From NCBI GenBank assembly GCA_011772425.1, contig WVZO01000485.1, positions 40,514 through 104,513 of the forward strand: a DNA stretch of 64,000 nucleotides, given 5' to 3'. The notes under the pieces were generated by a model. The model ran no database searches. It was not told the origin of the DNA and saw only the letters and a list, made by a program, of their open reading frames with translations. Below are positions 1 to 64,000 of the stretch, piece after piece. The translations under genes and the position numbers were made by a program. Positions within the stretch are counted from its first letter, which is position 1, and each line of letters opens with the position of its first letter. The DNA comes from Candidatus Aminicenantes bacterium. GTDB lineage: Bacteria > Acidobacteriota > Aminicenantia > UBA2199.

Positions 1-292
1 TCCCGAAGTAAAGATTCCAGGATTACAATTAAAACCCTATGCCTATGAAGGCTATACATCGATGTTTGATCTGACTTTATTTGGAAATGAAACAAACCAT
101 CGATTGAATTTCTTATTCCAATACAATATAACATTATTTAAAGAGGAAACCATCAGGCGATTTGGCAATTATTTCCAGGAGATCGTATCGTCTATATTGG
201 AGAATAAAGAGGTTGAATTGGCGGACATCAAATTATCCCATGACTTTATCGCTTCAACTTCAAAGAAACCCACCATCGAGTTTTCATTTTAA
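1..292 (+). CDS. g0 (5'-truncated): 3' end of an NRPS gene, i.e. the end of a condensation (C) domain plus a C-terminal tail
   Basis: Frame 2 is open from nt 2 (PEVKIPGLQLKPYAYEGYTSMFDL...). This matches the C-terminal part of the complete C domains elsewhere in the window (compare IPGLTFKPYEFENSTSKFDL in g4). Stop TAA at 290-292. The 5' end lies outside the window. Confidence 0.85.
   Translation, partial: PEVKIPGLQLKPYAYEGYTSMFDLTLFGNETNHRLNFLFQYNITLFKEETIRRFGNYFQEIVSSILENKEVELADIKLSHDFIASTSKKPTIEFSF
272..289 (+). other. C-terminal tail of g0: TIEFSF
   Basis: Last 6 codons before TAA at 290-292. Confidence 0.6.
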
Positions 293-322
293 AATAGCAA
301 GAAATAAAAAGGTTGAAATCAA

Positions 323-1070
323 ATGAAAAGTTTAAGATATTCGGAAAAGTTAAGAATTGCCGCGGACCACAATGTTAAAGAAAGAGATTATTGGTTGAAT
401 AAGCTGCAGGGTGAATTACCCCGAAGCAATTTCACCTATGACAAAAAATCAATAGAAGAATATGGTACCCAATACCACATGGATGAAATGGGATTTAAAT
501 TACCGGCAGCGCTCCAGGCGGGATTAATACGGCTGTGTAATCATTCTGATGAGGCACTCCATGTTATTTTATTAGCGGGATTGGTGATACTGCTTCATAA
601 ATATACGGATAATAATGATATCCTGCTGGCCACACCGATTTATAGAGAAGATGGCGACGGTGATTTCATAAATACCGTAATAATCATTCGAAGCCGGATC
701 ACAGTTGACATTACATTTAAAGAATTATTGCTCCAGGTAAAACAAGAGGTGACCGCAGCCAATGAAAACGCCAATTATCCCGTTGAAATATTATTCGAAC
801 AATTGGGAATGAAATCTTCCATAGAAGACGAATTTCCCCCGGACAATATTATTTTACTTGAAAATATCCATGATGAAGCATATATCCGCTATATGAATTT
901 TAACACTATTTTTTATTTTTCTAGGAATAATGAAGATATCCGGGGAGTATTGGAATATAATGTCTTATTGTACAACCAGGCCGCAGTAGAAAAAATTATC
1001 GCTCATTTCATTAATTTATTACAGGAGGCCGTCTCTTATGTAGAAATGATGGTTTCCGAGATTGGCGTAC
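323..1070 (+). other. C-half: C-terminal subdomain of a C domain at the N-terminus of g1 (no HHxxxDG lobe)
   Basis: About 250 aa lie before the A-domain leader LLFDFNDTESDYP, against ~440 aa for the complete C domains in g4. The region aligns from the ..EYWLN.F.G..P.L.LP.DYPRP.. helix onward. Confidence 0.8.
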
Positions 1071-4000
1071 TATCGCAAAGTGAAAAAAAGCAGCTCTTAT
1101 TTGATTTCAACGATACCGAAAGCGATTACCCGGGAGATAAGTGCGTCCATAATTTGTTCGAGGAGCAGGTAGAAAAAACTCCAGCCAATGCAGCAGTCGT
1201 GTATAAAGACAAGCAAATAACCTATCAGGAGTTGAATGAAAAGGCAAATCAATTGGTGAGAATTTTGAAAGAAAGAGGGGTTGAAGCAGAGAGTATTGTC
1301 GGCTTAATGGTTTTCCGCTCATTGGAAACGATAATAGGTATATTGGGCATATTAAAAGCAGGCGGTGCATATTTACCATTAGATCCCGGCTATCCAATGG
1401 AAAGGAAAAAGTATATGCTTTTGGACAGCGGTACGGAATTGGTACTCACCCAGGGACGGTTTGTCGATACGGTGGATGGTATATGTGAAGTCATTGAAAT
1501 AGACGATTCAAATTTATATTCCGGTGAGACAAAGAATTTAGAAAAGTTAAATAACTCAAAGAATTTCGCTTATGTAATATACACATCCGGTTCCACCGGA
1601 AAACCCAAAGGAGTTATAGTCGAGCACTCTCCCGTGGTTAATTTATTGACGGCATTATTTGAGGAATACGGATTTACTCGATATGACAGTTATTTACTTA
1701 AGACTTCTTACCAGTTTGATGTGTCTGTAACCGAGTTGTTTGGATGGTTTTTGGGAGGAGGCAAATTAATCGTATTGGAGCAGGAGAATGAGAAAGAGCC
1801 TCAAAAGATATTGAATGCAATTAAAGATCATAGGATAACTCATATAAATTTTGTTCCTTCTATGTTTAATGCATTTGTAGATTCCCTTAAGGATGAAAAC
1901 ATCAGTCAATTAGAACCGTTGAAATATATATTCCTGGCAGGAGAAGCTATCCTGCCGGAAATGATCAATAAATTCAGGCGGAAAGATAATCAAGTGATAA
2001 TAGAAAATTTGTATGGCCCCACAGAGGCAGCGGTCTACGCAAGCCGATTTCCATTGTCCGGTTGGAACGGTACAGGTAGTATATCCATTGGAAAGCCTTT
2101 AAAAAATGTTAAACTCTATGTTTTAAATAAGCACAAAAATTTGCAGCCAGTAGGGATAACTGGCGAATTATGTATTTCCGGGGCAGGATTAGCAAGGGGA
2201 TACCTGAACAAGCCCGAATTGACAGGAGAAAAATTTATAAGAAATCCTTTTTTTGAAGGGGAAAAATTATACAAAACCGGGGACCTTGCCCGCTGGTTTC
2301 AAGATGGCAGCCTGGAATTCCTGGGCAGGGTAGACCAACAGGTGAAAATAAGGGGATACCGTATAGAACCCGGTGAGATAGAAAGCATATTAATGGAGCA
2401 TGAGGAGATCAAAGAGGCATTGGTCAAAACCGGTGAAGATAAGCAGGGCGATTCATATCTTTGTGCGTATTTTGTCAGCCGGCAGCACTTTTCCATAGAT
2501 ATATTAAGGGAATACCTGGCAAAGAATCTGCCAGACTATATGATACCCGCTTATTTTATGCGGTTGGATAAGATACCCTTATCCCCTAACGGCAAAATCG
2601 ATAGGAAAGCGTTACCGGTTCCCAATCAAGAGCACCTGAACCGTGACCTGGAGTATGTGGGGCCCGGGAGCCCGGTAGAGGAAGCATTGGTCAACACATG
2701 GCAGCGAGTATTTGGACGCAGTCCCGTCGGTATCACAGAAAACTTTTTTATGATTGGCGGAGATTCCATCAAAGCGATTCAAATTGCTTCCCGCCTGAAT
2801 AAAATGGGATTACAATTGGAAGTGGAGCATATTTTACAGTACCCTACCATATTGCAATCGGCGCCCCAGGTGAAAAAAGTTGAGCGAATGGCATCGCAGT
2901 TGCTAATTACCGGGGAAGTTCTCCTAACCCCCATCCAGGTATGGTTCCTGGATTTTCACCACATCGCCCCCCATTATTATAACCAGGCAGTCATGCTCTA
3001 TTCAAAGGAAGGATTTAACCCGGAAGGAATCCGGGCTGTATTTCTCAAAATCTATGAGCATCACGATGCGCTGCGAATGACGTTTCAACAAAGGGATGGC
3101 GCATTTATTCAAGTAAACATGGGATTGGACCATCTGCTGGCCTTACAGGCATTTGACCTGCGGGATGTACCCCTTGCGCAGGCAGCAGCGGAAGTTGAAG
3201 CCAGGACCAATGAAATACAAGGCAGTATTGACCTGGAAAACGGTCCGCTCATGAAATTGGCTTTGTTTCACCTGGCCGATGGCGACCGTCTGTTGATAGT
3301 CATTCATCACCTGGTCATGGATGGAATATCCTGGCGAATATTGTTTGAAGATATCGACACATTATACCGGCAGTACCGGGAGGGCGGGCAATTGGTATTA
3401 CCATCCAAAACCGATTCCTTCCAGCGGTGGTCGGAACGGTTGGTTGAATACGCCAATTCAAATGAATTTTTAAAAGAGAAAGATTATTGGGCAAAGTGGG
3501 AAACACTCCCAATACCGGTAATAGAGACGGATCATGCAGAAAAAGAAAATTATTTTAAAGATTCCCGGGGCCTCTCATTCGAGTTGAATGAAGAATCAAC
3601 CGGGCACCTGTTAAAGGGCATTAACCAGGCATTTGGCACGGAAATAAAGGATATATTATTGACAGCACTGGGATTAAGCATTAAAAAATCCTTTGGCTGT
3701 CACCGCCTGTTATTGTCCCTGGAAAATCACGGCCGCGAAAAGATTATAAAGGATATCGACATAAGTAAAACCGTTGGCTGGTTTACCACTGTATACCCGC
3801 TGGTACTGGATATCGATTATGAAGATGATTTAGCTCGGCAAATCAAAGAGGTAAAGGAGCAATTACACCAGGTTCCCAATAATGGAATCGGTTATGGGAT
3901 TTTAAAATATTTAACCCGGACGGAAAACAAAAAAGATATGCATTTTCAATTGAGGCCGCAAATTATATTTAACTATTTGGGCCAGTTTTCTACGGATATT

Positions 4001-5710
4001 AAGAATATGTCCTTCTTCAGTATTGCAAAAGAATCACCTGGAAACCCTAGTAGCCCGGATGAGAAAAGATACTATGATTTGAGCATCAATGCCTTAATCA
4101 GAAGCGGTAGTTTGAGAGTATCCATTAACTTTAGCAGGAAACAATATAAACCTGGAACGATAAAAAAATTCTTAAATAATTACCAGGAGCAATTAAACCG
4201 TGTCATTTCTTTTTGTGCCGGCCGCCAAAAGAGGGAACTTACTCCCAGTGATTTAACCTATAAAGAGCTGTCTATAGAGACTGTTGATCGATTAAACCAG
4301 CAATATTTAATAGAAGATATCTATATTTTATCTCCAATGCAAGAGGGAATACTGTTTTTTGTATTATATAATAAAAACACCACTGCATATTTTGAACAGT
4401 TATCCTGTCGGATTCATGGAAAGTTAGATATATCCATCGTTAAAAAGTGTCTAAGTGATCTGGTGGGTCGATATGAAATATTGCGGACGGTATTTATTCA
4501 TGAAAACCTTAAACGTCCAGTGCAAATCGTTTTAAAAGAACGGGGCGTAGATTTCCATTATGAGGATGTTCGGGAAATGACCGGAGGTGATAGAGAGAGA
4601 TATATAATGAATTTTAAAGAGAGAGATAGACAGCGTTCATTTGATTTGACTAAAGATGTACTCATGCGTTTGACGATCCTGCGGGTAGATGAAGATGAGT
4701 ATGAGTTTGTATGGAGTTTTCATCATATATTGATGGATGGTTGGTGTACAGCGGTAGTGGTCTCAGACTTTTTTAGGATTTATATTAATTATCGGCAAAA
4801 TGGAGAGTATCAACTACCAGGGGTTAAACCATACCGGGATTATATACGATGGTTAGAAAAAAAAGATAAGGAGAAATCGAAACGCTATTGGAGAAAATAT
4901 CTGGAAAATTATAAATATCCCACGACCCTTCCCAAAAAGAAAACCATTAAAACTGCGGGGAAAGAATATATAAATGGACAGATTTCTGCTGCCCTGGATC
5001 AAGAAACAACAGGAAGTCTTAAAAAAATGGCAGGAATAAACCAGGTAACCTTGAATACGATTATGCAGGTTGCCTGGGGAATATTACTGGCAAAGTATAA
5101 TAATAAACGGGATGTTGTGTTTGGGGCAGTGGTTTCGGGTCGTCCAGCTGAAATAGAAGGTATAGAATCGATGGTAGGATTATTTATCAATACCATTCCG
5201 GTTCGAATTCGCTGTGGAGAAAATACGGGATTTATCGATATGTTGAAGTCAGCCCAGGAAGCAGTTATTGATAGTGAATCCCATTGCTATTATCCGTTAG
5301 CGGAAATACAAGCCAATACTTTATTGAAACGAAAATTATTAGACCATATCCTGGTATTCCAAAATTACCCGGTTTCCGCGCAGATAGATGGAATCATGGA
5401 TATAAGGAATAATGAAGATCAACAACAAGCAACTTTTAAATTATCCCGGGTGGAAGCTTTCGAACACAGCAATTATGATCTCATGGTGACATTCTTCCTG
5501 GATGAAAACCTGTTAAAAATAAGATTTGACTATAATATCAATACTTACGATAAAGAAAAATTAAAAAAAGTATTGAGTCATTACATTGATATCCTGGACC
5601 AGGTTAGTGAAAAACCGGGTATGAGGATAAAGGATATTTTTATAGAGAATCGATTGTTAAAAGTGGAATCAAAAGTTTTTGTTGATGAGCAAAGTGATTT
5701 TGGGTTTTAG
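323..5710 (+). CDS. g1 NRPS, domain order C-half / A / T / E / C / tail
   Basis: 1795-aa ORF. The N-terminus holds only the C-terminal half of a C domain (starts ..KERDYWLNKLQGEL.., no HHxxxDG). A cores: LKAGGAYLPLDP, YVIYTSGSTGKPKG, NLYGPTE, GELCISGAGLARGY, YKTGD, GRVDQQVKIRGYRIE, PNGKIDRKAL. T: GGDS at 2756-2767. E: HHLVMDG at 3305-3325 and FNYLGQF at ~3968-3990. C: SPMQEGILFF and HHILMDGW at 4721-4744. Ends ..VDEQSDFGF. Confidence 0.95.
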   Translation: MKSLRYSEKLRIAADHNVKERDYWLNKLQGELPRSNFTYDKKSIEEYGTQYHMDEMGFKLPAALQAGLIRLCNHSDEALHVILLAGLVILLHKYTDNNDILLATPIYREDGDGDFINTVIIIRSRITVDITFKELLLQVKQEVTAANENANYPVEILFEQLGMKSSIEDEFPPDNIILLENIHDEAYIRYMNFNTIFYFSRNNEDIRGVLEYNVLLYNQAAVEKIIAHFINLLQEAVSYVEMMVSEIGVLSQSEKKQLLFDFNDTESDYPGDKCVHNLFEEQVEKTPANAAVVYKDKQITYQELNEKANQLVRILKERGVEAESIVGLMVFRSLETIIGILGILKAGGAYLPLDPGYPMERKKYMLLDSGTELVLTQGRFVDTVDGICEVIEIDDSNLYSGETKNLEKLNNSKNFAYVIYTSGSTGKPKGVIVEHSPVVNLLTALFEEYGFTRYDSYLLKTSYQFDVSVTELFGWFLGGGKLIVLEQENEKEPQKILNAIKDHRITHINFVPSMFNAFVDSLKDENISQLEPLKYIFLAGEAILPEMINKFRRKDNQVIIENLYGPTEAAVYASRFPLSGWNGTGSISIGKPLKNVKLYVLNKHKNLQPVGITGELCISGAGLARGYLNKPELTGEKFIRNPFFEGEKLYKTGDLARWFQDGSLEFLGRVDQQVKIRGYRIEPGEIESILMEHEEIKEALVKTGEDKQGDSYLCAYFVSRQHFSIDILREYLAKNLPDYMIPAYFMRLDKIPLSPNGKIDRKALPVPNQEHLNRDLEYVGPGSPVEEALVNTWQRVFGRSPVGITENFFMIGGDSIKAIQIASRLNKMGLQLEVEHILQYPTILQSAPQVKKVERMASQLLITGEVLLTPIQVWFLDFHHIAPHYYNQAVMLYSKEGFNPEGIRAVFLKIYEHHDALRMTFQQRDGAFIQVNMGLDHLLALQAFDLRDVPLAQAAAEVEARTNEIQGSIDLENGPLMKLALFHLADGDRLLIVIHHLVMDGISWRILFEDIDTLYRQYREGGQLVLPSKTDSFQRWSERLVEYANSNEFLKEKDYWAKWETLPIPVIETDHAEKENYFKDSRGLSFELNEESTGHLLKGINQAFGTEIKDILLTALGLSIKKSFGCHRLLLSLENHGREKIIKDIDISKTVGWFTTVYPLVLDIDYEDDLARQIKEVKEQLHQVPNNGIGYGILKYLTRTENKKDMHFQLRPQIIFNYLGQFSTDIKNMSFFSIAKESPGNPSSPDEKRYYDLSINALIRSGSLRVSINFSRKQYKPGTIKKFLNNYQEQLNRVISFCAGRQKRELTPSDLTYKELSIETVDRLNQQYLIEDIYILSPMQEGILFFVLYNKNTTAYFEQLSCRIHGKLDISIVKKCLSDLVGRYEILRTVFIHENLKRPVQIVLKERGVDFHYEDVREMTGGDRERYIMNFKERDRQRSFDLTKDVLMRLTILRVDEDEYEFVWSFHHILMDGWCTAVVVSDFFRIYINYRQNGEYQLPGVKPYRDYIRWLEKKDKEKSKRYWRKYLENYKYPTTLPKKKTIKTAGKEYINGQISAALDQETTGSLKKMAGINQVTLNTIMQVAWGILLAKYNNKRDVVFGAVVSGRPAEIEGIESMVGLFINTIPVRIRCGENTGFIDMLKSAQEAVIDSESHCYYPLAEIQANTLLKRKLLDHILVFQNYPVSAQIDGIMDIRNNEDQQQATFKLSRVEAFEHSNYDLMVTFFLDENLLKIRFDYNINTYDKEKLKKVLSHYIDILDQVSEKPGMRIKDIFIENRLLKVESKVFVDEQSDFGF
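1110..2620 (+). other. g1 A domain; hand-derived 10-residue code DVTNFALVYK (no signature I recognise)
   Basis: Code read by aligning FDVSVTE.., ..ITHINFVPS.., ..IFLAGE.., NLYGPTEAAVYAS and NGK to GrsA-PheA positions 235/236/239/278/299/301/322/330/331/517. Confidence 0.6.
2900..4230 (+). other. Epimerization (E) domain of g1, motifs intact
   Basis: LTPIQVWFL.., HHLVMDGISW (3305-3325 for HHLVMDG), FNYLGQF. Confidence 0.85.
5681..5707 (+). other. C-terminal tail of g1: VDEQSDFGF
   Basis: Last 9 codons before the stop. An acidic run followed by DFGF. Confidence 0.7.
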
Positions 5711-5786
5711 TGAAAAAAATAGGCCCCGGGAATTCTTTAGAGGGCTGTCTGAGGAACGCGGCGAACAATTTTAACGTTATATTTTA

Positions 5787-5793
5787 AAGGAGG
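5787..5793 (+). promoter_or_regulatory. Shine-Dalgarno site of g2
   Basis: AAGGAGG, 6 nt before ATG 5800. Confidence 0.8.
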
Positions 5794-5799
5794 CATCAA

Positions 5800-7707
5800 A
5801 TGGCACAAAAAAAAAGGTTATGTACCTGTGGTAAGTCAAAGGATGGTCCCTATTGCGATCATACCCATGAACATAAGCATGAACCGGTGGAAACCGAAAC
5901 CCCCGTGGTGAAACGAAAGATTTGTACATGTGGAAAGAGCCGTACCCCACCCTACTGCGATCATTCACATAGTAATGAATGTAAAGAAGTTTTGTCAGCC
6001 ACATCATCGGAGATATCCGCCATCCCGGGTAAAATTCTCCTGCTCATGCCCCCCTATTGGGACCCCCTGATCCCCCCGCAGGGCATCGCGCACCTTAAGC
6101 ATTATTTGCAGCACCACGGCTGTAATGTAAAAACAGAAGACGCCAATACAAGAGAAGAATTCAAAGCGTTTAACAATAAATATTTTGCCCTATTAAAACA
6201 ATTTATCCCCGAACATAAGCAAGGGAACTTTCTTAATATCGGCCAGGATGTGATGCGAAATCATATACTGGCCCACATCAACTATGTGAATGAAAGAGAG
6301 TATCTCGAGCTGGTAAAAAAGATCGTGTATGAAACGTATTTTACGTCTCTTAGTGATGAGCAGGCCAGGGAACTCAAAAAATTAATGGATGATTTTTTGT
6401 TATTGATGCGAAATTATATGCTGCATTTATTCATAACGGAAAAGCCCGATGTTTTGGGGTTAACCGTGCTTAGGGATACCATAGGACCGGCTTTATATGC
6501 CTTCAGGTTTACCAAAGAAAAGTATCCCTTTATCATGACCGTAATGGGAGGTAGTATATTTTCCGATCACCTGCTCCCCGGAACCCCGAATTTTGAACAT
6601 TTTTTAGAGAAGACCCCCTTTATCGACAAGATCATAATCGGGGAAGGCCAGGAATTGTTTTTAAAGTTATTACAGGGCCGGCTGCCGGAATCCCAGCGAG
6701 TATTTACCTTAGAAGATAACGACGGTAAGATATTAAGCTATACGCCATTGAATTTCCCGGACCTGACGGATTTTGACCTGGACGAGGATTATCCTTACCT
6801 GGCGGCGCAGGTATCTTTTAGTTGTCCACACCAGTGCAGTTTTTGCAACGTGGTCTCTTATTTTGGAAAATACAGGTCCAAGGGGGCAACGCAGGCAGTG
6901 AACGAGATGCTGGTACAGCATATGAAATACGGATCGCAATTGTTTTTTATGAACGATTCCCTGCTCAACGAAGCCGCAACCGGTCTTTCGCAAGAGTTGT
7001 TAAAATACCCCACAGTGTTATACTGGGATGGTTATTTAAGGGTAGACGGTGCGGTATGCGACCCCGACGTTACCCTGCTCTGGAGGCGGGCCGGGTTTTA
7101 CCGGGCACGGCTGGGAATCGAAAGCGGTTCGCAGCGCGTACTGGACCTGATTCATAAAGGCATAACAGTGGATCAAATAAAAACGGCATTAATCTCCCTC
7201 GCCAATGCCGGGATAAAAACCACCGCCTATTGGGTTATCGGACACCCCGGGGAAACCGAAGAGGATTTTTTACAAACGTTAGAACTCCTGGGGGAAATCA
7301 AAAATTATATTTATGAAGCCGAATGCAACGCCTTTATCTATGGCTTTAGCGGGCAGGGGAATTCCGAAGAATGGAAAAATAAGCGAAAACTGCTCTATCC
7401 CGAAGAAGCAAAAGATATGCTGATCGTGCAATCATGGATCGTCGATACGGAACCTTCCAGGGCAGAAACCTATGAACGGACCAACCGGTTCGTTAAACGC
7501 TGCAAAGAGTTGGGTATTCCCAACCCCTATTCATTGTACGATATTCATAAAGCAGATGAACGATGGAGGAAACTCCACAAAAATGCGGTCCCCCCACTGG
7601 CATATTTCAAAAAGCAGGACGCTTATATTGATGAGTGTCGAAATGTAAAGAAAGTCATACAAATACAAACCAATCTCCAGGATGACGGGGATTTTGGTTT
7701 TCAATAA
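5800..7707 (+). CDS. g2 stand-alone enzyme: 2 x CDGSH-type Fe-S motif / B12-binding-like domain / radical SAM domain / acidic tail
   Basis: 635-aa ORF with AAGGAGG 6 nt upstream. CTCGKSKDGPYCDHTH at 5821-5868 and CTCGKSRTPPYCDHSH at 5923-5970. Rossmann-like KILLLMPPYWDPLIPPQGIAHL..PDVLGLTV..MGGSIF..KIIIGEGQELF. rSAM cluster motif CPHQCSFC at 6823-6846, then ..RLGIESGSQRVL... Ends ..LQDDGDFGFQ. Confidence 0.9.
   Translation: MAQKKRLCTCGKSKDGPYCDHTHEHKHEPVETETPVVKRKICTCGKSRTPPYCDHSHSNECKEVLSATSSEISAIPGKILLLMPPYWDPLIPPQGIAHLKHYLQHHGCNVKTEDANTREEFKAFNNKYFALLKQFIPEHKQGNFLNIGQDVMRNHILAHINYVNEREYLELVKKIVYETYFTSLSDEQARELKKLMDDFLLLMRNYMLHLFITEKPDVLGLTVLRDTIGPALYAFRFTKEKYPFIMTVMGGSIFSDHLLPGTPNFEHFLEKTPFIDKIIIGEGQELFLKLLQGRLPESQRVFTLEDNDGKILSYTPLNFPDLTDFDLDEDYPYLAAQVSFSCPHQCSFCNVVSYFGKYRSKGATQAVNEMLVQHMKYGSQLFFMNDSLLNEAATGLSQELLKYPTVLYWDGYLRVDGAVCDPDVTLLWRRAGFYRARLGIESGSQRVLDLIHKGITVDQIKTALISLANAGIKTTAYWVIGHPGETEEDFLQTLELLGEIKNYIYEAECNAFIYGFSGQGNSEEWKNKRKLLYPEEAKDMLIVQSWIVDTEPSRAETYERTNRFVKRCKELGIPNPYSLYDIHKADERWRKLHKNAVPPLAYFKKQDAYIDECRNVKKVIQIQTNLQDDGDFGFQ
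5821..5868 (+). other. CDGSH-type [2Fe-2S] motif, copy 1 (variant CDHTH)
   Basis: C-T-C-GKSKDGPY-C-DHT-H shows the exact C-x-C-x8-C-x3-H ligand spacing, plus the conserved Ser and Pro of the CDGSH signature. Gly is replaced by His. Confidence 0.7.
5923..5970 (+). other. CDGSH-type [2Fe-2S] motif, copy 2 (variant CDHSH)
   Basis: C-T-C-GKSRTPPY-C-DHS-H, with the same spacing, 34 aa after copy 1. Confidence 0.7.
7675..7704 (+). other. C-terminal tail of g2 (free rSAM): LQDDGDFGFQ
   Basis: Last 10 codons before the stop. The same DFGF core as g1 and g6. Confidence 0.7.
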
Positions 7708-7708
7708 C

Positions 7709-7715
7709 GAGGTGA
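7709..7715 (+). promoter_or_regulatory. Shine-Dalgarno site for the proposed GTG 7721 start of g3
   Basis: GAGGTGA, 5 nt (8 nt from the GAGG core) before GTG 7721 and just after the g2 stop. Confidence 0.6.
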
Positions 7716-7720
7716 TAGCC

Positions 7721-8470
7721 GTGGAATACATAAAAACGCCCGAAGCAGCAGCCATTGCTGCCAATCAATCATTAAAAGAAAGAAAGTATTGGCAGGAAAG
7801 ATTATCCGGTCAATTGGTAAAAACCGCTTTTCCCACAGACTATAAAAAACCCGGAAAAAAAGGCCGGGAATCACTTCATTTTACCCTTACCGGCGAACTA
7901 TTTTCAAATTTAATGAAATTAAGAAACGGCAGTGATCATCGAATGTTGATGATTTTTGCGGCCGGATTGGTGGCATTGCTGGGGAAATATACGGGGAATA
8001 AAGATATTCTTTTAGGCATACCTGTGGATCGGCAGTCGATTGAAGGTGAGTTTATCAATCGAGCATTGGTATTGAGGAATGTCATTGAAGACACTATGAC
8101 CTTCAGAGAATTGCTATTGCAAGTAAGACAGACCGTTGTCGAGGCAATTGAAAATCAAAATTATCCCATTGAAATCCTATTGGATGACCTGGGATTCGAA
8201 GTTGCCGGCAGTGAAGAGGGATTTCCACTATTTGATATTGCCGTGGTGATTGAGAATATTCATGACAAATCATATATTCAACACATTAATATGAGTATGG
8301 TATTCTTTTTTTCAAGGACAGAACAATGTGTGAAGGGTGTACTGGAATTTGATTCGTCATTGTACAAACATACAACGATAGAGCGGATCGTTGACCATTT
8401 TACTCATTTACTAAAACAAGTGCTTGCAAACGTCCATTGCCAGATATCCGATGTAGACATTCTTTCAGAG
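7721..8470 (+). other. C-half at the N-terminus of g3
   Basis: ..AAIAANQSLKERKYWQERLSGQL.. through ..ILSEEEKEQVLFDFNHT. Same length and layout as the g1 C-half, with no His motif. Confidence 0.8.
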
Positions 8471-10432
8471 GAAGAGAAAGAACAGGTGTTATTTGATTTT
8501 AATCATACCGACATAGTCTATCCAGAGGATAAAAAACTGCATGAGCTATTTGAGGACCAGGTAGAAAAAGCACCGGATCGTATTGCCGTCATATTTGAAG
8601 ATAAATTCTTAACCTATAACCAATTGAACCGGAAGGCGAATCGATTGGGACGGCTATTGAGATCAAAAGGTGTAACGTATGATACGATAGTAGGGATAAT
8701 GCTGGAATCTTCGTTAGAGATGATCATCGGAGCCCTTGGGGTTTTAAAGGCAGGGGGAACGTATCTTCCAATCGGGCTTGATTTTCCGGAAAGCAGGATA
8801 AATTTTATTTTGAATGACAGCGGCGTAGATATCCTGGTAAATAATGGGAATCGGGGCTTTGAAGGATTTATCTCAACAGTCATCGACATTTATGATGATG
8901 CAATCGATCCGGAAGACCACCGGGATCTTGAAATTGAAATGAAAAATGCGAATAAAACCACCCATGCCGCGTATGTTATATTTACCTCCGGTACAACGGG
9001 AAAACCCAAAGGTGTTATCGTGGAGCACAGAAGTGTAGTAAATACCCTTTTTTGCCGGAAAGAAGAATATAAGATGAATCCGGAAATTACTACTTTGCAA
9101 TTGTTTTCATTCACCTTTGATGGTTTTATTACAAGTTTTTTTACTCCCATCATTTCAGGTGCAAAAATTGTGCTCCTGAGTGAAATTGGAATGAAAGATA
9201 TAATAAAGATAAAAAATGCCCTCACATGTCACCAGGTCAATCATTTTATTAGTGTTCCCTCCCTATATCACGTCATAGTTGAGAGTCTTACTAGAGAAGA
9301 GGCCTCTTCATTAAAGATTGTTACGCTGGCGGGAGATCATGTATCGCCAAATATATTGGAAACAACAAAAGATAAAAACCCGAAAATCGAAATAGTGAAT
9401 GAGTACGGAATTACCGAAGCAGCGGTAATGTCAACCATTTACAGGCACCAGGAAAAAGAGACTCAAATAAAGATAGGAGAGCCCATAGGAAATACTAGGA
9501 TTTATATAATAGATGGACATTATCATTTGCAGCCGATTGGAGTCCCCGGAGAATTATGTATTGCCGGTGTTGGCCTGGCACGGGGATATTTAAACAAACC
9601 GGAATTGACAACGGAAAAGTTTGGAAAAGCTGTCATTAGTCATTTGTCATTAGAGACTGGTTCTTTTTATAGCTCTCAAAAAACCAATGACCGGTGTCCA
9701 ATGATCAATGCCAAACTGTATCGGTCCGGTGACCTGGCCCGGTGGCTTCCTGACGGAAACATCGAATTTTTAGGCAGGAAGGATTACCAGATTAAAATAA
9801 GGGGTTACCGGATCGAATTGGGGGAGATAGAAAATCAACTGCGAACCTATGATCCGATAAAAGAAGCTGTTGTTTTAGCAAAAGAAAACAATCAAGGAGA
9901 AAAATATCTGTATGCTTTCCTCTTGACCGATAACGAAAGCAATATAAAAATTGATGTTTCTGCCCTCAGACAATATTTATCCAAGAAATTACCTGATTAT
10001 ATGATTCCCGCATATTTTCTAGAAATCGATCAAATACCCTTAACTCCCAATGGCAAAATTGATAACAGAACGCTGTTGAATCTTAATGAAGTGATTGCTG
10101 AAGCAGAATATGTAGAACCTCGAAACGAAACCGAAGAGAAACTGGTTCAAATTTGGAAGAATCTACTGGACACCCAAAGGATTGGCATAAAAGATAATTT
10201 TTTTAATATTGGTGGAGATTCGATAAAATCTATACGGTTAATGAACTTAATAAATGAAGAATTCAATAAGAAATTTGAATTGGCAGATATCTATGAAAAT
10301 GAGACCATTGAAAAACTTGCAGAAAAGGTACAATTGATACAGGATAAGGAGATGATAGATTCCTCTGATAAATATAAAGAGTCTTTAGAAAGAATGGAAG
10401 AAGTAAAAAGCAAATTTATGAAGGAGATTTAA
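7721..10432 (+). CDS. g3 NRPS, C-half / A / T
   Basis: The ORF track starts at ATG 7682, inside g2. I prefer the in-frame GTG 7721, which has GAGGTGA at 7709-7715 and lies after the g2 stop at 7707. The N-terminus ..SLKERKYWQERLSGQL.. is only the C-terminal half of a C domain. A cores: LKAGGTYLPIG, YVIFTSGTTGKPKG, NEYGITE, GELCIAGVGLARGY, YRSGD, PNGKIDNRTL. T: GGDS at 10211-10222. Ends ..MEEVKSKFMKEI, with no DF-type tail. Confidence 0.9.
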   Translation: MEYIKTPEAAAIAANQSLKERKYWQERLSGQLVKTAFPTDYKKPGKKGRESLHFTLTGELFSNLMKLRNGSDHRMLMIFAAGLVALLGKYTGNKDILLGIPVDRQSIEGEFINRALVLRNVIEDTMTFRELLLQVRQTVVEAIENQNYPIEILLDDLGFEVAGSEEGFPLFDIAVVIENIHDKSYIQHINMSMVFFFSRTEQCVKGVLEFDSSLYKHTTIERIVDHFTHLLKQVLANVHCQISDVDILSEEEKEQVLFDFNHTDIVYPEDKKLHELFEDQVEKAPDRIAVIFEDKFLTYNQLNRKANRLGRLLRSKGVTYDTIVGIMLESSLEMIIGALGVLKAGGTYLPIGLDFPESRINFILNDSGVDILVNNGNRGFEGFISTVIDIYDDAIDPEDHRDLEIEMKNANKTTHAAYVIFTSGTTGKPKGVIVEHRSVVNTLFCRKEEYKMNPEITTLQLFSFTFDGFITSFFTPIISGAKIVLLSEIGMKDIIKIKNALTCHQVNHFISVPSLYHVIVESLTREEASSLKIVTLAGDHVSPNILETTKDKNPKIEIVNEYGITEAAVMSTIYRHQEKETQIKIGEPIGNTRIYIIDGHYHLQPIGVPGELCIAGVGLARGYLNKPELTTEKFGKAVISHLSLETGSFYSSQKTNDRCPMINAKLYRSGDLARWLPDGNIEFLGRKDYQIKIRGYRIELGEIENQLRTYDPIKEAVVLAKENNQGEKYLYAFLLTDNESNIKIDVSALRQYLSKKLPDYMIPAYFLEIDQIPLTPNGKIDNRTLLNLNEVIAEAEYVEPRNETEEKLVQIWKNLLDTQRIGIKDNFFNIGGDSIKSIRLMNLINEEFNKKFELADIYENETIEKLAEKVQLIQDKEMIDSSDKYKESLERMEEVKSKFMKEI
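8500..10075 (+). other. g3 A domain; code DGTITAEVMK (9/10 to the Tyr signature DGTITAEVAK as I recall it)
   Basis: FDGFITS.., ..VNHFISVPS.., ..VTLAGD.., NEYGITEAAVMST, NGK. Confidence 0.6.
9632..9652 (+). repeat. In-frame tandem heptamer GTCATT[A/T] x 3 in the A6-A7 loop of the g3 A domain
   Basis: gtcatta gtcattt gtcatta, followed by the direct repeat CCAATGA at 9684-9690 and 9698-9704. The loop is ~32 aa here, against ~12 aa in g1. Confidence 0.7.
10421..10426 (+). promoter_or_regulatory. Shine-Dalgarno site of g4, inside the 3' end of g3 (translational coupling)
   Basis: AAGGAG, 7 nt before ATG 10434. The g3 stop is at 10430-10432. Confidence 0.75.
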
Positions 10433-10433
10433 A

Positions 10434-13400
10434 ATGGGCATTGAAATTGATAAAAATAATATAGAAGATGTCTATTCCATGAGCGATATTCAAAAAGGCA
10501 TGGTCTATCATTCGTTGAAAGATGCCCATGCCCATGTTTATCATAATCAAACGGTTTATCAATGGAAAGATAACGAGTTTGATTCGGAAACCTTAAAGAA
10601 AGCTCTTATGTTAATGGTGGAAAAACATCCAATATTGAGAACAGGTTTCCAGGTGTTTGATTTTGAGGAGCCGATTCAGATTTTATTTAAAAGAATTTCC
10701 TTTGATATCCAGCATAATGACTTATCACACCTGGATAAACCGGAGCAAAACGAATATATTAATAAAGCCTTGGAAGATGATAGGCAACGGCCTTTTAACT
10801 TATCCGATACCGGGCCTGTTTGGAGAATAAAGACGTTTACTCTTGGCAATGGAGATATTTGTTTGGTATGGATATGTCATCATGCCATAATGGATGGTTG
10901 GAGTTCTGCTTCTTTTGCAACTGAATTGTATAATACGTATTCAATGTTAAAAATTGATCCGAATTTTGTACCGGTAAAGTTGAAAAGCACATATAAGGAT
11001 TTTGTAATCGAACAGGATGTGGAGAAGAGGAAGACAGAAAATATAGAGTATTGGAGGAAAGAATTACAGGATTATAAAAGACTGGACTTTCCCGGAATAC
11101 CTACTGACAGTATTGGTATTAACCGTGGAAGATATGAAGGCAGAAGGAAATATTATTCAAAGAAATTAGGTGATCAACTTTTTGATGAACTGAATAATAC
11201 TGTAAAGAAACTCAATACATCCATAAAGAACATATGTTTTGGAGCATATATTCATATGTTAAATATGCTCACTTATGAAAATGATCTCGTGGTTGGTCTG
11301 ATTACTCATAACAGGCCTGTATGTAAAGATGGGGATAAGATATTGGGATGTTTTTTGAACACGGTGCCTTTTAGAATGAAAATTCCCATGAATATCACCT
11401 GGTCAGCTTATATGAAACTTATCGATAATAAACTAAGGGAATTATCAAAGTATAACAAATTTTCACTTCTTGAGATCGTTAAAATTATTGGTGATGAATC
11501 AAAAGACAAGAATCCCATATTAGATACTATATTTACCTTTACCGATTTTCATGTTTATAATCAATTAGATGAGGGCAATTTCAATAATACAAGCAATACA
11601 CTTTCATTGGATTCGCAGGCGAGAACCAATACATTATTTGATTTTTTTGTGACTATTACCTCCGGTGAGTTTAGATTTGCAGCTTCTTATACAGATTATA
11701 TAATCAGCGATAAATTAGTGGCTGATTTATTTGTTTGTTTTGAGAATGTTTTAAATAACTTTATTTCAAGGCCAGGGATTCGCATTGATAATAAAGACGT
11801 AATGCCAGTTGAAGAAAAGCAAAAGTTGTTAAATTACTTTAATGATACCAAAGCGGACTACCCCCGGGAGAAGACGATTCATGAACTGTTTGAGAGGCAG
11901 GTAGAGAAGATTCCTGATGATAAAGCTGTTTTATTTGGGAAGACCGCGTTAACATATAGAGAATTAAATGAGGAATCGAATCAATTGGCCCGGATATTAA
12001 AAAAGCAGGGTATCAGAGCGGAAGGCATTGCTGCGATGCTTATGGAGCGGTCGATTGAAATGATAATCGGAATACTTGCAATTTTGAAGGCGGGCGGTGC
12101 ATATTTACCCATTGATCCTGAGTATCCTGACCACCGAATACAATTTATGCTGGAAGATAGTGGGTCAAAAACCTTATTAACCTCGCAAAAAATCAAATTG
12201 CCTCTCTTTTATGAGGGGAATAAGATCATTATTAATGACGGGGAAATACAAAAGGCAAAAAGGAGGGAGGAAGTGTCGAATCTTGCCAATATCAATTCCC
12301 CAACCGATCTTGCGTATATTATCTATACTTCCGGAACCACAGGTCATCCCAAGGGAGTTATGATTGAGCATAGAAATGTTGTCCGGTTAATGGTCAATGA
12401 CAAAAACGTGTTTCACCTTAGTCGTTTCGATGTCTGGACAATGTTCCATTCCTATTGTTTTGACTTTTCCGTATGGGAGATGTATGGTGCCTTACTATAT
12501 GGTGGGAAGCTGATCGTCATTCCCGGTATGGAAGCCAGGGACCCGGGAAAATTTTTAAAAATACTAAAGCAAGAAAAAGTCACAATATTAAACCAGACAC
12601 CTTCGGCATTTTATAATTTAATCGATGAAGAGATCAAATATGAGCAAAAGGACTTAAAGATTCGGTATGTTATTTTTGGAGGAGAAGCCTTAAAACCTGC
12701 AAAATTAAAACCCTGGAAATTGAAATATCCCGGGACACAACTTGTCAACATGTTTGGTATAACAGAGACGACGGTTCATGTAACCTATAAAGAGATAACC
12801 GATAAGGAAATTGAATTTGATATATCCAACATAGGTAAACCCATACCCACCACCTGCTGCTATGTATTGGATTCCCACCGGAAATTATTGCCCGTCGGTG
12901 TGGCAGGCGAATTATGTGTTGGTGGAGATGGGGTTGGGAGGGGATATTTAAAGAGAGACGAATTAACCCGGGAGAAATTCATCAAGAATCCCTTTAAAAC
13001 GGGGGAAAGATTGTATCGGTCAGGAGATTTGGTCCGGATGCTGGAAAATGGTGAAATGGAGTACCTTGGTCGACTTGATCACCAGGTACAGTTAAGAGGT
13101 TTCAGGATTGAGTTGGGAGAAATAGAAAGCAGGCTAATAAAATGCGATGAAATCGATGAGGCAGTCGTAATTGCGAGAGAAAATGAAATGGGAGATAAAT
13201 ATTTATGTGCCTATTATGCCTCCAATCATGAACTGGATGTAAAAGGATTGAGGGAATATATAGCGAAAGAACTCCCCTCTTATATGATCCCCTCCTATTT
13301 TGTTCATCTGGAGAAGATACCGCTGACTCCCAATGGTAAGATAGATAGAAAAGCGCTCCCGGATATCAGTGGAATTATAGTGAATGAATTCATAGAACCG

Positions 13401-16400
13401 AGAAATGAATTGGAGAAAGAACTGGTAGATATATGGAGAAAGGCGTTAGAAATAGAAAAGGTTGGTATAAATTCCAGTTTCTTCGAATTGGGTGGCGATT
13501 CTATTCGGGCCATTCGATTGATAAGTCAATTAAATAAGCAATTGGATACAGATATATCAATTGCCGATTTATATACCCATGAAACCATTGAAATGCTGTC
13601 AAATAAGATTTATCAAAGCAAAAATGAGAAAGCGGACAAAGTAAGAGAAAAGGTTTTAAAAGAAATTGCCGATCTAAAAGCAAAGGTTCTTTTAGCACAC
13701 CGGGATGCAGGTAATATTGAAGATGTATATCCAATGACTGCCATCCAACAGGGGACGGTATTCGATTATATTAAGGGCAGTGAGTTCGGAGTATATCACG
13801 GCCAGTTTCTTTATCCAAAAGTTTGTAAGGATTTTGATCCGGGGAGATTTAAACGGGCATTGACTTTAGTGGTTAAAAGACATGAAATACTGCGAACCGG
13901 CTTTAACGTGGATGATTTTGAAGACCCAATTCAAATTGTATATAAAACGGTTCCACTGAATTTCAATTATACCGATATTTCTCACCTGGCACGAAAGGAA
14001 CAGGAAGAGTATGTTAAAGAGGAGATGAAAGCTGATTTACAGCGGCCTTTTAATGAAAAAATTTCTCCATTATGGAGAATGCATGTGTTCATAATTGACC
14101 AGGATAATGTTATTCTTTTGTTTGTTTGTCATCACGCTATTTTGGATGGTTGGAGTAAAGCCTCTTTAATGGTGGAACTCCATAATACTTACCTCGAACT
14201 GGAAACAAATCCCGGTTTTATCCGTGAAGAATTAAAATGTACTAATAGGGATGTGGTGATAGAAGAAATTATTGAAAAAAAGTACCAGGAAAGAGACATA
14301 AATTATTGGAAGAATGAGTTAGAGGACTATCAAAGGCTGGACTTTTCGATATTTTGTTCGAAGAGGAGAAAGAAAGGTTTGATGAAAGTTCATTATAGAG
14401 AAGTTCTGGATCCAGATTTTTTAAAGAAGCTGGAGAACACCGCCCAAAAATACAATACCTCCTTGAGAAGTTTAGCTTTTGGGGCATATGTTTACACATT
14501 AAATATGATGTTCTATGAAAATGAAATTACTGCAGGTTGTGTTACCAATAATCGGCCTTTAATTGAAGATGGTGAAAAAGTATTTGGGTGTTTTTTAAAT
14601 ACGATCCCGGTTAGAATAAAAATTATTCAAGGAATAAGATGGTCGGATTACATATCTCTCGTAGAGGATAAAATGGCGGAAGTGAAGGGGCATGACAGGA
14701 TATTTTTATCTGAGATTGTAAAGGTCTTGGGGGAAACCACCAAAGATAAAAGTCCTTTCTTCGACACGATATTTAACTTCGTTAATTTTTACGTATATGG
14801 GCAATTAAAACCACAAGAGCATCCTGTTCCGGACTCAATTCAACAAATGAGCATCTACCGTGAAAGTAATTCAACTACCAATACTTTGTTCGATGTTGAA
14901 TTAAGTATTACTTACGGAAGAATAAGATATCATGCCAGGTACAGTTCAGATATGGAAGAAGAGCTTGCTGTAAAATTTTGTACCTTTTATGAAAGAGTTT
15001 TAAATAAGTTCATAAATGAACCTGAAAGGATGATTAAAAAGGATGAGATCATTACCGATGAAGAAAGACAGAGACTTTTATATGATTTTAATGATACAAA
15101 AAAGGATATAGTCCGCGATAGATGTTATAACCATATTTTTGAAGAGAATACAGCTAAATTTCAAAATAAAATAGCGGTTGTCCATAATGGCAGTCAGAGA
15201 ACATACAAGGAATTAAATGAAAGTGCCAATCGTATTGCTCATTATCTTATCACTCAGGGTATAGAAGCCAATGATATAGTTGGCATATTCATGAAAAGAG
15301 GAATAAATATGCTTGCCTCCATAATAGGGGTATTTAAAGCCGGTGCAGCATATTTACCCCTGGAAGTTAATTATCCCCAGGAGAGGATAAAAAATATACT
15401 TGAGGACAGCAATACGAAACTATTAATTACTGAGATGGATAACCTGGAAATTTTTGACAAAATACAAAAATCGCTCCCATGTTTAAAAGAAGTGCTGTGT
15501 TTGGAGAATAGTGAGACCGCCGACAGCCTGCTATCCGGGTATCCTGCAATTAACCCGGGGATAAATTCTAATACGGGTTTCCTTGCTTATATGATTTACA
15601 CATCGGGAACCATGGGTAAACCCAAAGGTGTAATGATTCATCAATTGGGAATGATAAATCATTTGTATGCTAAAATAAGTGATTTATCAATCACGGAACG
15701 GGATATTGTTGCACAAACTGCTTCAGCATGCTTTGATATATCGATCTGGCAGTTTTTAGGGGTTTTATTAGTGGGAGGGAAGGTCTGTGTCATTGATAGA
15801 GAAATTGTTCTTAATCCCCAAAAATTGTTAGAAGAACTTCAAGCTGAAAAAGTTACCATTTTTGAGTCTGTTCCCTCGTTAATGAAAATATTTTTAGAGA
15901 TGGTTAAGCAGGAAGAGAATCGTGGACTTAACGACTTAAGATGGATGATACCTACCGGTGAGTCCCTTGGTGTATCATTGGTTAGAGAGTGGTATGAACG
16001 GTACCCGGTTATAAAACTTATGAATGCGTATGGCCCTACAGAATGTTCGGATGATGTGACCCATTATGTTATAAATGAACTACCTTCGGAGGAGCAAATT
16101 ACTATTCCCATTGGAAAGCCTCTGCAAAATCTTCATGTTCACATATTGGATAAAAATTTATCTTTGTGTCCGATTGGAGTACAGGGAGAAATATGTGTAG
16201 CCGGCATAGGTGTCGGAAGGGGTTATAAGGACCCTGCAGCAACAGAACGGTATTTTGTTCCCAATCCATATTTTGAGGAATATAAAGACTCTGACTATGC
16301 CACATTGTATAGAACGGGAGATATTGGCTATTATAGAGAAGATGGACTTGTTGAATGTTTAGGCAGACTTGATTATCAGGTAAAAATACGGGGAAATCGG

Positions 16401-19400
16401 ATTGAGCTTGGAGAAATCGAAAGAGTCTTACTGGGACATAACGAAGTAAAAGAGGCGGTGGTATTAGTTAGAGAGAATGAGAGTGGTAATAAATACATAT
16501 GTGCATACATTATTGGTAGTTGTGATATTGAGCAATTCAATTTGAAAAATTATTTGAAGCAAGAATTGCCGGACTATATGATACCTGAATACGTTGTGCA
16601 GCTTGAGAAGATACCCTTAACTCCCAATGGAAAAATAGACCGGAAAGCATTACCGGAACCCGAATTTAGAACCAGCGAAGAATATATTGGTCCCCGCAAT
16701 CTTACAGAAATGAGATTGGTGGAGATTTGGGCGGATATACTTAATGTTAACAAAGATAAAATTAGTATAGATGCAGACTTTTTTGAGATGGGCGGCCATT
16801 CTTTAAGAGCCACAATCCTGGTTAATAGAATACACAAAGTATTCAATGTAGAAATACCGATAAGGGAAATTTTTACCCATCAAACCGTTAGTGAGATGGG
16901 AGAATTAATCGATAATTCGGAAAAAAGCATCCATTCAGCCATAAGAAATGTAGAAAAAAGAGAGTATTATCCTGTCTCTCCCGCACAGAAACGGCTGTTA
17001 ATTCTTAATATATTGGAGCAAGCGTCTACGAATTACAATATATCCGGGGCCGTAATAATAGAAGGTGACCTGGATTATAATTGCCTGGAAAATGTATTTA
17101 AGACATTGATATCCAGGCATGAGGCTTTCAGGACTTCATTTTTCTTCAGGAATGAAGAGCCCGTGCAGCAGATCCACGATGATGTTCCCTTTTCAATAGA
17201 ATATATAAAAAAAGATACCGAAGAAGGTGAAAGGAGACAAGAAACAGGTAAGCAAACACAGCACCGCATCAAAGAATTTATAAGGCCATTTGCATTGGAC
17301 AAAGCTTCTTTATTAAGAATAGGACTTATAGAAATTGAAAAAAATAGACATATTTTAATATTCGATATGCATCATATTATCACGGATGGAACATCATATG
17401 CTCTATTGGTCCACGAGTTCATTGATTTATATTGTGGAAAAGAATTGCCGTGGTCAAAAATAGAGTATAAAGATTTCTCAGTGTGGCAAAATGAATTATT
17501 AAAGAAGGGAATAATAGAAAAACAAAAGGAATATTGGCTCAATATTTTTAAAGGAGATATCCCGGTACTTGAGTTGCCGGTTGATTACCCAAGACCAGCT
17601 GTCCAGAGTTATGAAGGAGCCACTTATAGATTTGAAATCGGGGAAGATGAAACTGCCGGGTTATATAAAGCAGCCTTAGAAGAAAACGTAACTCTATTCA
17701 TTGTGTTGCTTGCAGCATATAATATACTATTATCAAAGCTTAGCAACGAGGAGGATATTATAATAGGGACCCCCATCGCTGGCAGAAGGCATGCGGATCT
17801 GAATTCCGTTATAGGAATGTTTGTCAATACCTTAGCTTTAAGAAATTTCCCATCGGGAGATAAGTCCTTCAGGGATTTTTTAAAAGAAGTAAGAGAAAGC
17901 ACGATAACTGCCTTTGACCACCAGGATTACCAATTTGAGGATTTAATCGAGCAAGTTATGGTTACCAGGGACACCGGGCGCAGTCCTCTTTTTGATGTCA
18001 TGTTTGTGCTGCAAAATATGGATTTCAAGGAAGAAACGATTAGCGGTTTGATATTTAAGTCATATGAATTTGAAAGTGTTACCTCGAGGTTTGATTTGTT
18101 GTGGATAGTAATGGAATCTGAAAATAAGCTCTTTATTTTAGTTGAGTATTGTACGAGACTTTTCAAAAGGATTACCATAGAACGATTTTCCAGGTATTTG
18201 AAAAATATCATATCATACATAATAGAAGATTCCGCAAGAAAACTTTCAGAAATTGATATAATAACAGAAGAAGAAAAAATGCAGTTACTATGTGAATTTA
18301 ACGACACCCGGGCAGACTATCCCGTTGATAAGACCATTCATGAATTATTTGAAAAACAAGCGAAGAAAACCCCTGATAAAATAGCTCTATCCTTCACAGA
18401 TAGACAAATCTCCTATGAAAACTTAAATTCAAACTCGAATAAATTAGCAAGCCGATTAAGGAGAAGGGGAATAAAGCAAGATACTATTGTCGGTTTAATG
18501 GTGAAACGCAGGTTGGAGGTTATCGTAGGAATACTTGGAATTTTGAAGGCGGGAGGAGCATATTTACCCGTGGATCCCGAGTTCCCGGATGAAAGAAAAA
18601 AGTATATTCTCGAAAATAGTAATGTATTTATGTTGTTGATAAATTATGAATTGGCCCCCGTTTCTATCCCGGATAATATTGAAATAATAGATATTAGAGA
18701 TGTAATCCTATATCCAGTAGAAGGGGATTTGGGGAATTTACCATATGAAAATTCTATAGAGAGTTTATTATATTTAATCTATACCTCTGGCTCAACAGGT
18801 AAACCTAAAGGAGCAATGCTTGAGCATAAGAATCTTGTTAATCTTATACAGTTCCAATACCACCATACCGGCATTGATTTTTCTATCGTATTACAATTTG
18901 CCTCTATAAGCTTTGATGTTTCATTCCAGGAGATATTCTCAACACTCCTCTATGGAGGAAAGCTAATTTTAATAAACGAGGATACCAGGAAAAATGTCCC
19001 GGAATTGTTTAACTGCGTTGAAATAAATGATATAAAGACTCTATTCCTGCCAACATCGTTTTTGAAGTTTTTAATTAACGAAAGTAATTATATTGATATT
19101 CTACCTGAAAATTTAAAACATATCGTCACAGCAGGAGAACAATTAATAATAACAGAGAGATTCAAAGATTATCTAAAAACCAACAATGTATATTTGTATA
19201 ACCATTATGGGCCAAGTGAAACACATGTGGTTACGGCTTTAACATTATCACCTGGAGAAGAAATCCCGGAAATTCCTTCTATCGGTAAGCCAGTCAAAAA
19301 TACAAAAATATACATATTGGATAAGGAGAAAAAGCTGCAGCCGCTTGGTGTAATCGGAGAAATATACATCGGAGGTGACCAGGTAGGAAGAGGATATTTT

Positions 19401-22400
19401 GGAAAAAGTGAATTAACAGCAAAAAGATTTATTCCCGATCCCTTCGCACCGGGGAAAAAGATATACAAAACGGGTGATATCGGCAAATGGTTACCAGATG
19501 GAAATATTGAATTTCTAGGAAGAAATGATTTTCAAGTGAAGGTGAGGGGATATCGAATAGAATTAGGAGAAATTGAGAATCAACTCATTAATCATAGCGA
19601 GATAAATCAAGCGGTAGTAATTGTAAAGGAAGGGGATAATCATAACAGGTATTTATGTGCCTACTATGTATCAAGCACTGATTTGGCTATTTCCGAAATA
19701 AGATCATATTTATCGTCAAAACTGCCTGATTATATGCTCCCTTATTATTTTGTTCCCATTGAAAGGTTACCTTTAACTCCCAGCAAAAAGGTAGACCGCA
19801 AAGCATTACCCGAGCCTGAGTTCAAAGCAGGTACGAAGTATATTAAGCCGCGCAATCAAACAGAAATGAAACTGGTAGAGATCTGGTCGGATATACTTAA
19901 CATTGAAAAAACTGAAATAAGCATAGACGCGAATTTCTTCGAGCTGGGTGGACATTCTTTAAAAGCCACTATTCTTGTTGCCAGGATACATCAAAAGTTC
20001 GATGTAGAAATACCCATGATGGATATTTTTAGCCATCAGACCGTTAGAGAACAGGGAGAATTAATTCATAATTCAAAAAAATCGATCTATTCATTAATAA
20101 AAAATGTGGAAAAAAGGGAGTATTATCCTGTCTCACCTGCTCAAAAGCGGTTGGTATTTCTTAACCTGCTGGATCAAGAAGCAACCAATTACAATATGCC
20201 CAGAGCAGTAATGATAGAAGGAGATTTGGATAATGAACACATGGAAAAGGTTTTTAAAGCACTGTTATGGAGGCATGAAGTCTTCAGAACCTCTTTTAAA
20301 CTGGTTGATGATGAACCCGTTCAATATATCCGGGACAATGTTCACTTTTCAATAGATTATAAAGAAATAAATACCCCAGGAAATGAGCAAGAAGCAGACA
20401 ACCAGGTGGGAGATTTGATTAAAGAATTTATAACACCCTTTGATTTAAGCAAAGCTCCCTTATTAAGGGCATCTCTTTTACCTATTGAAGAGGATAGACA
20501 TCTCTTGATATGTGACATGCATCATATTATTTCGGACGGGACATCGATAGCCATATTCATTGGGGAATTTATTGATTTGTATAATGGGAAGCAATTAGAC
20601 CTGTTAAAAGTACAGTATAAGGACTTCTCAACATGGCAAAATGAATTACTGAACAGAGGCACAGTGGAAAAACAAAAGGAATACTGGCTTAACATTTTCA
20701 AGGGAGTGATTCCGGTCCTTGAGTTACCCCTTGATTACCCAAGACCGCTTTTGCAAAGCAATGAAGGGATGATTTATACATTCGAGATAGGGAAAGAAGA
20801 AACCGCCGGTTTAAAACGGATAGCATTGCAAGAGGGGATAACTTTGTTTATTGTATTGCTTGCAGCCTATAATATATTATTTTCAAAGCTCAGTAATCAA
20901 GAGGATATTATAATAGGTACGCCAATTGCTGGTAGAAAGCATGCAGACCTGGAATCTCTCATTGGAATGTTTGTAAACACTGCAGCACTAAGAAACTACC
21001 CCGCCAGGGATAAATCATTCAAGGATTTTCTAGAAGAAGTAAAGGAAAACACAATAGCTGCATTCGACAATCAGGAATATCAATTTGAGGATTTAATCGA
21101 AAACGTTAACGTTAATAGGGATATGGGTCGCAATCCTATTTTCGATGTAATGGTGGTGCTGCAAAATACGGATTTTAGCAAGAAATCGATTCCTGGGTTA
21201 ACATTTAAACCATATGAATTTGAGAATAGCACCTCGAAGTTTGATTTGTTGTGGGAAGGAATAGAGACTGAGAATAACCTCTTTATATCCATCCAGTACT
21301 GTACAAAACTTTTCAAAAGAAGCACAATAGAAAGGTTTTCCAGGTATCTGAAAAATATTGTTTCCTCCATAATAGAAAACTCCGTGAAAAAACTTGCAAA
21401 AGTAGAAATAATAACAGAAGAAGAAAAAAGGGAAATATTATGTGATTTTAATGATACACAGGCGGAATATCCCGAAAATAAGCCCCTTCACGAATTATTT
21501 GAAGAACAAACCGGGAAAACTCCGGGTAATATTGCAGTGACGTTTAATGATGAACAGTTAACCTATAAAGAATTGAATAATAGGTCTGATCAATTGGCAC
21601 ATTTAATGAGGAAAAGAGGGATAAAGGCAGATGAAATAATTGGTATTATGATGAAACGTTCGTTAGAAATGATGATTGGGATTTTTAGTGTATTAAAGGC
21701 AGGAGGAGCTTACATGCCAATCGATCCCGGTTATCCCCAGGAGCGCATAAAGTATATATTAGAAGATAGTGGTACGAAATTAGTGCTTACTCGAAAGCAG
21801 TCTAAAGAAAAAGTACTTGATACATGTGAGTCTGTTGATTTGAAGAACCTTGATTTAATTGCATATAAACTGGGGAATTTAGAAAATAAAAATACAAAGG
21901 CCGCAGAAAATCTGGCTTATGTCATATATACCTCCGGTTCGACCGGTAATCCCAAAGGAGTATTGATTGACCATTATTCGGTAGTGAACAGGTTAAACTG
22001 GATGCAAAAACAATTTCCTATAGATGATAGAGATACATTATTGCAAAAAACTTCTTTTACTTTTGATGTTTCAGTATGGGAAATATTCTGGTGGGCTTTA
22101 GTAGGAGCGAAAGTATGCATGCTAATTCCGGGCGGCGAAAAGGATCCGGCCCGGATAGCAGATACAATAGCCAGGAAAAAGGTATCAATTATTCATTTTG
22201 TGCCTTCCATGTTAACTCCTTTCATGGAATTCATTAAAGAAACCGGTAAGACAAAAAGTATTTCAAGTTTAAGGCAGGTTATTGCCAGTGGAGAAGCCTT
22301 GACATTAGCGCAGGTTACCAGGTTAAATGAACTATTGTACAATCAAAATTCTACCAAACTTGCTAACCTGTATGGACCCACTGAAGCAGCGGTTGATGTG

Positions 22401-23330
22401 TCCTTTTTTGATTGTTCCGCGAGAGAGAAATTGGAAAAAGTACCAATTGGAAAGCCAATTGATAACATTCAGTTATTTATTGTTGATAGAGGTCTGGATT
22501 TACAACCGGTGGGTGTCCCGGGAGAATTATGTATATCCGGTGTTGGGGTGGGCAGGGGATATTTAAATAATATCGAACTAACATTGAAAAAGTTTGTAGA
22601 AAGTCCCTTTGAGGCTGGTAAACGAATGTATAAGACAGGGGATTTTGCCAGGTGGCTACCGGATGGTAACATAGAATTCTTAGGCAGATCAGATTTCCAG
22701 GTAAAGATAAGGGGATTCAGGGTTGAGCCGGGTGAAATAGAAAGTCAGCTATTAAAACATGAAAAAATAGAAGGTGCAGTGGTATTAACCAGGGAAGAAA
22801 ATCAAGATAAACACCTCTGCGCTTATATCGTGTCGGAAGAGAATTTGAAAATATCGGATCTGAAAGGGCATTTAACCGGAAATTTACCGGGTTATATGAT
22901 TCCTTCGTTGTTTATTAAAATTGAGAAAATACCTCTAACACCGAACGGGAAAGTAGATAGAAAAGCATTACTTTCATATGACACAAAACTGGGTACGGGT
23001 AAGGAATATATACCTCCCAAAAATAAAACTGAAAAAATAATAGCGGGTATATGGAAAGAAGTACTAAATTTTGATAAAGTTAGTATCTATGATAATATCT
23101 TCGATCTTGGGGGAGACTCGATTAAAATCATTAAAATAAATAGTAAAATAAGACAAATTTTGAAAAAAGATATTCCCATCCTGTCAATGTTTCGATTTCC
23201 AACGATTAAGTCTTTATCCGGCTTCTTGAACATGTATGAGACAGGTGATATTGATAAAACAAAATCTCAAAATCTAAGTGAGGTTGAAGAAACATTGAAA
23301 GAAACGGTACAGTTGTTTGATGGACTTTAG
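10434..23330 (+). CDS. g4 tetramodular NRPS, (C-A-T) x 4
   Basis: 4298-aa ORF. ATG lies 1 nt after the g3 stop, with AAGGAG at 10421-10426. C His motifs: HHAIMDGW 10878-10901, HHAILDGW 14130-14153, HHIITDG 17370-17390, HHIISDG 20520-20540. T serine motifs: GGDS 13491-13502, GGHS 16791-16802, GGHS 19947-19958, GGDS 23109-23120. Four complete A-domain core sets. Ends ..ETLKETVQLFDGL (carrier end, no DF-type tail). Confidence 0.95.
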   Translation: MGIEIDKNNIEDVYSMSDIQKGMVYHSLKDAHAHVYHNQTVYQWKDNEFDSETLKKALMLMVEKHPILRTGFQVFDFEEPIQILFKRISFDIQHNDLSHLDKPEQNEYINKALEDDRQRPFNLSDTGPVWRIKTFTLGNGDICLVWICHHAIMDGWSSASFATELYNTYSMLKIDPNFVPVKLKSTYKDFVIEQDVEKRKTENIEYWRKELQDYKRLDFPGIPTDSIGINRGRYEGRRKYYSKKLGDQLFDELNNTVKKLNTSIKNICFGAYIHMLNMLTYENDLVVGLITHNRPVCKDGDKILGCFLNTVPFRMKIPMNITWSAYMKLIDNKLRELSKYNKFSLLEIVKIIGDESKDKNPILDTIFTFTDFHVYNQLDEGNFNNTSNTLSLDSQARTNTLFDFFVTITSGEFRFAASYTDYIISDKLVADLFVCFENVLNNFISRPGIRIDNKDVMPVEEKQKLLNYFNDTKADYPREKTIHELFERQVEKIPDDKAVLFGKTALTYRELNEESNQLARILKKQGIRAEGIAAMLMERSIEMIIGILAILKAGGAYLPIDPEYPDHRIQFMLEDSGSKTLLTSQKIKLPLFYEGNKIIINDGEIQKAKRREEVSNLANINSPTDLAYIIYTSGTTGHPKGVMIEHRNVVRLMVNDKNVFHLSRFDVWTMFHSYCFDFSVWEMYGALLYGGKLIVIPGMEARDPGKFLKILKQEKVTILNQTPSAFYNLIDEEIKYEQKDLKIRYVIFGGEALKPAKLKPWKLKYPGTQLVNMFGITETTVHVTYKEITDKEIEFDISNIGKPIPTTCCYVLDSHRKLLPVGVAGELCVGGDGVGRGYLKRDELTREKFIKNPFKTGERLYRSGDLVRMLENGEMEYLGRLDHQVQLRGFRIELGEIESRLIKCDEIDEAVVIARENEMGDKYLCAYYASNHELDVKGLREYIAKELPSYMIPSYFVHLEKIPLTPNGKIDRKALPDISGIIVNEFIEPRNELEKELVDIWRKALEIEKVGINSSFFELGGDSIRAIRLISQLNKQLDTDISIADLYTHETIEMLSNKIYQSKNEKADKVREKVLKEIADLKAKVLLAHRDAGNIEDVYPMTAIQQGTVFDYIKGSEFGVYHGQFLYPKVCKDFDPGRFKRALTLVVKRHEILRTGFNVDDFEDPIQIVYKTVPLNFNYTDISHLARKEQEEYVKEEMKADLQRPFNEKISPLWRMHVFIIDQDNVILLFVCHHAILDGWSKASLMVELHNTYLELETNPGFIREELKCTNRDVVIEEIIEKKYQERDINYWKNELEDYQRLDFSIFCSKRRKKGLMKVHYREVLDPDFLKKLENTAQKYNTSLRSLAFGAYVYTLNMMFYENEITAGCVTNNRPLIEDGEKVFGCFLNTIPVRIKIIQGIRWSDYISLVEDKMAEVKGHDRIFLSEIVKVLGETTKDKSPFFDTIFNFVNFYVYGQLKPQEHPVPDSIQQMSIYRESNSTTNTLFDVELSITYGRIRYHARYSSDMEEELAVKFCTFYERVLNKFINEPERMIKKDEIITDEERQRLLYDFNDTKKDIVRDRCYNHIFEENTAKFQNKIAVVHNGSQRTYKELNESANRIAHYLITQGIEANDIVGIFMKRGINMLASIIGVFKAGAAYLPLEVNYPQERIKNILEDSNTKLLITEMDNLEIFDKIQKSLPCLKEVLCLENSETADSLLSGYPAINPGINSNTGFLAYMIYTSGTMGKPKGVMIHQLGMINHLYAKISDLSITERDIVAQTASACFDISIWQFLGVLLVGGKVCVIDREIVLNPQKLLEELQAEKVTIFESVPSLMKIFLEMVKQEENRGLNDLRWMIPTGESLGVSLVREWYERYPVIKLMNAYGPTECSDDVTHYVINELPSEEQITIPIGKPLQNLHVHILDKNLSLCPIGVQGEICVAGIGVGRGYKDPAATERYFVPNPYFEEYKDSDYATLYRTGDIGYYREDGLVECLGRLDYQVKIRGNRIELGEIERVLLGHNEVKEAVVLVRENESGNKYICAYIIGSCDIEQFNLKNYLKQELPDYMIPEYVVQLEKIPLTPNGKIDRKALPEPEFRTSEEYIGPRNLTEMRLVEIWADILNVNKDKISIDADFFEMGGHSLRATILVNRIHKVFNVEIPIREIFTHQTVSEMGELIDNSEKSIHSAIRNVEKREYYPVSPAQKRLLILNILEQASTNYNISGAVIIEGDLDYNCLENVFKTLISRHEAFRTSFFFRNEEPVQQIHDDVPFSIEYIKKDTEEGERRQETGKQTQHRIKEFIRPFALDKASLLRIGLIEIEKNRHILIFDMHHIITDGTSYALLVHEFIDLYCGKELPWSKIEYKDFSVWQNELLKKGIIEKQKEYWLNIFKGDIPVLELPVDYPRPAVQSYEGATYRFEIGEDETAGLYKAALEENVTLFIVLLAAYNILLSKLSNEEDIIIGTPIAGRRHADLNSVIGMFVNTLALRNFPSGDKSFRDFLKEVRESTITAFDHQDYQFEDLIEQVMVTRDTGRSPLFDVMFVLQNMDFKEETISGLIFKSYEFESVTSRFDLLWIVMESENKLFILVEYCTRLFKRITIERFSRYLKNIISYIIEDSARKLSEIDIITEEEKMQLLCEFNDTRADYPVDKTIHELFEKQAKKTPDKIALSFTDRQISYENLNSNSNKLASRLRRRGIKQDTIVGLMVKRRLEVIVGILGILKAGGAYLPVDPEFPDERKKYILENSNVFMLLINYELAPVSIPDNIEIIDIRDVILYPVEGDLGNLPYENSIESLLYLIYTSGSTGKPKGAMLEHKNLVNLIQFQYHHTGIDFSIVLQFASISFDVSFQEIFSTLLYGGKLILINEDTRKNVPELFNCVEINDIKTLFLPTSFLKFLINESNYIDILPENLKHIVTAGEQLIITERFKDYLKTNNVYLYNHYGPSETHVVTALTLSPGEEIPEIPSIGKPVKNTKIYILDKEKKLQPLGVIGEIYIGGDQVGRGYFGKSELTAKRFIPDPFAPGKKIYKTGDIGKWLPDGNIEFLGRNDFQVKVRGYRIELGEIENQLINHSEINQAVVIVKEGDNHNRYLCAYYVSSTDLAISEIRSYLSSKLPDYMLPYYFVPIERLPLTPSKKVDRKALPEPEFKAGTKYIKPRNQTEMKLVEIWSDILNIEKTEISIDANFFELGGHSLKATILVARIHQKFDVEIPMMDIFSHQTVREQGELIHNSKKSIYSLIKNVEKREYYPVSPAQKRLVFLNLLDQEATNYNMPRAVMIEGDLDNEHMEKVFKALLWRHEVFRTSFKLVDDEPVQYIRDNVHFSIDYKEINTPGNEQEADNQVGDLIKEFITPFDLSKAPLLRASLLPIEEDRHLLICDMHHIISDGTSIAIFIGEFIDLYNGKQLDLLKVQYKDFSTWQNELLNRGTVEKQKEYWLNIFKGVIPVLELPLDYPRPLLQSNEGMIYTFEIGKEETAGLKRIALQEGITLFIVLLAAYNILFSKLSNQEDIIIGTPIAGRKHADLESLIGMFVNTAALRNYPARDKSFKDFLEEVKENTIAAFDNQEYQFEDLIENVNVNRDMGRNPIFDVMVVLQNTDFSKKSIPGLTFKPYEFENSTSKFDLLWEGIETENNLFISIQYCTKLFKRSTIERFSRYLKNIVSSIIENSVKKLAKVEIITEEEKREILCDFNDTQAEYPENKPLHELFEEQTGKTPGNIAVTFNDEQLTYKELNNRSDQLAHLMRKRGIKADEIIGIMMKRSLEMMIGIFSVLKAGGAYMPIDPGYPQERIKYILEDSGTKLVLTRKQSKEKVLDTCESVDLKNLDLIAYKLGNLENKNTKAAENLAYVIYTSGSTGNPKGVLIDHYSVVNRLNWMQKQFPIDDRDTLLQKTSFTFDVSVWEIFWWALVGAKVCMLIPGGEKDPARIADTIARKKVSIIHFVPSMLTPFMEFIKETGKTKSISSLRQVIASGEALTLAQVTRLNELLYNQNSTKLANLYGPTEAAVDVSFFDCSAREKLEKVPIGKPIDNIQLFIVDRGLDLQPVGVPGELCISGVGVGRGYLNNIELTLKKFVESPFEAGKRMYKTGDFARWLPDGNIEFLGRSDFQVKIRGFRVEPGEIESQLLKHEKIEGAVVLTREENQDKHLCAYIVSEENLKISDLKGHLTGNLPGYMIPSLFIKIEKIPLTPNGKVDRKALLSYDTKLGTGKEYIPPKNKTEKIIAGIWKEVLNFDKVSIYDNIFDLGGDSIKIIKINSKIRQILKKDIPILSMFRFPTIKSLSGFLNMYETGDIDKTKSQNLSEVEETLKETVQLFDGL
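11840..13370 (+). other. g4 A1; code DFWNIGMVHK (Thr signature)
   Basis: FDFSVWE.., ..VTILNQTPS.., ..VIFGGE.., NMFGITETTVHVT, NGK. Confidence 0.7.
15080..16660 (+). other. g4 A2; code DIWEITADDK (acidic pocket, so a cationic side chain such as Dab/Orn/Lys is likely)
   Basis: FDISIWQ.., ..VTIFESVPS.., ..MIPTGE.., NAYGPTECSDDVT, NGK. Confidence 0.5.
16650..18310 (+). repeat. T-C didomain unit, copy 1 of an intragenic duplication in g4
   Basis: LPEPEF..EMRLVEIWADILN..GGHSLRATIL..EKREYYPVSPAQKRL..MHHIITDG..EKQKEYWLNIFKG..IITEEEK, paralogous to 19806-21465. Confidence 0.8.
18300..19810 (+). other. g4 A3; code DVQFVAHVVK (Pro-type signature)
   Basis: FDVSFQE.., ..IKTLFLPTS.., ..IVTAGE.., NHYGPSETHVVTA, KKVD. 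Confidence 0.65.
19806..21465 (+). repeat. T-C didomain unit, copy 2 of the intragenic duplication in g4
   Basis: LPEPEF..EMKLVEIWSDILN..GGHSLKATIL..EKREYYPVSPAQKRL..MHHIISDG..EKQKEYWLNIFKG..IITEEEK. In the stretch LFIVLLAAYNIL..ALRN.P, 46 of 53 residues are identical between the copies. Confidence 0.8.
21460..22980 (+). other. g4 A4; code DVWHISLVDK (Ser-type, EntF-like)
   Basis: NRLNWMQ.., FDVSVWEIFWW.., ..VSIIHFVPS.., ..VIASGE.., NLYGPTEAAVDVS, NGK. Confidence 0.65.
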
Positions 23331-23359
23331 AAATTTCGAATAAGGAAAAAATAGCCTCA

Positions 23360-26300
23360 ATGGAATTAGAACAGAAACGCACAGGTTTTGAAATTGCGGT
23401 CATTGGTATGTCCGGGAGATTCCCAGGGGCCAGAGACATTCATGAATTCTGGAACAATCTAAAAAATGGAGTAGAATCTATTTCATTCCTTTCTGATGAA
23501 GATGTTAAAAAATATGGAATTAATCCCGACGTATTAAAGAATCCCAATTATGTCAGGGCTGGGGGAGGTGTACTTGAAGACAGGGAATATTTTGATGCAT
23601 CTTTCTTTGGTTACACTCCCAGGCAAGCTGAAATAATGGATCCACAACTGAGAATATTTCAGGAAAGTTCATGGAGTGCGCTTGAAGATGCGGGGTATAA
23701 TGCCGAATCATATGAAGGATTAATAGGGATTTATGCCGGGGCTTCTTTGAATTTTCATTGGAATGCCCTTATTACATTAACGGGAAAAAGCAGTGATTTA
23801 GGGCAATTTTCGACATCGCAATTAATTAATAAAGACTATTTAGCGGCCAGGATATCCTACAGCCTCAATTTAAAAGGGCCAGCTGTGGTGGTACAAAGTG
23901 CATGCTCTACATCTCTTGTGGCGATTCACCTGGCATGTCGGGCGTTATTAACCGCAGAGTGCGATATCGCTCTGGCAGGCGGAATTTCGTTGATGGCTCC
24001 CCAGCAAAGAATTGGTTATATTTACCAGGAAGGAATGATCAATTCACCTGATGGTCATTGCCGGGCATTTGATGCAAAGGCCATGGGAACGATTGGGGGA
24101 GAAGGTGTGGGGGTGGTGGTTTTGAAACGCTTAAAACATGCTGCTGCAGATGGAGATAATATATATGCTATTGTGGTGGGGTCTGCCATTAATAATGACG
24201 GAAAGAGAAAAGTAGGGTTTTCTGCTCCCAGTATCGAAGCCCAGGCAGCGGTGATAAAAAGAGCGTTACATATGGCTCAAATAGAACCTGAGAGTATTAC
24301 GTATATTGAAAGCCATGGAACCGGGACACCTCTTGGTGATCCAATTGAAATTGAGGCTTTGAAAGAGGCGTTCAATACAAATAAAAAAAGATTCTGCGGT
24401 ATAGGATCGATTAAATCCAATATCGGGCACCTGGATACTGCAGCGGGAGTTGCCAGCTTCATAAAGACAGTATTATCCTTAAAACATCGGTTGATTCCAC
24501 CAGGCATAAATTTTGAAACCCCAAATCCTGAAATCGATTTTGAAAACAGCCCGTTTTATGTGAATACCAGGCTAAGAGAATGGAAAAATGATGAATTCCC
24601 GTTAAGAGCCGGAGTTAGTTCGTTTGGAATTGGAGGCACTAATGCACATGCTATTCTTGAAGAAGCACCGGTGAAAGAAGAAGCCGGTGAAATACGCCCT
24701 CTGAAATTGATCCCCCTTTCTGCCAGAACAAAAACCGCACTGGAAGGGATGTCGGGAAATTTACTAAAATTTCTAAAAGAGAAAAGTAAAATAAATTTAG
24801 CAGATGCGGCCTATACCCTTCAAATAGGCAGAAGCGAGTTTCAACACAGGAGATTTTTTCTATGTTCCGATATTCATGACGCTGTTGAAACTTTAGAAAC
24901 TTTATCGCTTCAAGGGACCAGGAAAATACATACATCTTTTGTAAAAGAAGGAGATAGACCTATAACATTTATGTTTCCCGGCCTGGGAGCCCAATATGAA
25001 AATATGGGACTGGGCTTGTATGAAACCGAACCGTTATTTCGCAGTGAGCTGGATCGTTGTTTTGAAATTATAAATTCTATATCAGGCTGTAATATAAAAG
25101 ATATATTATTTCCTGCAAATGATCTTATCGATAAAGCAAAAGTTAAAATCAATCAAATAGACAATGCACAATTAGTCATATTTATATTTGAATATTCTCT
25201 TGCCAGGTTATTGATCAATTGGGGGATAAAACCTGATGCATTGATCGGTTATAGTTTTGGGGAATATATTGCTGCCTGTATATCCGGTGTATTCTCTTTG
25301 AAAGATGCGTTAAACCTTCTAATATTAAGAGGAAAATTGATAAAGGAAACAGCGCCTGGAGCAATGTTAAGTGTTCCCCTGCCCAAAGTAGACCTGGAAC
25401 CCTTATTGAATGACGGATTATCAATAGCTATAGATAATGGTGCCTCGTGTATTGTTGCCGGTTCCAAAGGAAGGATCGATGCATTTGAGAACCGGATGAA
25501 AGAAAGACGATTAATGTGTATTCGTTTACAGGCTTCGCATGCTATTCATTCAAATTTAATGAAGCCGATTTTAAACAAGTTCGAAGCAGGAATCAGGCAG
25601 ATATCTTTGAGAAATCCTCAAATTCCATATATATCTAATGTAACAGGAACATGGATAACAGACCGGGAAGCGCAAGACCCCCATTATTGGGCAAAACATA
25701 TGCTTGAGACAGTACGATTTGCGGATGGTATTAAAGAACTTTTAAGCGAGTCCGGTTCAATATTTGTTGAAATTGGGCCGGGGAACGATCTAAAAACACT
25801 AGCCAACCATCACCTGACCAATGATTCTGACCACCTGGTAATTAATACCGTTAAACTTGCAGCAGAAATAATACCGGATGAGCGTTACCTGTTAAATAAA
25901 GTGGGGCGGCTATGGTTGGCCGGGGTGAAAATAGATTGGCAGGCATTTCATCGTGGGGGAAAAAGATGCCGGATACCATTACCTACCTACCCCTTTGAAG
26001 GGTTACCCTATTGGATAGAGGGAGATCCATTCAAAGAGGGAATTGATGGACTAACTGGAAAAAATATGGGGAAAAAATCGGATATTACAGACTGGTTCTA
26101 TATTCCCTCTTGGAAATACTCCCCATTGGTTGTTACCTATAATAATAAGATCTCAAAGAAATCAGGTTGGCTTATATTGATGGAGGAAACCAGATTGGGA
26201 ACCCAACTGGTAAAACGTTTAAAGGATGTGGGGCAGGACTTTACTGTTGTGAGAGCAGGGGAACGTTTTGCTAAAGTAAGCGATCAAGAATATACAATAA

Positions 26301-28072
26301 ATCCGGGGGAGAATAACGATTATAATACCTTGCTGTCGGAATTAAGCCGGATAAAAAAAGTACCGAATAAAATCATTCACTTATGGGGTGTTACTGTATG
26401 CGAAGGTGAAAGCAGTGATGAGGCTTTAAAACTAAAATATGTTGATAATGTCCAGGCTTCAGGATTTTACAGTTTAATATATTTAGCCCAGGCAATTGGT
26501 AAGTTTAATTATAAGGATCAAATACAAATTGCTGTTATTACCAGTAACATGCAAAGAGTAAGGGGGGATGAAGTGATATCCCCTGGGAAGGCAACTATTC
26601 TCGGGGCTATAAAGGTTATACCCCAGGAATATTATAATATCAGTTCCTGCAGCATAGATATTACTCTTTCAAAAGAGGAAGATCAACATTATGAAAACCT
26701 GGTGGATCAATTGTTGATAGAATTTTCAAAGGATTTTTCCGATGCTGTTATTGCTTATCGTAATAACTCTCGGTGGCTGCAAATTACTGAACCGGTGAAA
26801 TTGGAGAAATCAAGAGAAATACCATTGCGATTAAAAAAGGGAGGTGTTTACCTGATTACAGGTGGGTTAGGTGGGATAGGATATACGATAGCCGAGCATC
26901 TGGCAAAAAGTGTTCAGGCCAAACTGGTTCTAACCGGGCGTTCTGTTTTACCTTCCAGGGAAGACTGGAAGCAGTGGACAGCAGCAGATTATATAGATGA
27001 TAGAATCGCCCGGAAAATAAAGAGAATATTATCTCTTGAAGAATTAAATTCAGAGGTTTTGGTTAGTAGTGCTGATGTTTGCAATCACCAGGAAATGCAG
27101 GAAGTAATCAGGATGGCTGAAAAACGATTTGGTCATATAAATGGGGTAATTCACTCAGCTGGGGTGCCGGATGGTGGTGTTATTCCATTGAGAACACGGG
27201 AAGCAACAGATAAGGTATTGGCTCCAAAAGTAACGGGCACATTGATCCTTGACGATGTTTTGAAAAACACAGAGCTTGATTTCTTTATTATATGTTCATC
27301 ACTTGCTTCAATCACAGGTGGATTGGGCCAGGTGGGCTATAGTGCTGCGAATGCTTTTCAAGATGCTTATGCTCATTATATGTTTACCAGGAATGGTAAC
27401 CTTGTTGTGTCTATAAACTGGGACACCTGGGGGGAAGTTGGCTTTGGATTAGAATCTGTGAAACAATTGGTTGAAAATGGTGATATCACTTATTCCGAAG
27501 CGGAATCCCTACTGGGACATGCTATTTTGTCTTCTGAGGGTATAGATATCTTAGACCGTATAATGGAATATTCGTTTCCTCAAGTAATCATATCAACCAG
27601 GGATTTAGAGTATGTAAATACAAATGTAAATCAAAATACAGGTGCACATCAGGAGGACCGGGAACTGCCTATCCCGGGACAAGAGTCGGAGATGAAACCC
27701 CAGCTGCATCCCGGTAAGCTGTATCGACGGCCTGAGTTGAGTACAGAATATGCCCCACCCAACACGGAGTTCGAGATAACATGTGCCAACATTCTACAAC
27801 AATACTTCGGGTTTGAAAAAATGGGCATCCATGACAACCTTTTCGAGTTTGGAGTGACTTCTCTTGAGATGATCCACATTAATGACAGATTGAAGAGAGA
27901 ATTAAAGAAAGATATTCCTCTTGTTATCATGTTTGAGTTTCCAACCATTCGTTCCCTCGAGCAATATTTAAACCAGGAGGAAAAAGGTGAGAGTTTGGAC
28001 GAATACGATCAGCCGGACAGGGCTGAAGAGATAATGCTTGAGACGATAAGTATATTGAATGTGGACGATTAA
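23360..28072 (+). CDS. g5 type I PKS module, KS / AT / KR / ACP
   Basis: 1570-aa ORF. KS: SACSTS with the Cys codon at 23903-23905, HGTGTPLGD, NIGHLDTAAG. AT: FPGLGAQYENMG, GYSFGE at 25247-25264, ASHAIHS. KR: TGGLGGIG at 26858-26881 and ..GQVGYSAANAF. ACP: GVTSLE at 27851-27868. No DH or ER motifs seen. Confidence 0.95.
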   Translation: MELEQKRTGFEIAVIGMSGRFPGARDIHEFWNNLKNGVESISFLSDEDVKKYGINPDVLKNPNYVRAGGGVLEDREYFDASFFGYTPRQAEIMDPQLRIFQESSWSALEDAGYNAESYEGLIGIYAGASLNFHWNALITLTGKSSDLGQFSTSQLINKDYLAARISYSLNLKGPAVVVQSACSTSLVAIHLACRALLTAECDIALAGGISLMAPQQRIGYIYQEGMINSPDGHCRAFDAKAMGTIGGEGVGVVVLKRLKHAAADGDNIYAIVVGSAINNDGKRKVGFSAPSIEAQAAVIKRALHMAQIEPESITYIESHGTGTPLGDPIEIEALKEAFNTNKKRFCGIGSIKSNIGHLDTAAGVASFIKTVLSLKHRLIPPGINFETPNPEIDFENSPFYVNTRLREWKNDEFPLRAGVSSFGIGGTNAHAILEEAPVKEEAGEIRPLKLIPLSARTKTALEGMSGNLLKFLKEKSKINLADAAYTLQIGRSEFQHRRFFLCSDIHDAVETLETLSLQGTRKIHTSFVKEGDRPITFMFPGLGAQYENMGLGLYETEPLFRSELDRCFEIINSISGCNIKDILFPANDLIDKAKVKINQIDNAQLVIFIFEYSLARLLINWGIKPDALIGYSFGEYIAACISGVFSLKDALNLLILRGKLIKETAPGAMLSVPLPKVDLEPLLNDGLSIAIDNGASCIVAGSKGRIDAFENRMKERRLMCIRLQASHAIHSNLMKPILNKFEAGIRQISLRNPQIPYISNVTGTWITDREAQDPHYWAKHMLETVRFADGIKELLSESGSIFVEIGPGNDLKTLANHHLTNDSDHLVINTVKLAAEIIPDERYLLNKVGRLWLAGVKIDWQAFHRGGKRCRIPLPTYPFEGLPYWIEGDPFKEGIDGLTGKNMGKKSDITDWFYIPSWKYSPLVVTYNNKISKKSGWLILMEETRLGTQLVKRLKDVGQDFTVVRAGERFAKVSDQEYTINPGENNDYNTLLSELSRIKKVPNKIIHLWGVTVCEGESSDEALKLKYVDNVQASGFYSLIYLAQAIGKFNYKDQIQIAVITSNMQRVRGDEVISPGKATILGAIKVIPQEYYNISSCSIDITLSKEEDQHYENLVDQLLIEFSKDFSDAVIAYRNNSRWLQITEPVKLEKSREIPLRLKKGGVYLITGGLGGIGYTIAEHLAKSVQAKLVLTGRSVLPSREDWKQWTAADYIDDRIARKIKRILSLEELNSEVLVSSADVCNHQEMQEVIRMAEKRFGHINGVIHSAGVPDGGVIPLRTREATDKVLAPKVTGTLILDDVLKNTELDFFIICSSLASITGGLGQVGYSAANAFQDAYAHYMFTRNGNLVVSINWDTWGEVGFGLESVKQLVENGDITYSEAESLLGHAILSSEGIDILDRIMEYSFPQVIISTRDLEYVNTNVNQNTGAHQEDRELPIPGQESEMKPQLHPGKLYRRPELSTEYAPPNTEFEITCANILQQYFGFEKMGIHDNLFEFGVTSLEMIHINDRLKRELKKDIPLVIMFEFPTIRSLEQYLNQEEKGESLDEYDQPDRAEEIMLETISILNVDD

Positions 28073-28143
28073 AACGTACAAAAAGGTTTTAATAGAAAAA
28101 CTTCGGGTCTTTGTGATTTGGTATTTGGCAGCTAAAGAATAAA

Positions 28144-28156
28144 AAGGAGTTAAGGA
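28144..28156 (+). promoter_or_regulatory. Shine-Dalgarno region of g6
   Basis: AAGGAGttAAGGA upstream of ATG 28162. Confidence 0.65.
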
Positions 28157-28161
28157 TTATC

Positions 28162-31100
28162 ATGAATACAAAAGGAGATAGAAAACAAACTGGTTTAGAA
28201 ATCGCTGTTATTGGTATGGCAGGGAGATTCCCGGGTGCAACAAACCTTGAGGAATTCTGGAATAATCTAAAAGATGGTATAGAGTCCATTGCGTTTTTTG
28301 GAGATGAAGAGTTGAAAGAAGCCGGGGTAGGAAGTAGTTTTTTAAAGGACCCCAATTATGTCAAAGCGAATGGTGAGCTTCAAGATAAGGATCATTTCGA
28401 TAATTCTTTTTTTGGTTATTCTCCCAAGGAGGCAGAAATCATGGACCCTCAAATCCGGGTTTTTCATGAATGTGCCTGGGAAGTACTGGAAGAAGCCGGT
28501 TATGTTCCGGATTCATATAATGGTTTGATTGGAATATATGCGGGGGGGTCCGATAATTTTTCATGGCGGGCGTTGGAAGCACTAAAGGGGCTGGGCACCG
28601 ATCTGGGAACGTTTGGAAGAAGCATATTGAATATTGGCTTCTATTTAAGTACAAGGGTGTCCCATAAACTGAATTTGAAAGGGCCGAGCTTAACTTTTTT
28701 CAATGCTTGTTCAACATCATTGGTGGCCATTCATCTGGCGTGCCGGGCTTTGTTAATGGGTGAGTGCGATATGGCGTTGGCAGGAGGAGTATCGATAACA
28801 AATCATACAAAGAGGGGTTATACTTATGAAGAGGGAATGATTATGTCACCGGACGGTCATTGCAGGACCTTTGATACGAATGCCTGCGGTTCGGTATATG
28901 GGGAGGGTGTGGGTATAGTTGCCTTGAAACGATTTAAAGAGGCAATAAAGGATGGTGATACGATTCATGCTGTTATAAAGGGCTCAGCAGTTAACAATGA
29001 CGGGATAAATAAAGCCAGTTTTACAGCCCCGGGACCAGGTATCGCATCCATTGTCAAAAAAGCGCTGAAAGTAGCTCATGTTAACACGGAAGATATTAGT
29101 TATGTGGAGGCTCATGGCACAGCAACCCATATCGGGGATACACTTGAGGTAAAAGCATTAAAACAAGCATTTAACTCCGATGTGAAAGGTTACTGCAGAA
29201 TAGGTTCTGTTAAGACAAATATTGGTCACCTGGATACAGCTGCTGGTGTTGCAGCTTTTATTAAAACAATATTGGCATTAGAACATAAAGCAATTCCTCC
29301 AAGTTTACATTTTAAAAAACCAAACCCGGATATTGATTTTGAAAATAGTCCATTTGTGGTTAATACCGAATTATCGGAGTGGAGGAATGGCAATGGCAAA
29401 GGCCCCTTAATAGCAGGAGTGAATGGCTTTGGAATTGGAGGAACCAATGTGTTTGTTGTCCTTGAAGAAGCACCTGAAATTGAAAGTTCCCCGGAAGAGG
29501 AAAAGGAATGCAGTGAGTGGAAAATAATCTTGCTTTCAGCAAGAAGTGAGCCAGCCCTTAATAAAACCACTGAGAATTTCAAGGAGTACCTGGAAAGTAA
29601 CCCGAATGTTAATTTTGCGGATGTCGTTTATACTTTACAGGTGGGAAGGAAAGCATTTCAATATCGAAGGATGTTGGTATGTTCGAGTATAAAGGAGGCC
29701 ATTGAGGTTTTATCCACTCCGGCTTCCAGGAAGATTAAGACATTTTTATCCAGGGTTGAAAACCGGGAGATAATATTTATGTTTTCAGGATTAGGTTCTC
29801 AATATGTAAATATGGGATTAGAGCTTTACCAAAAAGAAAGGATATTTCGCCAGGAGTTAGATCGTTGTCTTGAGATATTAGAACCTTTGATGGGTTATGA
29901 TATAAAAGAAATTCTTTACCCGGGCCTACACACCCCTACCGCTTCGCATCCATCTGTCTCAAGAAGGGATTCAAACCCCACAGTGGCTGATATCAACCAG
30001 GCTGAAATCACCCAGCCCATCATATTCATATTTGAATATGCCCTGGCGAAGCTGCTGATGAAATGGGGAATAAAACCCCAGGCAATGATCGGGTATAGTT
30101 TTGGAGAGTATGTGGCAGCCGCTGTATCCGGTGTTTTCTCCCTGGAAGATGCGTTAAAAATGGTAGTATTAAGAGGACGGTTAATCCAGGAAGTATCCCC
30201 TGGAGCCATGTTAAGTGTGCCCCTTTCCTGTGAAGAGGTAACACCCGATTTACCGGATGAGTTGTCGCTGGCTATCGACAATGGTTCCTCTTGTGTCGTT
30301 GCTGGGCCTGATGCAGCGGTTGCTGATTTTGAACACCAGATGAAAGAGAAGAAAGTTTTATGTATGCGGCTGAAAGCATCTCGAGCGATTCATTCAAAAA
30401 TGATGGGGGCTATTTTGGCAGAGTTCCAGGAAATCTGTAGGCAAGTCACATTGAATAAACCGCAAATTCCTTACATATCAAATGTGACAGGCACCTGGAT
30501 ATCCGATGAGGAAGCTGTAAGCCCCGTGCACTGGGCAAAACATTTGAGAGAAACCGTACGATTTGCAGATGGAATAAAGGAACTCACCAGAAAAACCGGT
30601 GCAATATTCGTGGAAATCGGCCCGGGCCGTGACTTAAGTGCCCTGTTGATGCGATATATCGATAACAACTCGGATCAACATGCATTAAGCTTAGTAAGGC
30701 AGCCGGAGCAGGATATATCGGATGTTTATTTTCTTATGAGTAAACTTGGACAGTTATGGTTGTATGGGAGAGAGATTGATTGGAGGGAATTTTATGGGGA
30801 AGAGAAGAGGCACCGCATTCCTCTTCCCACTTATCCTTTTCAACGCCAACAATTTTGCATCGAAGGAGACCCCTTCCAAATGGCCCAACAGATGCTCTCC
30901 GAAGGCTCTCCCAATGCGCAAAAATTGGAGGTCTCAGACTGGTTCTATGTCCCATCGTGGAAACGAACCCCCGCCATTTCTCAGAGGGAAAGCGAAAATT
31001 CGGATCAAACCATGCCAGCCGATTGCCTGGTATTTATGGATGAAGATAATTGGGGGAAGACCCTGGTAAAACAATTGGAAAACAAGCACCAGGATGTGAC

Positions 31101-34100
31101 TATTATTCGAGCTGCCCAAATGTTTCGTAAAATAAATAATCGTGAATATACCATCAATCCCGCGGATGATAACCAGTATGAAAAACTATTTAGCAATATC
31201 AGGGAGGAAAAAGGAGTTTTCCCGGGAAAAATGATTCATTTATGGAATGTTACCACAAAAAAAACTGATGATTTAAATTTAGAGTCAATTGACTCGTTGT
31301 TGGATTTGGGATATTACTGTTTATTGAACATTGCCCGGGCAATAGGCAAACTGAATATCGAGGATGATATTGACATTACAGTGGTAACCAACAACATGCA
31401 AGAAGTGGTTGGCCAAGATCAACGATGTCCTGAAAAGGCAACATTGCTGGGACCGGTGAAAACTATTCCCAAAGAATACGGTAATATATCTTTACGCAGC
31501 ATAGATATCCGTCTTCCCCAAACGGGCAGGGAAGAGGAAGAAAAATTAATAGAGTGTCTAATCAAAGAATTTTTTAGCAAAGACCATGAACCGGTGATAG
31601 CATTTCGCAATCATTTTCGCTGGATACAAACCTATGAACCCGTACGGCTGGAAAAGTCGGAAAGTGAGACATGGCGTTTAAAAGACGGAGGGATTTACCT
31701 GGTCACCGGGGGGCTGGGAGGTATCGGTTATGTATTGGCCCAACAAATAGTAAGGAGTGTTAGAAATCCAAAACTCATATTGACTGGCCGGACAAAACTT
31801 CCCGAACCAGGGAAATGGGATCAATGGCTAGAGGACCACGACGAAGAAGATAGTATCAGTGCGAAAATAACCAAAGTAAGGGGTCTTGAAGGAATGGGCG
31901 CCAAGGTTTTAGTCGTCAGTGGGGAAAATTCCAATCTAGAACAAATGCAGCAGGTTATTTCCCGGGCAGAAGAACAGTTTGGGCCGATTAATGGGGTTGT
32001 ACACTCGGCCGGACTCCCGGATGGCGCCATGATCCAGGTCAGGACCCGGGAGCAGTCTGAGATAGTGTTTTCTTCTAAACTAAAAGGCACATTAATTTTG
32101 GCTATGCTTCTAAAGCATGTTAAACTTGATTTTTTCGTCCTTTGTTCTTCAATCGATTCAATAATGTCCAATGCAGGTCATGTGGGTTATTGTTCAGCCA
32201 ACTCCTTTCTTAATGCGTTTGCCACTTACAAGTTTAATAAAGATAAAGTATTTACCACTGCTATTAGCTGGCCTCGGTGGCAGAGTCTGGGCATGGCAGT
32301 TATCCAGGAGAACCTGCATAAGGAGTTGAAAGGTTATGATTTATCAGGAGGCTTAGAGATTGAAGATGGCATAGATGCCTTTAGTCGCATCCTGGGCGAA
32401 AATCTACCTCAAGTGGCGGTAACCAGTAATGATCTGGGCCGCGCCTATGAACGCGATAAAACCGTTGGAACGGAAGCCTTTATGGCAGAATTCGATGCCG
32501 CTGACGATGCCCCTGAAAATTTATTCCAACGCCCGGATTTGACGTCCGAGTATGTGGCCCCCCAAAATGAAACCCAACAATCACTGGCACGAATCTGGCA
32601 GACGTTATTTGGCATTGAAAAAATCGGTATCCAGGATGACTTCTTCGAATTGGGAGGCGATTCTTTAAAAGTTGTCATTACCATATCTAAAATTCACAAA
32701 GAATTAGATGTAGAGATACCCGTATCGGAATTTTTTAACACACCCAACATCCAGGACCTGGCTAAATATATGACCGGTGATATTAGTAAGGATAAAGAGA
32801 GTACGTATTTATCAATAGAGCCGGGAGAGAAAAAAGAATTCTACCCCCTGTCATCGGCTCAAAAAAGATTTTATATCATCCAACAATTGGATGTGCATAG
32901 TATCGTTTTCAATAATCCAAGAGTTGTAGTATTACAGGGTGAATTGCTGAAAGATAAGCTGGAAGGAGCAATTAAGCAATTGATCCAATGTCATGAAATA
33001 TTAAGGTCTTCCTTTGAAATTTTTGACAAGGAGCCTGTCCAAAGGATCAATGAAACCTTTGATTTTGCTATTGAATATCATGAACTTCCAGAGGAGGAAA
33101 CCCGGCAATTGATAGAAACATTTGTAAAACCCTTTGACCTGGCAAAGGTCCCGTTATTCAGGGTATGTCTTGTTAAAGTCGGGGGGGGAGAGCAAATCTT
33201 GATGTTTGACATGCACCATATTATTACCGATTTATATTCTCGCACCATATTTATTAGAGAATGTCTGCAGGTATATAATGGACTGGAACAGCCCTTGTTA
33301 CGCCTACAGTATAAAGATTTTTGCCAATGGCAGCACGATATGTTAGTATCCGGTCGGTTAAAAAAACAAGAAGAGTACTGGGTGGAACATTTTTCCGGGG
33401 AACTCCCGGTACTGGAACTATCCACCGATTACCCGAGACCGGAAGTCCATTCTTTTGAGGGTACAGCCCTGGTGTTCTCTTTGCAAGGTGAGGTCATGCG
33501 GAAACTGAATACTTTGATGAAGAAAACCGGGACAACGTTATTCATGATGATCCTGGCCTTGTATAATATATTATTAAGTAAGTACAGCGGACAATCAGAT
33601 ATAATCATCGGAGCACCAGTAGCCGGCAGAAGCCATGCAAACCTGGAAAATATGATGGGCCTGTTAATCGAAACAATTGTCATAAGAAATTACCCGGACC
33701 CTGATCAAACATTCGTGAAATTCTTGGAGGAAGTAAAAAACAATTCCTTAGAGGCCTTTGACAACCAGTCATATCCCTTTGGGGAGTTGTTGAAACATTT
33801 GGGCCCTCAACACGATCAGAGTCGGAATCCCCTGTTTGATGCCATGTTAATGGTGCAAAATGTGGAACAACTACCCGAGGAAGCCAAAAAAGAAGAATTA
33901 AGCATTGCTCCCTATAAGTATGAACCTCACGATATGTCAAAAGTTGATATCACATTTGAGGTAGAACCCGTAGACGGAGGGAATGGACTGCTTTTTAAAG
34001 TGGAATATTGTACCAGGTTATTTAAAGAAGAAACCATGGAGAGATTTACACATTTCTTTATTGAGATCGTATCTACTGTGGTGGATAACCCGACGATTAA

Positions 34101-34185
34101 ATTGAAAGATATTAAGATGTCTCATGTCGTTAGCGCTGCTGAGGCAGATGTTTTTGAAGATGATGGGACCGATTTCGGTTTTTAG
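28162..34185 (+). CDS. g6 hybrid PKS/NRPS, KS / AT / KR / carrier / C / tail
   Basis: 2007-aa ORF. KS Cys codon at 28708-28710, HGTATHIGD, NIGHLDTAAG. AT GYSFGE at 30091-30108 and ASRAIHS. KR GGIYLVTGGLGGIG and ..GHVGYCSANSF. PCP-like carrier GGDS at 32653-32664. C domain YPLSSAQKRFY.. with HHIITDL at 33214-33234. Ends ..FEDDGTDFGF. Confidence 0.95.
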   Translation: MNTKGDRKQTGLEIAVIGMAGRFPGATNLEEFWNNLKDGIESIAFFGDEELKEAGVGSSFLKDPNYVKANGELQDKDHFDNSFFGYSPKEAEIMDPQIRVFHECAWEVLEEAGYVPDSYNGLIGIYAGGSDNFSWRALEALKGLGTDLGTFGRSILNIGFYLSTRVSHKLNLKGPSLTFFNACSTSLVAIHLACRALLMGECDMALAGGVSITNHTKRGYTYEEGMIMSPDGHCRTFDTNACGSVYGEGVGIVALKRFKEAIKDGDTIHAVIKGSAVNNDGINKASFTAPGPGIASIVKKALKVAHVNTEDISYVEAHGTATHIGDTLEVKALKQAFNSDVKGYCRIGSVKTNIGHLDTAAGVAAFIKTILALEHKAIPPSLHFKKPNPDIDFENSPFVVNTELSEWRNGNGKGPLIAGVNGFGIGGTNVFVVLEEAPEIESSPEEEKECSEWKIILLSARSEPALNKTTENFKEYLESNPNVNFADVVYTLQVGRKAFQYRRMLVCSSIKEAIEVLSTPASRKIKTFLSRVENREIIFMFSGLGSQYVNMGLELYQKERIFRQELDRCLEILEPLMGYDIKEILYPGLHTPTASHPSVSRRDSNPTVADINQAEITQPIIFIFEYALAKLLMKWGIKPQAMIGYSFGEYVAAAVSGVFSLEDALKMVVLRGRLIQEVSPGAMLSVPLSCEEVTPDLPDELSLAIDNGSSCVVAGPDAAVADFEHQMKEKKVLCMRLKASRAIHSKMMGAILAEFQEICRQVTLNKPQIPYISNVTGTWISDEEAVSPVHWAKHLRETVRFADGIKELTRKTGAIFVEIGPGRDLSALLMRYIDNNSDQHALSLVRQPEQDISDVYFLMSKLGQLWLYGREIDWREFYGEEKRHRIPLPTYPFQRQQFCIEGDPFQMAQQMLSEGSPNAQKLEVSDWFYVPSWKRTPAISQRESENSDQTMPADCLVFMDEDNWGKTLVKQLENKHQDVTIIRAAQMFRKINNREYTINPADDNQYEKLFSNIREEKGVFPGKMIHLWNVTTKKTDDLNLESIDSLLDLGYYCLLNIARAIGKLNIEDDIDITVVTNNMQEVVGQDQRCPEKATLLGPVKTIPKEYGNISLRSIDIRLPQTGREEEEKLIECLIKEFFSKDHEPVIAFRNHFRWIQTYEPVRLEKSESETWRLKDGGIYLVTGGLGGIGYVLAQQIVRSVRNPKLILTGRTKLPEPGKWDQWLEDHDEEDSISAKITKVRGLEGMGAKVLVVSGENSNLEQMQQVISRAEEQFGPINGVVHSAGLPDGAMIQVRTREQSEIVFSSKLKGTLILAMLLKHVKLDFFVLCSSIDSIMSNAGHVGYCSANSFLNAFATYKFNKDKVFTTAISWPRWQSLGMAVIQENLHKELKGYDLSGGLEIEDGIDAFSRILGENLPQVAVTSNDLGRAYERDKTVGTEAFMAEFDAADDAPENLFQRPDLTSEYVAPQNETQQSLARIWQTLFGIEKIGIQDDFFELGGDSLKVVITISKIHKELDVEIPVSEFFNTPNIQDLAKYMTGDISKDKESTYLSIEPGEKKEFYPLSSAQKRFYIIQQLDVHSIVFNNPRVVVLQGELLKDKLEGAIKQLIQCHEILRSSFEIFDKEPVQRINETFDFAIEYHELPEEETRQLIETFVKPFDLAKVPLFRVCLVKVGGGEQILMFDMHHIITDLYSRTIFIRECLQVYNGLEQPLLRLQYKDFCQWQHDMLVSGRLKKQEEYWVEHFSGELPVLELSTDYPRPEVHSFEGTALVFSLQGEVMRKLNTLMKKTGTTLFMMILALYNILLSKYSGQSDIIIGAPVAGRSHANLENMMGLLIETIVIRNYPDPDQTFVKFLEEVKNNSLEAFDNQSYPFGELLKHLGPQHDQSRNPLFDAMLMVQNVEQLPEEAKKEELSIAPYKYEPHDMSKVDITFEVEPVDGGNGLLFKVEYCTRLFKEETMERFTHFFIEIVSTVVDNPTIKLKDIKMSHVVSAAEADVFEDDGTDFGF
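34153..34182 (+). other. C-terminal tail of g6: FEDDGTDFGF
   Basis: Last 10 codons before the stop. Confidence 0.7.
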
Positions 34186-34228
34186 AAAGAATATTAATAA
34201 AGTGGATATATTATTATAGAGGTAAGAG

Positions 34229-35560
34229 ATGAACATAGAAGGAAAATTAAAAAACGACTTTGGGCCGTCGGAGAAGAAAGATTATTATGAGTTATCTTCG
34301 GCCCAGAAGAGATTTTACATTTTACATCAAATGGAGCCGCAGTGTACTAAATATAATATATCGACCCTGTCTGTACTGGAAGGCGAACTGGACCTGGAAT
34401 TATTGGAAAACATATTCCAGAGACTAATAAACAGGCACGAAAGTTTAAGAACCTCATTTATCCTGGTAGAAGGTAAACCGGTCCAGAAAATTTATAAACA
34501 TGTGGAATTTAAGATCGAGTATGATGAAGCAGATAGACCTGAAGAAGCAATATTAAAAGATTTTGTACGACCTTTTGATTTATCCCGTCCCCCCTTACTG
34601 AGGGTGAGATTGAGCAAGATAAATGAAAAGAAACACCTTCTTATATTCGATATGCATCAAATCACAGCAGATGCAGCATCTCAAGTACTACTGAAGAAAG
34701 AATTGATGGCATTATATGCCGGCAAGGAACTTGAGTCTTCAAGCATTCAATACAAAGATTATGCGGAATGGCAGAAACATATAAAACAAGAAGATTGGCT
34801 AAAAAGCCAGGAAGAGTATTGGTTAAACATGATTGCTGGAAAAATCTCCGTACTGAATCTTCCTACCGATTATTTGAGACCTGCAATTCAGAGTTTTGAA
34901 GGTGATTCATCAGGTTTTGAAATAAGCAGCGAAGAGACGACCGCCTTAAAAACACTGGCACTGGAACAAGAGACCACATTGTATGTGGTTTTCCTGGCAA
35001 TTTTTAATGTTTTCTTGAGCATTGTAAGCAACCAGGAAACGATCAGAGTCGGAACACCGGTGTCTGGTCGAATTGATAAGGATATAGAAAATGTCCTCGG
35101 GGTGCTTGAGAATAAACTCGTATTAGTTAATGATCCGGTTGGTGAAAAAACCTTTATAGAGTTTTTGGGAGAGGTAAAAAAGAAAACCTTAGAGGTATTT
35201 ACAAACCAGGATTATCCATATGAAGACCTGGTGGATAAAGTTGCAGCCGACACCGATATGAGCCGTAATCCTCTATTCGATATTATGTACGAATTTATGG
35301 AGTCTGATTATGAGATTCCGGAAATGGAGATATCATCGTTGAAGTTAAGACGTTATAAATATGGGAACGAGATAGGGACCACTGGTTTAGATTTGACTTT
35401 ACGAGGATTTGAGGAAGGAGATCGTCTGTTTTTTACTTTTGAATTCTGCACGAAGGTTTATAAAGAAGAAACGATCAAACGATTTATCGCTTATTTTAAA
35501 AGAATTGTATCGTCCATAATCACAGAGCCATTGCAAAAAATTGGGGCGATTGAGATTCTA
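34229..35560 (+). other. C*: full-length C-like domain at the N-terminus of g7 whose catalytic motif reads HQITAD instead of HHxxxDG
   Basis: YYELSSAQKRFYILHQ...LLIFDMHQITADAAS. The second His is replaced by CAA (Gln) at 34658-34660, and the Gly after Asp is replaced by Ala. Confidence 0.8.
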
Positions 35561-38500
35561 TCGGAAGCGGAAAAAAATCAATTATTATGTGGTTTTAATG
35601 ATACAAGTTCGCATTATCCCAGGGATAAGACCATCCATGAATTGTTTGAGGAGCAGGCAGATAGAGCCCCGGATAAAGTGGCTGTTGTGATGAATAATGA
35701 GTTCATTAAATACAGAGAATTGAATATGAGAGCCAACCGGGTGGCGAGAATGTTAAGAAAAAAGGGGGTTGGAGCCAACAGTATAGTAGCAATGATGCTG
35801 GAACCTTCAATTAATACTATCATCGGAATATTTGGGGTATTAAAAGCGGGTGGAGCATATTTGCCTATAGACCCGGATTATCCTAAGGATCGGATCACGT
35901 TCCTGCTGAATGACTCCACGGCCAAAATTTTATTGACTGACACAAAGAGCATTAAAAAATACCCTTTTACAGTTTTACAAGGCTTGAATATAACAAATGA
36001 CTCAATACAGGTAAAGGTTACAGGCACTCGTTCGCAGATTAAAGATTTAGATCATTTACCCATACCCAATCGATCCCTGGTGGATTATGAAAAGTACAAC
36101 CAATATATTGGTCAGGCAATGGTAAAGCATTGCATATCCGTGCAATCTACACGAGGATGTCCTTATAAATGTGCATATTGCCATAAAATCTGGCCTAAAA
36201 CCCATGTGTGGCGTTCCGCTGAAAGTATCTTTGCAGAAATAAAGCTTTATTATGATATGGGAGTCAGAAGATTTGCGTTTATCGATGATATCTTCAATTT
36301 GAATATTAAAAACAGTTCACGCGTATTAAATTTGATTATTGAAAATGGGTTGGATATACAGATTTTTTTCCCAAATGGTGTGCGTGGAGATATTTTAACT
36401 AAAGAATACATAGACCTATTGGTCCAGGCTGGAACGGTTGATCTTGCTTTTGCTTTGGAAACAGCGTCACCTCGGTTGCAGAAGCTAATTAGAAAGAATT
36501 TGAACCTTGAGAAGTTTAGAGAAAATCTTGAGTATGTATGCCAAAAATATCCTCATGTGATAGTTGAGCTTTTTACCATGCATGGCTATCCCTCGGAAAC
36601 AAAAGAAGAGGCCAGGATGACTTTGGATTTTATCAAGAGCATAAAATGGCTCCATTTTCCGTATGTTTTTGTTTTGATGATTTACCCCAACACGGATATG
36701 GAGAAATTGGCTTTGGAAAATGGGGTTTCAAGAGAAGCGATTCTTGCGTCCCAGGACAAACCTTTTCATGAATTACCCGAAACCTTACCTTTTGATAAAA
36801 GTTTTACATTAAAGTACCAGACTGAATTTACCAGCGAATACTTTTTATCCAAGGAAAGGCTGGTGCAGGTACTGCCGTATCAACTCAAGATTTTGACAGA
36901 AAGTGAAGTGATTCAAAAGTACAATAGCTATCTCCCGATTGATATTAATTGTTTGGATGATTTATTGGAATTTGCAGGGATTACATACGAGGAGTTGGGC
37001 GTCAAAGGATTACTGAATGAAGATTATATGGAGGTTCCTGATTTAAATAATAAGATGAGAAATGCCTTTGCATCTTCGTCAGTCAGGCCTTCCAAAGGTG
37101 CCCTGCGAGTTTTGCTCCTGGATTTATCCCAGCATTTTAGTAGAGGCAGCGATCAACTCTTTGACCTTATCGAGCCTCCTCTGGGGCTTATGTACCTTAT
37201 GACCTATTTAAACCACCGGTTCGGCAGCAATATTAAGGGAAGAATCGCAAAATCCATGATTGATTTTAACAGCTATGGAGAGCTGAAGTTGTTGTTGGAT
37301 GAATTTAAGCCAGAAATAATCGGAATACGAACATTGACGCTATTTAAAGATTTTTTTCATGAAACTGTCTCAAGGATTCGACAGTTTGGTGTGGATGCTC
37401 CCATCATTGCTGGAGGACCTTACGCTACAAGTACTTATCAGATCCTATTAATGGATCGGAATATTGATCTGGTAGTTCTGGGAGAAGGGGAAATAACTTT
37501 TAGCGAGATAATCGGGAAAATGATCGAGAACGATGGAAAATTCCTTCATGAGCATACCTTAAATAAAATCAGAGGGATTGCATTTATCCCAAAGAGTGAA
37601 GAACTCTCCAATGGCTTGGGCCGAGAGATAATTTTTATGGATGATCTCCCAAAAGAGACGTTAAATGAAGATGGTGAGAATTTACACCATGTCAATCAAC
37701 CCCAGGATTTAGCTTATGTGATTTATACTTCCGGTACCACTGGAAAACCAAAAGGTACACTTACTACTCATTCCAACGTCATCCGGGTTGTCAGGAACTC
37801 AAATTATATTGATTTGACCGAGAATGATAGGATATTACAGTTGTCCAGTTATACATTTGATGGGTCTGTATTCGATATTTATGGAGCACTCTTGAATGGG
37901 GCTTTGTTGCTAATGGTGAAAAAAGAGGATGTGTTATCGCCGGAAGTATTGGCTCAGTTGATTAAAAAGGAGGAGATAACCGTCTTTTTCGTAACAACGG
38001 CATTATTTAATGCTCTGGTTGATATAAATGTCACTTGTTTCGATCCTGTTAGGAAAGTTCTATTTGGGGGGGAACGGGTTTCTGTAAAACATACTGGGAG
38101 AGCTCTGGAATATTTGGGAAAGGACCGGATTATTCACGTTTACGGTCCCACCGAAACAACCGTTTATGCCACCTATTTTTTTGTTAATGAGATAGATAGA
38201 AACCTGGATACTATACCCATTGGTAAGCCAATTTCAAATACTACCGTATTCATACTGGACAATCGTTTTAAACCCGTGCCAATAGGTGTAAAAGGTGAGA
38301 TTTATATAGGAGGAGACGGTGTTGCCAGAGGATATCTAAATAGCCCGGAATTAACCTGGGAAAAATTTATTCCAAATCCTTTTACTGTAGAAGATCGGTT
38401 ATATAGAACTGGAGACCTGGCCCGATGGCTGCTGGATGGAAACATCGAGTTTTTTGGAAGAATCGATCACCAGGTGAAGATAAGGGGATATCGGGTGGAA

Positions 38501-41500
38501 TTGGATGAGATAAAAAATCATTTGGAAAAGTACCATCAAGTAAAAGAGGCTGTGGTATTGGTGAAGGAGGATGATACCAGGGGCAAACATCTGATCGCTT
38601 ATATTGTTCCATCCACGGATGAACCAATATTATTAACTGAATTGACGAAATTTTTATCTTTTCAACTGCCGGCTTATATGATACCCAGTTATTTTGTACC
38701 TTTAAAACAATTCCCGTTGACTGCAAACGGCAAAATAGATCGTAAAGCATTACCAGACCCGGGTGGTATAAGTTTAGACAGCGGTGTTGAATATATTGCC
38801 CCGGAAAATGAGGTGGAAATGCAACTAGTCGAAATCATGAGTAGGGTATTGGGGCGACCTAAAATTGGAATTCATGAGGATTTCTTTATGATTGGAGGCG
38901 ATTCCATCAAAGCTATCCAGGTGGCAGCGCGAATGAATGAGGCAGGATTTATGCTTAAAGTGAAAGACATTTTCCAGAATCCCCAAATATCGCTGTTAGC
39001 GTCTTTAGTAAAGGTTACAGAGCGAATTGGGGAGCAGACGGAAATCACCGGAACGTTTCCGTTAACTCCATTCCAGAAATGGTTTCTTAAAAATAAGGCA
39101 GCAGGCAGCTGTGTTTTTTCTCAAGGAGTGGTTCTCTATTCAAAAAAAGGGTTTGATGACGGTGCTGTTGAAGCAGTATTTAAAAAGATTCAGGCGCATC
39201 ATGATGTGCTGCGGATAACATTTAACCAGTTGGAAGACGGCGAGATCCTTCAAACCAACCATGGGTTGGAATATCCTCTCTCCTTGCAGGTTTTTGATTT
39301 AAAGAAACAGGAGAATGCCTTAAAAACTGTTGAAACAAAATCCCGGGAGATCCAGGCGGGCATTGACCTGGAAAATGGCCCGTTAATGAAAATCGGACTG
39401 TTTCACCAGGACGATGGAGACCGTTTATTAATCGCGGCCCACCCCCTGGTGATCGACGATATCTCGTGGGGCATTCTTCTTGAAGATATCGACCGCTTAT
39501 TTCAACAATATAGAAATGGAGAACTCTTTAAATTGCCTTCTAAGGCCCATTCCTTTAAGCTCTGGTCGGAGAAATTGTCCTGTTATGCTGAGAGCGAAAC
39601 CATCTCAAAGGAGAAAACCCACTGGGCGGCGTTGGAATCGGTTGAGGTACCAGAAATAGCAGGAGATAAAAAAGGGATAAATCTCTTCATTGAAGATACA
39701 GCTTCCATGTCATTTCATTTAAATGAAAATGAAACCCTTCGCTTGTTAACAAAGACAAATGAACCGTTTGGCACTGAAACCGCTGATATATTATTAATCG
39801 CCTTGGCTCTGGCAATGAACAAAACCTTTGGCCATACACAGGTAGCTGTTACCCTGGAAAGTGATGGAAGACCCGATATCTTTGAAGGTATAAATATAAG
39901 CCGGACACTGGGATGCTTTAGAACGTTGTATCCCGTATTAATGAATGTATCCTTTGAAGATGATCTGGTCCGGCAGATTAAAGAAATTAAAGAATGTTTG
40001 CATCAGGTTCCCAATAAAGGGATCGGTTATGGAATTTTGAGATATTTAGCCCCGGCAAAGCAAGGCGACCAACCTGATGCCATTGATTTCAGGTTAAATC
40101 CCCAAAGTTATTTTAAATACCGCGGAGAACGGGATGATCGTGTGAGTGTAAATGAACATCCAGGGTCCTTTACAATTGCAAAGGAACTCGCAGCCCTCCC
40201 CTTTGATTTAGGCTGGCCAGGGGAGTTTGACCTGGAGTTCCAGGGGATGATTGTGGATAAACGGTTGGTTATGTCTCTTTATTTTAACAAAAAATACAAA
40301 AAAGAAACCATTGAAACACTGCTAAATAATTATAAAACTCAACTGATTCGTATTATAACTTTTTGTGGAGGTCGGAAAGAACGAGTGCTTACCCCTTCGG
40401 ATTTAACCTACAAAGGATTGTCCATCGAGAGTCTAGACCGGTTAACCCAGCAGTACCAAATAGAAGATATCTATAAATTATCTCCACTTCAGGAAGGGAT
40501 GCTATTTCATTCTATCTATGAAAAAGAGAAAGTGGAAACAAAAAGGGTTCCTTATTTTTTGCAGACCTTCTTTCGCATAAAGATTAAGTTGGATCTGGCA
40601 TTGGTTAAGAAAAGTTTAAGTGAATTAATTAAACGTCACGATATACTGCGAACGGTTTTTATTTATAGGGAATTGGGGTATCCACTCCAGGTAGTTTTGA
40701 AAGACCAGCCCCTGAATTTCTACTACAAAGATATAAGCGGAATGAATGAAGAAAAGGAAAAAGAGGAATTTACAAGAAAATTCAAAGAAAAGGACAGATA
40801 CCTGGGATTTGATCTGGGCAAAGACAGTTTAATGCGGGTGGCAGTTATTCAATTGGAAGAGTCAGAATATGAATTTGTCTGGAGTATTCATCACATATTG
40901 ATGGATGGGTGGTGCGTTTCGATATTAATCTTTGAATATTTTGAAATTTATAGCAGTCTCTTTGAAGGTAAATCGCCTCAATTACCGGCTGTTACGCCCT
41001 ATAAAAAGTATATTGAATGGTTAGAAATACAAAATAGAAAGAAAGCCATAGATTATTGGCTAAAATACCTCGCTAACTATAAAGAACTCACGGGGCTTCC
41101 TAAAAAAGATGCGTTCCAGGTCAGTAAGAACGAATATAAATATGAACAAGAATTTTTGATACTAGATAATGAAATGACAAATGGGTTGAATCAACTTGCA
41201 GGAAAGAATCAGGTTACACTAAATACCATATTGCAGGCGGTTTGGGGAATTGTTTTAGGTGGATTTGTCGGGAAACAAGATGCGGTATTCGGCACGGTAG
41301 TATCCGGTCGCCCTTCTCAATTGAAGGGGGTGGAATCAATGGTGGGGCTATTTATAAATACAATCCCAGTTCGAATTCGCTTTGAAGAAAAAACGAAATT
41401 TATAAATCTGGCAAAAAAGATCCAGGAAGAAGCAGTCGAATGTCAACCTTACCACTATTATTCATTAGCTGAGATTCAAGCTCAATGTGCATTGAAACAG

Positions 41501-41884
41501 GGTTTGCTGGATCATATTTTCGTATTTGAGAACCTGCCCGGTGTGGAGCACATCGCTAGTAAGATGGGCTTGAATAATAGTAAAGATGAAATTACATTGG
41601 ATTTCTCCAATGTAAATACCTATGATCCATCCAATTATGATCTGAATGTGATCATCCTCCCCCGGGATCAATTAACCATACTTTTGAATTATAATGGGAA
41701 TGTGTATGAAAGAGAAGTGATGGAAAGAACAGCAGATTGCTTCAACCGGGTTATCGAGCAGATACTGAAAAACAGAGACATTTATATCGGTGAAGTCGAT
41801 CTTTTGTCTGAAGCTGAAAAAGAAGAAATTCTTGCCAGAAAAGAAGAAGATGGAGAAGGAATTCAGATAGATTTTGATATTTAA
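34229..41884 (+). CDS. g7 NRPS, C* (His motif lost) / A interrupted by an rSAM+B12-like cassette / T / E* (decayed) / C / tail
   Basis: 2551-aa ORF. Full-length C-like domain with MHQITAD (HQITAD at 34655-34672). A2 core LKAGGAYLPIDP at 35840-35875. CPYKCAYC at 36158-36181. A3 core LAYVIYTSGTTGKPKG at 37709-37756. T: GGDS at 38894-38905. E-like domain with HPLVIDD at 39440-39460 and FKYRGE in place of FNYLGQ. C: SPLQEGMLFH and HHILMDGW at 40889-40912. Ends ..EDGEGIQIDFDI. Confidence 0.95.
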   Translation: MNIEGKLKNDFGPSEKKDYYELSSAQKRFYILHQMEPQCTKYNISTLSVLEGELDLELLENIFQRLINRHESLRTSFILVEGKPVQKIYKHVEFKIEYDEADRPEEAILKDFVRPFDLSRPPLLRVRLSKINEKKHLLIFDMHQITADAASQVLLKKELMALYAGKELESSSIQYKDYAEWQKHIKQEDWLKSQEEYWLNMIAGKISVLNLPTDYLRPAIQSFEGDSSGFEISSEETTALKTLALEQETTLYVVFLAIFNVFLSIVSNQETIRVGTPVSGRIDKDIENVLGVLENKLVLVNDPVGEKTFIEFLGEVKKKTLEVFTNQDYPYEDLVDKVAADTDMSRNPLFDIMYEFMESDYEIPEMEISSLKLRRYKYGNEIGTTGLDLTLRGFEEGDRLFFTFEFCTKVYKEETIKRFIAYFKRIVSSIITEPLQKIGAIEILSEAEKNQLLCGFNDTSSHYPRDKTIHELFEEQADRAPDKVAVVMNNEFIKYRELNMRANRVARMLRKKGVGANSIVAMMLEPSINTIIGIFGVLKAGGAYLPIDPDYPKDRITFLLNDSTAKILLTDTKSIKKYPFTVLQGLNITNDSIQVKVTGTRSQIKDLDHLPIPNRSLVDYEKYNQYIGQAMVKHCISVQSTRGCPYKCAYCHKIWPKTHVWRSAESIFAEIKLYYDMGVRRFAFIDDIFNLNIKNSSRVLNLIIENGLDIQIFFPNGVRGDILTKEYIDLLVQAGTVDLAFALETASPRLQKLIRKNLNLEKFRENLEYVCQKYPHVIVELFTMHGYPSETKEEARMTLDFIKSIKWLHFPYVFVLMIYPNTDMEKLALENGVSREAILASQDKPFHELPETLPFDKSFTLKYQTEFTSEYFLSKERLVQVLPYQLKILTESEVIQKYNSYLPIDINCLDDLLEFAGITYEELGVKGLLNEDYMEVPDLNNKMRNAFASSSVRPSKGALRVLLLDLSQHFSRGSDQLFDLIEPPLGLMYLMTYLNHRFGSNIKGRIAKSMIDFNSYGELKLLLDEFKPEIIGIRTLTLFKDFFHETVSRIRQFGVDAPIIAGGPYATSTYQILLMDRNIDLVVLGEGEITFSEIIGKMIENDGKFLHEHTLNKIRGIAFIPKSEELSNGLGREIIFMDDLPKETLNEDGENLHHVNQPQDLAYVIYTSGTTGKPKGTLTTHSNVIRVVRNSNYIDLTENDRILQLSSYTFDGSVFDIYGALLNGALLLMVKKEDVLSPEVLAQLIKKEEITVFFVTTALFNALVDINVTCFDPVRKVLFGGERVSVKHTGRALEYLGKDRIIHVYGPTETTVYATYFFVNEIDRNLDTIPIGKPISNTTVFILDNRFKPVPIGVKGEIYIGGDGVARGYLNSPELTWEKFIPNPFTVEDRLYRTGDLARWLLDGNIEFFGRIDHQVKIRGYRVELDEIKNHLEKYHQVKEAVVLVKEDDTRGKHLIAYIVPSTDEPILLTELTKFLSFQLPAYMIPSYFVPLKQFPLTANGKIDRKALPDPGGISLDSGVEYIAPENEVEMQLVEIMSRVLGRPKIGIHEDFFMIGGDSIKAIQVAARMNEAGFMLKVKDIFQNPQISLLASLVKVTERIGEQTEITGTFPLTPFQKWFLKNKAAGSCVFSQGVVLYSKKGFDDGAVEAVFKKIQAHHDVLRITFNQLEDGEILQTNHGLEYPLSLQVFDLKKQENALKTVETKSREIQAGIDLENGPLMKIGLFHQDDGDRLLIAAHPLVIDDISWGILLEDIDRLFQQYRNGELFKLPSKAHSFKLWSEKLSCYAESETISKEKTHWAALESVEVPEIAGDKKGINLFIEDTASMSFHLNENETLRLLTKTNEPFGTETADILLIALALAMNKTFGHTQVAVTLESDGRPDIFEGINISRTLGCFRTLYPVLMNVSFEDDLVRQIKEIKECLHQVPNKGIGYGILRYLAPAKQGDQPDAIDFRLNPQSYFKYRGERDDRVSVNEHPGSFTIAKELAALPFDLGWPGEFDLEFQGMIVDKRLVMSLYFNKKYKKETIETLLNNYKTQLIRIITFCGGRKERVLTPSDLTYKGLSIESLDRLTQQYQIEDIYKLSPLQEGMLFHSIYEKEKVETKRVPYFLQTFFRIKIKLDLALVKKSLSELIKRHDILRTVFIYRELGYPLQVVLKDQPLNFYYKDISGMNEEKEKEEFTRKFKEKDRYLGFDLGKDSLMRVAVIQLEESEYEFVWSIHHILMDGWCVSILIFEYFEIYSSLFEGKSPQLPAVTPYKKYIEWLEIQNRKKAIDYWLKYLANYKELTGLPKKDAFQVSKNEYKYEQEFLILDNEMTNGLNQLAGKNQVTLNTILQAVWGIVLGGFVGKQDAVFGTVVSGRPSQLKGVESMVGLFINTIPVRIRFEEKTKFINLAKKIQEEAVECQPYHYYSLAEIQAQCALKQGLLDHIFVFENLPGVEHIASKMGLNNSKDEITLDFSNVNTYDPSNYDLNVIILPRDQLTILLNYNGNVYEREVMERTADCFNRVIEQILKNRDIYIGEVDLLSEAEKEEILARKEEDGEGIQIDFDI
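35600..38760 (+). other. g7 interrupted A domain; code DGFFLGVVYK (Ile signature)
   Basis: A1-A2 lie before the cassette and A3-A10 after it. FDGSVFD.., ..ITVFFVTTA.., ..VLFGGE.., HVYGPTETTVYAT, NGK. Confidence 0.7.
36044..37620 (+). other. Embedded cassette 1 (g7): radical SAM domain followed by a B12-binding-like Rossmann domain
   Basis: DLDHLPIPNRSLVDYEKY..VQSTRGCPYKCAYC (36158-36181) ..RRFAFIDDIFN..ALETASPRLQKLI..ELFTMHGYPSET... From ~37103: LRVLLLDLSQ..PPLGLMYLMTYL..PEIIGIRTLT..PIIAGGPYATS..DLVVLGEGEITFSEII..IRGIAFIP. Confidence 0.85.
39040..40380 (+). other. E* domain of g7, motifs decayed
   Basis: LTPFQKWFL.. is retained, but HHxxxDG reads HPLVIDD (39440-39460) and FNYLGQ reads FKYRGE (~40109-40130). 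Confidence 0.75.
41846..41881 (+). other. C-terminal tail of g7: EDGEGIQIDFDI
   Basis: Last 12 codons before the stop. Confidence 0.7.
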
Positions 41885-43571
41885 TGGAGATTTGCCTGTG
41901 AGTAACATAGTTGATTGTCTAATAATTGGGCATAATGAGATGGATTTTGTTGAATATGAGAAAAATATCCGGAAAATGGGTAAGGATTCCGGCGCTTACC
42001 GGGATTTGAATTTGAGTTTTATCTGTCATAACAATATCCCCCATCACGCTTCGGGAATTTTTAATTTATTATGTAAAAACTCCAAAACCAGTCTCAGCCA
42101 TGGAGAATCTTTCAGCGCTGCCATCGCTTACCTGGGCACCTATTTATATCGAAGAGGATTTACCTTTGATTATATTAACTCGTTCCAGGATGAGAAAGAT
42201 GTGTTAGCAGAAAAATTGAAGAAAGAAAATATTCTAACCATCGCAATTACAACGACTTTATATGTTTCGGTATTCCCTATACTGGAGATTGTGGATTTTA
42301 TAAAGAGGCGCAATCGCAGTGCCAAGATAATAGTAGGTGGTCCCTTTGTTTCTACTCAGGTTCGCAATGTAAATGCTGTGACATCGACATATCTTTTTAA
42401 CTCCATCGGGGCGGATGTTTATGTGAACAGTTCACAAGGAGAAGCCACCCTGGTAAAAATAATAGACGCCTTGAAGAATGAGCGCCCTTTGAACCGGATT
42501 TCCAATATTTATTATAAAACGGAAAATCGCAGTTATACTTCGACGCCTGTTATAAGAGAAAATAATCGATTATCCGAAAATATGGTGGATTGGAGTCTTT
42601 TTTCCCATCGAGTAGGGGAGTATGTGGTATTACGGACATCGATATCCTGTCCGTTTTCATGTGCCTTTTGTGGTTTCCCGGAACATGCCGGGAAATATCA
42701 AACAGCCAATGTAAAGGCAATAGAAGAGGAATTGGATTCATTGGGAACAATAGAATCGGTTAAAAGTATCTATTTTATAGATGATACGTTTAATGTTCCC
42801 ATGAATCGATTTAAAGAGATTCTAAGAATGATGATAAAAAACAAAACTAAATTCAAGTGGCACTCTAACTTTAGATGCCAATTTGCAGATAGGGAGATGG
42901 TAGATTTAATGAAAGCGAGTGGTTGTGAAGGTGTATTCCTGGGAATTGAATCGGGAAATGATCAGATTCTTAAAAATATGAACAAATCCGCCAATATAGA
43001 GAAATATCTTGAAGGGATTGCCATGTTAAAGGAAGCCGGGATCATAACCTATGGTTCTTTTATCATTGGATTTCCCGGTGAGACGTCTGAAACACTGCAG
43101 GATACGGTACGATTTATTGAAGAAAGTGGGGTCGATTTGTACAGGGCGCAGTTGTGGTATTGTGAACCTATTACCCCCATATGGAAAATGAGGGAAAAGT
43201 ATAAAATTACAGGTTCTAATTTTGAATGGGCACACGCCACAATGGATGCAAAAACAGCCGCAAACTTGGTGGAAGAGATGTTTCTTTCAATTAAGAATTC
43301 CCTATGGGTTCCTCAATATGGTTTTGATTTCTGTAATTTATTTCATTTGACAAACCGGGGAATCGATTGGGGCAAAATCAAAAATTTCATAAGAAGTTTT
43401 AATGAAGGAATAAAAGACAAATTAATAAATCCTTCTGTCACTGAAGTTAGTGCTGAAGTTATGAACCGGATAAAAAACGCTTTGATCCTGGATGATAGTC
43501 ATTATTCCGCTATCATGACAGATAAACCGGGAGAGGAAGATGATGATTTAATCATTGATTTTGAACTTTAA
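41874..43571 (+). CDS. g8 stand-alone B12-binding-like / radical SAM enzyme with acidic tail
   Basis: 565-aa ORF from TTG 41874, which overlaps the g7 end. The in-frame GTG 41898 has GGAGA at 41886-41890 and is an equally good start. Rossmann-like ILTIAITTT..AKIIVGGPFVS..SSQGEATLVKII. rSAM motif CPFSCAFC at 42648-42671, then ..GVFLGIESGNDQIL... Ends ..EEDDDLIIDFEL. Confidence 0.9.
   Translation: MIFNGDLPVSNIVDCLIIGHNEMDFVEYEKNIRKMGKDSGAYRDLNLSFICHNNIPHHASGIFNLLCKNSKTSLSHGESFSAAIAYLGTYLYRRGFTFDYINSFQDEKDVLAEKLKKENILTIAITTTLYVSVFPILEIVDFIKRRNRSAKIIVGGPFVSTQVRNVNAVTSTYLFNSIGADVYVNSSQGEATLVKIIDALKNERPLNRISNIYYKTENRSYTSTPVIRENNRLSENMVDWSLFSHRVGEYVVLRTSISCPFSCAFCGFPEHAGKYQTANVKAIEEELDSLGTIESVKSIYFIDDTFNVPMNRFKEILRMMIKNKTKFKWHSNFRCQFADREMVDLMKASGCEGVFLGIESGNDQILKNMNKSANIEKYLEGIAMLKEAGIITYGSFIIGFPGETSETLQDTVRFIEESGVDLYRAQLWYCEPITPIWKMREKYKITGSNFEWAHATMDAKTAANLVEEMFLSIKNSLWVPQYGFDFCNLFHLTNRGIDWGKIKNFIRSFNEGIKDKLINPSVTEVSAEVMNRIKNALILDDSHYSAIMTDKPGEEDDDLIIDFEL
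43533..43568 (+). other. C-terminal tail of g8 (free rSAM): EEDDDLIIDFEL
   Basis: Last 12 codons before the stop. The IDF-x-[IL] core matches g7. Confidence 0.7.
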
Positions 43572-43577
43572 TAAAAA

Positions 43578-43584
43578 AAGGAGG
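43578..43584 (+). promoter_or_regulatory. Shine-Dalgarno site of g9 (supports ATG 43591)
   Basis: AAGGAGG, 6 nt before ATG 43591. Confidence 0.8.
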
Positions 43585-43590
43585 AAGGAT

Positions 43591-44320
43591 ATGAATAGAA
43601 ATGTTCTTATTCCTATAGATGGGTTTGAAAATGAAAAGATATATTGGTTGAACAAATTGTCCGGAGAATTAAGTGAAGTAAAGTTAGTGGCCGATTTCCC
43701 AGGGAAGGAATGCTGCAGAACAGCAAATTATAAACTATTATTTGAAAAAGAAATAACACAACACTTAATCCGTATAAGTAAGAATAATGATTTGTCTTTT
43801 TTTGTGATTCTATTGACCTCTTTTAAGATACTGCTTTTTAAATATACCCAGCAGAATGAAATTATCGTCGCATCTCCAACTTATAGTAAAAGCAATCAGA
43901 AGTATAATCGAAATGTAGTGTTTAGAGATTTTATATACCCGGAAATGACCTTTAAGGAAATATTATTGAAAGTTAAACAAACTGTAGGGGAAGGATATAG
44001 AAACCAGTATTTTCCCATTAGACGATTAATCGATTTATTGGATGTAGGAGATACGTTATCATTATTCCGGGTCATTGTATTATTGGAGAATATTCATGAC
44101 AAAGAATCCGTGGATGAGATTACAAGGGATTTTGAGAATGATATTACCCTTTCCTTTCGAAGAACTGGCGAAGAATTGGAAGCCAATGTAATCTACAATT
44201 CAAGTTTGTTTAAGGAGGAAACGGTACAAAGGTTATTTGTTAGTTTTCAGCATGTTTTGATTCAAATATCGGGGAATACCGATATTGAAGTAAAGAACAT
44301 TGAAACGATTCCCAGGGAAG
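43591..44320 (+). other. C-half at the N-terminus of g9
   Basis: MNRNVLIPIDGFENEKIYWLNKLSGEL.. through ..IETIPREVTNEILHEFNKT, with no His motif. Confidence 0.8.
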
Positions 44321-47300
44321 TAACAAATGAAATACTTCATGAGTTCAATAAAACAGAGGTGGAATACCCTGAATATGAAACCATCCACCGGTTATTCGAA
44401 AGGCAGGTGGAGCGAACCCCTGACCATATGGCTGTAGCTTGCATGGAGCATGCAGCCTCCATCACCTATCGGCGGATGAATGAAAGGGCGAATCAACTGG
44501 CACGGGTTCTTAAAGAAAGAGCGGTTGATACGGGATGCATTGTAGGTTTAATGATGCATGATTCAACGGAGATGGCGGTGGCGATCCTGGGAGTATTGAA
44601 GGCAGGAGGCGCATATCTACCCATAGACCCGGATTATCCTCAAGAGCGGAAGGTGTATATAGCTAAAGACAGTCATTTAAATATACTGCTGGTTGGTTCT
44701 TCTCTTTCGGGCGGCATAACGGGAATCCATTCGCCGCTGTTGATTATACCGTTAACAGGCGAAACCCTGGCTGGCTTTGATACTGCGAATCTCCAACGGA
44801 CCGGCAGTGCCTCTGATATCGCTTATGTGATTTATACCTCGGGTACCATGGGCAGACCCAAAGGCGTCGTTGTGGAGCATAAAGGGCTGGTTAACTTTAC
44901 TTACTGGAGGCTTAAATTTCATGGATTCAATGAAAGAGATGTCACACTTCAACTATTTTCTCCGTGTTTTGACGGGTTTGGTTCCAATTTTTATTCCAGC
45001 CTCCTTTCGGGAGGAACTCTCCTGGTGGTATCCGCTTCCAGGAAGCAGGATTATGAATATATAAAAAAAATCGTTGAGCATAAAGGCGTAACAAATGCCA
45101 CTCTTGTGCCTGGAATGTATGAAGCTTTGCTGGACCTTGCCGAAGGGGATGAACTCGAAAGTATCCGGTTTGTGGTGCTGGCAGGGGAAAGAACCAGGGA
45201 GAATATTTTAGAGAAGGCCCTGGAGAAAAATCCCAATGTGATACATATCAATGAATATGGCCCTACGGAAACGACGGTGGGGGCGACAGCCAATGCAAAT
45301 TTGAACAGGGATGATACCGCAGTCATAGGAAAACCCATATCAAATATGCGCGTATATATACTGGACCCTTCTCTTAAGTTGGTTAATGTAGGGGTTCCCG
45401 GTGAGTTGTATATTTCCGGGGTGGGGGTTGCCAGGGGATACCTGAACAATCCGGAGCTTACATCGGAAAAGTTTATTAATAATTCCTTTTTCCCTGGTGA
45501 AAAAATGTACAAAACAGGAGATCTTGCCCGGTGGTGCCCGGATGGCAAAATCGAATTTTTAGGTAGGGTGGATTTCCAGGTAAAAATCAGGGGATTCAGG
45601 ATCGAATTGGAAGCGATTGAGAAACATTTGTTAGAATACCCTCTCATCAAAGAGGCCGTGGTAATTGCTGAGGCTCCTCCCTGGAAACAGGGACACAGCT
45701 CCTATGAAAGTAGCGATAAATTTTTATGTGCTTATATTGTTTCTGATATGGATTTTGTCACCTTTGAACCTGGCTTAAAGGAATTTTTATCCGGGGTCTT
45801 GCCGGATTATATGATTCCCTCGTATTTTGTCCCCATTGAAAAGATACCGATGACCACCACCGGGAAAGTTAATCGAAGGGCGCTGCCAGAGCCGGAAATG
45901 GCAGCGGGGAAAGAGATCGTTGTTACCCCCCCGAGGGATGAAATGGAAGAAACACTGGCCGGTGTCTGGTCCGATGTCCTTAGTATAAATAGAGAGCTTA
46001 TTGGAATTGATAACAACTTTTTTGACCTGGGAGGCCATTCGTTAAAAGCCACCATTGCGTCGGCAAAAATTCATAAAGAACTTCATGTTGATATAAAGTT
46101 GTCGGATATATTCGAATTTCGTACCATCCGTGAGCTGGCAGGATATATCAAGAAAGCTGCCTTGACGACGTATACCTCAATAGAATCGGTGGAAAAAAGG
46201 GATTACTATTTTCTCTCTTCGGCCCAGAAACGGTTGTATATTCTTCAACAGATGGAGCCGGATAATACCAGTTATAATATCCCCATTTTTCTTACCCTGG
46301 AAAAGGGTATTGATGAATTGAAACTTGAGGAGACGTTTAAACGGTTAATTGAAAGACACGAAAGTTTACGAACTTCTTTTGAAATGTTCGATGATGAACC
46401 AGTGCAAAGGGCTCATGAGTTTGTGGAGTTTAAGATGGAATATTTTGAAGCCGGCGGAGATGAAGAGGTCGAGGCGATAAGAAAAAATTTTGTAAGGTTC
46501 TTCGACTTATTTCAAGCACCGCTTCTGCGAGTAGGAGTGATACATACCCCGGTCTTCGGCCAACCCTCTCAAGAGGGGAATTCTAAAGATACCCGCATCC
46601 TCATGGTGGATATGCACCACATCATCACCGATGGGGTCTCACAGGATATATTAACGAGAGAATTGGTGAGACTGTATGAAGGCGAGGAATTATCCTGCTT
46701 ACGACTGCAGTATAAGGATTTTTCAGAGTGGCAGAATGGTGAAGAACAGAAAAAAATAATCGAATCACAGAAATCTTATTGGATGAATGCCTTTTCAGGG
46801 GAAATCCCGGTACTTAATCTTCCGGCGGATTATCCGAGGCCCCGGGTACAAAGTTTTGAAGGGTGCACCTTTCATCTTGCATTAGATGAAACAGAACTCC
46901 GGGTCTTAAAGGATATATCGAGAGAAGCGGAAACAACTCTTTTTATGTCTGTTCTATCGGTTTTTTATATATTACTATCTAAAGTCAGCGGCCAGGAAGA
47001 TATTATTGTGGGTACACCTGCAGCGGGTCGCCAGCATGCTGACCTGGAGCATATCATCGGCATGTTTGTCAACACGCTGGCATTGAGAAACAATCCTGTC
47101 GGCTCAAAAACCTTTTATGAATTTTTACATGAAGTAAAACAAAGAACATTGGAAGTCTTTGAGAACCAGGAATACCAGTTTGAAGACCTGGTGGAGAATG
47201 CGGCGGTAAACATAAACAGGGATGCCAGTCGCAATCCCTTGTTTGATGTCATGTTTGCCTGGGATAAGCAGGAAGATGGCGGTCACCAGGGGGAGGAGTT

Positions 47301-50300
47301 GAATTTAAAACCCTTTAATTTTTCCACTGAAACCTCTAAATTCGATATGACCCTGTTTGCCCTGGAGGAAAAAAACCGGTTGTCTCTTATCGTGGAGTAC
47401 TGTACAAAACTATTTAAAGAAGCAACCATCGAAAGATTTATCGGGTATTTTAAGAAAATTATTACTGAGATTTTCGGGAATCCGGATAGGAAAATATCGG
47501 GAGTTGAAATTCTGTTTGAAACAGAAAAGAGCCTGATATTGCATGGTTTTAATGAAACTGAAATTACCTATCCAAAAGACAGGACCATCCAGGAGTTATT
47601 TGAAGAGCAGGTGGAAAAGACCCCGGGAAAGATCTCCGTGGTTTTTAAGGATAAGCACATCACTTACAACGAATTAAATATGAAGTCCGATCAATTGGCC
47701 GGGGTATTGAGAAGAAAGGGGGTACGGCCGGATACCATCGTGAGTATGATGGCGGACCGGTCCCTGGAAATGGTGATTGGTATATTGGGTATTTTGAAAG
47801 CTGGCGGCGCTTATTTACCCATAGACCCCGGGTATCCGGAGGAAAGAAAGAAGTTTATGTTCAACGACTGCGATTCCCGGATATTATTGACTCAAAAGAG
47901 TTACCTGGATCATGGTGATTTTGCGAGAATCGTCCTTGATATTGAAAGCGATGAGGCCTTTAGAGGGCAGTCACCAGTAAATCTTGACCATTCCCTTTGC
48001 TCCGATAACCTGGTATATGTAATCTACACCTCCGGGACCACCGGGAAACCCAAGGGTACGCTTACCATGCATTACAATGTCACCCGGGTGGTCAGGGATA
48101 CTAATTACATTGATTTAAACTGGGATGACAGGGTGCTGCAGTTATCCAATTATGCCTTTGATGGCTCGGCCTTTGATATTTACGGTGCCCTGTTGAATGG
48201 GGCAGCACTGGTTATGATTAAGCAGGAGGATATACTGGCGGCAGATATCCTGGCTGATTTGATTAAGAGGGAGAAAATATCGGTTTTCTTTGTAACCACC
48301 GCGTTATTTAATACACTGGTGGATATCGGTATAGAAAGCTTTGATGGCATACGGAAAGTATTATTCGGAGGAGAACGGGTATCGATGGATCATGCCGGCA
48401 GAGCGCTGGAATATTTAGGCAAGGATAGAATCATCCATGTTTATGGTCCCACCGAGACGACGGTTTATGCCAGTTATTATTTTATAGATGAGATCGGTGA
48501 AGATTGGGATACCATTCCTATTGGAAAGCCCCTGGCCAATACCACCGCCTATATTCTCGACAGATACCTGAAGCCTCAGCCTATCGGAGTGCCGGGTGAG
48601 ATATATATCGGGGGAGATGGGTTGGCCCGGGGTTATCTCAACAGACCGGTGTTGACTTCTGAAAAGTTTATTGCCAATCCTTTTGGAGAGGGTGAACTCC
48701 TGTATAAGACAGGAGACCTGGCGATTTGGGATACGGATGGCTGTATCACCTTTTTGGGTCGAATTGATCACCAGGTGAAGATAAGAGGGTTCCGGGTGGA
48801 AATGGGGGAAATCGAGAATCATTTATTAAGTCATGAGAAGGTAAAAGAAGCATTCGTAACGGTATTGGAGGGAAGGGGAGGAAGTTCCGGTGGTTCCGGG
48901 GAAGGAGATAGACGTCTTTGTGCATATATTGTGCCCTCATTATCAACGACTGAGCTCGATGTATCCGCACTCAAAGAGTTTTTATCCGGGGAGTTGCCTG
49001 TTTATATGATTCCCACTTATTTTGTGCCGTTGGACAAATTACCCCTGACTCCCAATGGAAAAGTGGACAAGAAGGCTTTGCCTATCCCGGAGTCAGTGGA
49101 AACCGGCAAAGAATATTCTGCTCCCCGGAACCAATTAGAGAGAAAATTGGTGGGATTCTGGTCGAAATTATTGGACGTTGATGGAGGTAAAATCGGGATC
49201 GACGATGACTTTTTCGACCTGGGCGGTCATTCGCTGAAGGCAACGGTATTAATATCGCGAATACAACGGGAGCTGGATGTAAATGTACCGCTGAAAAACA
49301 TCTTCGAAATGCCCACTATAAGGGAACTGGCGCAATACATAAAAGATGCTGTGGAAGAGCAGTATGTGCCGGTATATCTTGTGGAGGAAAGAGAATATTA
49401 TGACTTATCATATGCCCAGCAGCGGTTATGGGTAATATGCCAGTTTGAGAACGAATCCACCGCTTATAATATGCCGGAAGCATTTTTGCTTTCCGGCCGC
49501 TTGAACATCGAATCCCTTGAACAGGCACTACAAAACCTGGTGAAAAGACATGAAAGCGTGAGAACTGTTTTTATCAGGGTGGAGGGCAAACCCAAACAAA
49601 AAATATTTCACGAGTTTTCCTTTGTCCTGGAAAAAGCGGATTTACGTCAGCTCCGGTTACCTGTAAAAAATGAAAAGGTATTGGAAATTACAAATGCCTA
49701 TGCCAATCAGACCTTTGACTTGGAAAAGGGCCCCCTATTCAAAGCAAAACTGGTTCGATTGGAAGATGAAAAAAACTTACTTATTTTCAATATGCATCAT
49801 ACCATTAGTGATGGGTGGTCGTTGGGCATCATGCATAGGGAAATATTCACCTTATATAATGCCTTTTCAAAGGGGAATAAAAACTCTCTTTCACCGGTGG
49901 GGTTGCAGTATAAAGATTATACATTATGGCACAATGAGCAGGTAGAAAAGGGTTGTTATGAAGCAGACAGGCAGTATTGGCTGGAAAAGTTAAAAGACAG
50001 GCCCAACGGTATCGAATTGCCCCTGGATCATCCCAGGAGACCGGTGCAGACCTTTAACGGAGGAAATGTCTATTTTACTATTAAACCTGGAGTAAAATCG
50101 AAGTTTCACCGGTTAAACCGTGAGAAGGAAACTACGATTTTTATGAACTTCTTCACCCTGTTCAGTATATTTATGTCTAAATATACCGGGCAGCAGGATA
50201 TTGTTTTCGGTTCACCCATTGCCGGTCGAAAGCACCCGGAATTGAGAGATTTGATCGGTTTCCTGGTAAATACCCTGGTATTACGTGCTTATATAAACCC

Positions 50301-53300
50301 GGAGGAGAGTTTCACGGCACTGCTTGAAGAAGGCCGGCAGGAGACCCTGGATTCCTATGAACACCAGGATTATCCCTTTAATCTCCTGGTTGAACAATTG
50401 GGCCTGGATCGTGATGTCAGCCAATCTCCCCTGTTCAATGTAATGGTTGCTCACATTAACCTGGGGAAACAGGAAGACAAACTGTTGATGGACGGGATTA
50501 CCCTTGAAGATTCCTCTGAACTTGAGAATTTTAACATGAGTGCCTTTGATTTGATATTTTTTATGGAGGAGGTGGAGGACCATATAAATTGTATATTCAA
50601 TTATAATAGCGATTTATTCGAAGCGGCTACAATCGAACGTATGTCCGTTAATTTCTTAACGTTCCTGGAAAATGCCGTCGATAACCCGGATTTACCGGTC
50701 TCGCAATTGAGTGTGATCGCTGAGGCGGAATCTCGAAAGATAATATGCGAGTTCAATGAAAACCAGCAGGAGTTTCCGTCCCTGACACTCCAGGAGCTCT
50801 TTGAACACCAGGTGGAAAAATCCCCGGGGAAAACAGCCGTTGTTTATTATAAGGATGAAATCACCTATAACGATTTAAATAAGAAAGCCAATCGATTGGC
50901 CCATTACCTAAGAGACCAGTATGGTGTGGGAAAAGGTAAGATTATCGGCATATGTATCGACCGCAGCATCGAGATGGTAACAGCCCTGTTGGGAATCATT
51001 AAAGCCGGGGCGGGTTATGTGGCCATTGATCCCACTTACCCGGAAGATCGCGTATTACATATGCTCAATGATAGTCAGGCTGATTTATTAATCATTGACA
51101 AATTAAGGCCCCACCTGTTTGCAAACTATAAAGGGAAAATGATTGATATCCATTCGGGTTGGACGGATATCTCGTTAAAATCCACTGAAAATCCGGAACT
51201 GATCAATGATTTTTCCGATATCTTGTATGTGATATACACTTCCGGTTCAACCGGGACCCCCAATGGTGCGATGCTGTCTCAGGGGATTTTATCCAATCTT
51301 ATCCAGTGGCAGGAAAATAACACTTCTATCGACGCTTCCGGGCCCTGCTTACAATTTACCTCCGTGAATTTTTGTGTCTCCTTCCAGGAGATAATGATTA
51401 CGCTGACCTCCGGGGGAGAAGTCCACCTGATTGACGATATTGAACGGCGTGATATCGATTATTTAATGGATTTTCTTTCAGAGCATAAAATTGAGTTGTT
51501 GTACTTGCCCTTTTCCTATCTTAATTTTCTATTTAATGAATCCAGCCGATGGGGAGAGAGTTTTAAGCATGAATTAAAGCATATTATCACTGCCGGTGAG
51601 CAATTAAAAATAACCAGGGGATTAAAGGAGTTCCTGGAGTGCAATCGACATATAAAACTGCACAATCATTACGGTTCATCGGAGATGCATGTGGTTACTT
51701 CGTACACCATGGATTATACCGAAGCGGATACCCGTCCCGTTCCACCGGCGGGAAAGCCCATTGCCAACACGAGGATATTTATCCTGGATGAACACCGTAA
51801 TCCCGTACCTATCGGCGTTTGGGGAGAATTGTGCATTGAAGGCAGTTGGGAAGTGGCAGGATATATTAATAACAGAGAACTTACCGATAAGAAGCTTATA
51901 TCCCACCCTGTTTTAAATGAAGGCAATAAACATCTTTATTGTTCCGGCGATATTGGGCGTTGGCTGCCGGACGGCAATATAGAATTGAGGGGAAGAAAAG
52001 ACACGCAGGTTAAAGTTCGGGGTTTCAGGGTAGAACTCAGTGAGATAGAGAGTAAAATATTAGCTGTAGAGGGAGTAAACGATTGTGTGGCAGTCGTGAA
52101 ATCGGATGAGAAGGGAGAGAAATACCTGGCCGCTTATGTGGTGGTGGAAGAGGTTGATGTGGGTGAAATTAAAAAGCAGCTCAACAATTATTTACCCCAG
52201 TACATGATACCCAAATTATTGGTACTGGATAAATTGCCTCTTATGCACAATGGAAAAGTGGATCGAGATAGGTTACCCGACCCGGAAACAATGGTAAAGG
52301 CTATTTATGATATTAAACCGGGTACGGTTTCTTCTTTATTACGTTCAGGGGATTTTCAACCGCAGGAATGGCAAAATATATCGCTCCTGGATGCGGATAA
52401 ATCTACAGTGGAAAAGGTGATTGCCTATTTTACCTCCCTGGTCCGGGATCAATTTCTTGATGAGACCGTTGGGGTGAGCCAGATCGATATTAATGTGCTT
52501 ACCGGGAAGGATAAGGAACGGTTATTGTCGGAGGCGGGTGAACCCGGGGTGTCGTCAAGCCATGACCGAACACTGCAGGGGTTTTTTGAAGAGCAGGTTA
52601 GCGAAACGCCGCGCAATATTGCTGTTATAGAGTATATGGAATGCTCTACTCTCACCTACGAAGAATTAAATAAAAGGTCTAATCAATTAGCCCATCTCTT
52701 AAGAAGAAAAGGCGTTCAACCGGGCACTGTGGTGGGAGTGATGATAAAACCTGGCATAGAGATGATTATCGGGATAGCCGCTGTTTTAAAGGCGGGAGGC
52801 GGTTACCTGGCCGTGGACCGGGACCTTTCATCAGACGAAGCGATTGCATTGTTAAAAGAGAACAATGTCTCAATGGTGTTGAGCAGCACCGCTGCCATGG
52901 GTAAACATCCTTTTAAAAAATTCCTGGGATTTGCAACAAACGGGGTAGAACCTCATATTTCCTGCATCCGCCAGCAGATCACTGATTTTAACGGTTTACC
53001 CATTCCTGACCGGTCGCTGGTGGATTATGAAAAGTACGGTAAAAATATCGGTTTGGCCATGGCTAAGCATACCATTACGCTGCAAGCCACCCGAGGTTGT
53101 CCTTATAATTGCCTTTATTGTCATAAAATCTGGCCGAAAAAACATGTGATTCGTTCGGCGGAAAATATTTACCAGGAGCTTAAGCTTTACTACGACATGG
53201 GCGTTCGCCGGTTTGTGTTTGTGGATGATATTTTTAACCTGGATATGGAAAACAGCAAGAAATTCTTCGAAGCCATCATTGCCAACGGCCTGGAGGTTCA

Positions 53301-56300
53301 GCTTTTCTTTCCCAACGGCTTACGCAGCGATCTGTTAACCAGAGATTATATTGACCTGATGGTAAAGGCAGGAACGGTTTCGCTGGGGTTGGCCCTGGAG
53401 ACCGCCTCGCCCCGGCTGCAAAAGTTGATTAAAAAGAACCTGAACCTGGAGAAACTCCATGAAAACCTAAAGTATCTTTGCTCCCATTATCCCCAGGTGA
53501 TCGTAGAGCTTTTCTTGATGCACGGTTTTCCCACTGAAACCGAAGAAGAAGCCCGGATGACTTTAGATTTCCTTAAAAGTCTCAAGTGGATCGATTTTCC
53601 CTATTTTCATATCCTGAAGATTTATCCCCATACGGATATGGCTGAGATGGCGGTACAAAACGGCGTATCGGCAGAGGCCATCGCCCGTTCGGCAGACCTG
53701 GCATATCACCAATTGCCTGAAACCCTTCCCTTTGATAAAAGCGTTACCCTTCGCTTCCAGACTGAATTCTTGAATGACTATTTCCTCCGAAAAGACCGGT
53801 TGTCGGCCAAACTCCCCTATCAAATGAGGGTATTGACAGAAGATGAAATCGTCCAAAAATACAACAGCTACCTGCCGGTGGACATTAAAACCTTTGAAGA
53901 TTTCCTGGATTTTGCCGGCATTTCAAAAGAAGAATTGATAACCCTGGAATTCCTGGATGAGGAAGCGGTATCAACTCCCGGTTTAAATGATAAACTCATG
54001 GATCATTTTCCTGTAAATAAACCGGGTAAGAATGCCTTAAGGATTTTGCTGCTGGATTTATCCCAGTTTTTCAGTGGAGAAAAAGATATTCTTTATGATG
54101 GTGTAGAGCCGCCGTTGGGTTTGATGTACTTGCTGACCTGGTTAAACCGGCAATTGGGAAACAAAATTGCCGGGAAGATTGCCAAATCACGCATCGATTT
54201 TGACAATTATAAGCAATTGAAAGCCCTGCTTGATGAGTTTCAAGCGGATATAATCGGCATACGAACCTTAACCTATTATGGAGATTTCTTCCATAAAACG
54301 GTTTCCCTTATCCGGCAGTGGGGCATCGATGTTCCCATTGTAGCAGGGGGCCCATATGCTACCAGCGATTTCGCCACTATTTTGCAGGACCCCAATGTAG
54401 ATCTGGTGGTATTGAGTGAAGGTGAGTTAACATTTTGTGAATTGATGGAAAAAGTCCTGGAAAATAACGGTGAGCTGCCGGATGACAGTGTGTTAAGAGA
54501 TATCCCCGGGCTCGCTTTTATCCCCGGTACCCATAAAGATGATCGTTACCGTAAAGAGAAGCGGGAAATTCTCCTGTTGGACGAGCTCAGGGATATGTTG
54601 AGTGAAGAGCCGGATAAAAACCCTGAACCTGTTAATGAGCTGACCGATCTGGCTGCTGTCATCTATGGGACTGGTTCAAACCGGCAGCAAGTCAGACTCC
54701 CGGTGTCGCATAAAAATGCAATTCAAATGCTATCCGGGTTAAGGGAAGATTTTTATGCCGGGTACAACAGCAGCGGCGGTGCGGAATTCCCGGTGATGAT
54801 CGGTTCATGGGTATTTAACGGTTCCCTGGAACAACTGTTTGCAGCCCTGCTGCAAGGGGGAACGCTGTGTGTGCCCCCGGGAGATACCCGCATTGATGAT
54901 ATCGGTTTATTGGAGTATTATAAGGAACGGAATAAGGAATCCGCCGGGACTTTCCTACACCTGCGGTTAATGTGGAAAGGCGGTCATAAAGGTATGAAGC
55001 AACTTCCAGGTGAGGAAGATTATACAGCACCCACCAACCAAATAGAAGAAGTTTTAGTGGATATCTGGTCGGAGGTCCTGGGAATAGGCAAAGACATGAT
55101 TGGTATTGATTCCGACTTTTTTGAGGTGGGAGGGCATTCCTTGAAAGCCACTATCGTGGTATCCAAAATACATAAAAAATTCAATGTAAGAGTACCGTTG
55201 GCTGAGATGTTTAAAGCCTCTACCATCCGTGAGTTGGTCCAATATATAACGGAAGCCTCTAAAGTTGAATACACCCACGTGGAGGCAGCGGAGGAGAAGG
55301 AATATTACCCCTTATCTCCGGCACAAAAGCGGTTGTATATTGCGCAGCAATTCGACTTGAAGAGTTCCGGTTACAATTTGCCCCGTATATTTATTCTGGA
55401 GGGAAAACCGGATGCAAAGAAGATGAATGATACCTTTAAGCAAATGATTGAAAGACATGAAAGCTTTCGATCGTCTTTTATAAATGTAAATGATGAGCCG
55501 GTCCAAAAAATCCGTGATCATGTGGAATTTGGAATCGAAGATTATCAGGTTGAAGTTGACGTTCCCATTGAGGAGATAACCCGGGGCTTCATTCGTGCTT
55601 TTGACCTATCGCAGGCACCGCTGCTGCGGGTGGGATTGATGCATATGGGAAAAGAAAAATATATCCTGATGATGGATATGCATCATATCATCACGGACGG
55701 TATTTCCATGGCGATTTTCGTCAACGAATGGATGGCCCTGTACTGTGGAGAGGAATTACCGGCGTTAAAGCTTCATTACAAGGATTATTCGGAGTGGCAA
55801 GGGCGGTTGTGGAAAAATGACTCCCAGGCTCTGGAAAGCCAGGAAAACTTCTGGTTGAAGCAGTTTGAAGGTGAAATATCCGCATTGACTCTCCCATTGG
55901 ACTACGAGAGACCGGGCGTATTTCAGTTTGAAGGGAAGCAATACATTTTTGAAATAGGCAAAGAAGAGACAGAGGCATTAAGAAACGTGATAAAAGAGGA
56001 AGATGTAACTCTTTTTATGTTTTTGCTTGCGGTTTTTTATGTTTTGTTGGCAAAAACCAGTGGTCAGGGGGACATCGTGGTGGGAATCCCGGTGATGGGA
56101 CGAAGGCATGCCGATTTTCAGTCGATAATCGGGATGTTCGTCAACTCCCTGGCCTTGAGGAATTACCCCGAAGCAAAGAAAACCTTCAAAGAATTCTTAA
56201 TGGAGTTAAAAGAAAGAGCTTTGAAGGCATTTGATAACCAGGACTACCAGTTTGATGAATTAGTGGATAGGTTGGATATTGAACGGAAACCCAATCGAAA

Positions 56301-56649
56301 TGCGCTTTTTGATGTGATGTTTGGGATGCAAAATCTTGGCGATCAAACGCAGGATGTATTGGAAATATCAATTCCCGGGTTGAAGTTAACGCCTTATGAT
56401 GATGAAAGCAAAGTTTCGAAAATTGACCTGGTTTTTTATGCCTATGAAAAAGTCGAAGGAATCGATTGCCTGTTTGAGTACAGTACAAAATTGTTTAAAC
56501 CAGAAACCATTGAGATATTGAAAGATCGTTACATCATCTTACTTAAGAGGATATTGGCAGACCTGGATTGCAGGATTGGGGACCTGGATTATCGAACCGA
56601 AGTAGAAAAAGAGTTAGACAAAGTCGAAGATGTCGGCTTTGATTTCTGA
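43591..56649 (+). CDS. g9 NRPS, C-half / A / T / C / A / T / C / A (no T) / decayed A shell carrying an rSAM+B12-like cassette / T / C / tail
   Basis: The ORF track starts at 43555. I prefer ATG 43591, which has AAGGAGG at 43578-43584. The N-terminus ..FENEKIYWLNKLSGEL.. is the C-terminal half of a C domain only. T motifs: GGHS 46030-46041, 49222-49233 and 55129-55140. C His motifs: HHIITDG 46615-46635, HHTISDGW 49795-49818, HHIITDG 55681-55701. rSAM motif CPYNCLYC at 53098-53121. Ends ..KVEDVGFDF. Confidence 0.95.
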   Translation: MNRNVLIPIDGFENEKIYWLNKLSGELSEVKLVADFPGKECCRTANYKLLFEKEITQHLIRISKNNDLSFFVILLTSFKILLFKYTQQNEIIVASPTYSKSNQKYNRNVVFRDFIYPEMTFKEILLKVKQTVGEGYRNQYFPIRRLIDLLDVGDTLSLFRVIVLLENIHDKESVDEITRDFENDITLSFRRTGEELEANVIYNSSLFKEETVQRLFVSFQHVLIQISGNTDIEVKNIETIPREVTNEILHEFNKTEVEYPEYETIHRLFERQVERTPDHMAVACMEHAASITYRRMNERANQLARVLKERAVDTGCIVGLMMHDSTEMAVAILGVLKAGGAYLPIDPDYPQERKVYIAKDSHLNILLVGSSLSGGITGIHSPLLIIPLTGETLAGFDTANLQRTGSASDIAYVIYTSGTMGRPKGVVVEHKGLVNFTYWRLKFHGFNERDVTLQLFSPCFDGFGSNFYSSLLSGGTLLVVSASRKQDYEYIKKIVEHKGVTNATLVPGMYEALLDLAEGDELESIRFVVLAGERTRENILEKALEKNPNVIHINEYGPTETTVGATANANLNRDDTAVIGKPISNMRVYILDPSLKLVNVGVPGELYISGVGVARGYLNNPELTSEKFINNSFFPGEKMYKTGDLARWCPDGKIEFLGRVDFQVKIRGFRIELEAIEKHLLEYPLIKEAVVIAEAPPWKQGHSSYESSDKFLCAYIVSDMDFVTFEPGLKEFLSGVLPDYMIPSYFVPIEKIPMTTTGKVNRRALPEPEMAAGKEIVVTPPRDEMEETLAGVWSDVLSINRELIGIDNNFFDLGGHSLKATIASAKIHKELHVDIKLSDIFEFRTIRELAGYIKKAALTTYTSIESVEKRDYYFLSSAQKRLYILQQMEPDNTSYNIPIFLTLEKGIDELKLEETFKRLIERHESLRTSFEMFDDEPVQRAHEFVEFKMEYFEAGGDEEVEAIRKNFVRFFDLFQAPLLRVGVIHTPVFGQPSQEGNSKDTRILMVDMHHIITDGVSQDILTRELVRLYEGEELSCLRLQYKDFSEWQNGEEQKKIIESQKSYWMNAFSGEIPVLNLPADYPRPRVQSFEGCTFHLALDETELRVLKDISREAETTLFMSVLSVFYILLSKVSGQEDIIVGTPAAGRQHADLEHIIGMFVNTLALRNNPVGSKTFYEFLHEVKQRTLEVFENQEYQFEDLVENAAVNINRDASRNPLFDVMFAWDKQEDGGHQGEELNLKPFNFSTETSKFDMTLFALEEKNRLSLIVEYCTKLFKEATIERFIGYFKKIITEIFGNPDRKISGVEILFETEKSLILHGFNETEITYPKDRTIQELFEEQVEKTPGKISVVFKDKHITYNELNMKSDQLAGVLRRKGVRPDTIVSMMADRSLEMVIGILGILKAGGAYLPIDPGYPEERKKFMFNDCDSRILLTQKSYLDHGDFARIVLDIESDEAFRGQSPVNLDHSLCSDNLVYVIYTSGTTGKPKGTLTMHYNVTRVVRDTNYIDLNWDDRVLQLSNYAFDGSAFDIYGALLNGAALVMIKQEDILAADILADLIKREKISVFFVTTALFNTLVDIGIESFDGIRKVLFGGERVSMDHAGRALEYLGKDRIIHVYGPTETTVYASYYFIDEIGEDWDTIPIGKPLANTTAYILDRYLKPQPIGVPGEIYIGGDGLARGYLNRPVLTSEKFIANPFGEGELLYKTGDLAIWDTDGCITFLGRIDHQVKIRGFRVEMGEIENHLLSHEKVKEAFVTVLEGRGGSSGGSGEGDRRLCAYIVPSLSTTELDVSALKEFLSGELPVYMIPTYFVPLDKLPLTPNGKVDKKALPIPESVETGKEYSAPRNQLERKLVGFWSKLLDVDGGKIGIDDDFFDLGGHSLKATVLISRIQRELDVNVPLKNIFEMPTIRELAQYIKDAVEEQYVPVYLVEEREYYDLSYAQQRLWVICQFENESTAYNMPEAFLLSGRLNIESLEQALQNLVKRHESVRTVFIRVEGKPKQKIFHEFSFVLEKADLRQLRLPVKNEKVLEITNAYANQTFDLEKGPLFKAKLVRLEDEKNLLIFNMHHTISDGWSLGIMHREIFTLYNAFSKGNKNSLSPVGLQYKDYTLWHNEQVEKGCYEADRQYWLEKLKDRPNGIELPLDHPRRPVQTFNGGNVYFTIKPGVKSKFHRLNREKETTIFMNFFTLFSIFMSKYTGQQDIVFGSPIAGRKHPELRDLIGFLVNTLVLRAYINPEESFTALLEEGRQETLDSYEHQDYPFNLLVEQLGLDRDVSQSPLFNVMVAHINLGKQEDKLLMDGITLEDSSELENFNMSAFDLIFFMEEVEDHINCIFNYNSDLFEAATIERMSVNFLTFLENAVDNPDLPVSQLSVIAEAESRKIICEFNENQQEFPSLTLQELFEHQVEKSPGKTAVVYYKDEITYNDLNKKANRLAHYLRDQYGVGKGKIIGICIDRSIEMVTALLGIIKAGAGYVAIDPTYPEDRVLHMLNDSQADLLIIDKLRPHLFANYKGKMIDIHSGWTDISLKSTENPELINDFSDILYVIYTSGSTGTPNGAMLSQGILSNLIQWQENNTSIDASGPCLQFTSVNFCVSFQEIMITLTSGGEVHLIDDIERRDIDYLMDFLSEHKIELLYLPFSYLNFLFNESSRWGESFKHELKHIITAGEQLKITRGLKEFLECNRHIKLHNHYGSSEMHVVTSYTMDYTEADTRPVPPAGKPIANTRIFILDEHRNPVPIGVWGELCIEGSWEVAGYINNRELTDKKLISHPVLNEGNKHLYCSGDIGRWLPDGNIELRGRKDTQVKVRGFRVELSEIESKILAVEGVNDCVAVVKSDEKGEKYLAAYVVVEEVDVGEIKKQLNNYLPQYMIPKLLVLDKLPLMHNGKVDRDRLPDPETMVKAIYDIKPGTVSSLLRSGDFQPQEWQNISLLDADKSTVEKVIAYFTSLVRDQFLDETVGVSQIDINVLTGKDKERLLSEAGEPGVSSSHDRTLQGFFEEQVSETPRNIAVIEYMECSTLTYEELNKRSNQLAHLLRRKGVQPGTVVGVMIKPGIEMIIGIAAVLKAGGGYLAVDRDLSSDEAIALLKENNVSMVLSSTAAMGKHPFKKFLGFATNGVEPHISCIRQQITDFNGLPIPDRSLVDYEKYGKNIGLAMAKHTITLQATRGCPYNCLYCHKIWPKKHVIRSAENIYQELKLYYDMGVRRFVFVDDIFNLDMENSKKFFEAIIANGLEVQLFFPNGLRSDLLTRDYIDLMVKAGTVSLGLALETASPRLQKLIKKNLNLEKLHENLKYLCSHYPQVIVELFLMHGFPTETEEEARMTLDFLKSLKWIDFPYFHILKIYPHTDMAEMAVQNGVSAEAIARSADLAYHQLPETLPFDKSVTLRFQTEFLNDYFLRKDRLSAKLPYQMRVLTEDEIVQKYNSYLPVDIKTFEDFLDFAGISKEELITLEFLDEEAVSTPGLNDKLMDHFPVNKPGKNALRILLLDLSQFFSGEKDILYDGVEPPLGLMYLLTWLNRQLGNKIAGKIAKSRIDFDNYKQLKALLDEFQADIIGIRTLTYYGDFFHKTVSLIRQWGIDVPIVAGGPYATSDFATILQDPNVDLVVLSEGELTFCELMEKVLENNGELPDDSVLRDIPGLAFIPGTHKDDRYRKEKREILLLDELRDMLSEEPDKNPEPVNELTDLAAVIYGTGSNRQQVRLPVSHKNAIQMLSGLREDFYAGYNSSGGAEFPVMIGSWVFNGSLEQLFAALLQGGTLCVPPGDTRIDDIGLLEYYKERNKESAGTFLHLRLMWKGGHKGMKQLPGEEDYTAPTNQIEEVLVDIWSEVLGIGKDMIGIDSDFFEVGGHSLKATIVVSKIHKKFNVRVPLAEMFKASTIRELVQYITEASKVEYTHVEAAEEKEYYPLSPAQKRLYIAQQFDLKSSGYNLPRIFILEGKPDAKKMNDTFKQMIERHESFRSSFINVNDEPVQKIRDHVEFGIEDYQVEVDVPIEEITRGFIRAFDLSQAPLLRVGLMHMGKEKYILMMDMHHIITDGISMAIFVNEWMALYCGEELPALKLHYKDYSEWQGRLWKNDSQALESQENFWLKQFEGEISALTLPLDYERPGVFQFEGKQYIFEIGKEETEALRNVIKEEDVTLFMFLLAVFYVLLAKTSGQGDIVVGIPVMGRRHADFQSIIGMFVNSLALRNYPEAKKTFKEFLMELKERALKAFDNQDYQFDELVDRLDIERKPNRNALFDVMFGMQNLGDQTQDVLEISIPGLKLTPYDDESKVSKIDLVFYAYEKVEGIDCLFEYSTKLFKPETIEILKDRYIILLKRILADLDCRIGDLDYRTEVEKELDKVEDVGFDF
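44350..45890 (+). other. g9 A1; code DGSTVAEVGK (closest to the Tyr-type signatures DGTITAEVAK / DASTVAAVCK)
   Basis: FDGFGSN.., ..VTNATLVPG.., ..VVLAGE.., NEYGPTETTVGAT, TGK. Same A subfamily as the g3 A domain. Confidence 0.5.
47550..49085 (+). other. g9 A2, uninterrupted; code DGFFLGVVYK (Ile signature)
   Basis: A2 core at 47794-47829 and A3 core at 48010-48057 are only 181 nt apart. FDGSAFD.., ..ISVFFVTTA.., ..VLFGGE.., HVYGPTETTVYAS. Confidence 0.7.
50760..52290 (+). other. g9 A3; Pro-type code with Asp235 replaced: CVQYIAHVVK. No T domain follows
   Basis: NFCVSFQE (Cys codon TGT at 51373-51375 where FD is expected). P-loop TSGSTGTPNG (Asn codon at 51262-51264 for the usual Lys). YGSSE for YGPTE. 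EGSWEVAGY for the A6 core. Confidence 0.7.
52540..52880 (+). other. N-terminal (A1-A2) part of the decayed A-domain shell in g9
   Basis: ..RTLQGFFEEQVSETPRNIAVIE..LTYEELNKRSNQLAHLLRRKGV... The A2 core is degenerate: LKAGGGYLAVDR at 52786-52821, against LKAGGAYLPIDP elsewhere. Confidence 0.75.
52984..54560 (+). other. Embedded cassette 2 (g9): radical SAM domain followed by a B12-binding-like domain
   Basis: DFNGLPIPDRSLVDYEKY..LQATRGCPYNCLYC (53098-53121) ..ALETASPRLQKLI... From ~54037: LRILLLDLSQ..PPLGLMYLLTWL..ADIIGIRTLT..PIVAGGPYATS..DLVVLSEGELTFCEL..IPGLAFIP. Confidence 0.85.
54652..55020 (+). other. C-terminal remnant of the decayed A-domain shell in g9
   Basis: AAVIYGTGSNRQQ (54652-54690) replaces the A3 core AYVIYTSGTTGKPKG. 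Only ~123 aa separate it from the T-domain leader, against ~364 aa in g7. No A5-A10 cores are present. Confidence 0.75.
56620..56646 (+). other. C-terminal tail of g9: KVEDVGFDF
   Basis: Last 9 codons before the stop. Confidence 0.65.
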
Positions 56650-56729
56650 CAAAAACGAAAATGGCTTGAATTGCAAGTTTTGAGGTCCCTGGATTTCAAG
56701 TTAATAAGAATAAATAGTAAGAGGGAAAT

Positions 56730-57420
56730 ATGGATAACAAAAAGACAAAATTCATTGAAGAGTATTGGTTAAAGCAATTGGATGGAGAATTGCTCGGAGT
56801 TTCTCTCCCATTGGTAAAGGGGGAGCAATATGCTCACGAAGTGCATCCGCAACTAGAAATTTCCGGCGAAATATACACAAAACTGAAAAAAATTGCCAGA
56901 GGTTCGGATGTCGCATTATTTATATTGTTTCTAAGCGCTCTCAATGTGGTTATACATAAATATACAGGAGCCGAAGACCTTGTGGTGGGGACGATACCGC
57001 CGAAGGATAGAGGATTAAAAGAAGAGATAGTACTATGCAGAAATCGGATTACGGGTGATCTAACCTTTAAAGAGTTTGTAACTCACGTCAAGGAAGTTGT
57101 ACTGAAAGCCTTTAACCATGCAGAATATTCTTTTAAGGATATCTATAATAAATTATGTATTAACAAGGGAGTAGAATCATTCGATATATTTAATATTGCG
57201 TTTATTTACGACAAATTCCAGGATAGGGGTAGATTTCCGCTGGCATTTGATTTGCTGATTGTCTTATCTGAGCTGGGGGATCAAGGGGTTATGGAGGTAG
57301 AATATAATACCCAACTTTATTCCGGTGAAATTGTGAATCGGTTCCTCAGGCACATCATTGCTATTTTTGATGATATTTCAGGCAACCTGGAAATGAAAAT
57401 TACGGAAATAGAAATGCTGA
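56730..57420 (+). other. C-half at the N-terminus of g10
   Basis: MDNKKTKFIEEYWLKQLDGEL.. through ..IEMLTSQERKQVLYEFNDT, with no His motif. Confidence 0.8.
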
Positions 57421-60400
57421 CTTCCCAGGAGAGAAAACAGGTATTATATGAATTCAATGATACCAGGGTAGAGTATCCGGCGGATAAAGCCCTTCATGGA
57501 TTATTTGAAGAACAGGCAAAGCAAGGACCTGATGGCATTGCTGTAGTTGACGAAGAGCGTAGAGCGGAGAGCCTAGAGCAACTACAAATAACCTACCATG
57601 AATTAAACCGGAAATCTAATCAATTGGCCTGTTTATTAAGAGAAAAAGGCGTTAAACCCGATACAATTGTAGGGCTTATGGTGGAGCGTTCCGTGGAGAT
57701 GGTCGTTGGGGTATTGGGAATATTGAAGGCCGGCGGTGCTTATTTACCCATAGACCCGGATTACCCGGAAGAACGAAAACGATACATGTTGGCCGACAGC
57801 AATGCGAAGGTTTTGCTTGCTGCGCCAGCGGCTCAGGTTACGCTTGAGGTTAAGGAGAAAGAGGAACCTGTAGAAATAATAGATATTTCTTTAGACTTCT
57901 CTTCCTTAACCTCAACCTTAACCTTAACCTCAATCTTAAGCAAGGTTAGCTCGTCTAACCTTGCTTATATCCTCTACACCTCCGGTTCCACCGGTAGACC
58001 CAAGGCCGTGATGGTAGAGCACCGGAGTGTGGTCCGTTTGGTCAAGAATACCAATTTCCTGGATTTCAATGAAGAGCACCGGGTGCTGCAAACCGGTGCG
58101 TTGGAGTTTGATGCTTCCACCTTGGAGATATGGGGCCCCCTGCTGAACGGGTCACAATTATTCCTGGTGAATAAAAACACCATCTTATTCCCGGAAAGAC
58201 TGAGGGAGACCATGAAAAAGTATCACATTACCACCATGTGGATGACCTCGCCGTTATTCAACCAGCTAGAACAGGCAGATATCGAGATATTTGCAGGTTT
58301 GAGGTACTTGTTGGTGGGAGGCGATGTGCTGAACCCCGTCCATATCAACCGTGTCCGGGAGAAATTTTCTCACCTGCATGTGATCAATGGATATGGCCCA
58401 ACGGAAAACACGACCTTCTCCGCTACTTTTTTGATTGATAAAGAATACAGGGATAATATACCCATCGGCAGCCCCATATCAAATTCTACCGCTTATATCG
58501 TGGACCATCGTATGTATCTGGTGCCCATCGGAATCCCCGGTGAACTGGTGGTGGGCGGCGATGGGATTTCCAGGGGTTATTTAAACCGCCCGGACTTAAC
58601 CGCAGAGAAGTTTATTAAATCTTCACTGAACACTCAACACTTAACACTTAACACTCGTTTTTATCGAACTGGTGACTTGGCCCGGTGGCTCTTGGATGGA
58701 AACATCGAATTCTTGGGCAGGATCGATCAGCAGGTGAAGATCAGGGGATTTCGCATTGAATTGGGAGAGATTGAGAGTCGATTAACCGCACACGGGGATG
58801 TTGGGGAAGCTGTGGTAAGAGTAATATCCACGACGGGCGTGGAGAAAATACAGACACCCGGTGAGAAGGATAAACGATTGTGTGCCTATATCGTTCCCGT
58901 AAATGGGGTAAGCCTGGATATACCTGGACTGCGGGAATATTTGTCTTCGGAACTCCCGGATTACATGATTCCGTCATTTTTCGTTCAATTGGAGAAAATA
59001 CCGTTGACTCCCAACGGTAAAGTAGATCGGAAAGCTTTATCTGTTCCTGAAGTGGAAGCTGGTGAAAAATATACGGCTCCCAGGGATGAGATCGAAGAAA
59101 AGTTAGTGGAATTATGGGCAGAGATACTCATGCTGGATAAAACCGTCATCGGTATTGACGACAATTTTTTCCACCTGGGAGGCCATTCGCTAAAAGCAAC
59201 TGTTTTGATGACCAAGATTCACAATCAATTCAACGTCAGGATAGAGTTGACGGAGATATTTGTAAATCCATTTATAAGAGGACTGGCACGATGGATTAAA
59301 AATGCGAAGAAAGAAAAGTATATCTCGCTGGAACCCGTCGAGGAAAGAGGATATTATCTGTTATCCTCTGCGCAGCTGCGATTGTGGGTGATATGTCAAA
59401 TTGAAGAGGTATCCTCTGCCTACAACGTTCCCTATGCATATATTGTTTCAGGGAAGCTGGACATAGAAGTGTATCGCCGGGCAGTACAGGCATTGGTAGA
59501 TCGCCACGAAGTTTTACGAACGGTTTTTATTAGGATGGATGGTGAACCAATGCAGAAAATTATTCAAAATTTTAAATATGAAGTAGAAGAAATCGACCTT
59601 CGTCACCTGGATGCCAAATCCAGAGAACAGAAGACCATGGAAATATATATGACCAGTGTCAATAAAACCTTTGATCTGGAAAATGGTCCCCTGATGCTTT
59701 TCAGATTCGTTCGCTTGGAGGAAGAAAGATACCTGGTGGTGTACAATTTTCATCACATCATCTGCGATGGATGGTCTGTGGATATTATTAGGGAGGAACT
59801 GTTTAGTTTGTACACTGCCTTTTTAAAAAATGAGAGAATTCCGCTGGAGCCTTTGAACTACCAATACAAAGATTACTCCCAATGGCAAAACGGGTCTATC
59901 TTTCGACAGCAAATAAGAGAACAGGAAGCGTTTTGGTTGAGTGAATTTGAAGAAGACCAAATCCAGCCATTGAACTTGCCTCTCGATTATTCAAGGCCAG
60001 AAATCCAGAGTTTTGAAGGTAGTACATTGGGTTTTGAGATTAGTGCTGAAGAGGCCACAAGGTTAAGAGAGCTGGGAGATGGATCGGGTATTACTCTTTT
60101 TATGAAGTTATTGACCATCTTCAATATCTTTTTATCTAAAGTAACCGGCCAGGAGGAAATTACAATAGGGACCGCTGTGGCAGGACGGCGTCATGGGGAT
60201 TTGCAGAATATAGTAGGCATGTTTGTAAATATGATGGCTCTCAAAAATGCTGTCAGTGAAGATGAAACCTTTAACCGCTTTCTCACAAAAGTAAAGAAAA
60301 AGACACTCCAGGCCTATGAAAATCAGGATTATCAGATCGAAGAACTGATAGAAAAGGTGGTTACCAACAGGGATACCTCTCGCAATCCACTCTTTGATGT

Positions 60401-63400
60401 GGTGTTTGCATTGCAAAACCTGGAGAAAGAGGAAAAGCGAATTCCTGGTTTGATAATGGAACCTTACTGGCATGAACGTACTATACCCAAATTTGACCTG
60501 GTTTTTGTGGGGAAAGAATTAGAAGATACAATATTATTTTCTATTGAATACTGTACAAAGCTGTTCAAAAAGGAAACCATAGCAAAATTCATTGAATATT
60601 TTAAGAAAATAGTATCTGAAGTTCTTAAGGACCCGGGAAGAAAGATCGCTGAGGTAGAGATTATATCGGAGGATGGGAAGCATAAAGTATTGTATGATTT
60701 TAATCGAACCAAGACCCAATACCCCGGAGAAAAAAACCTTCATCAATTATTTGAGGAACAGGTAGAGAAGAGGCCGGAAAAAATAGCCTTAGTAGGCAGT
60801 ACTCAGTATGCAGTAAGCAGTAAAAACAAAGCTGGAGAAGTGGGGCAATTAACCTACCGGGAATTGAATGCAAGATCCAATCAATTGGCGCGATTTTTGA
60901 AGAAAAAAGGAATTTCAACGGATACCTTTGTAGCTATGATGATGGATCGTTCACCGGAGATGATCGTTGGCATACTGGGCATCCTCAAGGCTGGGGGAGC
61001 TTATTTGCCTATTGATCCCGGGTATCCTCATAATCGCATTGAATCCATGCTGGAGGATTCCAATTCATCTATTCTTTTAACAGAAACCGGTGGTGTTGAG
61101 GATCATCATGTATTTACTGGGTTGCAGGGTTTGGAATCCAGTGATGTATCTTTGCAGATCACGGCTCCCAGGCCTCAGATCCTGGATTTTGATGGTTTAC
61201 CTATACCGGACCGTACCCTTATCGATTATGAAAAGTATAATCGATATATTGGGCAGGGGATGGTAAAACATAGTGTCAACCTCCAGGCAACACGGGGTTG
61301 CCCCTATAACTGTGCTTATTGCTGCCGGGTCTGGCCGAAGAAAAATGTGATACGCTCGGCGGAGAATATTTATGCAGAGGTAAAAATGTATTACGAGGCG
61401 GGGGTCCGCCGGTTCGTATTTATTGATGATATTTTTAATTTAAACATCCCCAACAGCAGTCGATTTTTTGAATTGGTAATCAAAAATAATTTAAAGGCGC
61501 AGTTTCTCTTTCCCAGTGGGCTTCGGGGTGATATATTAACAAAAGATTATATTGATCTGATGATGGAAGCAGGAACCATCAGTTTTCCCCTGGCGTTGGA
61601 GACGGCTTGCCCCAGGCTTCAAAAGTTCATTCGGAAACACCTGGATCTCGATAAAGTCCGGGAAAACCTGGAATATATAATGGCAAAATATCCACAGCTT
61701 ATCCTGGAACTTCATACCATGCACGGCTTCCCCACAGAAACCGAAGAAGAAGCAATGATGACATTGAATTTTATTAAAAGCCTGGAGCGCATTCATTTTC
61801 CTTATGTTCACATCTTGAAGATTCATCCCAATACCGGTATGGAGAAACTGGCTCTTGAAAATGGGGTTTCAAAAGAGGCCATCGCCTACTCAAGGAACCT
61901 GGCTTACCATGAACTGCCGGATACGTTACCATTTAAGAAAAGTTTTACAAAAAATTATCAATCGGATTTTTTCAACAATTATTTTCTTTCCAAAAACCGC
62001 CTGCTCCAGGTACTTCCTTATCAAATGAGAACGTTAACCGAGGATGAAATTGTCCAGAAATACAATAGCTACTTGCCCGTAGACATACATAGTATTGAAG
62101 AATTGCTGCAATTCCTGGGGATCGAAAGGTCTCAACTGGGGGTGGAATCTTGTCTGGATGAAGCGAGTATTGCTGTTCCCAATTTAAATGTGAAATTGGA
62201 AAAATATTTCCCCAAGAAAAGGTCTACTGATGGGTTGAGGGTTTTACTGTTGGATTTGTCGCAGTTTTTCACCACTAAAAGCGATATGCTTTATGATGTG
62301 GTGGAGCAGCCGTTGGGGCTCCTTTACCTGATGACCTATATAAACCGGAAGTATGGCGATAGAATTACCGGCAAGATCGCCAAATCCCGTATTGATTTTG
62401 ATAGTTATGGGGAATTAAAGGCTCTTTTGCAGGAATTTAAACCCGATGTCATTGGGATTCGTTCTTTGACCTATTACAGGGAATTCTTTCACCGGACGAT
62501 TGCCATGATACGGCATTGGGGATTCGATGTACCGATTATTGCAGGTGGGCCTTATATTACGGTTGAGTTTAAATCCGTTTTAAAGGATGCGAATATTAAT
62601 TTAGCTGTTCTTGGAGAAGGGGAGAATACCTTTGGTGAAATTATCGGTAAGATACTGGAAAATAAAGGAAAATTACCCGGGGAAGAGGTATTAGAAAAAA
62701 TTGTCGGGATTGCTTATGTTCCCGGAAGAACAGGCGCGAAGGCGGGAAAAGCCAGGGAAATCTTCATGTTGGACCTGCTCCAGGAACAATTATGCAAAGA
62801 ATCTCGTGAGAATTTAGAGCCGGTCAATCAATCCCATCATCTATCTTACAGCATATTTACTTCCGGTTCCACGGGCAAACCCAAGGGGACCCTTACCACT
62901 CATTATAATGTCAGCCGGGTGGTCAGGGATACCAATTATATCGATTTAACTGAGGATGACAGGGTATTGCAGTTATCCAATTATGCTTTTGATGGTTCTA
63001 CCTTTGATATATATGGGGCTCTATTAAATGGTGGAACGCTGGTAATGCTAAAAAAGGAGGAAGTATTATCTATTGATATTTTATCTGGTTTGATCAAAAG
63101 GGAAAATATCTCGGTATTTTTTGTCACCACGGCGATGTTTAATGCCCTGGTGGATGTGAATATCGGTTGTTTAGACAGTGTGCGCAGCGTGTTGTTTGGG
63201 GGGGAGCGGGTATCGGTGAATCATACCAGGCGTGCATTGGAACACCTGGGACCGGGTAAAATCATCCATGTATATGGTCCCACTGAAACCACGGTGTATG
63301 CAACATATTATAGGGTGGATCAGCTAGATGAAGCGTTAGGAACCGTACCCATAGGTAAACCTATATCCAATACCACCATTTATATACTGGATAAATATAT

Positions 63401-64000
63401 GAAACCCGTACCCCTGGGGATTGCTGGTGAAATTTATATCGGTGGCGATGGTACCGCCAGGGGCTATTTAAACAACCCGGAATTAACTGCAGAAATGTTT
63501 ATAAAATTCCCATACTCACCCACTCACCCACTTACCCACTCACCTATATACCGAACCGGCGACCTGGCCCGCTGGCTGCCGGAGGGGGATATCGAATTCA
63601 TTGGTCGTATCGATCAACAGGTGAAAATAAGGGGGTTCCGCATCGAGATGGGAGAAATCGAGCACCAGCTATTGAGCCAGCCGGGTATAAAAGAAGCCGT
63701 TGTCACAGTAAAACCTATAGCTGGAGTACAAGATAAACAACTGTGTGCTTATATCATCCCCGAGAGAGAAGTGGAAGTATCTGAATTGAAAGGATATTTG
63801 TCCCGGCAATTACCGGATTATATGATTCCTACCTTTATCGTCCCGGTTAAGAAAATACCGTTAACGCCCAATGGCAAAGTGGACTGGAAGGCGCTCCCTG
63901 CTCCCAAAGTAGCGGCTGGTAGTATATACACGGCGCATAGGGATGAAATAGAAGAGAAACTGGTAGAGATATGGGCAGAGGTGTTATTTGGCAGCGGCAA
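56730..64000 (+). CDS. g10 (3'-truncated) NRPS, C-half / A / T / C / A interrupted by an rSAM+B12-like cassette / start of T
   Basis: Not in the supplied ORF track because it has no stop before the window ends. Hand translation from ATG 56730 (AGAGGGA at 56719-56725) stays open to nt 63998: MDNKKTKFIEEYWLKQLDGEL... T: GGHS at 59178-59189. C: HHIICDGW at 59751-59774. A2 core at 60984-61019, CPYNCAYC at 61299-61322, A3 core LSYSIFTSGSTGKPKG at 62841-62888, A10 NGKVDWKAL at ~63870-63900. Confidence 0.9.
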   Translation, partial: MDNKKTKFIEEYWLKQLDGELLGVSLPLVKGEQYAHEVHPQLEISGEIYTKLKKIARGSDVALFILFLSALNVVIHKYTGAEDLVVGTIPPKDRGLKEEIVLCRNRITGDLTFKEFVTHVKEVVLKAFNHAEYSFKDIYNKLCINKGVESFDIFNIAFIYDKFQDRGRFPLAFDLLIVLSELGDQGVMEVEYNTQLYSGEIVNRFLRHIIAIFDDISGNLEMKITEIEMLTSQERKQVLYEFNDTRVEYPADKALHGLFEEQAKQGPDGIAVVDEERRAESLEQLQITYHELNRKSNQLACLLREKGVKPDTIVGLMVERSVEMVVGVLGILKAGGAYLPIDPDYPEERKRYMLADSNAKVLLAAPAAQVTLEVKEKEEPVEIIDISLDFSSLTSTLTLTSILSKVSSSNLAYILYTSGSTGRPKAVMVEHRSVVRLVKNTNFLDFNEEHRVLQTGALEFDASTLEIWGPLLNGSQLFLVNKNTILFPERLRETMKKYHITTMWMTSPLFNQLEQADIEIFAGLRYLLVGGDVLNPVHINRVREKFSHLHVINGYGPTENTTFSATFLIDKEYRDNIPIGSPISNSTAYIVDHRMYLVPIGIPGELVVGGDGISRGYLNRPDLTAEKFIKSSLNTQHLTLNTRFYRTGDLARWLLDGNIEFLGRIDQQVKIRGFRIELGEIESRLTAHGDVGEAVVRVISTTGVEKIQTPGEKDKRLCAYIVPVNGVSLDIPGLREYLSSELPDYMIPSFFVQLEKIPLTPNGKVDRKALSVPEVEAGEKYTAPRDEIEEKLVELWAEILMLDKTVIGIDDNFFHLGGHSLKATVLMTKIHNQFNVRIELTEIFVNPFIRGLARWIKNAKKEKYISLEPVEERGYYLLSSAQLRLWVICQIEEVSSAYNVPYAYIVSGKLDIEVYRRAVQALVDRHEVLRTVFIRMDGEPMQKIIQNFKYEVEEIDLRHLDAKSREQKTMEIYMTSVNKTFDLENGPLMLFRFVRLEEERYLVVYNFHHIICDGWSVDIIREELFSLYTAFLKNERIPLEPLNYQYKDYSQWQNGSIFRQQIREQEAFWLSEFEEDQIQPLNLPLDYSRPEIQSFEGSTLGFEISAEEATRLRELGDGSGITLFMKLLTIFNIFLSKVTGQEEITIGTAVAGRRHGDLQNIVGMFVNMMALKNAVSEDETFNRFLTKVKKKTLQAYENQDYQIEELIEKVVTNRDTSRNPLFDVVFALQNLEKEEKRIPGLIMEPYWHERTIPKFDLVFVGKELEDTILFSIEYCTKLFKKETIAKFIEYFKKIVSEVLKDPGRKIAEVEIISEDGKHKVLYDFNRTKTQYPGEKNLHQLFEEQVEKRPEKIALVGSTQYAVSSKNKAGEVGQLTYRELNARSNQLARFLKKKGISTDTFVAMMMDRSPEMIVGILGILKAGGAYLPIDPGYPHNRIESMLEDSNSSILLTETGGVEDHHVFTGLQGLESSDVSLQITAPRPQILDFDGLPIPDRTLIDYEKYNRYIGQGMVKHSVNLQATRGCPYNCAYCCRVWPKKNVIRSAENIYAEVKMYYEAGVRRFVFIDDIFNLNIPNSSRFFELVIKNNLKAQFLFPSGLRGDILTKDYIDLMMEAGTISFPLALETACPRLQKFIRKHLDLDKVRENLEYIMAKYPQLILELHTMHGFPTETEEEAMMTLNFIKSLERIHFPYVHILKIHPNTGMEKLALENGVSKEAIAYSRNLAYHELPDTLPFKKSFTKNYQSDFFNNYFLSKNRLLQVLPYQMRTLTEDEIVQKYNSYLPVDIHSIEELLQFLGIERSQLGVESCLDEASIAVPNLNVKLEKYFPKKRSTDGLRVLLLDLSQFFTTKSDMLYDVVEQPLGLLYLMTYINRKYGDRITGKIAKSRIDFDSYGELKALLQEFKPDVIGIRSLTYYREFFHRTIAMIRHWGFDVPIIAGGPYITVEFKSVLKDANINLAVLGEGENTFGEIIGKILENKGKLPGEEVLEKIVGIAYVPGRTGAKAGKAREIFMLDLLQEQLCKESRENLEPVNQSHHLSYSIFTSGSTGKPKGTLTTHYNVSRVVRDTNYIDLTEDDRVLQLSNYAFDGSTFDIYGALLNGGTLVMLKKEEVLSIDILSGLIKRENISVFFVTTAMFNALVDVNIGCLDSVRSVLFGGERVSVNHTRRALEHLGPGKIIHVYGPTETTVYATYYRVDQLDEALGTVPIGKPISNTTIYILDKYMKPVPLGIAGEIYIGGDGTARGYLNNPELTAEMFIKFPYSPTHPLTHSPIYRTGDLARWLPEGDIEFIGRIDQQVKIRGFRIEMGEIEHQLLSQPGIKEAVVTVKPIAGVQDKQLCAYIIPEREVEVSELKGYLSRQLPDYMIPTFIVPVKKIPLTPNGKVDWKALPAPKVAAGSIYTAHRDEIEEKLVEIWAEVLFGSG
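57904..57939 (+). repeat. In-frame tandem hexamer CCT[T/C]AA x 6 in the A2-A3 spacer of g10 A1
   Basis: ccttaa cctcaa ccttaa ccttaa cctcaa tcttaa, which encodes ..SLTSTLTLTSIL... Confidence 0.85.
58624..58658 (+). repeat. Tandem heptamer CACTNAA x 5 in the A6-A7 loop of g10 A1
   Basis: cactgaa cactcaa cacttaa cacttaa cactcgt, which encodes ..SLNTQHLTLNTR.. between EKF and YRTGD. Confidence 0.85.
61185..62750 (+). other. Embedded cassette 3 (g10): radical SAM domain followed by a B12-binding-like domain
   Basis: DFDGLPIPDRTLIDYEKY..LQATRGCPYNCAYC (61299-61322) ..ALETACPRLQKFI... From ~62235: LRVLLLDLSQ..QPLGLLYLMTYI..PDVIGIRSLT..PIIAGGPYITV..NLAVLGEGENTFGEI..IVGIAYVP. Confidence 0.85.
63513..63544 (+). 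repeat. Tandem octamer [T/C]ACT[C/T]ACC x 4 in the A6-A7 loop of g10 A2
   Basis: tactcacc cactcacc cacttacc cactcacc, which encodes ..YSPTHPLTHSP.. between EMF and YRTGD. Confidence 0.85.

Follow-up and report, generated by a model that had tools for sequence, protein, structure and literature searches.

Why would four subunits of one nonribosomal peptide synthetase (NRPS) line begin with only the C-terminal half of a condensation (C) domain? The question is raised by a locus in a 10.4-Mb draft genome (768 contigs) of a Candidatus Aminicenantes bacterium. The window—the whole stretch of 64,000 nucleotides analyzed here, positions 40514–104513 of contig C47—is filled by ten co-directional genes that form one NRPS/PKS line, and the cluster extends past both window ends. 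We mapped the domain order by phmmer, using the window's own domains as queries. The line starts with a synthetase of half-C, A, T, E, and C (g1), a free B12 radical SAM (rSAM) enzyme (g2), a half-C, A, and T protein (g3), and a synthetase of four C-A-T modules (g4). It continues with a PKS (g5), a PKS with a C domain at its end (g6), a C, A (with an inserted rSAM), T, E, and C protein (g7), and a free rSAM enzyme (g8), and it leads to two further synthetases that open with half-C, A, and T, the first of which (g9) ends in C and the second of which is g10. The features on which the argument rests are the following.

2..292 (+): last 96 codons and stop codon (290–292) of o08, the synthetase upstream of g1 (2387 aa; C*-A-T-C-A-T-C) and the partner of g1; end of its complete terminal C domain, with tail ..TIEFSF (EFSF at 278–289); from the contig ORF map, phmmer, and a C-lobe HMM
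323..1099 (+): g1 half C domain (C*, C-lobe only); PF00668 at aa 12–259, AlphaFold, and Foldseek; followed by a canonical C-A linker (LLFDFNDTESDYP) and then the A domain
4313..5707 (+): g1 terminal complete C domain, after the E domain, with HHILMDGW; PF00668 at aa 1331–1773 (profile 2–445) and alignment; tail ..QSDFGF (DFGF at 5696–5707); the partner of g3
5800..7707 (+): g2, free B12-type radical SAM enzyme lying between the C-end of g1 and the half-C of g3; two CDGSH motifs, tail ..GDFGFQ; Pfam and NCBIfam
7721..8488 (+): g3 half C domain (C*), GTG start; PF00668 and phmmer to PDB C domains
32959..34182 (+): g6 terminal complete C domain, with MHHIITD and tail ..GTDFGF; phmmer map and alignment
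34280..35542 (+): g7 N-terminal full-length C domain, with His motif MHQITAD; alignment and motif scan
40463..41881 (+): g7 terminal complete C domain, after the E domain, with HHILMDGW and tail ..IQIDFDI; phmmer map and alignment; the partner of g9
41874..43571 (+): g8, free B12 radical SAM enzyme of the PhpK family (NCBIfam TIGR04479) lying between the C-end of g7 and the half-C of g9; tail ..LIIDFEL
43591..44334 (+): g9 half C domain (C*), ATG at 43591; PF00668
55300..56646 (+): g9 terminal complete C domain, with MHHIITDG and tail ..EDVGFDF; phmmer map, C-lobe HMM, and alignment; the partner of g10
56730..57443 (+): g10 half C domain (C*); PF00668

How much of a C domain is present at the four N-termini? 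Condensation (PF00668) is the single Pfam match in the first 259–290 aa of g1, g3, g9, and g10, and hmmscan covers only about positions 185–456 of the 456-position profile: 186–456 in g1 (E 1e-25), 185–455 in g3 (E 3e-31), 191–455 in g9 (E 3e-23), and 195–455 in g10 (E 5e-25). Alignment with the window's 14 full C/E domains places the start of each half-C at the ..K/ExYWLxxLxGxL helix, directly after motif C4; HHxxxDG and everything else N-terminal of that helix are absent. Matches of the g3 half-C to PDB C domains by phmmer likewise fall in C-terminal halves only (e.g., 2jgp residues 271–520). All four half-Cs also match positions 2–221 or 42–235 of the Lys2 model TIGR03443 (E 6e-12 to 1e-15), in local alignments that lie, as expected, far under the whole-protein cut-off. 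In all four proteins the half-C passes directly into the C-A linker and a PF00501 domain. At each of the four junctions (o08 to g1, g1 to g3, g7 to g9, and g9 to g10), the phmmer map places a full C domain at the end of the preceding synthetase, and the alignment shows the His motif of this domain to be intact every time. Because the whole N-lobe, with HHxxxDG, is missing, the half-Cs cannot be catalysts. These are the points from which the original prediction had set out—a C-lobe alone, no HHxxxDG lobe, a complete terminal C domain already present on the preceding synthetase, and half-domains without catalytic function—and each was borne out by the profile ranges and the alignment, the missing lobe also by the upstream search described below. 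One junction of the window is built differently: g7 follows the C-end of g6 and opens with a full-length C domain in which Gln replaces the second His of the motif, and this domain is a full-size counterpart of the half-C that is probably dead.

The half-Cs begin where their genes begin. Shine-Dalgarno sites are good at all four starts: ATG 323 of g1 lies 30 nt past the stop codon of the upstream 2387-aa synthetase; GTG 7721 of g3, with GAGGTGA in front, 13 nt past the g2 stop; ATG 43591 of g9, with AGGAGG in front, 19 nt past the g8 stop; and ATG 56730 of g10, with AGAGGGA in front, 80 nt past the g9 stop. With starts only 13–80 nt after the preceding stops, there is no room for an N-lobe. 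An HMM of the N-lobe, built from the window's own full C domains, found none in three frames over the 900 nt upstream of each start (best score, 2.0 bits), and a hidden N-lobe with a His motif, reached through a frameshift or an alternative start, is rejected on this result. Upstream of g1 and g10, a C-lobe HMM matches the last part of the complete C domain that closes the preceding subunit.

Are these four separate truncations or members of one family? The four half-Cs share only 23–41% pairwise identity, and half-C starts are found on 7 subunits of the contig and on 63 in the genome. In a tree of all C-lobes of the genome (350 sequences), a single pure clade (support 0.905) unites 53 of the 59 N-terminal half-Cs; five of the six outside it are ORFs cut at contig ends, and one is unexplained. 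Alignments reveal two clade-wide deletions, one of about 5 aa before motif C5 and one of about 11–15 aa after motif C7, relative to the genome's full C domains and TycC 2jgp. From its position, the second deletion would remove the latch that reaches to the N-lobe in canonical C domains. The clade also has residues of its own: the His of ENIHD is present in 91% of half-Cs versus 1% of full C domains, and the Lys of TFKELL in 94% versus 13%. Such half-C–specific residues are 80–94% conserved, and the canonical C-lobe motifs C5–C7 are also kept. We searched 1.84 billion representative proteins with a profile built from the four half-Cs, which picked up all C domains; of the 150 top-ranking proteins, 52 carry the domain at the N-terminus, with the shared signature ..IAAxQxxKE(R/K)xYWLxKLSGxLxKSxFPYD. 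Homologues of the g3 half-C with 40–55% identity occur in metagenome-assembled genomes of Aminicenantes, Acidobacteriota, Omnitrophota, Deferrimicrobium, Clostridia/Bacillota, Bacteroidales, and KSB1, and one further homologue lies in a record labelled Bacillus cereus. Judged by sequence, half-C relatives are spread over at least seven phylum-level groups, and the tree and alignments point to an old, monophyletic domain family of its own, with a single origin. The original prediction had spoken of four independent copies of one truncation, a description that does not survive the single clade, the shared deletions and residues, and the occurrence in many phyla. Independent recent truncations are ruled out by the C-lobe tree and by the 23–41% pairwise identity.

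Where in the assembly lines does the half-C occur? We classified all adjacent same-strand NRPS ORFs of this genome by how the upstream ORF ends and how the next one starts. After an upstream ORF with a C-end (n = 57), the next ORF starts with a half-C in 44 cases, with a full C in 6, and with something else in 7; after any other end (n = 37), the corresponding numbers are 3, 10, and 24. A half-C thus follows 44/57 C-ends versus 3/37 other ends (Fisher's exact p = 2.4e-11). Most such C-ends carry a tail, [D/E/x]-F-x-[F/L/I], which aligns where the C-A linker (FNDTxxxYP) ends. For other species, we went through 33 loci found with an alignment of four sequences; 27 have N-terminal half-Cs, and six were excluded as ordinary full C domains (Bacillus albus, B. 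swezeyi, B. sonorensis, and others; 28–31% identity). The same N-termini recur in other species' clusters, and one or two upstream ORFs end in the tail at 21 of the 26 interpretable loci. First-gene half-Cs were seen at one Omnitrophota locus and at one Clostridia locus, the latter with just a 188-aa ORF ending ..NFGFD upstream. In the genome of the window itself, two subunits, C384:31019 and C702:14914, follow a tail-bearing C domain yet start with the linker and A domain without a half-C. No column of the downstream half-C–A sequence was associated with tail type (W versus F) in a comparison with two usable W-type junctions only.

The junctions also hold enzymes. Every free B12 radical SAM ORF that adjoins NRPS genes in this genome (21/21) lies at a C-end/half-C junction, and nearly all of these 21 end in the tail; 15 homologues elsewhere are without it. 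Both free enzymes of the window, g2 and g8, are so placed, and g8 scores 652.6 bits against TIGR04479 (NCBIfam cut-off, 600). The arrangement appears in minimal form on the contig labelled Bacillus cereus, with C-A-T-C (..GDFNFN), rSAM (..GDFAFI), half-C-A-T, and TE. At another locus (L002), four proteins that end in GDFGF are encoded directly upstream of one half-C-A-T gene: a PKS-C subunit, an rSAM enzyme, a CDGSH protein of 100 aa, and a U32-family protein.

What could a C-lobe do without its N-lobe? Modeled alone with AlphaFold, the g1 half-C has pLDDT >90 over the domain and consists of two helices followed by the C-lobe. Its best PDB matches in Foldseek are NRPS C domains, of which about half is covered, with TM scores of 0.6–0.71 by query and 0.43–0.46 by target against isolated C domains; the model, like the alignment, contains the C-lobe alone. 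A model of half-C plus A domain (795 residues) has a mean pLDDT of 89.9, a pTM of 0.88, and a linker pLDDT of ~98. It superposes through both domains on EntF 5t3d (TM 0.82, rmsd 4.6 over 796 columns), on Txo1 6oyf (TM 0.76), and on LgrA (TM 0.76–0.77), and reaches TM scores of about 0.5–0.58 with structures of A domains only. Since solved C-A didomains match this model over half-C and A alike, retention of the canonical C-lobe:A interface is predicted, with half-C and A forming one rigid unit. The original prediction had named a structural partnership with the A domain as one possible role, and the pTM of this model and its match to EntF support that suggestion.

The genome's A domains (n = 273) fit the same partnership in their layout: 186 stand behind a full C and 63 behind an ORF-opening half-C, so that 91% have a C-lobe in front. 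Among the 77 A domains that open a subunit, 63 carry the half-C, and 12 A domains open an ORF without any C-lobe; the half-C is therefore not indispensable, and some of these 12 may be frameshift artefacts of the draft assembly. We found no class-specific residues in the first 230 aa of A domains behind a half-C versus a full C (highest Jensen-Shannon divergence, about 0.15), so no special co-adaptation of half-C and A is visible, and the sequence differences between the two classes are confined to the C-lobe end. A half-C can also head the first NRPS gene of a cluster, where there is no tagged partner (L003/L012), an arrangement consistent with a function that concerns the A domain as such.

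Does the half-C bind the tail of its upstream partner? The upstream gene and g1 lie in the same frame, and we modeled a tethered construct in which the three intervening stops were read as Gly and the last 25 residues of the upstream protein were joined to g1 by an 11-residue linker. With the half-C alone, the tail has a pLDDT of 39–49 and no secondary structure. With half-C plus A domain, tail residues 19–26 rise above 50, residues 21–26 reach about 75 (estimated from block means), and F-S-F is modeled as a strand; both signals are weak, given as pLDDT and secondary structure only, and the short tether may bar the true site. The models hint at strand addition by the tail that would need the A domain. 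Together with the two C-ends followed by genes without a half-C, they make a landing pad formed by the half-C alone appear less likely than a platform formed by half-C and A.

Which role, then, would suit the observed anatomy, family status, junction rule, and placement of tagged enzymes? The half-C is a non-catalytic C-lobe domain, and we consider it likely that its main job is to keep the C-lobe:A platform in modules that are split over two proteins. A normal C-A linker invariably joins it to its subunit's first A domain, and by analogy with the C* of ACVS, the ADA of Lys2-type enzymes, and the C-lobe of McyB, the half-C would maintain the usual platform and thereby stabilize or activate that A domain. 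The working C domain of the module would be the one at the end of the preceding protein, condensing in trans onto the amino acid held by the downstream half-C-A-T unit. The upstream C domain and the free tailoring enzymes of the same junction—B12 radical SAM enzymes here, joined at other loci by a CDGSH protein and a U32-family protein—share one tail, [D/E]-F-x-[F/L/I], and because they do, the split junction is probably a site where C domain and tailoring enzymes take turns on the aminoacyl-carrier. A structural partnership with the A domain leaves the presence of tagged-enzyme genes precisely at the junctions unexplained.

Could the half-Cs nevertheless be an accident, either of the assembly or of evolution? 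In the first case, an N-lobe would be concealed by a frameshift or a missed start. The genome is indeed a draft in 768 contigs, and frameshifts clearly disrupt some of its NRPS ORFs (negative gaps, X runs), but the upstream DNA holds no N-lobe signal in any frame over 900 nt and is occupied by other complete genes, the starts have strong ribosome-binding sites, and the identical N-terminus is found in dozens of independent assemblies. Recurrence of this kind argues against an assembly or annotation error, as the original prediction had done from the good start sites, and the artefact explanation has virtually no chance of being right; it is effectively refuted. In the second case, the half-C would be a functionless scar left by recombination or gene fission within a C domain, its removal not selected. 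Recombination points within C domains are known from NRPS evolution and engineering (the XUC concept), and the alignment of the upstream tail with the end of the C-A linker suggests fission at the border of C and A. A scar of single origin would, however, hardly retain 40–55% identity over many phyla, conserved C5–C7 motifs together with new family-specific residues at 80–94% conservation, and a confidently predicted fold; and the trimming of the latch that would face the missing lobe indicates adaptation to life without an N-lobe. We regard a scar as very improbable.

A more serious alternative makes docking the main function: the half-C would be the receptor on which upstream C domain and trans enzymes land with their [D/E]-F-x-F tails, much as P450s have the X-domain and beta-hydroxylases have interface domains. 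It is the sole domain specific to these junctions, its association with tail-bearing upstream proteins is very strong, and at L002 four different proteins, all GDFGF-ended, precede a single half-C-A-T gene; the His of ENIHD and the Lys of TFKELL, beside the deleted latch, could make a new binding surface. Yet the modeled tail is disordered on the half-C alone and gains order only once the A domain is added, C384:31019 and C702:14914 follow a tail-bearing C domain without a half-C, half-Cs stand on first genes without a tagged partner, and no half-C residue co-varied with W-type tails (two cases only). Of the docking platform envisaged in the original prediction, the tie to tail-ended upstream proteins thus stands firmly, while the disordered tail and the two followers without a half-C speak against the domain itself as the receptor, and docking as its main function seems unlikely. 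A wider reading is conceivable, if rather doubtful: anaerobes would tailor their peptides on-line through a general tag-and-hub system that has the half-C-A unit as its hub, with the module deliberately split. One half-C-A site would then possibly be contested by the upstream C domain and by enzymes from a changing set; that set could include B12 radical SAM enzymes, a U32-type putative anaerobic hydroxylase, and a CDGSH iron-sulfur protein, all with the [D/E]-F-x-F tag. The competitors would take turns on the aminoacyl-carrier and might fill the space freed by the lost N-lobe. If that were so, at least seven phylum-level groups would possess an analogue of the X-domain/P450 system that works through tails.

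How does a C-lobe that would keep the A-domain platform in split modules compare with known systems? Like X-domains and interface domains, it is a non-catalytic member of the C superfamily within NRPSs that is linked to trans-acting enzymes working on carrier-bound substrates. Interface domains have a full-length C fold, and Reitz and co-workers are said to have described in 2019 that they recruit beta-hydroxylases. Glycopeptide X-domains are likewise full-length, two-lobe C folds with a mutated motif, and several enzymes share the site there and take turns (PMC6565677); interface domains accompany siderophore beta-hydroxylases (PMC12230676). The X-domain, with its two lobes, binds the body of the P450 (PxDD motif) and no C-terminal tail, whereas the half-C has one lobe and a predicted partner in its own A domain. 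The hallmark of X-domains and interface domains, a full-length C domain with a degenerate site, suits the N-terminal HQxxxD domain of g7 better than it does the half-C. Short linear motif (SLiM)/beta-hairpin docking pairs are known from TubC, EpoB, rhabdopeptide, and enacyloxin systems (PMC13324335), and there too the upstream partner ends in a short conserved motif, through which the subunits of those pairs dock; the short strand hinted at by AlphaFold for the F-x-F tail resembles their strand addition. They differ in connecting a carrier protein to a C/Cy domain that bears a beta-hairpin domain of ~50 aa, and here the junction runs between C and A. We found no beta-hairpin docking domain in the N-terminal 259–290 aa, where Pfam at E <= 1 gives Condensation only. 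Compared with catalytic LCL and DCL C domains, the half-C is without the HHxxxDG N-lobe and without the segment after C7 that, by its sequence position, would be the latch.

The closest kin are half-size C-like domains that stand before A domains, namely the C* of ACVS and the ADA of Lys2-type enzymes and NPS3; according to PMC7884236, where Kalb et al. 2015 is cited, adenylation requires them and their deletion cripples it. They resemble the half-C in being C-related segments of ~230–300 aa, half-size and without HHxxxDG, placed directly N-terminal to an A domain, and the four half-Cs match the N-terminal 220 positions of TIGR03443, the ADA part of the Lys2 model. The need for adenylation has been demonstrated for ACVS and NPS3 and would extend to the half-Cs by analogy. 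The half-C is of this known kind but is used systematically at split elongation junctions between C and A. Whereas ACVS C* and Lys2 ADA belong to initiation modules or stand-alone reductases, the four half-Cs of the window all head elongation modules for which the preceding protein carries the active C domain (relatives on first genes exist, at L003/L012), and unlike those domains they come with a tail-bearing partner and tagged tailoring enzymes. [quoted passage not shown] The starter module of ThdA is drawn with a truncated C* (PMC7253712), and a "truncated C-domain" is mentioned in passing for polymyxin PmxA1. The Pmx domain, compared by description only, is similar in being a truncated, presumably inactive C domain before the subunit's first A; word-indexed searches for relatives returned no Paenibacillus protein. 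In a full-text literature search, we found no paper that treats half-Cs as one family and none that gives the rule linking C-ends with half-Cs or the link to tail-bearing tailoring enzymes.

Half-size N-terminal C domains in NRPSs are usually dismissed as inactive leftovers; those described here belong to one conserved family. The half-C marks a specific cut of the assembly line between C and A, with the active C domain on the upstream protein and a copy of the C-lobe on the A domain. The two-module cluster labelled Bacillus cereus (C-A-T-C / rSAM / half-C-A-T / TE) is a small, tractable test system for such a cut, and the junction points engineers of multi-protein NRPSs to a split site and a tag that occur in nature. 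For the many clusters of this type in uncultured anaerobes, subunit order and module boundaries can be read by a simple rule, the pairing of C-end and half-C, and this pairing also marks the point at which radical SAM enzymes acting in trans, and possibly anaerobic hydroxylases, would reach carrier-bound amino acids.

The junction between a subunit that ends in a condensation (C) domain and one headed by C*, the half-C domain that keeps only the C-lobe and precedes the first A domain, is found in a minimal, two-module version on a Logan contig of SRR35203686.

L001:3652-13418, two-module junction

Its gene order is C-A-T-C (ending ..DDGDFNFN), a B12 radical SAM enzyme (rSAM; ..DEGDFAFI), C*-A-T and a free thioesterase. 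A protein of this locus is named a Bacillus cereus NRPS by NCBI; because its nearest relatives come exclusively from anaerobe MAGs, the locus may reflect horizontal transfer or a mislabelled record.

In the window, the C-end of g6 is the only one bearing the tail ([D/E]-F-x-[F/L/I]) without a half-C after it; a full-length C domain stands there instead.

Window 34280-35542, N-terminal full-length C domain at the start of g7, after the end of g6 at 34182

The motif of this first g7 domain reads MHQITAD, with Gln in place of the second, catalytic His, and the domain appears to be a dead, full-size equivalent of C*. One more junction between a tail-bearing C-end and a full-length C domain lies on contig C98 of the source draft genome, with HHxxxDG intact.

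Further tail-bearing proteins lie at three loci, one in the source genome and two on JGI metagenome contig Ga0675941_000049 (L002).

L002:455-12658, run of tagged proteins
L002:12661-14124, stand-alone C-domain protein, tail ..IDFNF
Source genome C384:29496-30992, stand-alone C-domain protein, tail ..IQFGF

On L002, four consecutive proteins of different families share the C-terminus GDFGF(E), and a C*-A-T gene comes directly after them. The four are a PKS with a terminal C domain, an rSAM enzyme, a CDGSH protein of 100 aa and a Peptidase_U32 family protein of 406 aa. Since U32 relatives include oxygen-independent hydroxylases, the last may be an anaerobic on-line hydroxylase. The two stand-alone proteins (~490 aa, tail-ended) each come after a T-terminated subunit and before the one that follows it; in these cases the module's C domain is a protein of its own.

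Two window genes have further peculiarities. The g8 product (41874-43571) scores 652.6 bits with the NCBIfam model of PhpK-type radical SAM P-methyltransferases, above the cut-off of 600, although the window shows no evident genes for phosphonates or phosphinates; given this setting, it is probably a C-methyltransferase. In g9, two A domains stand back to back (~50800-55000, residues ~2416-3875) with neither a T nor a C domain detected in between, and an rSAM-like insert interrupts the second.

The source genome, assembled into 768 contigs totalling 10.4 Mb, carries an unusually heavy NRPS load: ~195 NRPS ORFs and 273 A domains. Frameshifts or N runs break many of these ORFs, which may mean that the bin is fragmented or mixed. 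Two junctions in this genome carry Trp variants of the tail.

C521, 27759-34232, minus strand, Trp-tail junction
C682, 9729-14783, minus strand, Trp-tail junction

Both partners at each junction bear the variant: ..GDWELE on the C-end and ..GEEWL on the rSAM in C521, and ..EEEWNM and ..DSEWL, respectively, in C682. This paired substitution, seen at two junctions, suggests that the C-end and rSAM tails are read by a single site.

What the first reader, a model, noticed from the sequence alone, without database searches (positions are those of the whole stretch)
5681..7704. Shared acidic [D/E/G]-F-x-[F/I/L] C-terminal tail on C-terminated synthetases and on both free rSAM enzymes: a candidate docking code
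Seen: seven proteins share a similar ending.
- g0: ..KKPTIEFSF (272-289)
- g1: ..VDEQSDFGF (5681-5707)
- g2 (rSAM): ..LQDDGDFGFQ (7675-7704)
- g6: ..FEDDGTDFGF (34153-34182)
- g7: ..EDGEGIQIDFDI (41846-41881)
- g8 (rSAM): ..EEDDDLIIDFEL (43533-43568)
- g9: ..KVEDVGFDF (56620-56646)
All five tailed synthetases end in a complete C domain. The three subunits that end in a carrier domain (g3, g4, g5) lack the tail. The tail sits where cis modules have the C-A linker motif (..LL.DFNDT..). Each tailed synthetase is followed, directly or after a tailed rSAM gene, by a subunit starting with a non-catalytic C-like domain. Inference: the tail is a short linear docking motif with the C-half/C* domains as receptors. 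The free rSAM enzymes would then be addressed to the g1/g3 and g7/g9 junctions by the same tag. Terminal COM or docking elements are established for NRPS/PKS, but I know of none of this form or shared with rSAM tailoring enzymes. I cannot search to confirm that.
Basis: partly seen in the sequence, partly recalled or inferred. Interest (0 to 1): 0.8.

Follow-up and report, generated by a model that had tools for sequence, protein, structure and literature searches.

The report
Shared docking tail on NRPS subunits
Peptide-assembly-line proteins that end in a condensation domain, and the free radical-SAM enzymes encoded beside them, all end in the same five-residue tail ([A/V/I]-[D/E]-F-x-F), which is conserved across many bacterial phyla and is most likely an undescribed tag that docks them onto the next assembly-line subunit.

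Summary
All seven C-termini carry the tail at the stated coordinates, and the three carrier-ended subunits lack it.

It is not chance. The tail is kept in 106/120, 112/120 and 112/120 homologues of three radical-SAM (rSAM) families, after variable linkers and with synonymous codon variation.

Across 137 related loci plus the window, a tail on a C-ended synthetase predicts that the next synthetase starts with a truncated condensation domain ("C-half") (48:5 versus 5:21, p=4e-10). The same holds for free rSAMs (40:3 versus 9:33, p=5e-12). Untailed C-ended subunits are followed by subunits that start directly with an A domain.

An rSAM's tail resembles the tail of its own upstream synthetase (permutation p<5e-5). 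AlphaFold2 (AF2) predicts the linker and tail as disordered.

On synthetases the tail lies where the first half of the C-A linker would be, ending at the F/W of the FN-x-T ("WNATE") motif.

Best reading: a new short-linear-motif docking system at split C|A junctions, which also recruits trans-acting tailoring enzymes. The receptor is inferred, not shown. The C-half is the prime candidate, but AF2 did not dock the tail in cis and covariation analysis was inconclusive. I found no prior description.

The parts
263..289 (+). g0 tail KKPTIEFSF, at the C-terminus of a synthetase ending in a C domain
368..1063 (+). g1 N-terminal C-half (C-terminal subdomain of a condensation domain only; C-HMM 188-438). 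Candidate receptor for the g0 tail.
4316..5638 (+). g1 terminal complete C domain (HHILMDGW)
5681..5707 (+). g1 tail VDEQSDFGF
5800..7707 (+). g2 free CDGSH + B12-like + radical-SAM enzyme (CPHQCSFC). It is 100% identical to a protein of a Candidatus Aminicenantes MAG.
7675..7704 (+). g2 tail LQDDGDFGFQ. Family consensus is [DE][DE]GDF[GD]F, present in 112/120 homologues.
7763..8458 (+). g3 N-terminal C-half (Pfam Condensation profile 185-455), followed by A-T. Candidate receptor for the g1 and g2 tails.
32836..34116 (+). g6 terminal complete C domain (HHIITDLY)
34153..34182 (+). g6 tail FEDDGTDFGF
34280..35551 (+). g7 N-terminal full-length but dead C-like domain (HQITAD instead of HHxxxDG)
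40466..41800 (+). g7 terminal complete C domain (HHILMDGW)
41846..41881 (+). g7 tail EDGEGIQIDFDI (acidic spacer plus IDFDI)
41874..43571 (+). g8 free B12/radical-SAM enzyme. It scores above the PhpK-family cut-off (TIGR04479, 652.6 bits versus 600) and has CPFSCAFC.
43533..43568 (+). g8 tail EEDDDLIIDFEL. AF2 gives residues 541-565 a pLDDT below 50. A tail is present in 106/120 homologues.
43621..44304 (+). g9 N-terminal C-half (C-HMM 188-439). Candidate receptor for the g7 and g8 tails.
55300..56589 (+). g9 terminal complete C domain (HHIITDGI)
56620..56646 (+). g9 tail KVEDVGFDF
56739..57413 (+). g10 N-terminal C-half (C-HMM 187-439). Candidate receptor for the g9 tail.

Best explanation
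The tail is a short linear docking motif: a disordered, usually acidic spacer ending in [A/V/I/G]-[D/E]-F-[D/N/G]-F (or -[L/I]) at, or within two residues of, the C-terminus.

It marks a particular kind of split NRPS module. The catalytic C domain sits at the end of one protein. The A-T part sits on the next protein, which keeps a non-catalytic C-terminal C subdomain (C-half) or a dead full C in front of its A domain.

The tail tethers the upstream C domain to that downstream subunit, so that the downstream carrier can reach the upstream C active site.

Free tailoring enzymes encoded between the two subunits carry the same tail and are brought to the same module. These are two or three unrelated B12/radical-SAM families, rSAM-C-half fusions, and one U32-like protein. 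There the enzyme can act on the carrier-bound amino acid. This is the trans equivalent of the rSAM inserts inside A domains elsewhere in the same cluster.

Shown:
- The motif exists, is conserved under protein-level selection, and is predicted disordered.
- It co-occurs with C-half junctions.
- Tail subtypes match within a junction.

Inferred:
- That the tail binds anything at all.
- That the partner is the C-half or C-lobe of the downstream subunit.
- That the rSAMs act on carrier-bound substrates, probably by radical C-methylation.
For: (1) Conservation.
- 106/120 g8 homologues, 112/120 g2 homologues and 112/120 rSAM-C-half fusions end in the motif, after linkers that do not align.
- The consensus is the same for 61 synthetase tails and 54 rSAM tails.
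- TTT/TTC and GAT/GAC are both used, so selection acts on the peptide.

(2) Junction association in 137 loci plus the window.
- C-ended synthetases: tail and next synthetase starts with a C-half, 48; tail and other start, 5; no tail and C-half, 5; no tail and other, 21. Fisher p=3.7e-10.
- Free rSAMs: 40/3/9/33, p=4.9e-12.
- Both junction types occur within single loci (L006, L008, L010, L016, L017). This argues against a pure lineage effect.
- Untailed C-ended subunits are followed by subunits starting directly with A.

(3) Matching.
- In 22 synthetase | rSAM | C-half triplets the rSAM tail resembles its own upstream synthetase tail. Permutation p<5e-5, and this also holds for the spacer positions alone.
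- Within loci that have several tailed synthetases, the own-junction tail is the best match in 11/14 cases.
- The DNA of the paired tails in the window differs at synonymous sites and in the spacer, so this is not a recent duplication.

(4) Disorder.
- AF2 folds g8 at pLDDT 89.9, with residues 541-565 below 50.
- The rSAM-C-half fusion P0241 has pTM 0.88, with most of tail residues 780-798 below 50 (segments 780-787 and 794-798).

(5) Portability. The tail sits on unrelated enzymes: the g2 type, the g8 type, a third B12-rSAM type (L048) and a Peptidase_U32-like protein (L014).

(6) Fused form. P0391 has C-C-half-A-T modules in one chain, three times. The junction there lacks the F-x-F motif. 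This is what a trans-docking element predicts.

(7) The tails do not overlap the next genes once likely start codons are used.
Against: - There is no binding evidence.
- No C-half column covaries with tail class beyond multiple testing (best p=6e-4 over about 300 columns).
- The residue signature specific to N-terminal C-halves (K/R308, I357-H358, F390, R392) is missing from the g10 C-half and from g7 C*, although both have tailed partners.
- Fourteen C-halves have no tailed neighbour. Half-C domains in front of A domains are known without any tail (Lys2 and ACVS, PMC7884236).
- A tailed rSAM precedes an active full C domain in L010.
- Where a synthetase tail and an rSAM tail both precede one C-half, the stoichiometry is unexplained.
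- g1, g2 and g6 share DFGF, so the tail alone cannot specify subunit order.
- All loci were fetched through an rSAM query. In an independent sample of 150 large NRPSs, 24 of 63 C-ended proteins carry the motif, but their gene context is unknown.
Confidence: 0.6

Rival explanations
1. The tail is a docking motif, but its receptor is not the C-half. It could bind the downstream A or carrier domain, the upstream terminal C domain, the rSAM itself (synthetase tail to rSAM), or a third scaffold protein encoded elsewhere.
For: - AF2 leaves the tail free even when a C-half is in the same chain.
- There is no tail/C-half covariation.
- The tailed rSAM in L010 precedes a normal active C-A-T subunit.
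- g10 C-half and g7 C* lack the C-half signature residues yet have tailed partners.
Against: - Tail presence tracks the presence of a C-half. When the C-half is absent and the next subunit starts with a bare A domain, the upstream C has no tail. This argues against the A or T domain as the sole receptor.
- Tails occur at junctions without any rSAM (g0|g1, g9|g10 and many loci), so the rSAM is not the receptor.
- The 64-kb window has no additional gene between the synthetases.
Confidence: 0.22
2. On the synthetases the tail is only the structural end of the C domain, a remnant of the first half of the C-A linker left where the gene was split. Its link with the C-half reflects a common origin by partial duplication, not docking.
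For: - The tail lies at the position of the cis motif ..LLxDFNDT.., and terminal C domains end at the F/W of that motif.
- Fusion rSAMs also carry it directly after a C-lobe.
Against: - It does not explain identical tails on free rSAMs of unrelated families and on a U32-like protein, which have no C-lobe and a variable linker, yet keep the tail in about 90% of homologues.
- Tails have an invariant F at -2, whereas cis linkers have F/Y/C/N/H at that position, and tails carry an extra acidic spacer.
- AF2 does not pack the tail onto the preceding C-lobe.
- The cis C-C-half junctions of P0391 lack the motif.
Confidence: 0.08
3. The tail has a non-docking role common to these proteins, such as a C-terminal stability or degradation signal, a targeting peptide for a compartment or chaperone, or an autoinhibitory element of the rSAMs.
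For: Short C-terminal tags with such roles exist in bacteria (general knowledge). The tail is disordered.
Against: - The tail is position-specific. Within one cluster, only the proteins immediately upstream of a C-half subunit carry it, and carrier-ended subunits do not (1/60).
- The junction-specific subtype matching is not expected for a generic tag.
Confidence: 0.06
4. The conservation acts at the nucleic-acid level, for example as a translational-coupling or RBS element for the downstream gene that overlaps the stop codon.
For: ORF listings suggest overlaps of 11-26 nt at g2/g3, g7/g8 and g8/g9.
Against: - Synonymous codons vary freely (TTT 66 / TTC 36 at the first Phe, and so on).
- The distance to the next gene ranges from overlaps to more than 1 kb.
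- The likely true starts of g3 and g9 lie downstream of the stops, with their own Shine-Dalgarno sequences.
- D-F-x-F codons do not encode a Shine-Dalgarno sequence.
Confidence: 0.02

Closest known systems
beta-hairpin docking domain (betaHD) / C-terminal SLiM pairs of NRPS and PKS-NRPS (TubC, rhabdopeptide Kj12, enacyloxin Bamb_5915/5917; PMC6195595, PMC9113145)
   Same: - A disordered C-terminal tail in which only the last ~5 residues matter (L-R-G-E-I in Kj12B). It forms an added beta-strand, and the terminal hydrophobic side chains are buried.
- One SLiM can recruit several partners.
- SLiMs are reported on tailoring enzymes (oxidases) as well as on carrier domains.
- The alternating F-x-F pattern of the present tail fits a strand.
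   Different: - The motif differs ([AVI]-[DE]-F-x-F).
- The junction differs: the tail follows a complete C domain at a split C|A junction, not PCP|C, PCP|Cy or E|C.
- The downstream proteins have no room for a ~60-70-residue betaHD domain. The C-half begins within about 30 residues of the N-terminus, and Pfam gives no TubC_N-type hit.
COM (communication-mediating) domains of NRPS (Hahn & Stachelhaus 2004, as summarised in PMC9113145)
   Same: Short terminal elements that order NRPS subunits. The donor lies at a subunit's C-terminus, and matched donor/acceptor pairs exist.
   Different: - COM donors are ~20-25-residue helical elements after E domains (TPSDF... start). Such ends do occur in these loci (for example L010 ...TPSDLTYKGLSFEELDELSELINID), and they lack the F-x-F tail.
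- COM acceptors are at the N-terminus of complete C domains. The C-halves here lack that part altogether.
X domain of glycopeptide NRPSs recruiting Oxy P450s, and interface (I) domains recruiting beta-hydroxylases (own knowledge: Haslinger 2015; Reitz 2019)
   Same: A degenerate, non-catalytic C-type domain inside an assembly line serves as a landing pad for trans-acting tailoring enzymes that work on carrier-bound substrates.
   Different: - There the enzyme binds through a folded surface, not through a portable C-terminal pentapeptide.
- There the domain is full length and internal, and the system is not used to join subunits.
N-terminal half-condensation domain in front of A domains (Lys2 alpha-aminoadipate reductase 'ADA' domain; ACVS module 1; PMC7884236)
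   Same: The C-halves of g1, g3, g9 and g10 are the same kind of domain. They match only the C-terminal half of Pfam Condensation and the N-terminus of TIGR03443, directly preceding an A domain.
   Different: In Lys2 and ACVS the domain starts an assembly line and has no tailed upstream partner. Here it sits at internal split junctions and carries its own conserved residues (K/R308, I357-H358, F390, R392).
XU fusion point (WNATE motif) in the C-A linker used for NRPS engineering, and SYNZIP 'type S' split NRPSs (PMC8362031, PMC10443035)
   Same: The natural split described here lies at the same place: the protein ends at the F/W of the FN-x-T (= WNATE) motif.
   Different: Those are engineered splits held together by synthetic zippers. 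This would be a natural solution that uses a pentapeptide tail plus a retained C-lobe.
DscE, the cobalamin rSAM C-methyltransferase of the discodermin NRPS pathway (PMC12858407)
   Same: A B12/rSAM enzyme encoded in an NRPS cluster. It is called an unusual enzyme combination in that paper. It provides a precedent for radical C-methylation (Val to tert-Leu) of nonribosomal peptides.
   Different: DscE was shown to act on the released peptide in vitro, and no docking element was described. Whether DscE carries the tail was not checked here.

Membership tests
betaHD-SLiM docking pair | The acceptor subunit begins with a ~60-70-residue alpha-beta-beta-alpha-alpha beta-hairpin docking domain | tested here: not met
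   Pfam scans of g1, g3, g7, g9 and g10 list no docking-domain family. The C-half HMM match starts at residues 4-28 of each protein, which leaves no room for such a domain.
betaHD-SLiM docking pair | The donor is an intrinsically disordered C-terminal motif of fewer than 15 residues | tested here: met
   AF2 pLDDT is below 50 for g8 residues 541-565 and, in P0241, for 780-787 and 794-798 of tail residues 780-798. The conserved core is 5 residues long.
betaHD-SLiM docking pair | The junction lies after a carrier (PCP/ACP), or after an E or Cy domain | tested here: not met
   In the window and loci the tails follow complete C domains or free enzymes. Only 1/60 carrier-ended synthetases there has the motif. 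In the representatives, 5/35 carrier-ended proteins end similarly, with unknown context.
COM domains | The donor helix follows an E domain (TPSDF... start), and the acceptor is at the N-terminus of a complete C domain | tested here: not met
   The tailed proteins end in HHxxxD C domains, not E domains. The acceptors lack the whole N-terminal C subdomain.
Half-condensation (ADA-like) domain preceding an A domain | Homology only to the C-terminal subdomain of C, directly upstream of an A domain | tested here: met
   g3 matches Pfam Condensation profile 185-455. The C-HMM matches from 187/188 in g1, g3, g9 and g10. TIGR03443 (Lys2) N-terminal positions 2-252 match, with E down to 1e-17.
Half-condensation (ADA-like) domain preceding an A domain | Required for activity of the adjacent A domain | not testable with these tools
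   Requires biochemistry.
Cobalamin-dependent (class B) radical-SAM enzymes | CxxxCxxC radical-SAM core plus an N-terminal B12-binding domain | tested here: met
   g8: CPFSCAFC; Pfam Radical_SAM 92 bits and B12-binding 36.6 bits (cut-off 32.1); TIGR04479 652.6 bits (cut-off 600). g2: CPHQCSFC and Radical_SAM 60.7 bits, but B12-binding only 22 bits, below the cut-off.
Cobalamin-dependent (class B) radical-SAM enzymes | Methyl transfer to an unactivated carbon of the (carrier-bound) substrate | not testable with these tools
   Inferred from family membership and from DscE (PMC12858407).
X-domain-type recruitment of trans enzymes | A non-catalytic C-type domain in the assembly line | tested here: met
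   The C-halves lack the HHxxxDG-bearing subdomain. g7 C* has HQITAD.
X-domain-type recruitment of trans enzymes | Direct binding of the tailoring enzyme to that domain | tested here: inconclusive
   Only co-occurrence supports it. AF2 in cis did not dock the tail. A multimer prediction was not possible.

The most novel reading that the evidence does not exclude
The pentapeptide tail and the retained C-terminal C subdomain form a previously unrecognised, phylum-spanning NRPS docking class at the C|A (XU/WNATE) junction. The same portable tag both assembles split modules and time-shares the module with radical-SAM and other tailoring enzymes. Tail subtypes (DDGDFGF, IDF[DE][LI], AEF[DN]F) give partial partner specificity. 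In the rSAM-C-half fusions the arrangement would act as a daisy chain: the synthetase tail binds the fusion's C-half, and the fusion's tail binds the next subunit's C-half.
Probability: 0.4. Interest if true: 0.8.

Novelty: new variant of a known kind. Interest (0 to 1): 0.66.

Why it matters
- **A missing docking rule.** Docking rules decide the order of NRPS subunits and are a main obstacle to re-engineering these assembly lines. The classes listed in the 2021 docking review (COM, betaHD-SLiM, the PAX three-helix bundle; PMC9113145) all act after carrier or E domains. Nothing is described there for the natural splits between C and A domains.
- **An engineering tool.** A five-residue tail plus a ~230-residue C-lobe working at exactly the XU fusion point would be a compact, natural tool for splitting and recombining modules.
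- **Enzyme recruitment.** It would also show how oxygen-sensitive B12/radical-SAM enzymes are brought to carrier-bound amino acids in trans. That bears on how tert-leucine-type residues arise in nonribosomal peptides.
- **Annotation.** The motif is simple enough to serve as a rule for pairing subunits and tailoring enzymes in the many uncultured Aminicenantes, Acidobacteriota and Clostridia clusters.

Tried and rejected
- **Chimeric AF2 construct.** Both AF2 jobs were then spent on monomers, so no complex could be predicted.
- **Covariation between tail class and the C-half.** I compared terminal F versus L/I/M against C-half alignment columns (11 versus 30 sequences). The best column had p=6e-4 and did not survive correction for about 300 columns. 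The aliphatic-tail C-halves partly cluster by descent.
- **C-half-specific conserved residues as a receptor signature.** K/R308, I357-H358, F390 and R392 are real. They are absent from the g10 C-half and g7 C*, which also have tailed partners, so I did not use them as evidence.
- **DNA-level explanation.** Rejected on synonymous variation and variable intergenic distances.
- **Recent duplication of tail-coding DNA as the cause of tail matching.** Rejected for the window, because the codons and spacers differ.
- **Representative-library search with the g1 C-lobe plus tail.** It returned mostly giant multi-C proteins. It was useful only for tail frequency (24/63 C-ended proteins) and for finding the cis C-C-half-A protein P0391.
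- **Literature.** Eight searches found no description of the motif. Absence from this library is not proof of absence.


Full report
**What is in the window.** All long ORFs lie on the + strand and form one hybrid NRPS/PKS cluster. Pfam scans and HMMs built from the window's own domains give this architecture:
- g0: ...C
- g1: C-half-A-T-E-C
- g2: CDGSH-B12-like-rSAM
- g3: C-half-A-T
- g4: (C-A-T)x4
- g5: KS-AT-KR-T
- g6: KS-AT-KR-T-C
- g7: C*-A(rSAM-B12 insert)-T-E-like-C
- g8: B12-rSAM
- g9: C-half-A-T-C-A-T-C-A-[A remnant with rSAM insert]-T-C
- g10: C-half-A-T-C-A(rSAM insert)...

g2 is 100% identical to a protein of a Candidatus Aminicenantes MAG.

**The observation.** The five tailed synthetases end in complete C domains with HHxxxD. 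The carrier-ended g3, g4 and g5 have no such ending. The subunits after a tailed protein start with only the C-terminal subdomain of a C domain (g3: Pfam Condensation profile 185-455; C-HMM 187-439). In g7 the subunit starts with a full-length C whose catalytic motif is HQITAD. A loose version of the motif occurs in 6.5% of unrelated ORFs and in 1/60 carrier-ended synthetases of related loci. Seven of seven is therefore far beyond chance.

**Conservation elsewhere.**
- The 120 best homologues of g8 (58-97% identical; the PhpK-type B12 rSAM family; mostly Aminicenantes/Acidobacteriota) have unalignable last ~25 residues. Even so, 106 end in xFDF, FEFL or IDFDLD.
- The unrelated g2 family ends in [DE][DE]GDF[GD]F in 112/120.
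- A third family of ~800 residues is an rSAM fused to its own C-half. It ends in E[VA]FNF in 112/120.
- From 115 tails collected in loci, the consensus is [A/V/I/G]-[D/E]-F-[D/N/G]-F for synthetases and rSAMs alike. It usually sits at the very C-terminus. Both Phe codons and both Asp codons are used. Selection therefore acts on the peptide, not on the DNA.
- Likely true start codons place g3 and g9 downstream of the preceding stops. Overlap with the next gene therefore does not explain the conservation.

**Genomic context.** I fetched 57 genome loci and 80 metagenome loci around homologues of g8, and annotated all + strand ORFs. The genome loci include Clostridia, Paenibacillus, Ruminiclostridium, Bacteroidales, Desulfobacterales and Omnitrophota.
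- For synthetases ending in a complete C domain, a tail goes with a next synthetase that starts with a C-half in 48 cases against 5. Without a tail the ratio is 5 against 21 (Fisher p=3.7e-10).
- For free rSAMs the table is 40/3/9/33 (p=4.9e-12).
- Untailed C-ended subunits are followed by subunits that begin directly with an A domain. If they end in an E domain, a complete C follows.
- Both junction types occur within single loci. The association is therefore positional rather than a lineage marker.
- Tails also occur at junctions without any rSAM.
- Tails occur on other enzymes placed just before a C-half: a Peptidase_U32-like protein in Paenibacillus haidiansis (NKFDFN) and a third type of B12 rSAM (NEFELF).

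**Is there a code?** In 22 synthetase | rSAM | C-half triplets, the rSAM tail resembles the tail of its own upstream synthetase much more than tails from other loci do. The permutation p is below 5e-5, and this holds even for the spacer positions alone. Within loci that have several tailed synthetases, the own-junction tail is the best match in 11 of 14 cases. Subtypes are visible:
- g2-type rSAMs and their upstream synthetases carry D-F-G-F-like tails (window, L016, L041, L086).
- The I-D-F-[DE]-[LI] type recurs at g7/g8, L041, L052 and L059.
- The corresponding C-halves are each other's nearest relatives.

This fits co-adaptation to a shared partner. It also fits co-inheritance of an rSAM-plus-module cassette. 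Against a strict code, g6 shares the DFGF tail of g1 and g2 but meets a different subunit.

**Origin of the tail.** Cis modules in the window read C-domain end | I(L/I)SEEEKxQLLxDFNDTxxDYP.... The FN-x-T here is the WNATE-type motif used as the XU fusion point in NRPS engineering (own knowledge; cf. PMC8362031). Terminal C domains end at the F of that motif, after an extra acidic spacer (g7: LLSEAEKEEIL-ARKEEDGEGIQI-DFDI). On synthetases the tail therefore derives from the first half of the C-A linker. The tail has a near-invariant Phe at -2, where cis linkers vary.

**Structure predictions.**
- AF2 folds g8 confidently (pLDDT 89.9). It leaves residues 541-565, the linker and tail, below 50.
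- AF2 folds the rSAM-C-half fusion P0241 as a compact two-domain protein (pTM 0.88). Its tail (780-798) is again left at low confidence (block means 46-47; segments 780-787 and 794-798 below 50).
- The tail is therefore a free, disordered element. It is not part of the fold of the rSAM or of a preceding C-lobe.
- The same result gives no support for binding to a C-half, at least in cis with an ~18-residue tether.

**A fused counterpart.** One NRPS in the representative library (P0391) has C-C-half-A-T modules in a single chain, three times. The C to C-half connection is 13-36 residues long and has no F-x-F motif. So a full C plus C-half-A is a functional module type, and the motif is dispensable when the two parts are covalently joined. 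A trans-docking element predicts exactly this.

**What the C-half is.** It is the same kind of domain as the N-terminal half-C of Lys2 and of ACVS module 1 (TIGR03443 match; PMC7884236), where it supports the A domain. N-terminal C-halves in these loci share residues that are absent from full C domains, from terminal C domains and from the fusion C-halves: K/R308, I357-H358, F390 and R392, the last being a charge reversal from E. These are tempting as a site for an acidic-aromatic tail. However, the g10 C-half and g7 C* lack them, so I do not count them as evidence.

**Comparison with known systems.**
- The docking review PMC9113145 lists COM domains, betaHD-SLiM pairs and the PAX three-helix bundle for NRPSs. 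All of them act after carrier, Cy or E domains.
- The closest in principle is the betaHD-SLiM pair. There the last five residues of a disordered tail (L-R-G-E-I) add a strand to a hairpin (PMC6195595), and SLiMs also sit on tailoring enzymes (PMC9113145).
- Here the motif and the junction differ, and the acceptor subunits have no betaHD domain. This is not a member of that family, although it probably works in a similar way.
- Recruitment of trans enzymes by a degenerate C-type domain recalls the glycopeptide X domain (own knowledge).
- B12 rSAM enzymes in NRPS clusters were called an unusual combination in PMC12858407. In that work DscE methylates valine of discodermin to tert-leucine on the free peptide.
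- Eight full-text searches found no description of this tail.

**Verdict.** The docking interpretation is the best explanation. It is supported by conservation, disorder, strict junction association, portability and subtype matching. The receptor is inferred only. I rate it as a new variant of a known kind (SLiM-mediated docking in megasynthetases), of clear interest to NRPS enzymology and engineering.

Noticed in passing
window 36017-37624 (g7), 52897-54558 (g9), 61092-62765 (g10), approximate insert limits: Three A domains are interrupted after A-HMM position ~100-120 by a ~540-residue radical-SAM (CPY[KN]C[AL]YC) plus B12-binding insert. Pfam places rSAM before B12, the reverse of the free enzymes. 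The same architecture occurs in loci L004, L005, L059 and L064. rSAM-interrupted A domains did not turn up in my literature searches.
   Followed up: partly
window 50800-55236 (g9 residues ~2416-3894): One g9 module has a complete A domain (2416-2901). It is followed by a second, remnant A (HMM 1-102 and 109-223 only) that merely carries the rSAM-B12 insert, and then by the T domain. The A fragment seems to survive only as a scaffold for the inserted rSAM.
   Followed up: no
window 5800-6010 (g2 residues 1-70): g2 begins with two CDGSH-type iron-sulfur/zinc-finger motifs (CTCGKS...PYCDH.H, Pfam PF09360) fused to the rSAM. Some homologues keep this extension and many lack it (lengths 560 versus 600-650).
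   Followed up: no
L069:10001-12382, L071:6162-8594, L110:9983-12394; proteins P0241-P0360: A large family (Pyrinomonadaceae, Entotheonellaceae, Ktedonobacteraceae) of ~800-residue proteins: a PhpK-type rSAM fused to its own C-half and ending in E[VA]FNF. In the three loci examined they sit directly upstream of a C-half-A subunit; in L069 and L110 a tailed C-ended synthetase lies upstream (not seen in L071). AF2 gives pTM 0.88, which suggests a rigid rSAM/C-half unit.
   Followed up: partly
protein P0391 (5423 aa): This NRPS has three consecutive C-C-half-A-T modules in one polypeptide. It is the covalently joined form of the split junction, and it lacks the F-x-F motif at the join.
   Followed up: partly
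representative proteins (analysed): Five of 35 carrier-ended large NRPSs also end in an acidic x-F-x-F/L tail (EQFVF, EQFTF, QEFIF, ERFTI, DEFEL). Their gene context could not be fetched. The motif may not be restricted to C-ended subunits.
   Followed up: no
L004:12051-13091 and L027:8964-10001: A PP-loop/ATP-pyrophosphatase-like ORF (~347 aa, CxxC...LPETYPGI) lies between a tailed synthetase and the following tailed rSAM or C-half subunit. It ends in GVDLEI / GLDLDGDGK, a Leu-for-Phe look-alike of the tail.
   Followed up: no
window 39056-40357 (g7 residues 1610-2043): The E-like domain of g7 has HPLVID in place of HHxxxD, so it is probably inactive. The equivalent domain of g1 has HHLVMDG.
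   Followed up: no
C-halves of the window and loci (C-HMM positions 245-392): N-terminal C-halves share a residue signature: S245, L257, K/R308, L312, I357-H358, F390 and R392 (a charge reversal from E). It is absent from full C domains, from terminal tailed C domains and from the C-halves of the rSAM fusions. The g10 C-half and g7 C* lack it.
   Followed up: partly

Follow-up and report, generated by a model that had tools for sequence, protein, structure and literature searches.

Why should a radical SAM enzyme encoded within a peptide-synthetase gene cluster begin with two short motifs that belong, by their look, to the CDGSH iron-sulphur family? The g2 gene of the window (the whole stretch of 64,000 nucleotides analysed here) poses this question, together with those that follow from it: whether the motifs are what they seem, what they are attached to, and what they might do there.

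Layout of g2 and identity of its N-terminal motifs

The g2 gene sits in a giant peptide-synthetase gene cluster with five radical SAM modules, three of them embedded in adenylation domains; radical SAM subunits lie in line with the synthetase genes. Translation of the frame at 5800-7707 (+) begins MAQKKRLCTCGKSKDGPYCDHTHEHKHEPVETETPVVKRKICTCGKSRTPPYCDHSHSNEC..., and the features of the gene are as follows.

5786..5793, + strand: Shine-Dalgarno sequence AAAGGAGG, read directly in the DNA, 6 nt 5' of the g2 ATG
5800..7707, + strand: g2, a CDGSH-CDGSH / cobalamin-domain / radical SAM protein of 635 aa (ORF, Pfam, NCBIfam, AF2 model)
5821..5868, + strand: CDGSH-type motif 1, CTCGKSKDGPYCDHTH, aa 8-23, predicted ligands C8, C10, C19 and H23 (Pfam, signature scan, alignment)
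5869..5922, + strand: linker between the motifs, EHKHEPVETETPVVKRKI, aa 24-41, with many His, Pro and Glu residues (pLDDT <50 in the full-length model); in the alignments with 3TBN and MiNT it falls opposite their own inter-motif linker
5923..5970, + strand: CDGSH-type motif 2, CTCGKSRTPPYCDHSH, aa 42-57, predicted ligands C42, C44, C53 and H57 (Pfam, signature scan, alignment)
5971..6030, + strand: tether SNECKEVLSATSSEISAIPG, aa 58-77, joining the CDGSH pair to the enzyme core (block pLDDT ~58-61; short helix at 58-66)
6031..6699, + strand: Rossmann-like, cobalamin-binding-type N-terminal domain with a long helical insert, aa 78 to ~300 (pLDDT >90; whole-chain model matches; Pfam B12-binding below cut-off)
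6817..7290, + strand: radical SAM core, aa 340-497, with CxxxCxxC at aa 342-349 (nt 6823-6846) (Pfam Radical_SAM, 60.7 bits)
7690..7701, + strand: acidic C-terminal DFGF tail, aa 631-634, a docking-like motif common to the NRPS/PKS subunits g1 and g6

The position of the Shine-Dalgarno sequence supports the start at 5800, and hence translation of the CDGSH extension. The tandem motifs claimed in an earlier note on this DNA, made by reading the sequence, lie exactly where they were placed, at 5821-5970, with an offset of 34 aa between them. Both have the ligand spacing C-x-C-x8-C-x3-H, with Ser, Pro and Asp at their signature places; His replaces the signature Gly in each, and all other signature residues and the four ligands (3 Cys, 1 His) are kept. 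The profile search proposed as a check, with zf-CDGSH (PF09360; Pfam gathering cut-off 29.5 bits), returned 42.3 bits for whole g2 and 50.1 bits for aa 1-70 alone, in two stretches that each span only positions 29-48 of the 48 in the profile. A loose form of the signature matches twice in the six-frame translation of the window, against a mean of 0 over 200 shuffles. By their sequence, then, the g2 motifs are genuine CDGSH-family signatures, and each unit is a cut-down CDGSH that lacks the N-terminal strands.

The two copies are identical at 31/48 positions of their DNA and have four synonymous codon differences, and Tandem Repeats Finder reported no tandem repeat over the motif region, all of which points to an old duplication kept at the protein level. 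The exchange of Gly for His was considered as a functional novelty and rejected: the identical variant is present in stand-alone CDGSH genes and recurs naturally, the position being G in most relatives and H, N, S, D or Y in other undoubted CDGSH proteins. Within the window the motifs are confined to one of the five radical SAM modules, g2, and are lacking, as had been noted, from g8 and the three embedded cassettes (35909-37618, 52858-54537 and 61056-62723).

The enzyme core

The radical SAM core of g2, recognized earlier from CPHQCSFC, is well founded: this motif occupies aa 342-349, its cysteines C342, C346 and C349 are invariant in 120 homologues, and the Pfam Radical_SAM score of 60.7 bits far exceeds the cut-off of 29.5. 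The B12-binding-like domain claimed alongside it fares unevenly, favoured by whole-chain model matches but scoring only 22 bits with Pfam B12-binding, under the cut-off of 32.1. The full-length AF2 model (mean pLDDT 90.4, pTM 0.86, core >90) matches whole chains of TsrM, OxsB, TokK, CysS and MgmA (E 1e-10 to 1e-14), and also AprD4, an enzyme that is not known to use cobalamin. No named NCBIfam subfamily (BchE, PhpK, RiPP C-methyltransferase etc.) is reached, the best being BchE at 108 bits against a cut-off of 481, and none of the chains matching the g2 core has a CDGSH motif. The remainder of g2 is modelled with confidence as a radical SAM enzyme of class B (cobalamin-type), from a family not yet characterised; it would most likely be a C-methyltransferase acting on a peptide or polyketide product. 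F634 in its tail is nearly invariant in the g2 family, where the consensus end is DxGDFGF.

Relation to stand-alone CDGSH proteins

The 60-residue N-terminal segment aligns in one piece, through both motifs, with 3TBN (E 1.2e-5) and with human MiNT, 6AVJ (E 1.5e-5). A search with the CDGSH segment among 1.84 billion representatives matched 494 proteins, including hundreds of two-motif CDGSH proteins of 70-100 aa; among the best 150 of the 494, 113 are <=125 aa long and 122 have two motifs. Like the class II (two-motif) bacterial CDGSH proteins and MiNT/CISD3 (3TBN, 6AVJ), g2 has two C-x-C-x2-[ST]-x3-P-x-C-D-x-[ST]-H motifs in one chain with all the 3Cys-1His ligands, and its pair would correspond to such a protein minus the N-terminal lead of ~20 residues. 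It differs from them in being fused to a 560-aa enzyme rather than free-standing, in having His for the signature Gly, in a motif spacing of 34 aa where 36-38 aa is usual in two-motif proteins, and in having relatives with 1, 3 or 4 units at periods down to 28 aa. A period of 28 aa leaves 12 residues between motifs, too few for the canonical NEET beta-cap.

AF2 treated the isolated segment (aa 1-82) with low confidence (pLDDT 69, pTM 0.29), best locally in the region of motif 2 (block pLDDT 75, 87 and 77 over residues 31-60). All 29 of 29 Foldseek matches to this low-confidence model are NEET proteins, but at E >=0.2 and TM ~0.2, so that no significant global match to the NEET fold was found by AF2 then Foldseek; superposition on NEET proteins is confined to the cluster loop, with rmsd 1-2.7 A over 17-25 columns. 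In the full-length model the N-terminal 75 residues are of low confidence and undocked on the core, as would be expected of a tethered, cofactor-dependent module.

Distribution of the extension among relatives of g2

Of the 120 closest relatives roughly one-sixth have the extension, in 1 to 4 copies, and ~100 are without it. Copy number differs even between family proteins that are >90% identical. The absence of the extension from so many close homologues and its variation among near-identical proteins both imply that the module is accessory to catalysis. Chains with 1 or 3 copies are at odds with the paired-cluster rule of NEET proteins. Carriers are found in several radical SAM subclades, at 50-70% core identity to g2, and in P0080, another of them, all four CDGSH units are perfectly canonical.

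We considered whether homologues without CDGSH might be truncated gene calls; this holds for a few (P0272 and P0276, compared with P0273 and P0274), while most have genuine short N-termini in the form of short basic leaders. When contigs were scanned with the family alignment, only three loci proved to be true members of the family; they come from a single Aminicenantes MAG, and CDGSH is absent from each. Another 77 loci are relatives at <=45% identity, mostly 22-31%. Where the locus of a homologue without CDGSH is present as DNA, there is no CDGSH motif in any frame.

The motif is kept in 30 family proteins, as 53 units. Of 46 distinct units all have G4; K5, P10 and D13 are each found in 45, and S15 in 43. 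The linkers show no such conservation, a pattern that indicates purifying selection on the metal site. An H-x-H-x-H run is conserved after the family motif. The region corresponding to the tether (g2 aa 58-77) is variable, and in some homologues CPHxxxSH survives there from an extra motif that has decayed. Among core residues none was found to co-vary convincingly with the module, the best being position 417 (Glu in 70% of carriers and 12% of others), and no extra Cys or His was seen in the cores of carriers. Each of the six neighbourhoods that we inspected belongs to an NRPS or PKS-NRPS cluster, and several come from Aminicenantes MAGs. At the L005 and L007 loci only one of the visible radical SAM genes carries a CDGSH array. 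A 66-aa Cys protein encoded at L006 is a candidate for another small redox protein in clusters without CDGSH.

A possible role in electron transfer, and alternatives

The N-terminus of g2 is best read, by analogy, as a tethered [2Fe-2S] redox module, a reading that the data support in part. Two cut-down CDGSH units would sit on a flexible tether, each most likely binding one [2Fe-2S] cluster through 3 Cys and 1 His (C8/C10/C19/H23; C42/C44/C53/H57), and the module would relay single electrons between an external carrier and the cofactors of the enzyme, either into the cobalamin/[4Fe-4S] side or out, as a sink. The earlier note had gone further, suggesting that the extension may be a built-in electron-transfer module that feeds the radical SAM cluster or cobalamin and would spare the enzyme a separate reductant partner. 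The first half of this proposal is plausible, since CDGSH arrays elsewhere in bacteria are joined to redox enzymes that work with flavin, haem or Fe-S cofactors: six CDGSH units with FAD_binding_6/NAD_binding_1, others with FMN_dh and Cyt-b5, with Glu_synthase, or with Fer2 and Rieske. It is doubtful where it makes an accessory module the direct donor, for a potential of ~0 mV is roughly 0.4-0.5 V too positive for reducing a radical SAM [4Fe-4S]2+ cluster or cob(II)alamin. That is the potential of mitoNEET at pH 7.5 (PMC9737848), and NEET-like clusters would be unsuited to direct donation unless strongly tuned or used as a sink. The second half fails: an Fe-S module only relays electrons and needs a source of them, and the NEET potential is too positive besides.

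What we consider to have an even chance of being correct is a stand-alone assembly-line radical SAM enzyme with a two-unit [2Fe-2S] accessory redox appendage and a continuing need for an external electron source; that the units bind clusters, that they have a redox function and which way the electrons flow is here what we infer. A bolder version, possible but distinctly less probable, is that the array is a tethered string of [2Fe-2S] clusters of fast-evolving copy number (1-4), forming the dedicated electron port of an NRPS/PKS-docked, cobalamin-dependent radical SAM tailoring enzyme and possibly serving all five radical SAM modules, or acting as a sink or store of spare clusters. If this bolder version proves true, g2 would offer the first natural example of a radical SAM enzyme with a NEET-type cluster at work in it, and would show that a minimal CDGSH unit can function in the absence of the NEET beta-cap.

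Other explanations of the module have to be set against this one. Labile 3Cys-1His [2Fe-2S] clusters could serve as a reservoir or for repair, donated (for instance two coupled reductively) so that g2, or the other four radical SAM modules, could renew an oxygen-sensitive [4Fe-4S] cluster. Oxidised mitoNEET does pass clusters to apo-acceptors (PMC9737848, PMC5859297), two g2 units hold the iron and sulphur of one [4Fe-4S] cluster, the tether is flexible, and an array on one of five modules in the window, as on one visible radical SAM gene in L005 and L007, fits a shared service; we nevertheless find the reservoir unlikely, as copy numbers 1 and 3 are common, most clusters of the g2 type lack any CDGSH, fused or free, within 10 kb, and no cluster-transfer partner is evident. 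A structural metal knuckle, of Zn or Fe, acting as an N-terminal docking element for the acidic DFGF tail of the upstream g1, would suit the strongly basic units (KKRLCTCGKSK, VKRKICTCGKSR), the acidic DFGF C-termini of g1, g2 and g6 with similar tails on g7, g8 and g9, the position of the radical SAM subunits in line with the synthetase genes, and the prospect that a cut-down unit does not form the NEET fold. Such a knuckle is rather unlikely all the same: family members without the module keep the C-terminal tail with nothing but short basic leaders, so docking can do without CDGSH, conservation of the signature exceeds the requirements of a simple knuckle, and to our knowledge every CDGSH domain studied so far binds [2Fe-2S] and not Zn.

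About as unlikely is a sensor of redox state, O2, NO or pH, the state of the cluster gating activity or docking and so halting costly anaerobic tailoring when conditions turn oxidising. NEET clusters, labile to both redox state and pH, have been put forward as sensors (PMC9737848); rapid gain and loss of an accessory module is what a regulatory add-on would show, and the conserved H-x-H-x-H run could add proton sensitivity; up to four copies are, however, hard to explain in this way, and neither the AF2 model nor the co-variation search revealed an output domain or contact surface. That the resemblance is due to chance, or that the motifs are a remnant without function, we hold to be very improbable and effectively refuted. 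The Pfam match does cover the last 20 profile positions only, and precomputed annotations grade it 'faint' or 'weak', but the score is above the cut-off, two signature matches stand against 0 in the shuffles, the motif is kept in 30 family proteins as 53 units, and the synonymous divergence of the two g2 copies shows selection.

Comparison with known systems

We know of no CDGSH in the cobalamin-dependent radical SAM methylases of natural-product pathways (DscE, TokK, CysS, TsrM). These share with g2 the layout of a Rossmann/cobalamin-type domain followed by a CxxxCxxC radical SAM core, and the NRPS association of DscE, from the discodermin pathway (PMC12858407), resembles that of g2; unlike them, g2 falls outside the named NCBIfam subfamilies and below the Pfam B12-binding cut-off. 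The surrounding cluster suggests that this uncultivated lineage makes a nonribosomal product with heavy radical tailoring. For most cobalamin-dependent radical SAM enzymes the electron donor used in the cell has yet to be identified, and in vitro work on them uses flavodoxin systems or artificial reductants, e.g. methyl viologen (PMC8992657, PMC12858407). Natural fusion of a redox module to such an enzyme would show where electrons enter or leave it and could aid the reconstitution of difficult radical SAM enzymes.

There is precedent for a fused electron-transfer domain on a radical SAM enzyme in eukaryotic TYW1, in which, as in g2, a redox-cofactor domain (flavodoxin-like, with FMN) precedes the radical SAM core and of which domain-less homologues exist; the proposed benefit of that fusion is an electron supply within the enzyme itself (PMC8941971). 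The domain of TYW1 is a low-potential flavin carrier that has been shown to work with NAD(P)H (PMC8941971), whereas the g2 module has a [2Fe-2S]-type motif, is probably of higher potential and cannot take hydride from NAD(P)H.

Our search of the literature, which paired CDGSH with radical SAM, with cobalamin or with biosynthetic gene clusters, yielded no description of a CDGSH and radical SAM fusion. The fusions in a published survey of CDGSH proteins (with Fer4_19, Glu_synthase, Rieske_2 and Ferritin-like domains) resemble g2 in that CDGSH is an add-on to larger redox proteins, but no radical SAM or B12-domain partner is among those listed, nor is any protein with three or more CDGSH units reported (PMC5859297). 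We find up to four units per chain in the g2 family and up to six in FNR-like fusions, and the 1-4 units of the former conflict with the published view of CDGSH as single or paired (PMC5859297). To the NEET field the g2 family offers a stripped-down bacterial CDGSH module with an obvious client enzyme.

The CDGSH pair of g2

The earlier note had described paired CDGSH-type motifs at the N-terminus of the cobalamin-domain radical SAM (rSAM) protein g2; translating 5800-7707 reproduces their coordinates, spacing and Gly-to-His replacement exactly, with His at the Gly position of the signature in both.

Features of g2
5786-5793, + strand: strong Shine-Dalgarno sequence AAAGGAGG, upstream of the g2 ATG
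5800-7707, + strand: g2 reading frame, 635 aa, N-terminal sequence MAQKKRLCTCGKSKDGPYCDHTHEHKHEPVETETPVVKRKICTCGKSRTPPYCDHSHSNEC
5821-5868, + strand: CDGSH-type motif 1, 16 residues (aa 8-23), C-x-C-x8-C-x3-H
5923-5970, + strand: CDGSH-type motif 2, 16 residues (aa 42-57), C-x-C-x8-C-x3-H

The Shine-Dalgarno sequence and a 26-nt overlap of the g2 stop with the g3 start place the CDGSH extension in a translated operon gene. g2 also passes the profile search proposed earlier: Pfam zf-CDGSH scores 42.3 bits over all of g2 and 50.1 over aa 1-70 (cut-off 29.5), in two stretches each limited to profile positions 29-48 of 48. Outside the two g2 copies the signature is absent from all six reading frames of the window, and none of 200 shuffles contained it. 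Between the copies 31 of 48 nucleotides are identical, four codons differ synonymously, and tandem-repeat detection on the DNA does not pick up the pair, which makes it an old duplication kept by protein-level selection.

Searched by full HMMER scan against 1.84 billion representative proteins, g2 aa 1-72 matched 494 of them (E <=0.001); among the best 150, 113 are <=125 aa and 122 have two CDGSH motifs, usually 36-38 aa apart as against 34 in g2. Both g2 motifs align in one stretch with the PDB sequences 3TBN, a CDGSH protein of Magnetospirillum (E 1.2e-5), and 6AVJ, human MiNT/CISD3 (E 1.5e-5), and the segment is therefore the equivalent of a class II two-motif CDGSH protein, although such proteins have a lead of ~20 residues before motif 1 where g2 has just MAQKKRL. 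Most relatives keep G at the signature Gly position; H, N, S, D and Y occur there as well. As a hallmark of rSAM fusion the Gly-to-His change was rejected: a DNA pattern scan of metagenomes found CDH[ST]H at 17 loci, 15 of them ordinary stand-alone CDGSH genes, and it is a natural variant arising repeatedly. Two small single-motif ORFs, of 53-68 aa with CDGTH and 62-69 aa with CDHSH, are present at each of loci L090, L094, L098, L101, L103, L104 and L105, and may form a heterodimeric NEET-type pair.

Structure models and the rSAM core

AF2 modelling of aa 1-82 (alignment of 114 sequences) gave pLDDT 69 and pTM 0.29, with almost no regular secondary structure. Foldseek matches of this model in the PDB were all NEET proteins (29/29), none of them significant (best E 0.2, TM ~0.2), and superposition is confined to the cluster-binding loop (rmsd 1.0-2.7 Å over 17-25 columns). 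Locally, the metal cradle resembles that of CDGSH proteins, and a NEET beta-cap may or may not form. The full-length model (pTM 0.86) predicts the core firmly, with pLDDT >90 over aa 78-620; residues 1-75 (pLDDT 43-61) do not pack against it, and the tether of ~20 residues between the CDGSH pair and the cobalamin-domain side has low model confidence.

The core is of the class B radical SAM type: Pfam Radical_SAM matches aa 340-497 (60.7 bits), C342, C346 and C349 are invariant across 120 homologues, and the whole chain of the model matches TsrM, MgmA, OxsB, AprD4, TokK and CysS (E 1e-10 to 1e-14). Pfam B12-binding reaches 22 bits, under its 32.1 cut-off. The best NCBIfam matches (BchE, PhpK family, RiPP C-methyltransferase, others) all fall far below cut-off, and by these profiles g2 lies outside every named subfamily. 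Methyl transfer, the commonest chemistry of class B enzymes, is its putative activity.

The NRPS/PKS setting

The window is one NRPS/PKS cluster made up of g1-g9 and a last ORF cut by the window end, every gene on the + strand. It holds five rSAM modules: g2, g8 (27% identical to g2) and three cassettes embedded in NRPS adenylation domains, 58-60% identical among themselves. As had been noted, g8 and the cassettes lack CDGSH, leaving g2 the sole carrier of the five.

Embedded rSAM + B12-domain cassettes
35909-37618, + strand: in g7, inside an NRPS adenylation domain
52858-54537, + strand: in g9, inside an NRPS adenylation domain
61056-62723, + strand: in the ORF running off the window end, inside an NRPS adenylation domain

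Their order, rSAM then B12, is opposite to that of g2 and g8; the architecture recurs in locus L007 and in Aminicenantes genome CP070627.1 (L006). g2 has 1742 homologues at E <=1e-5, the named ones from Candidatus Aminicenantes MAGs and one Bacteroidales. An NRPS or PKS-NRPS cluster surrounds the family gene in 6/6 inspected neighbourhoods, which usually hold several rSAM genes or adenylation-embedded cassettes.

Acidic DFGF tails end g1 (about 5699-5707), g2 (7690-7701; family consensus DxGDFGF) and g6 (about 34171-34182), and g7, g8 and g9 end in the similar DFDI, DFEL and GFDF; stand-alone rSAM proteins and synthetases thus have a docking-like tail in common. g3 (7682-10432) opens with a condensation domain reduced to its C-terminal half (Pfam profile 185-455, aa 24-269), unlike the end of g1, where the domain is complete. 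The N-termini of g1 and g9 are alike (YWLNKL...).

Gain and loss of the module

Among the best 120 homologues, g2 and 18 others carry intact motifs, and a further two carry degenerate ones. Carriers including fragments and cluster members number 30, with periods of 28-36 aa and one (16 proteins), two (7), three (5) or four (2) copies; they are spread over several subclades, interleaved with non-carriers. P0273 has one unit and P0274 two, though >90% identical, and in some members with a single copy a decayed second unit persists as the remnant C-P-H-x-x-x-S-H. The related cluster L005 has a g8-type enzyme and two g2-type paralogues, one called without the extension and the other, P0080, with four canonical units; a 108-nt DNA tandem repeat (10016-10394; 3.5 copies, 94% matches) encodes these four, a recent amplification, unlike the diverged g2 pair.

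Could non-carriers be truncated gene calls? This holds for a few (P0272, P0276); most have genuine short leaders, and available non-carrier loci lack the motif in every frame. Within one 90%-identity cluster (P0272/P0273, P0276/P0274) gene callers pick different starts for the same gene, removing the extension (588 aa vs 612 aa, both on 156,498-nt contigs). Across 46 distinct units, Gly4, Lys5, Pro10, Asp13 and Ser15 are each retained in 43-46, and linkers vary. The metal-binding unit is thus under selection, within a module that is accessory and evolves via fast tandem gain and loss; in most relatives the module is dispensable.

Possible roles of the module

In g2 a CDGSH-family ligand set is tethered to a class B rSAM enzyme belonging to an NRPS/PKS assembly line. 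Each unit would bind one [2Fe-2S] cluster and the module would carry single electrons. The strongest indirect support for a redox role is that CDGSH arrays elsewhere sit on electron-transfer enzymes, as in other large bacterial proteins from the aa 1-72 search.

CDGSH arrays fused to electron-transfer machinery
P0132, P0137: six CDGSH units + FNR-like FAD/NAD module
P0149: four CDGSH units + FMN dehydrogenase + cytochrome b5
P0212: two CDGSH units + glutamate-synthase FMN domain
P0129: four CDGSH units + Fer2, Rieske, cyclase

These fusions favour the built-in electron-transfer module proposed in the earlier note; potentials set a limit to it. Radical SAM clusters and cob(II)alamin require about -450 to -600 mV. 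That of mitoNEET is ~0 mV at pH 7.5 (PMC9737848). Unless its potential is strongly tuned, the module would be less suited to act as the immediate reductant than to take up electrons in an oxidative step, to gate or sense, or to donate clusters. The further claim, that no separate reductant partner is needed, does not follow, since a relay of Fe-S clusters must itself be supplied by a donor upstream of it. We therefore commit only to a tethered [2Fe-2S] redox relay with electron direction left open, to which, by analogy, we give an even chance. An Fe-S cluster reservoir is unlikely, a docking element or structural knuckle slightly more so, and a sensor marginally less probable again; that the motifs are a chance resemblance or remnant is highly improbable. 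In L006, an Aminicenantes cluster without CDGSH, a 66-aa Cys-containing protein (1347-1547; NCYQCNGNC, faint DUF1858 match) sits between a g2-type rSAM gene and an NRPS, and could be an alternative small redox partner.

Relation to known systems

Full-text literature that links CDGSH to radical SAM enzymes, to cobalamin or to biosynthetic gene clusters yielded no paper describing a CDGSH-rSAM architecture. It is already on record in automated annotations: the JGI product name of some members is 'radical SAM superfamily enzyme YgiQ/CDGSH-type Zn-finger protein', and both domains appear in precomputed Pfam assignments for family members. It thus joins two known kinds in a novel way, a minimal CDGSH array of variable copy number on a class B rSAM enzyme, and does not amount to a new kind of system. 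The fusion partners in the survey of Sengupta et al. were Fer4_19, Glu_synthase, Ferritin-like and Rieske_2, and no proteins with three or more units were found (PMC5859297); P0132, P0137, P0129 and P0149, with four to six per polypeptide, contradict the latter. The g2 architecture is real and conserved, and with its putative role it bears suggestively on the old problem of how class B rSAM enzymes obtain their electrons. For the pairing of a cobalamin-type rSAM enzyme with an NRPS, as around g2, there is published precedent in DscE, the C-methyltransferase of discodermin biosynthesis (PMC12858407), and eukaryotic TYW1 demonstrates that a redox domain can be built into an rSAM enzyme (PMC8941971).
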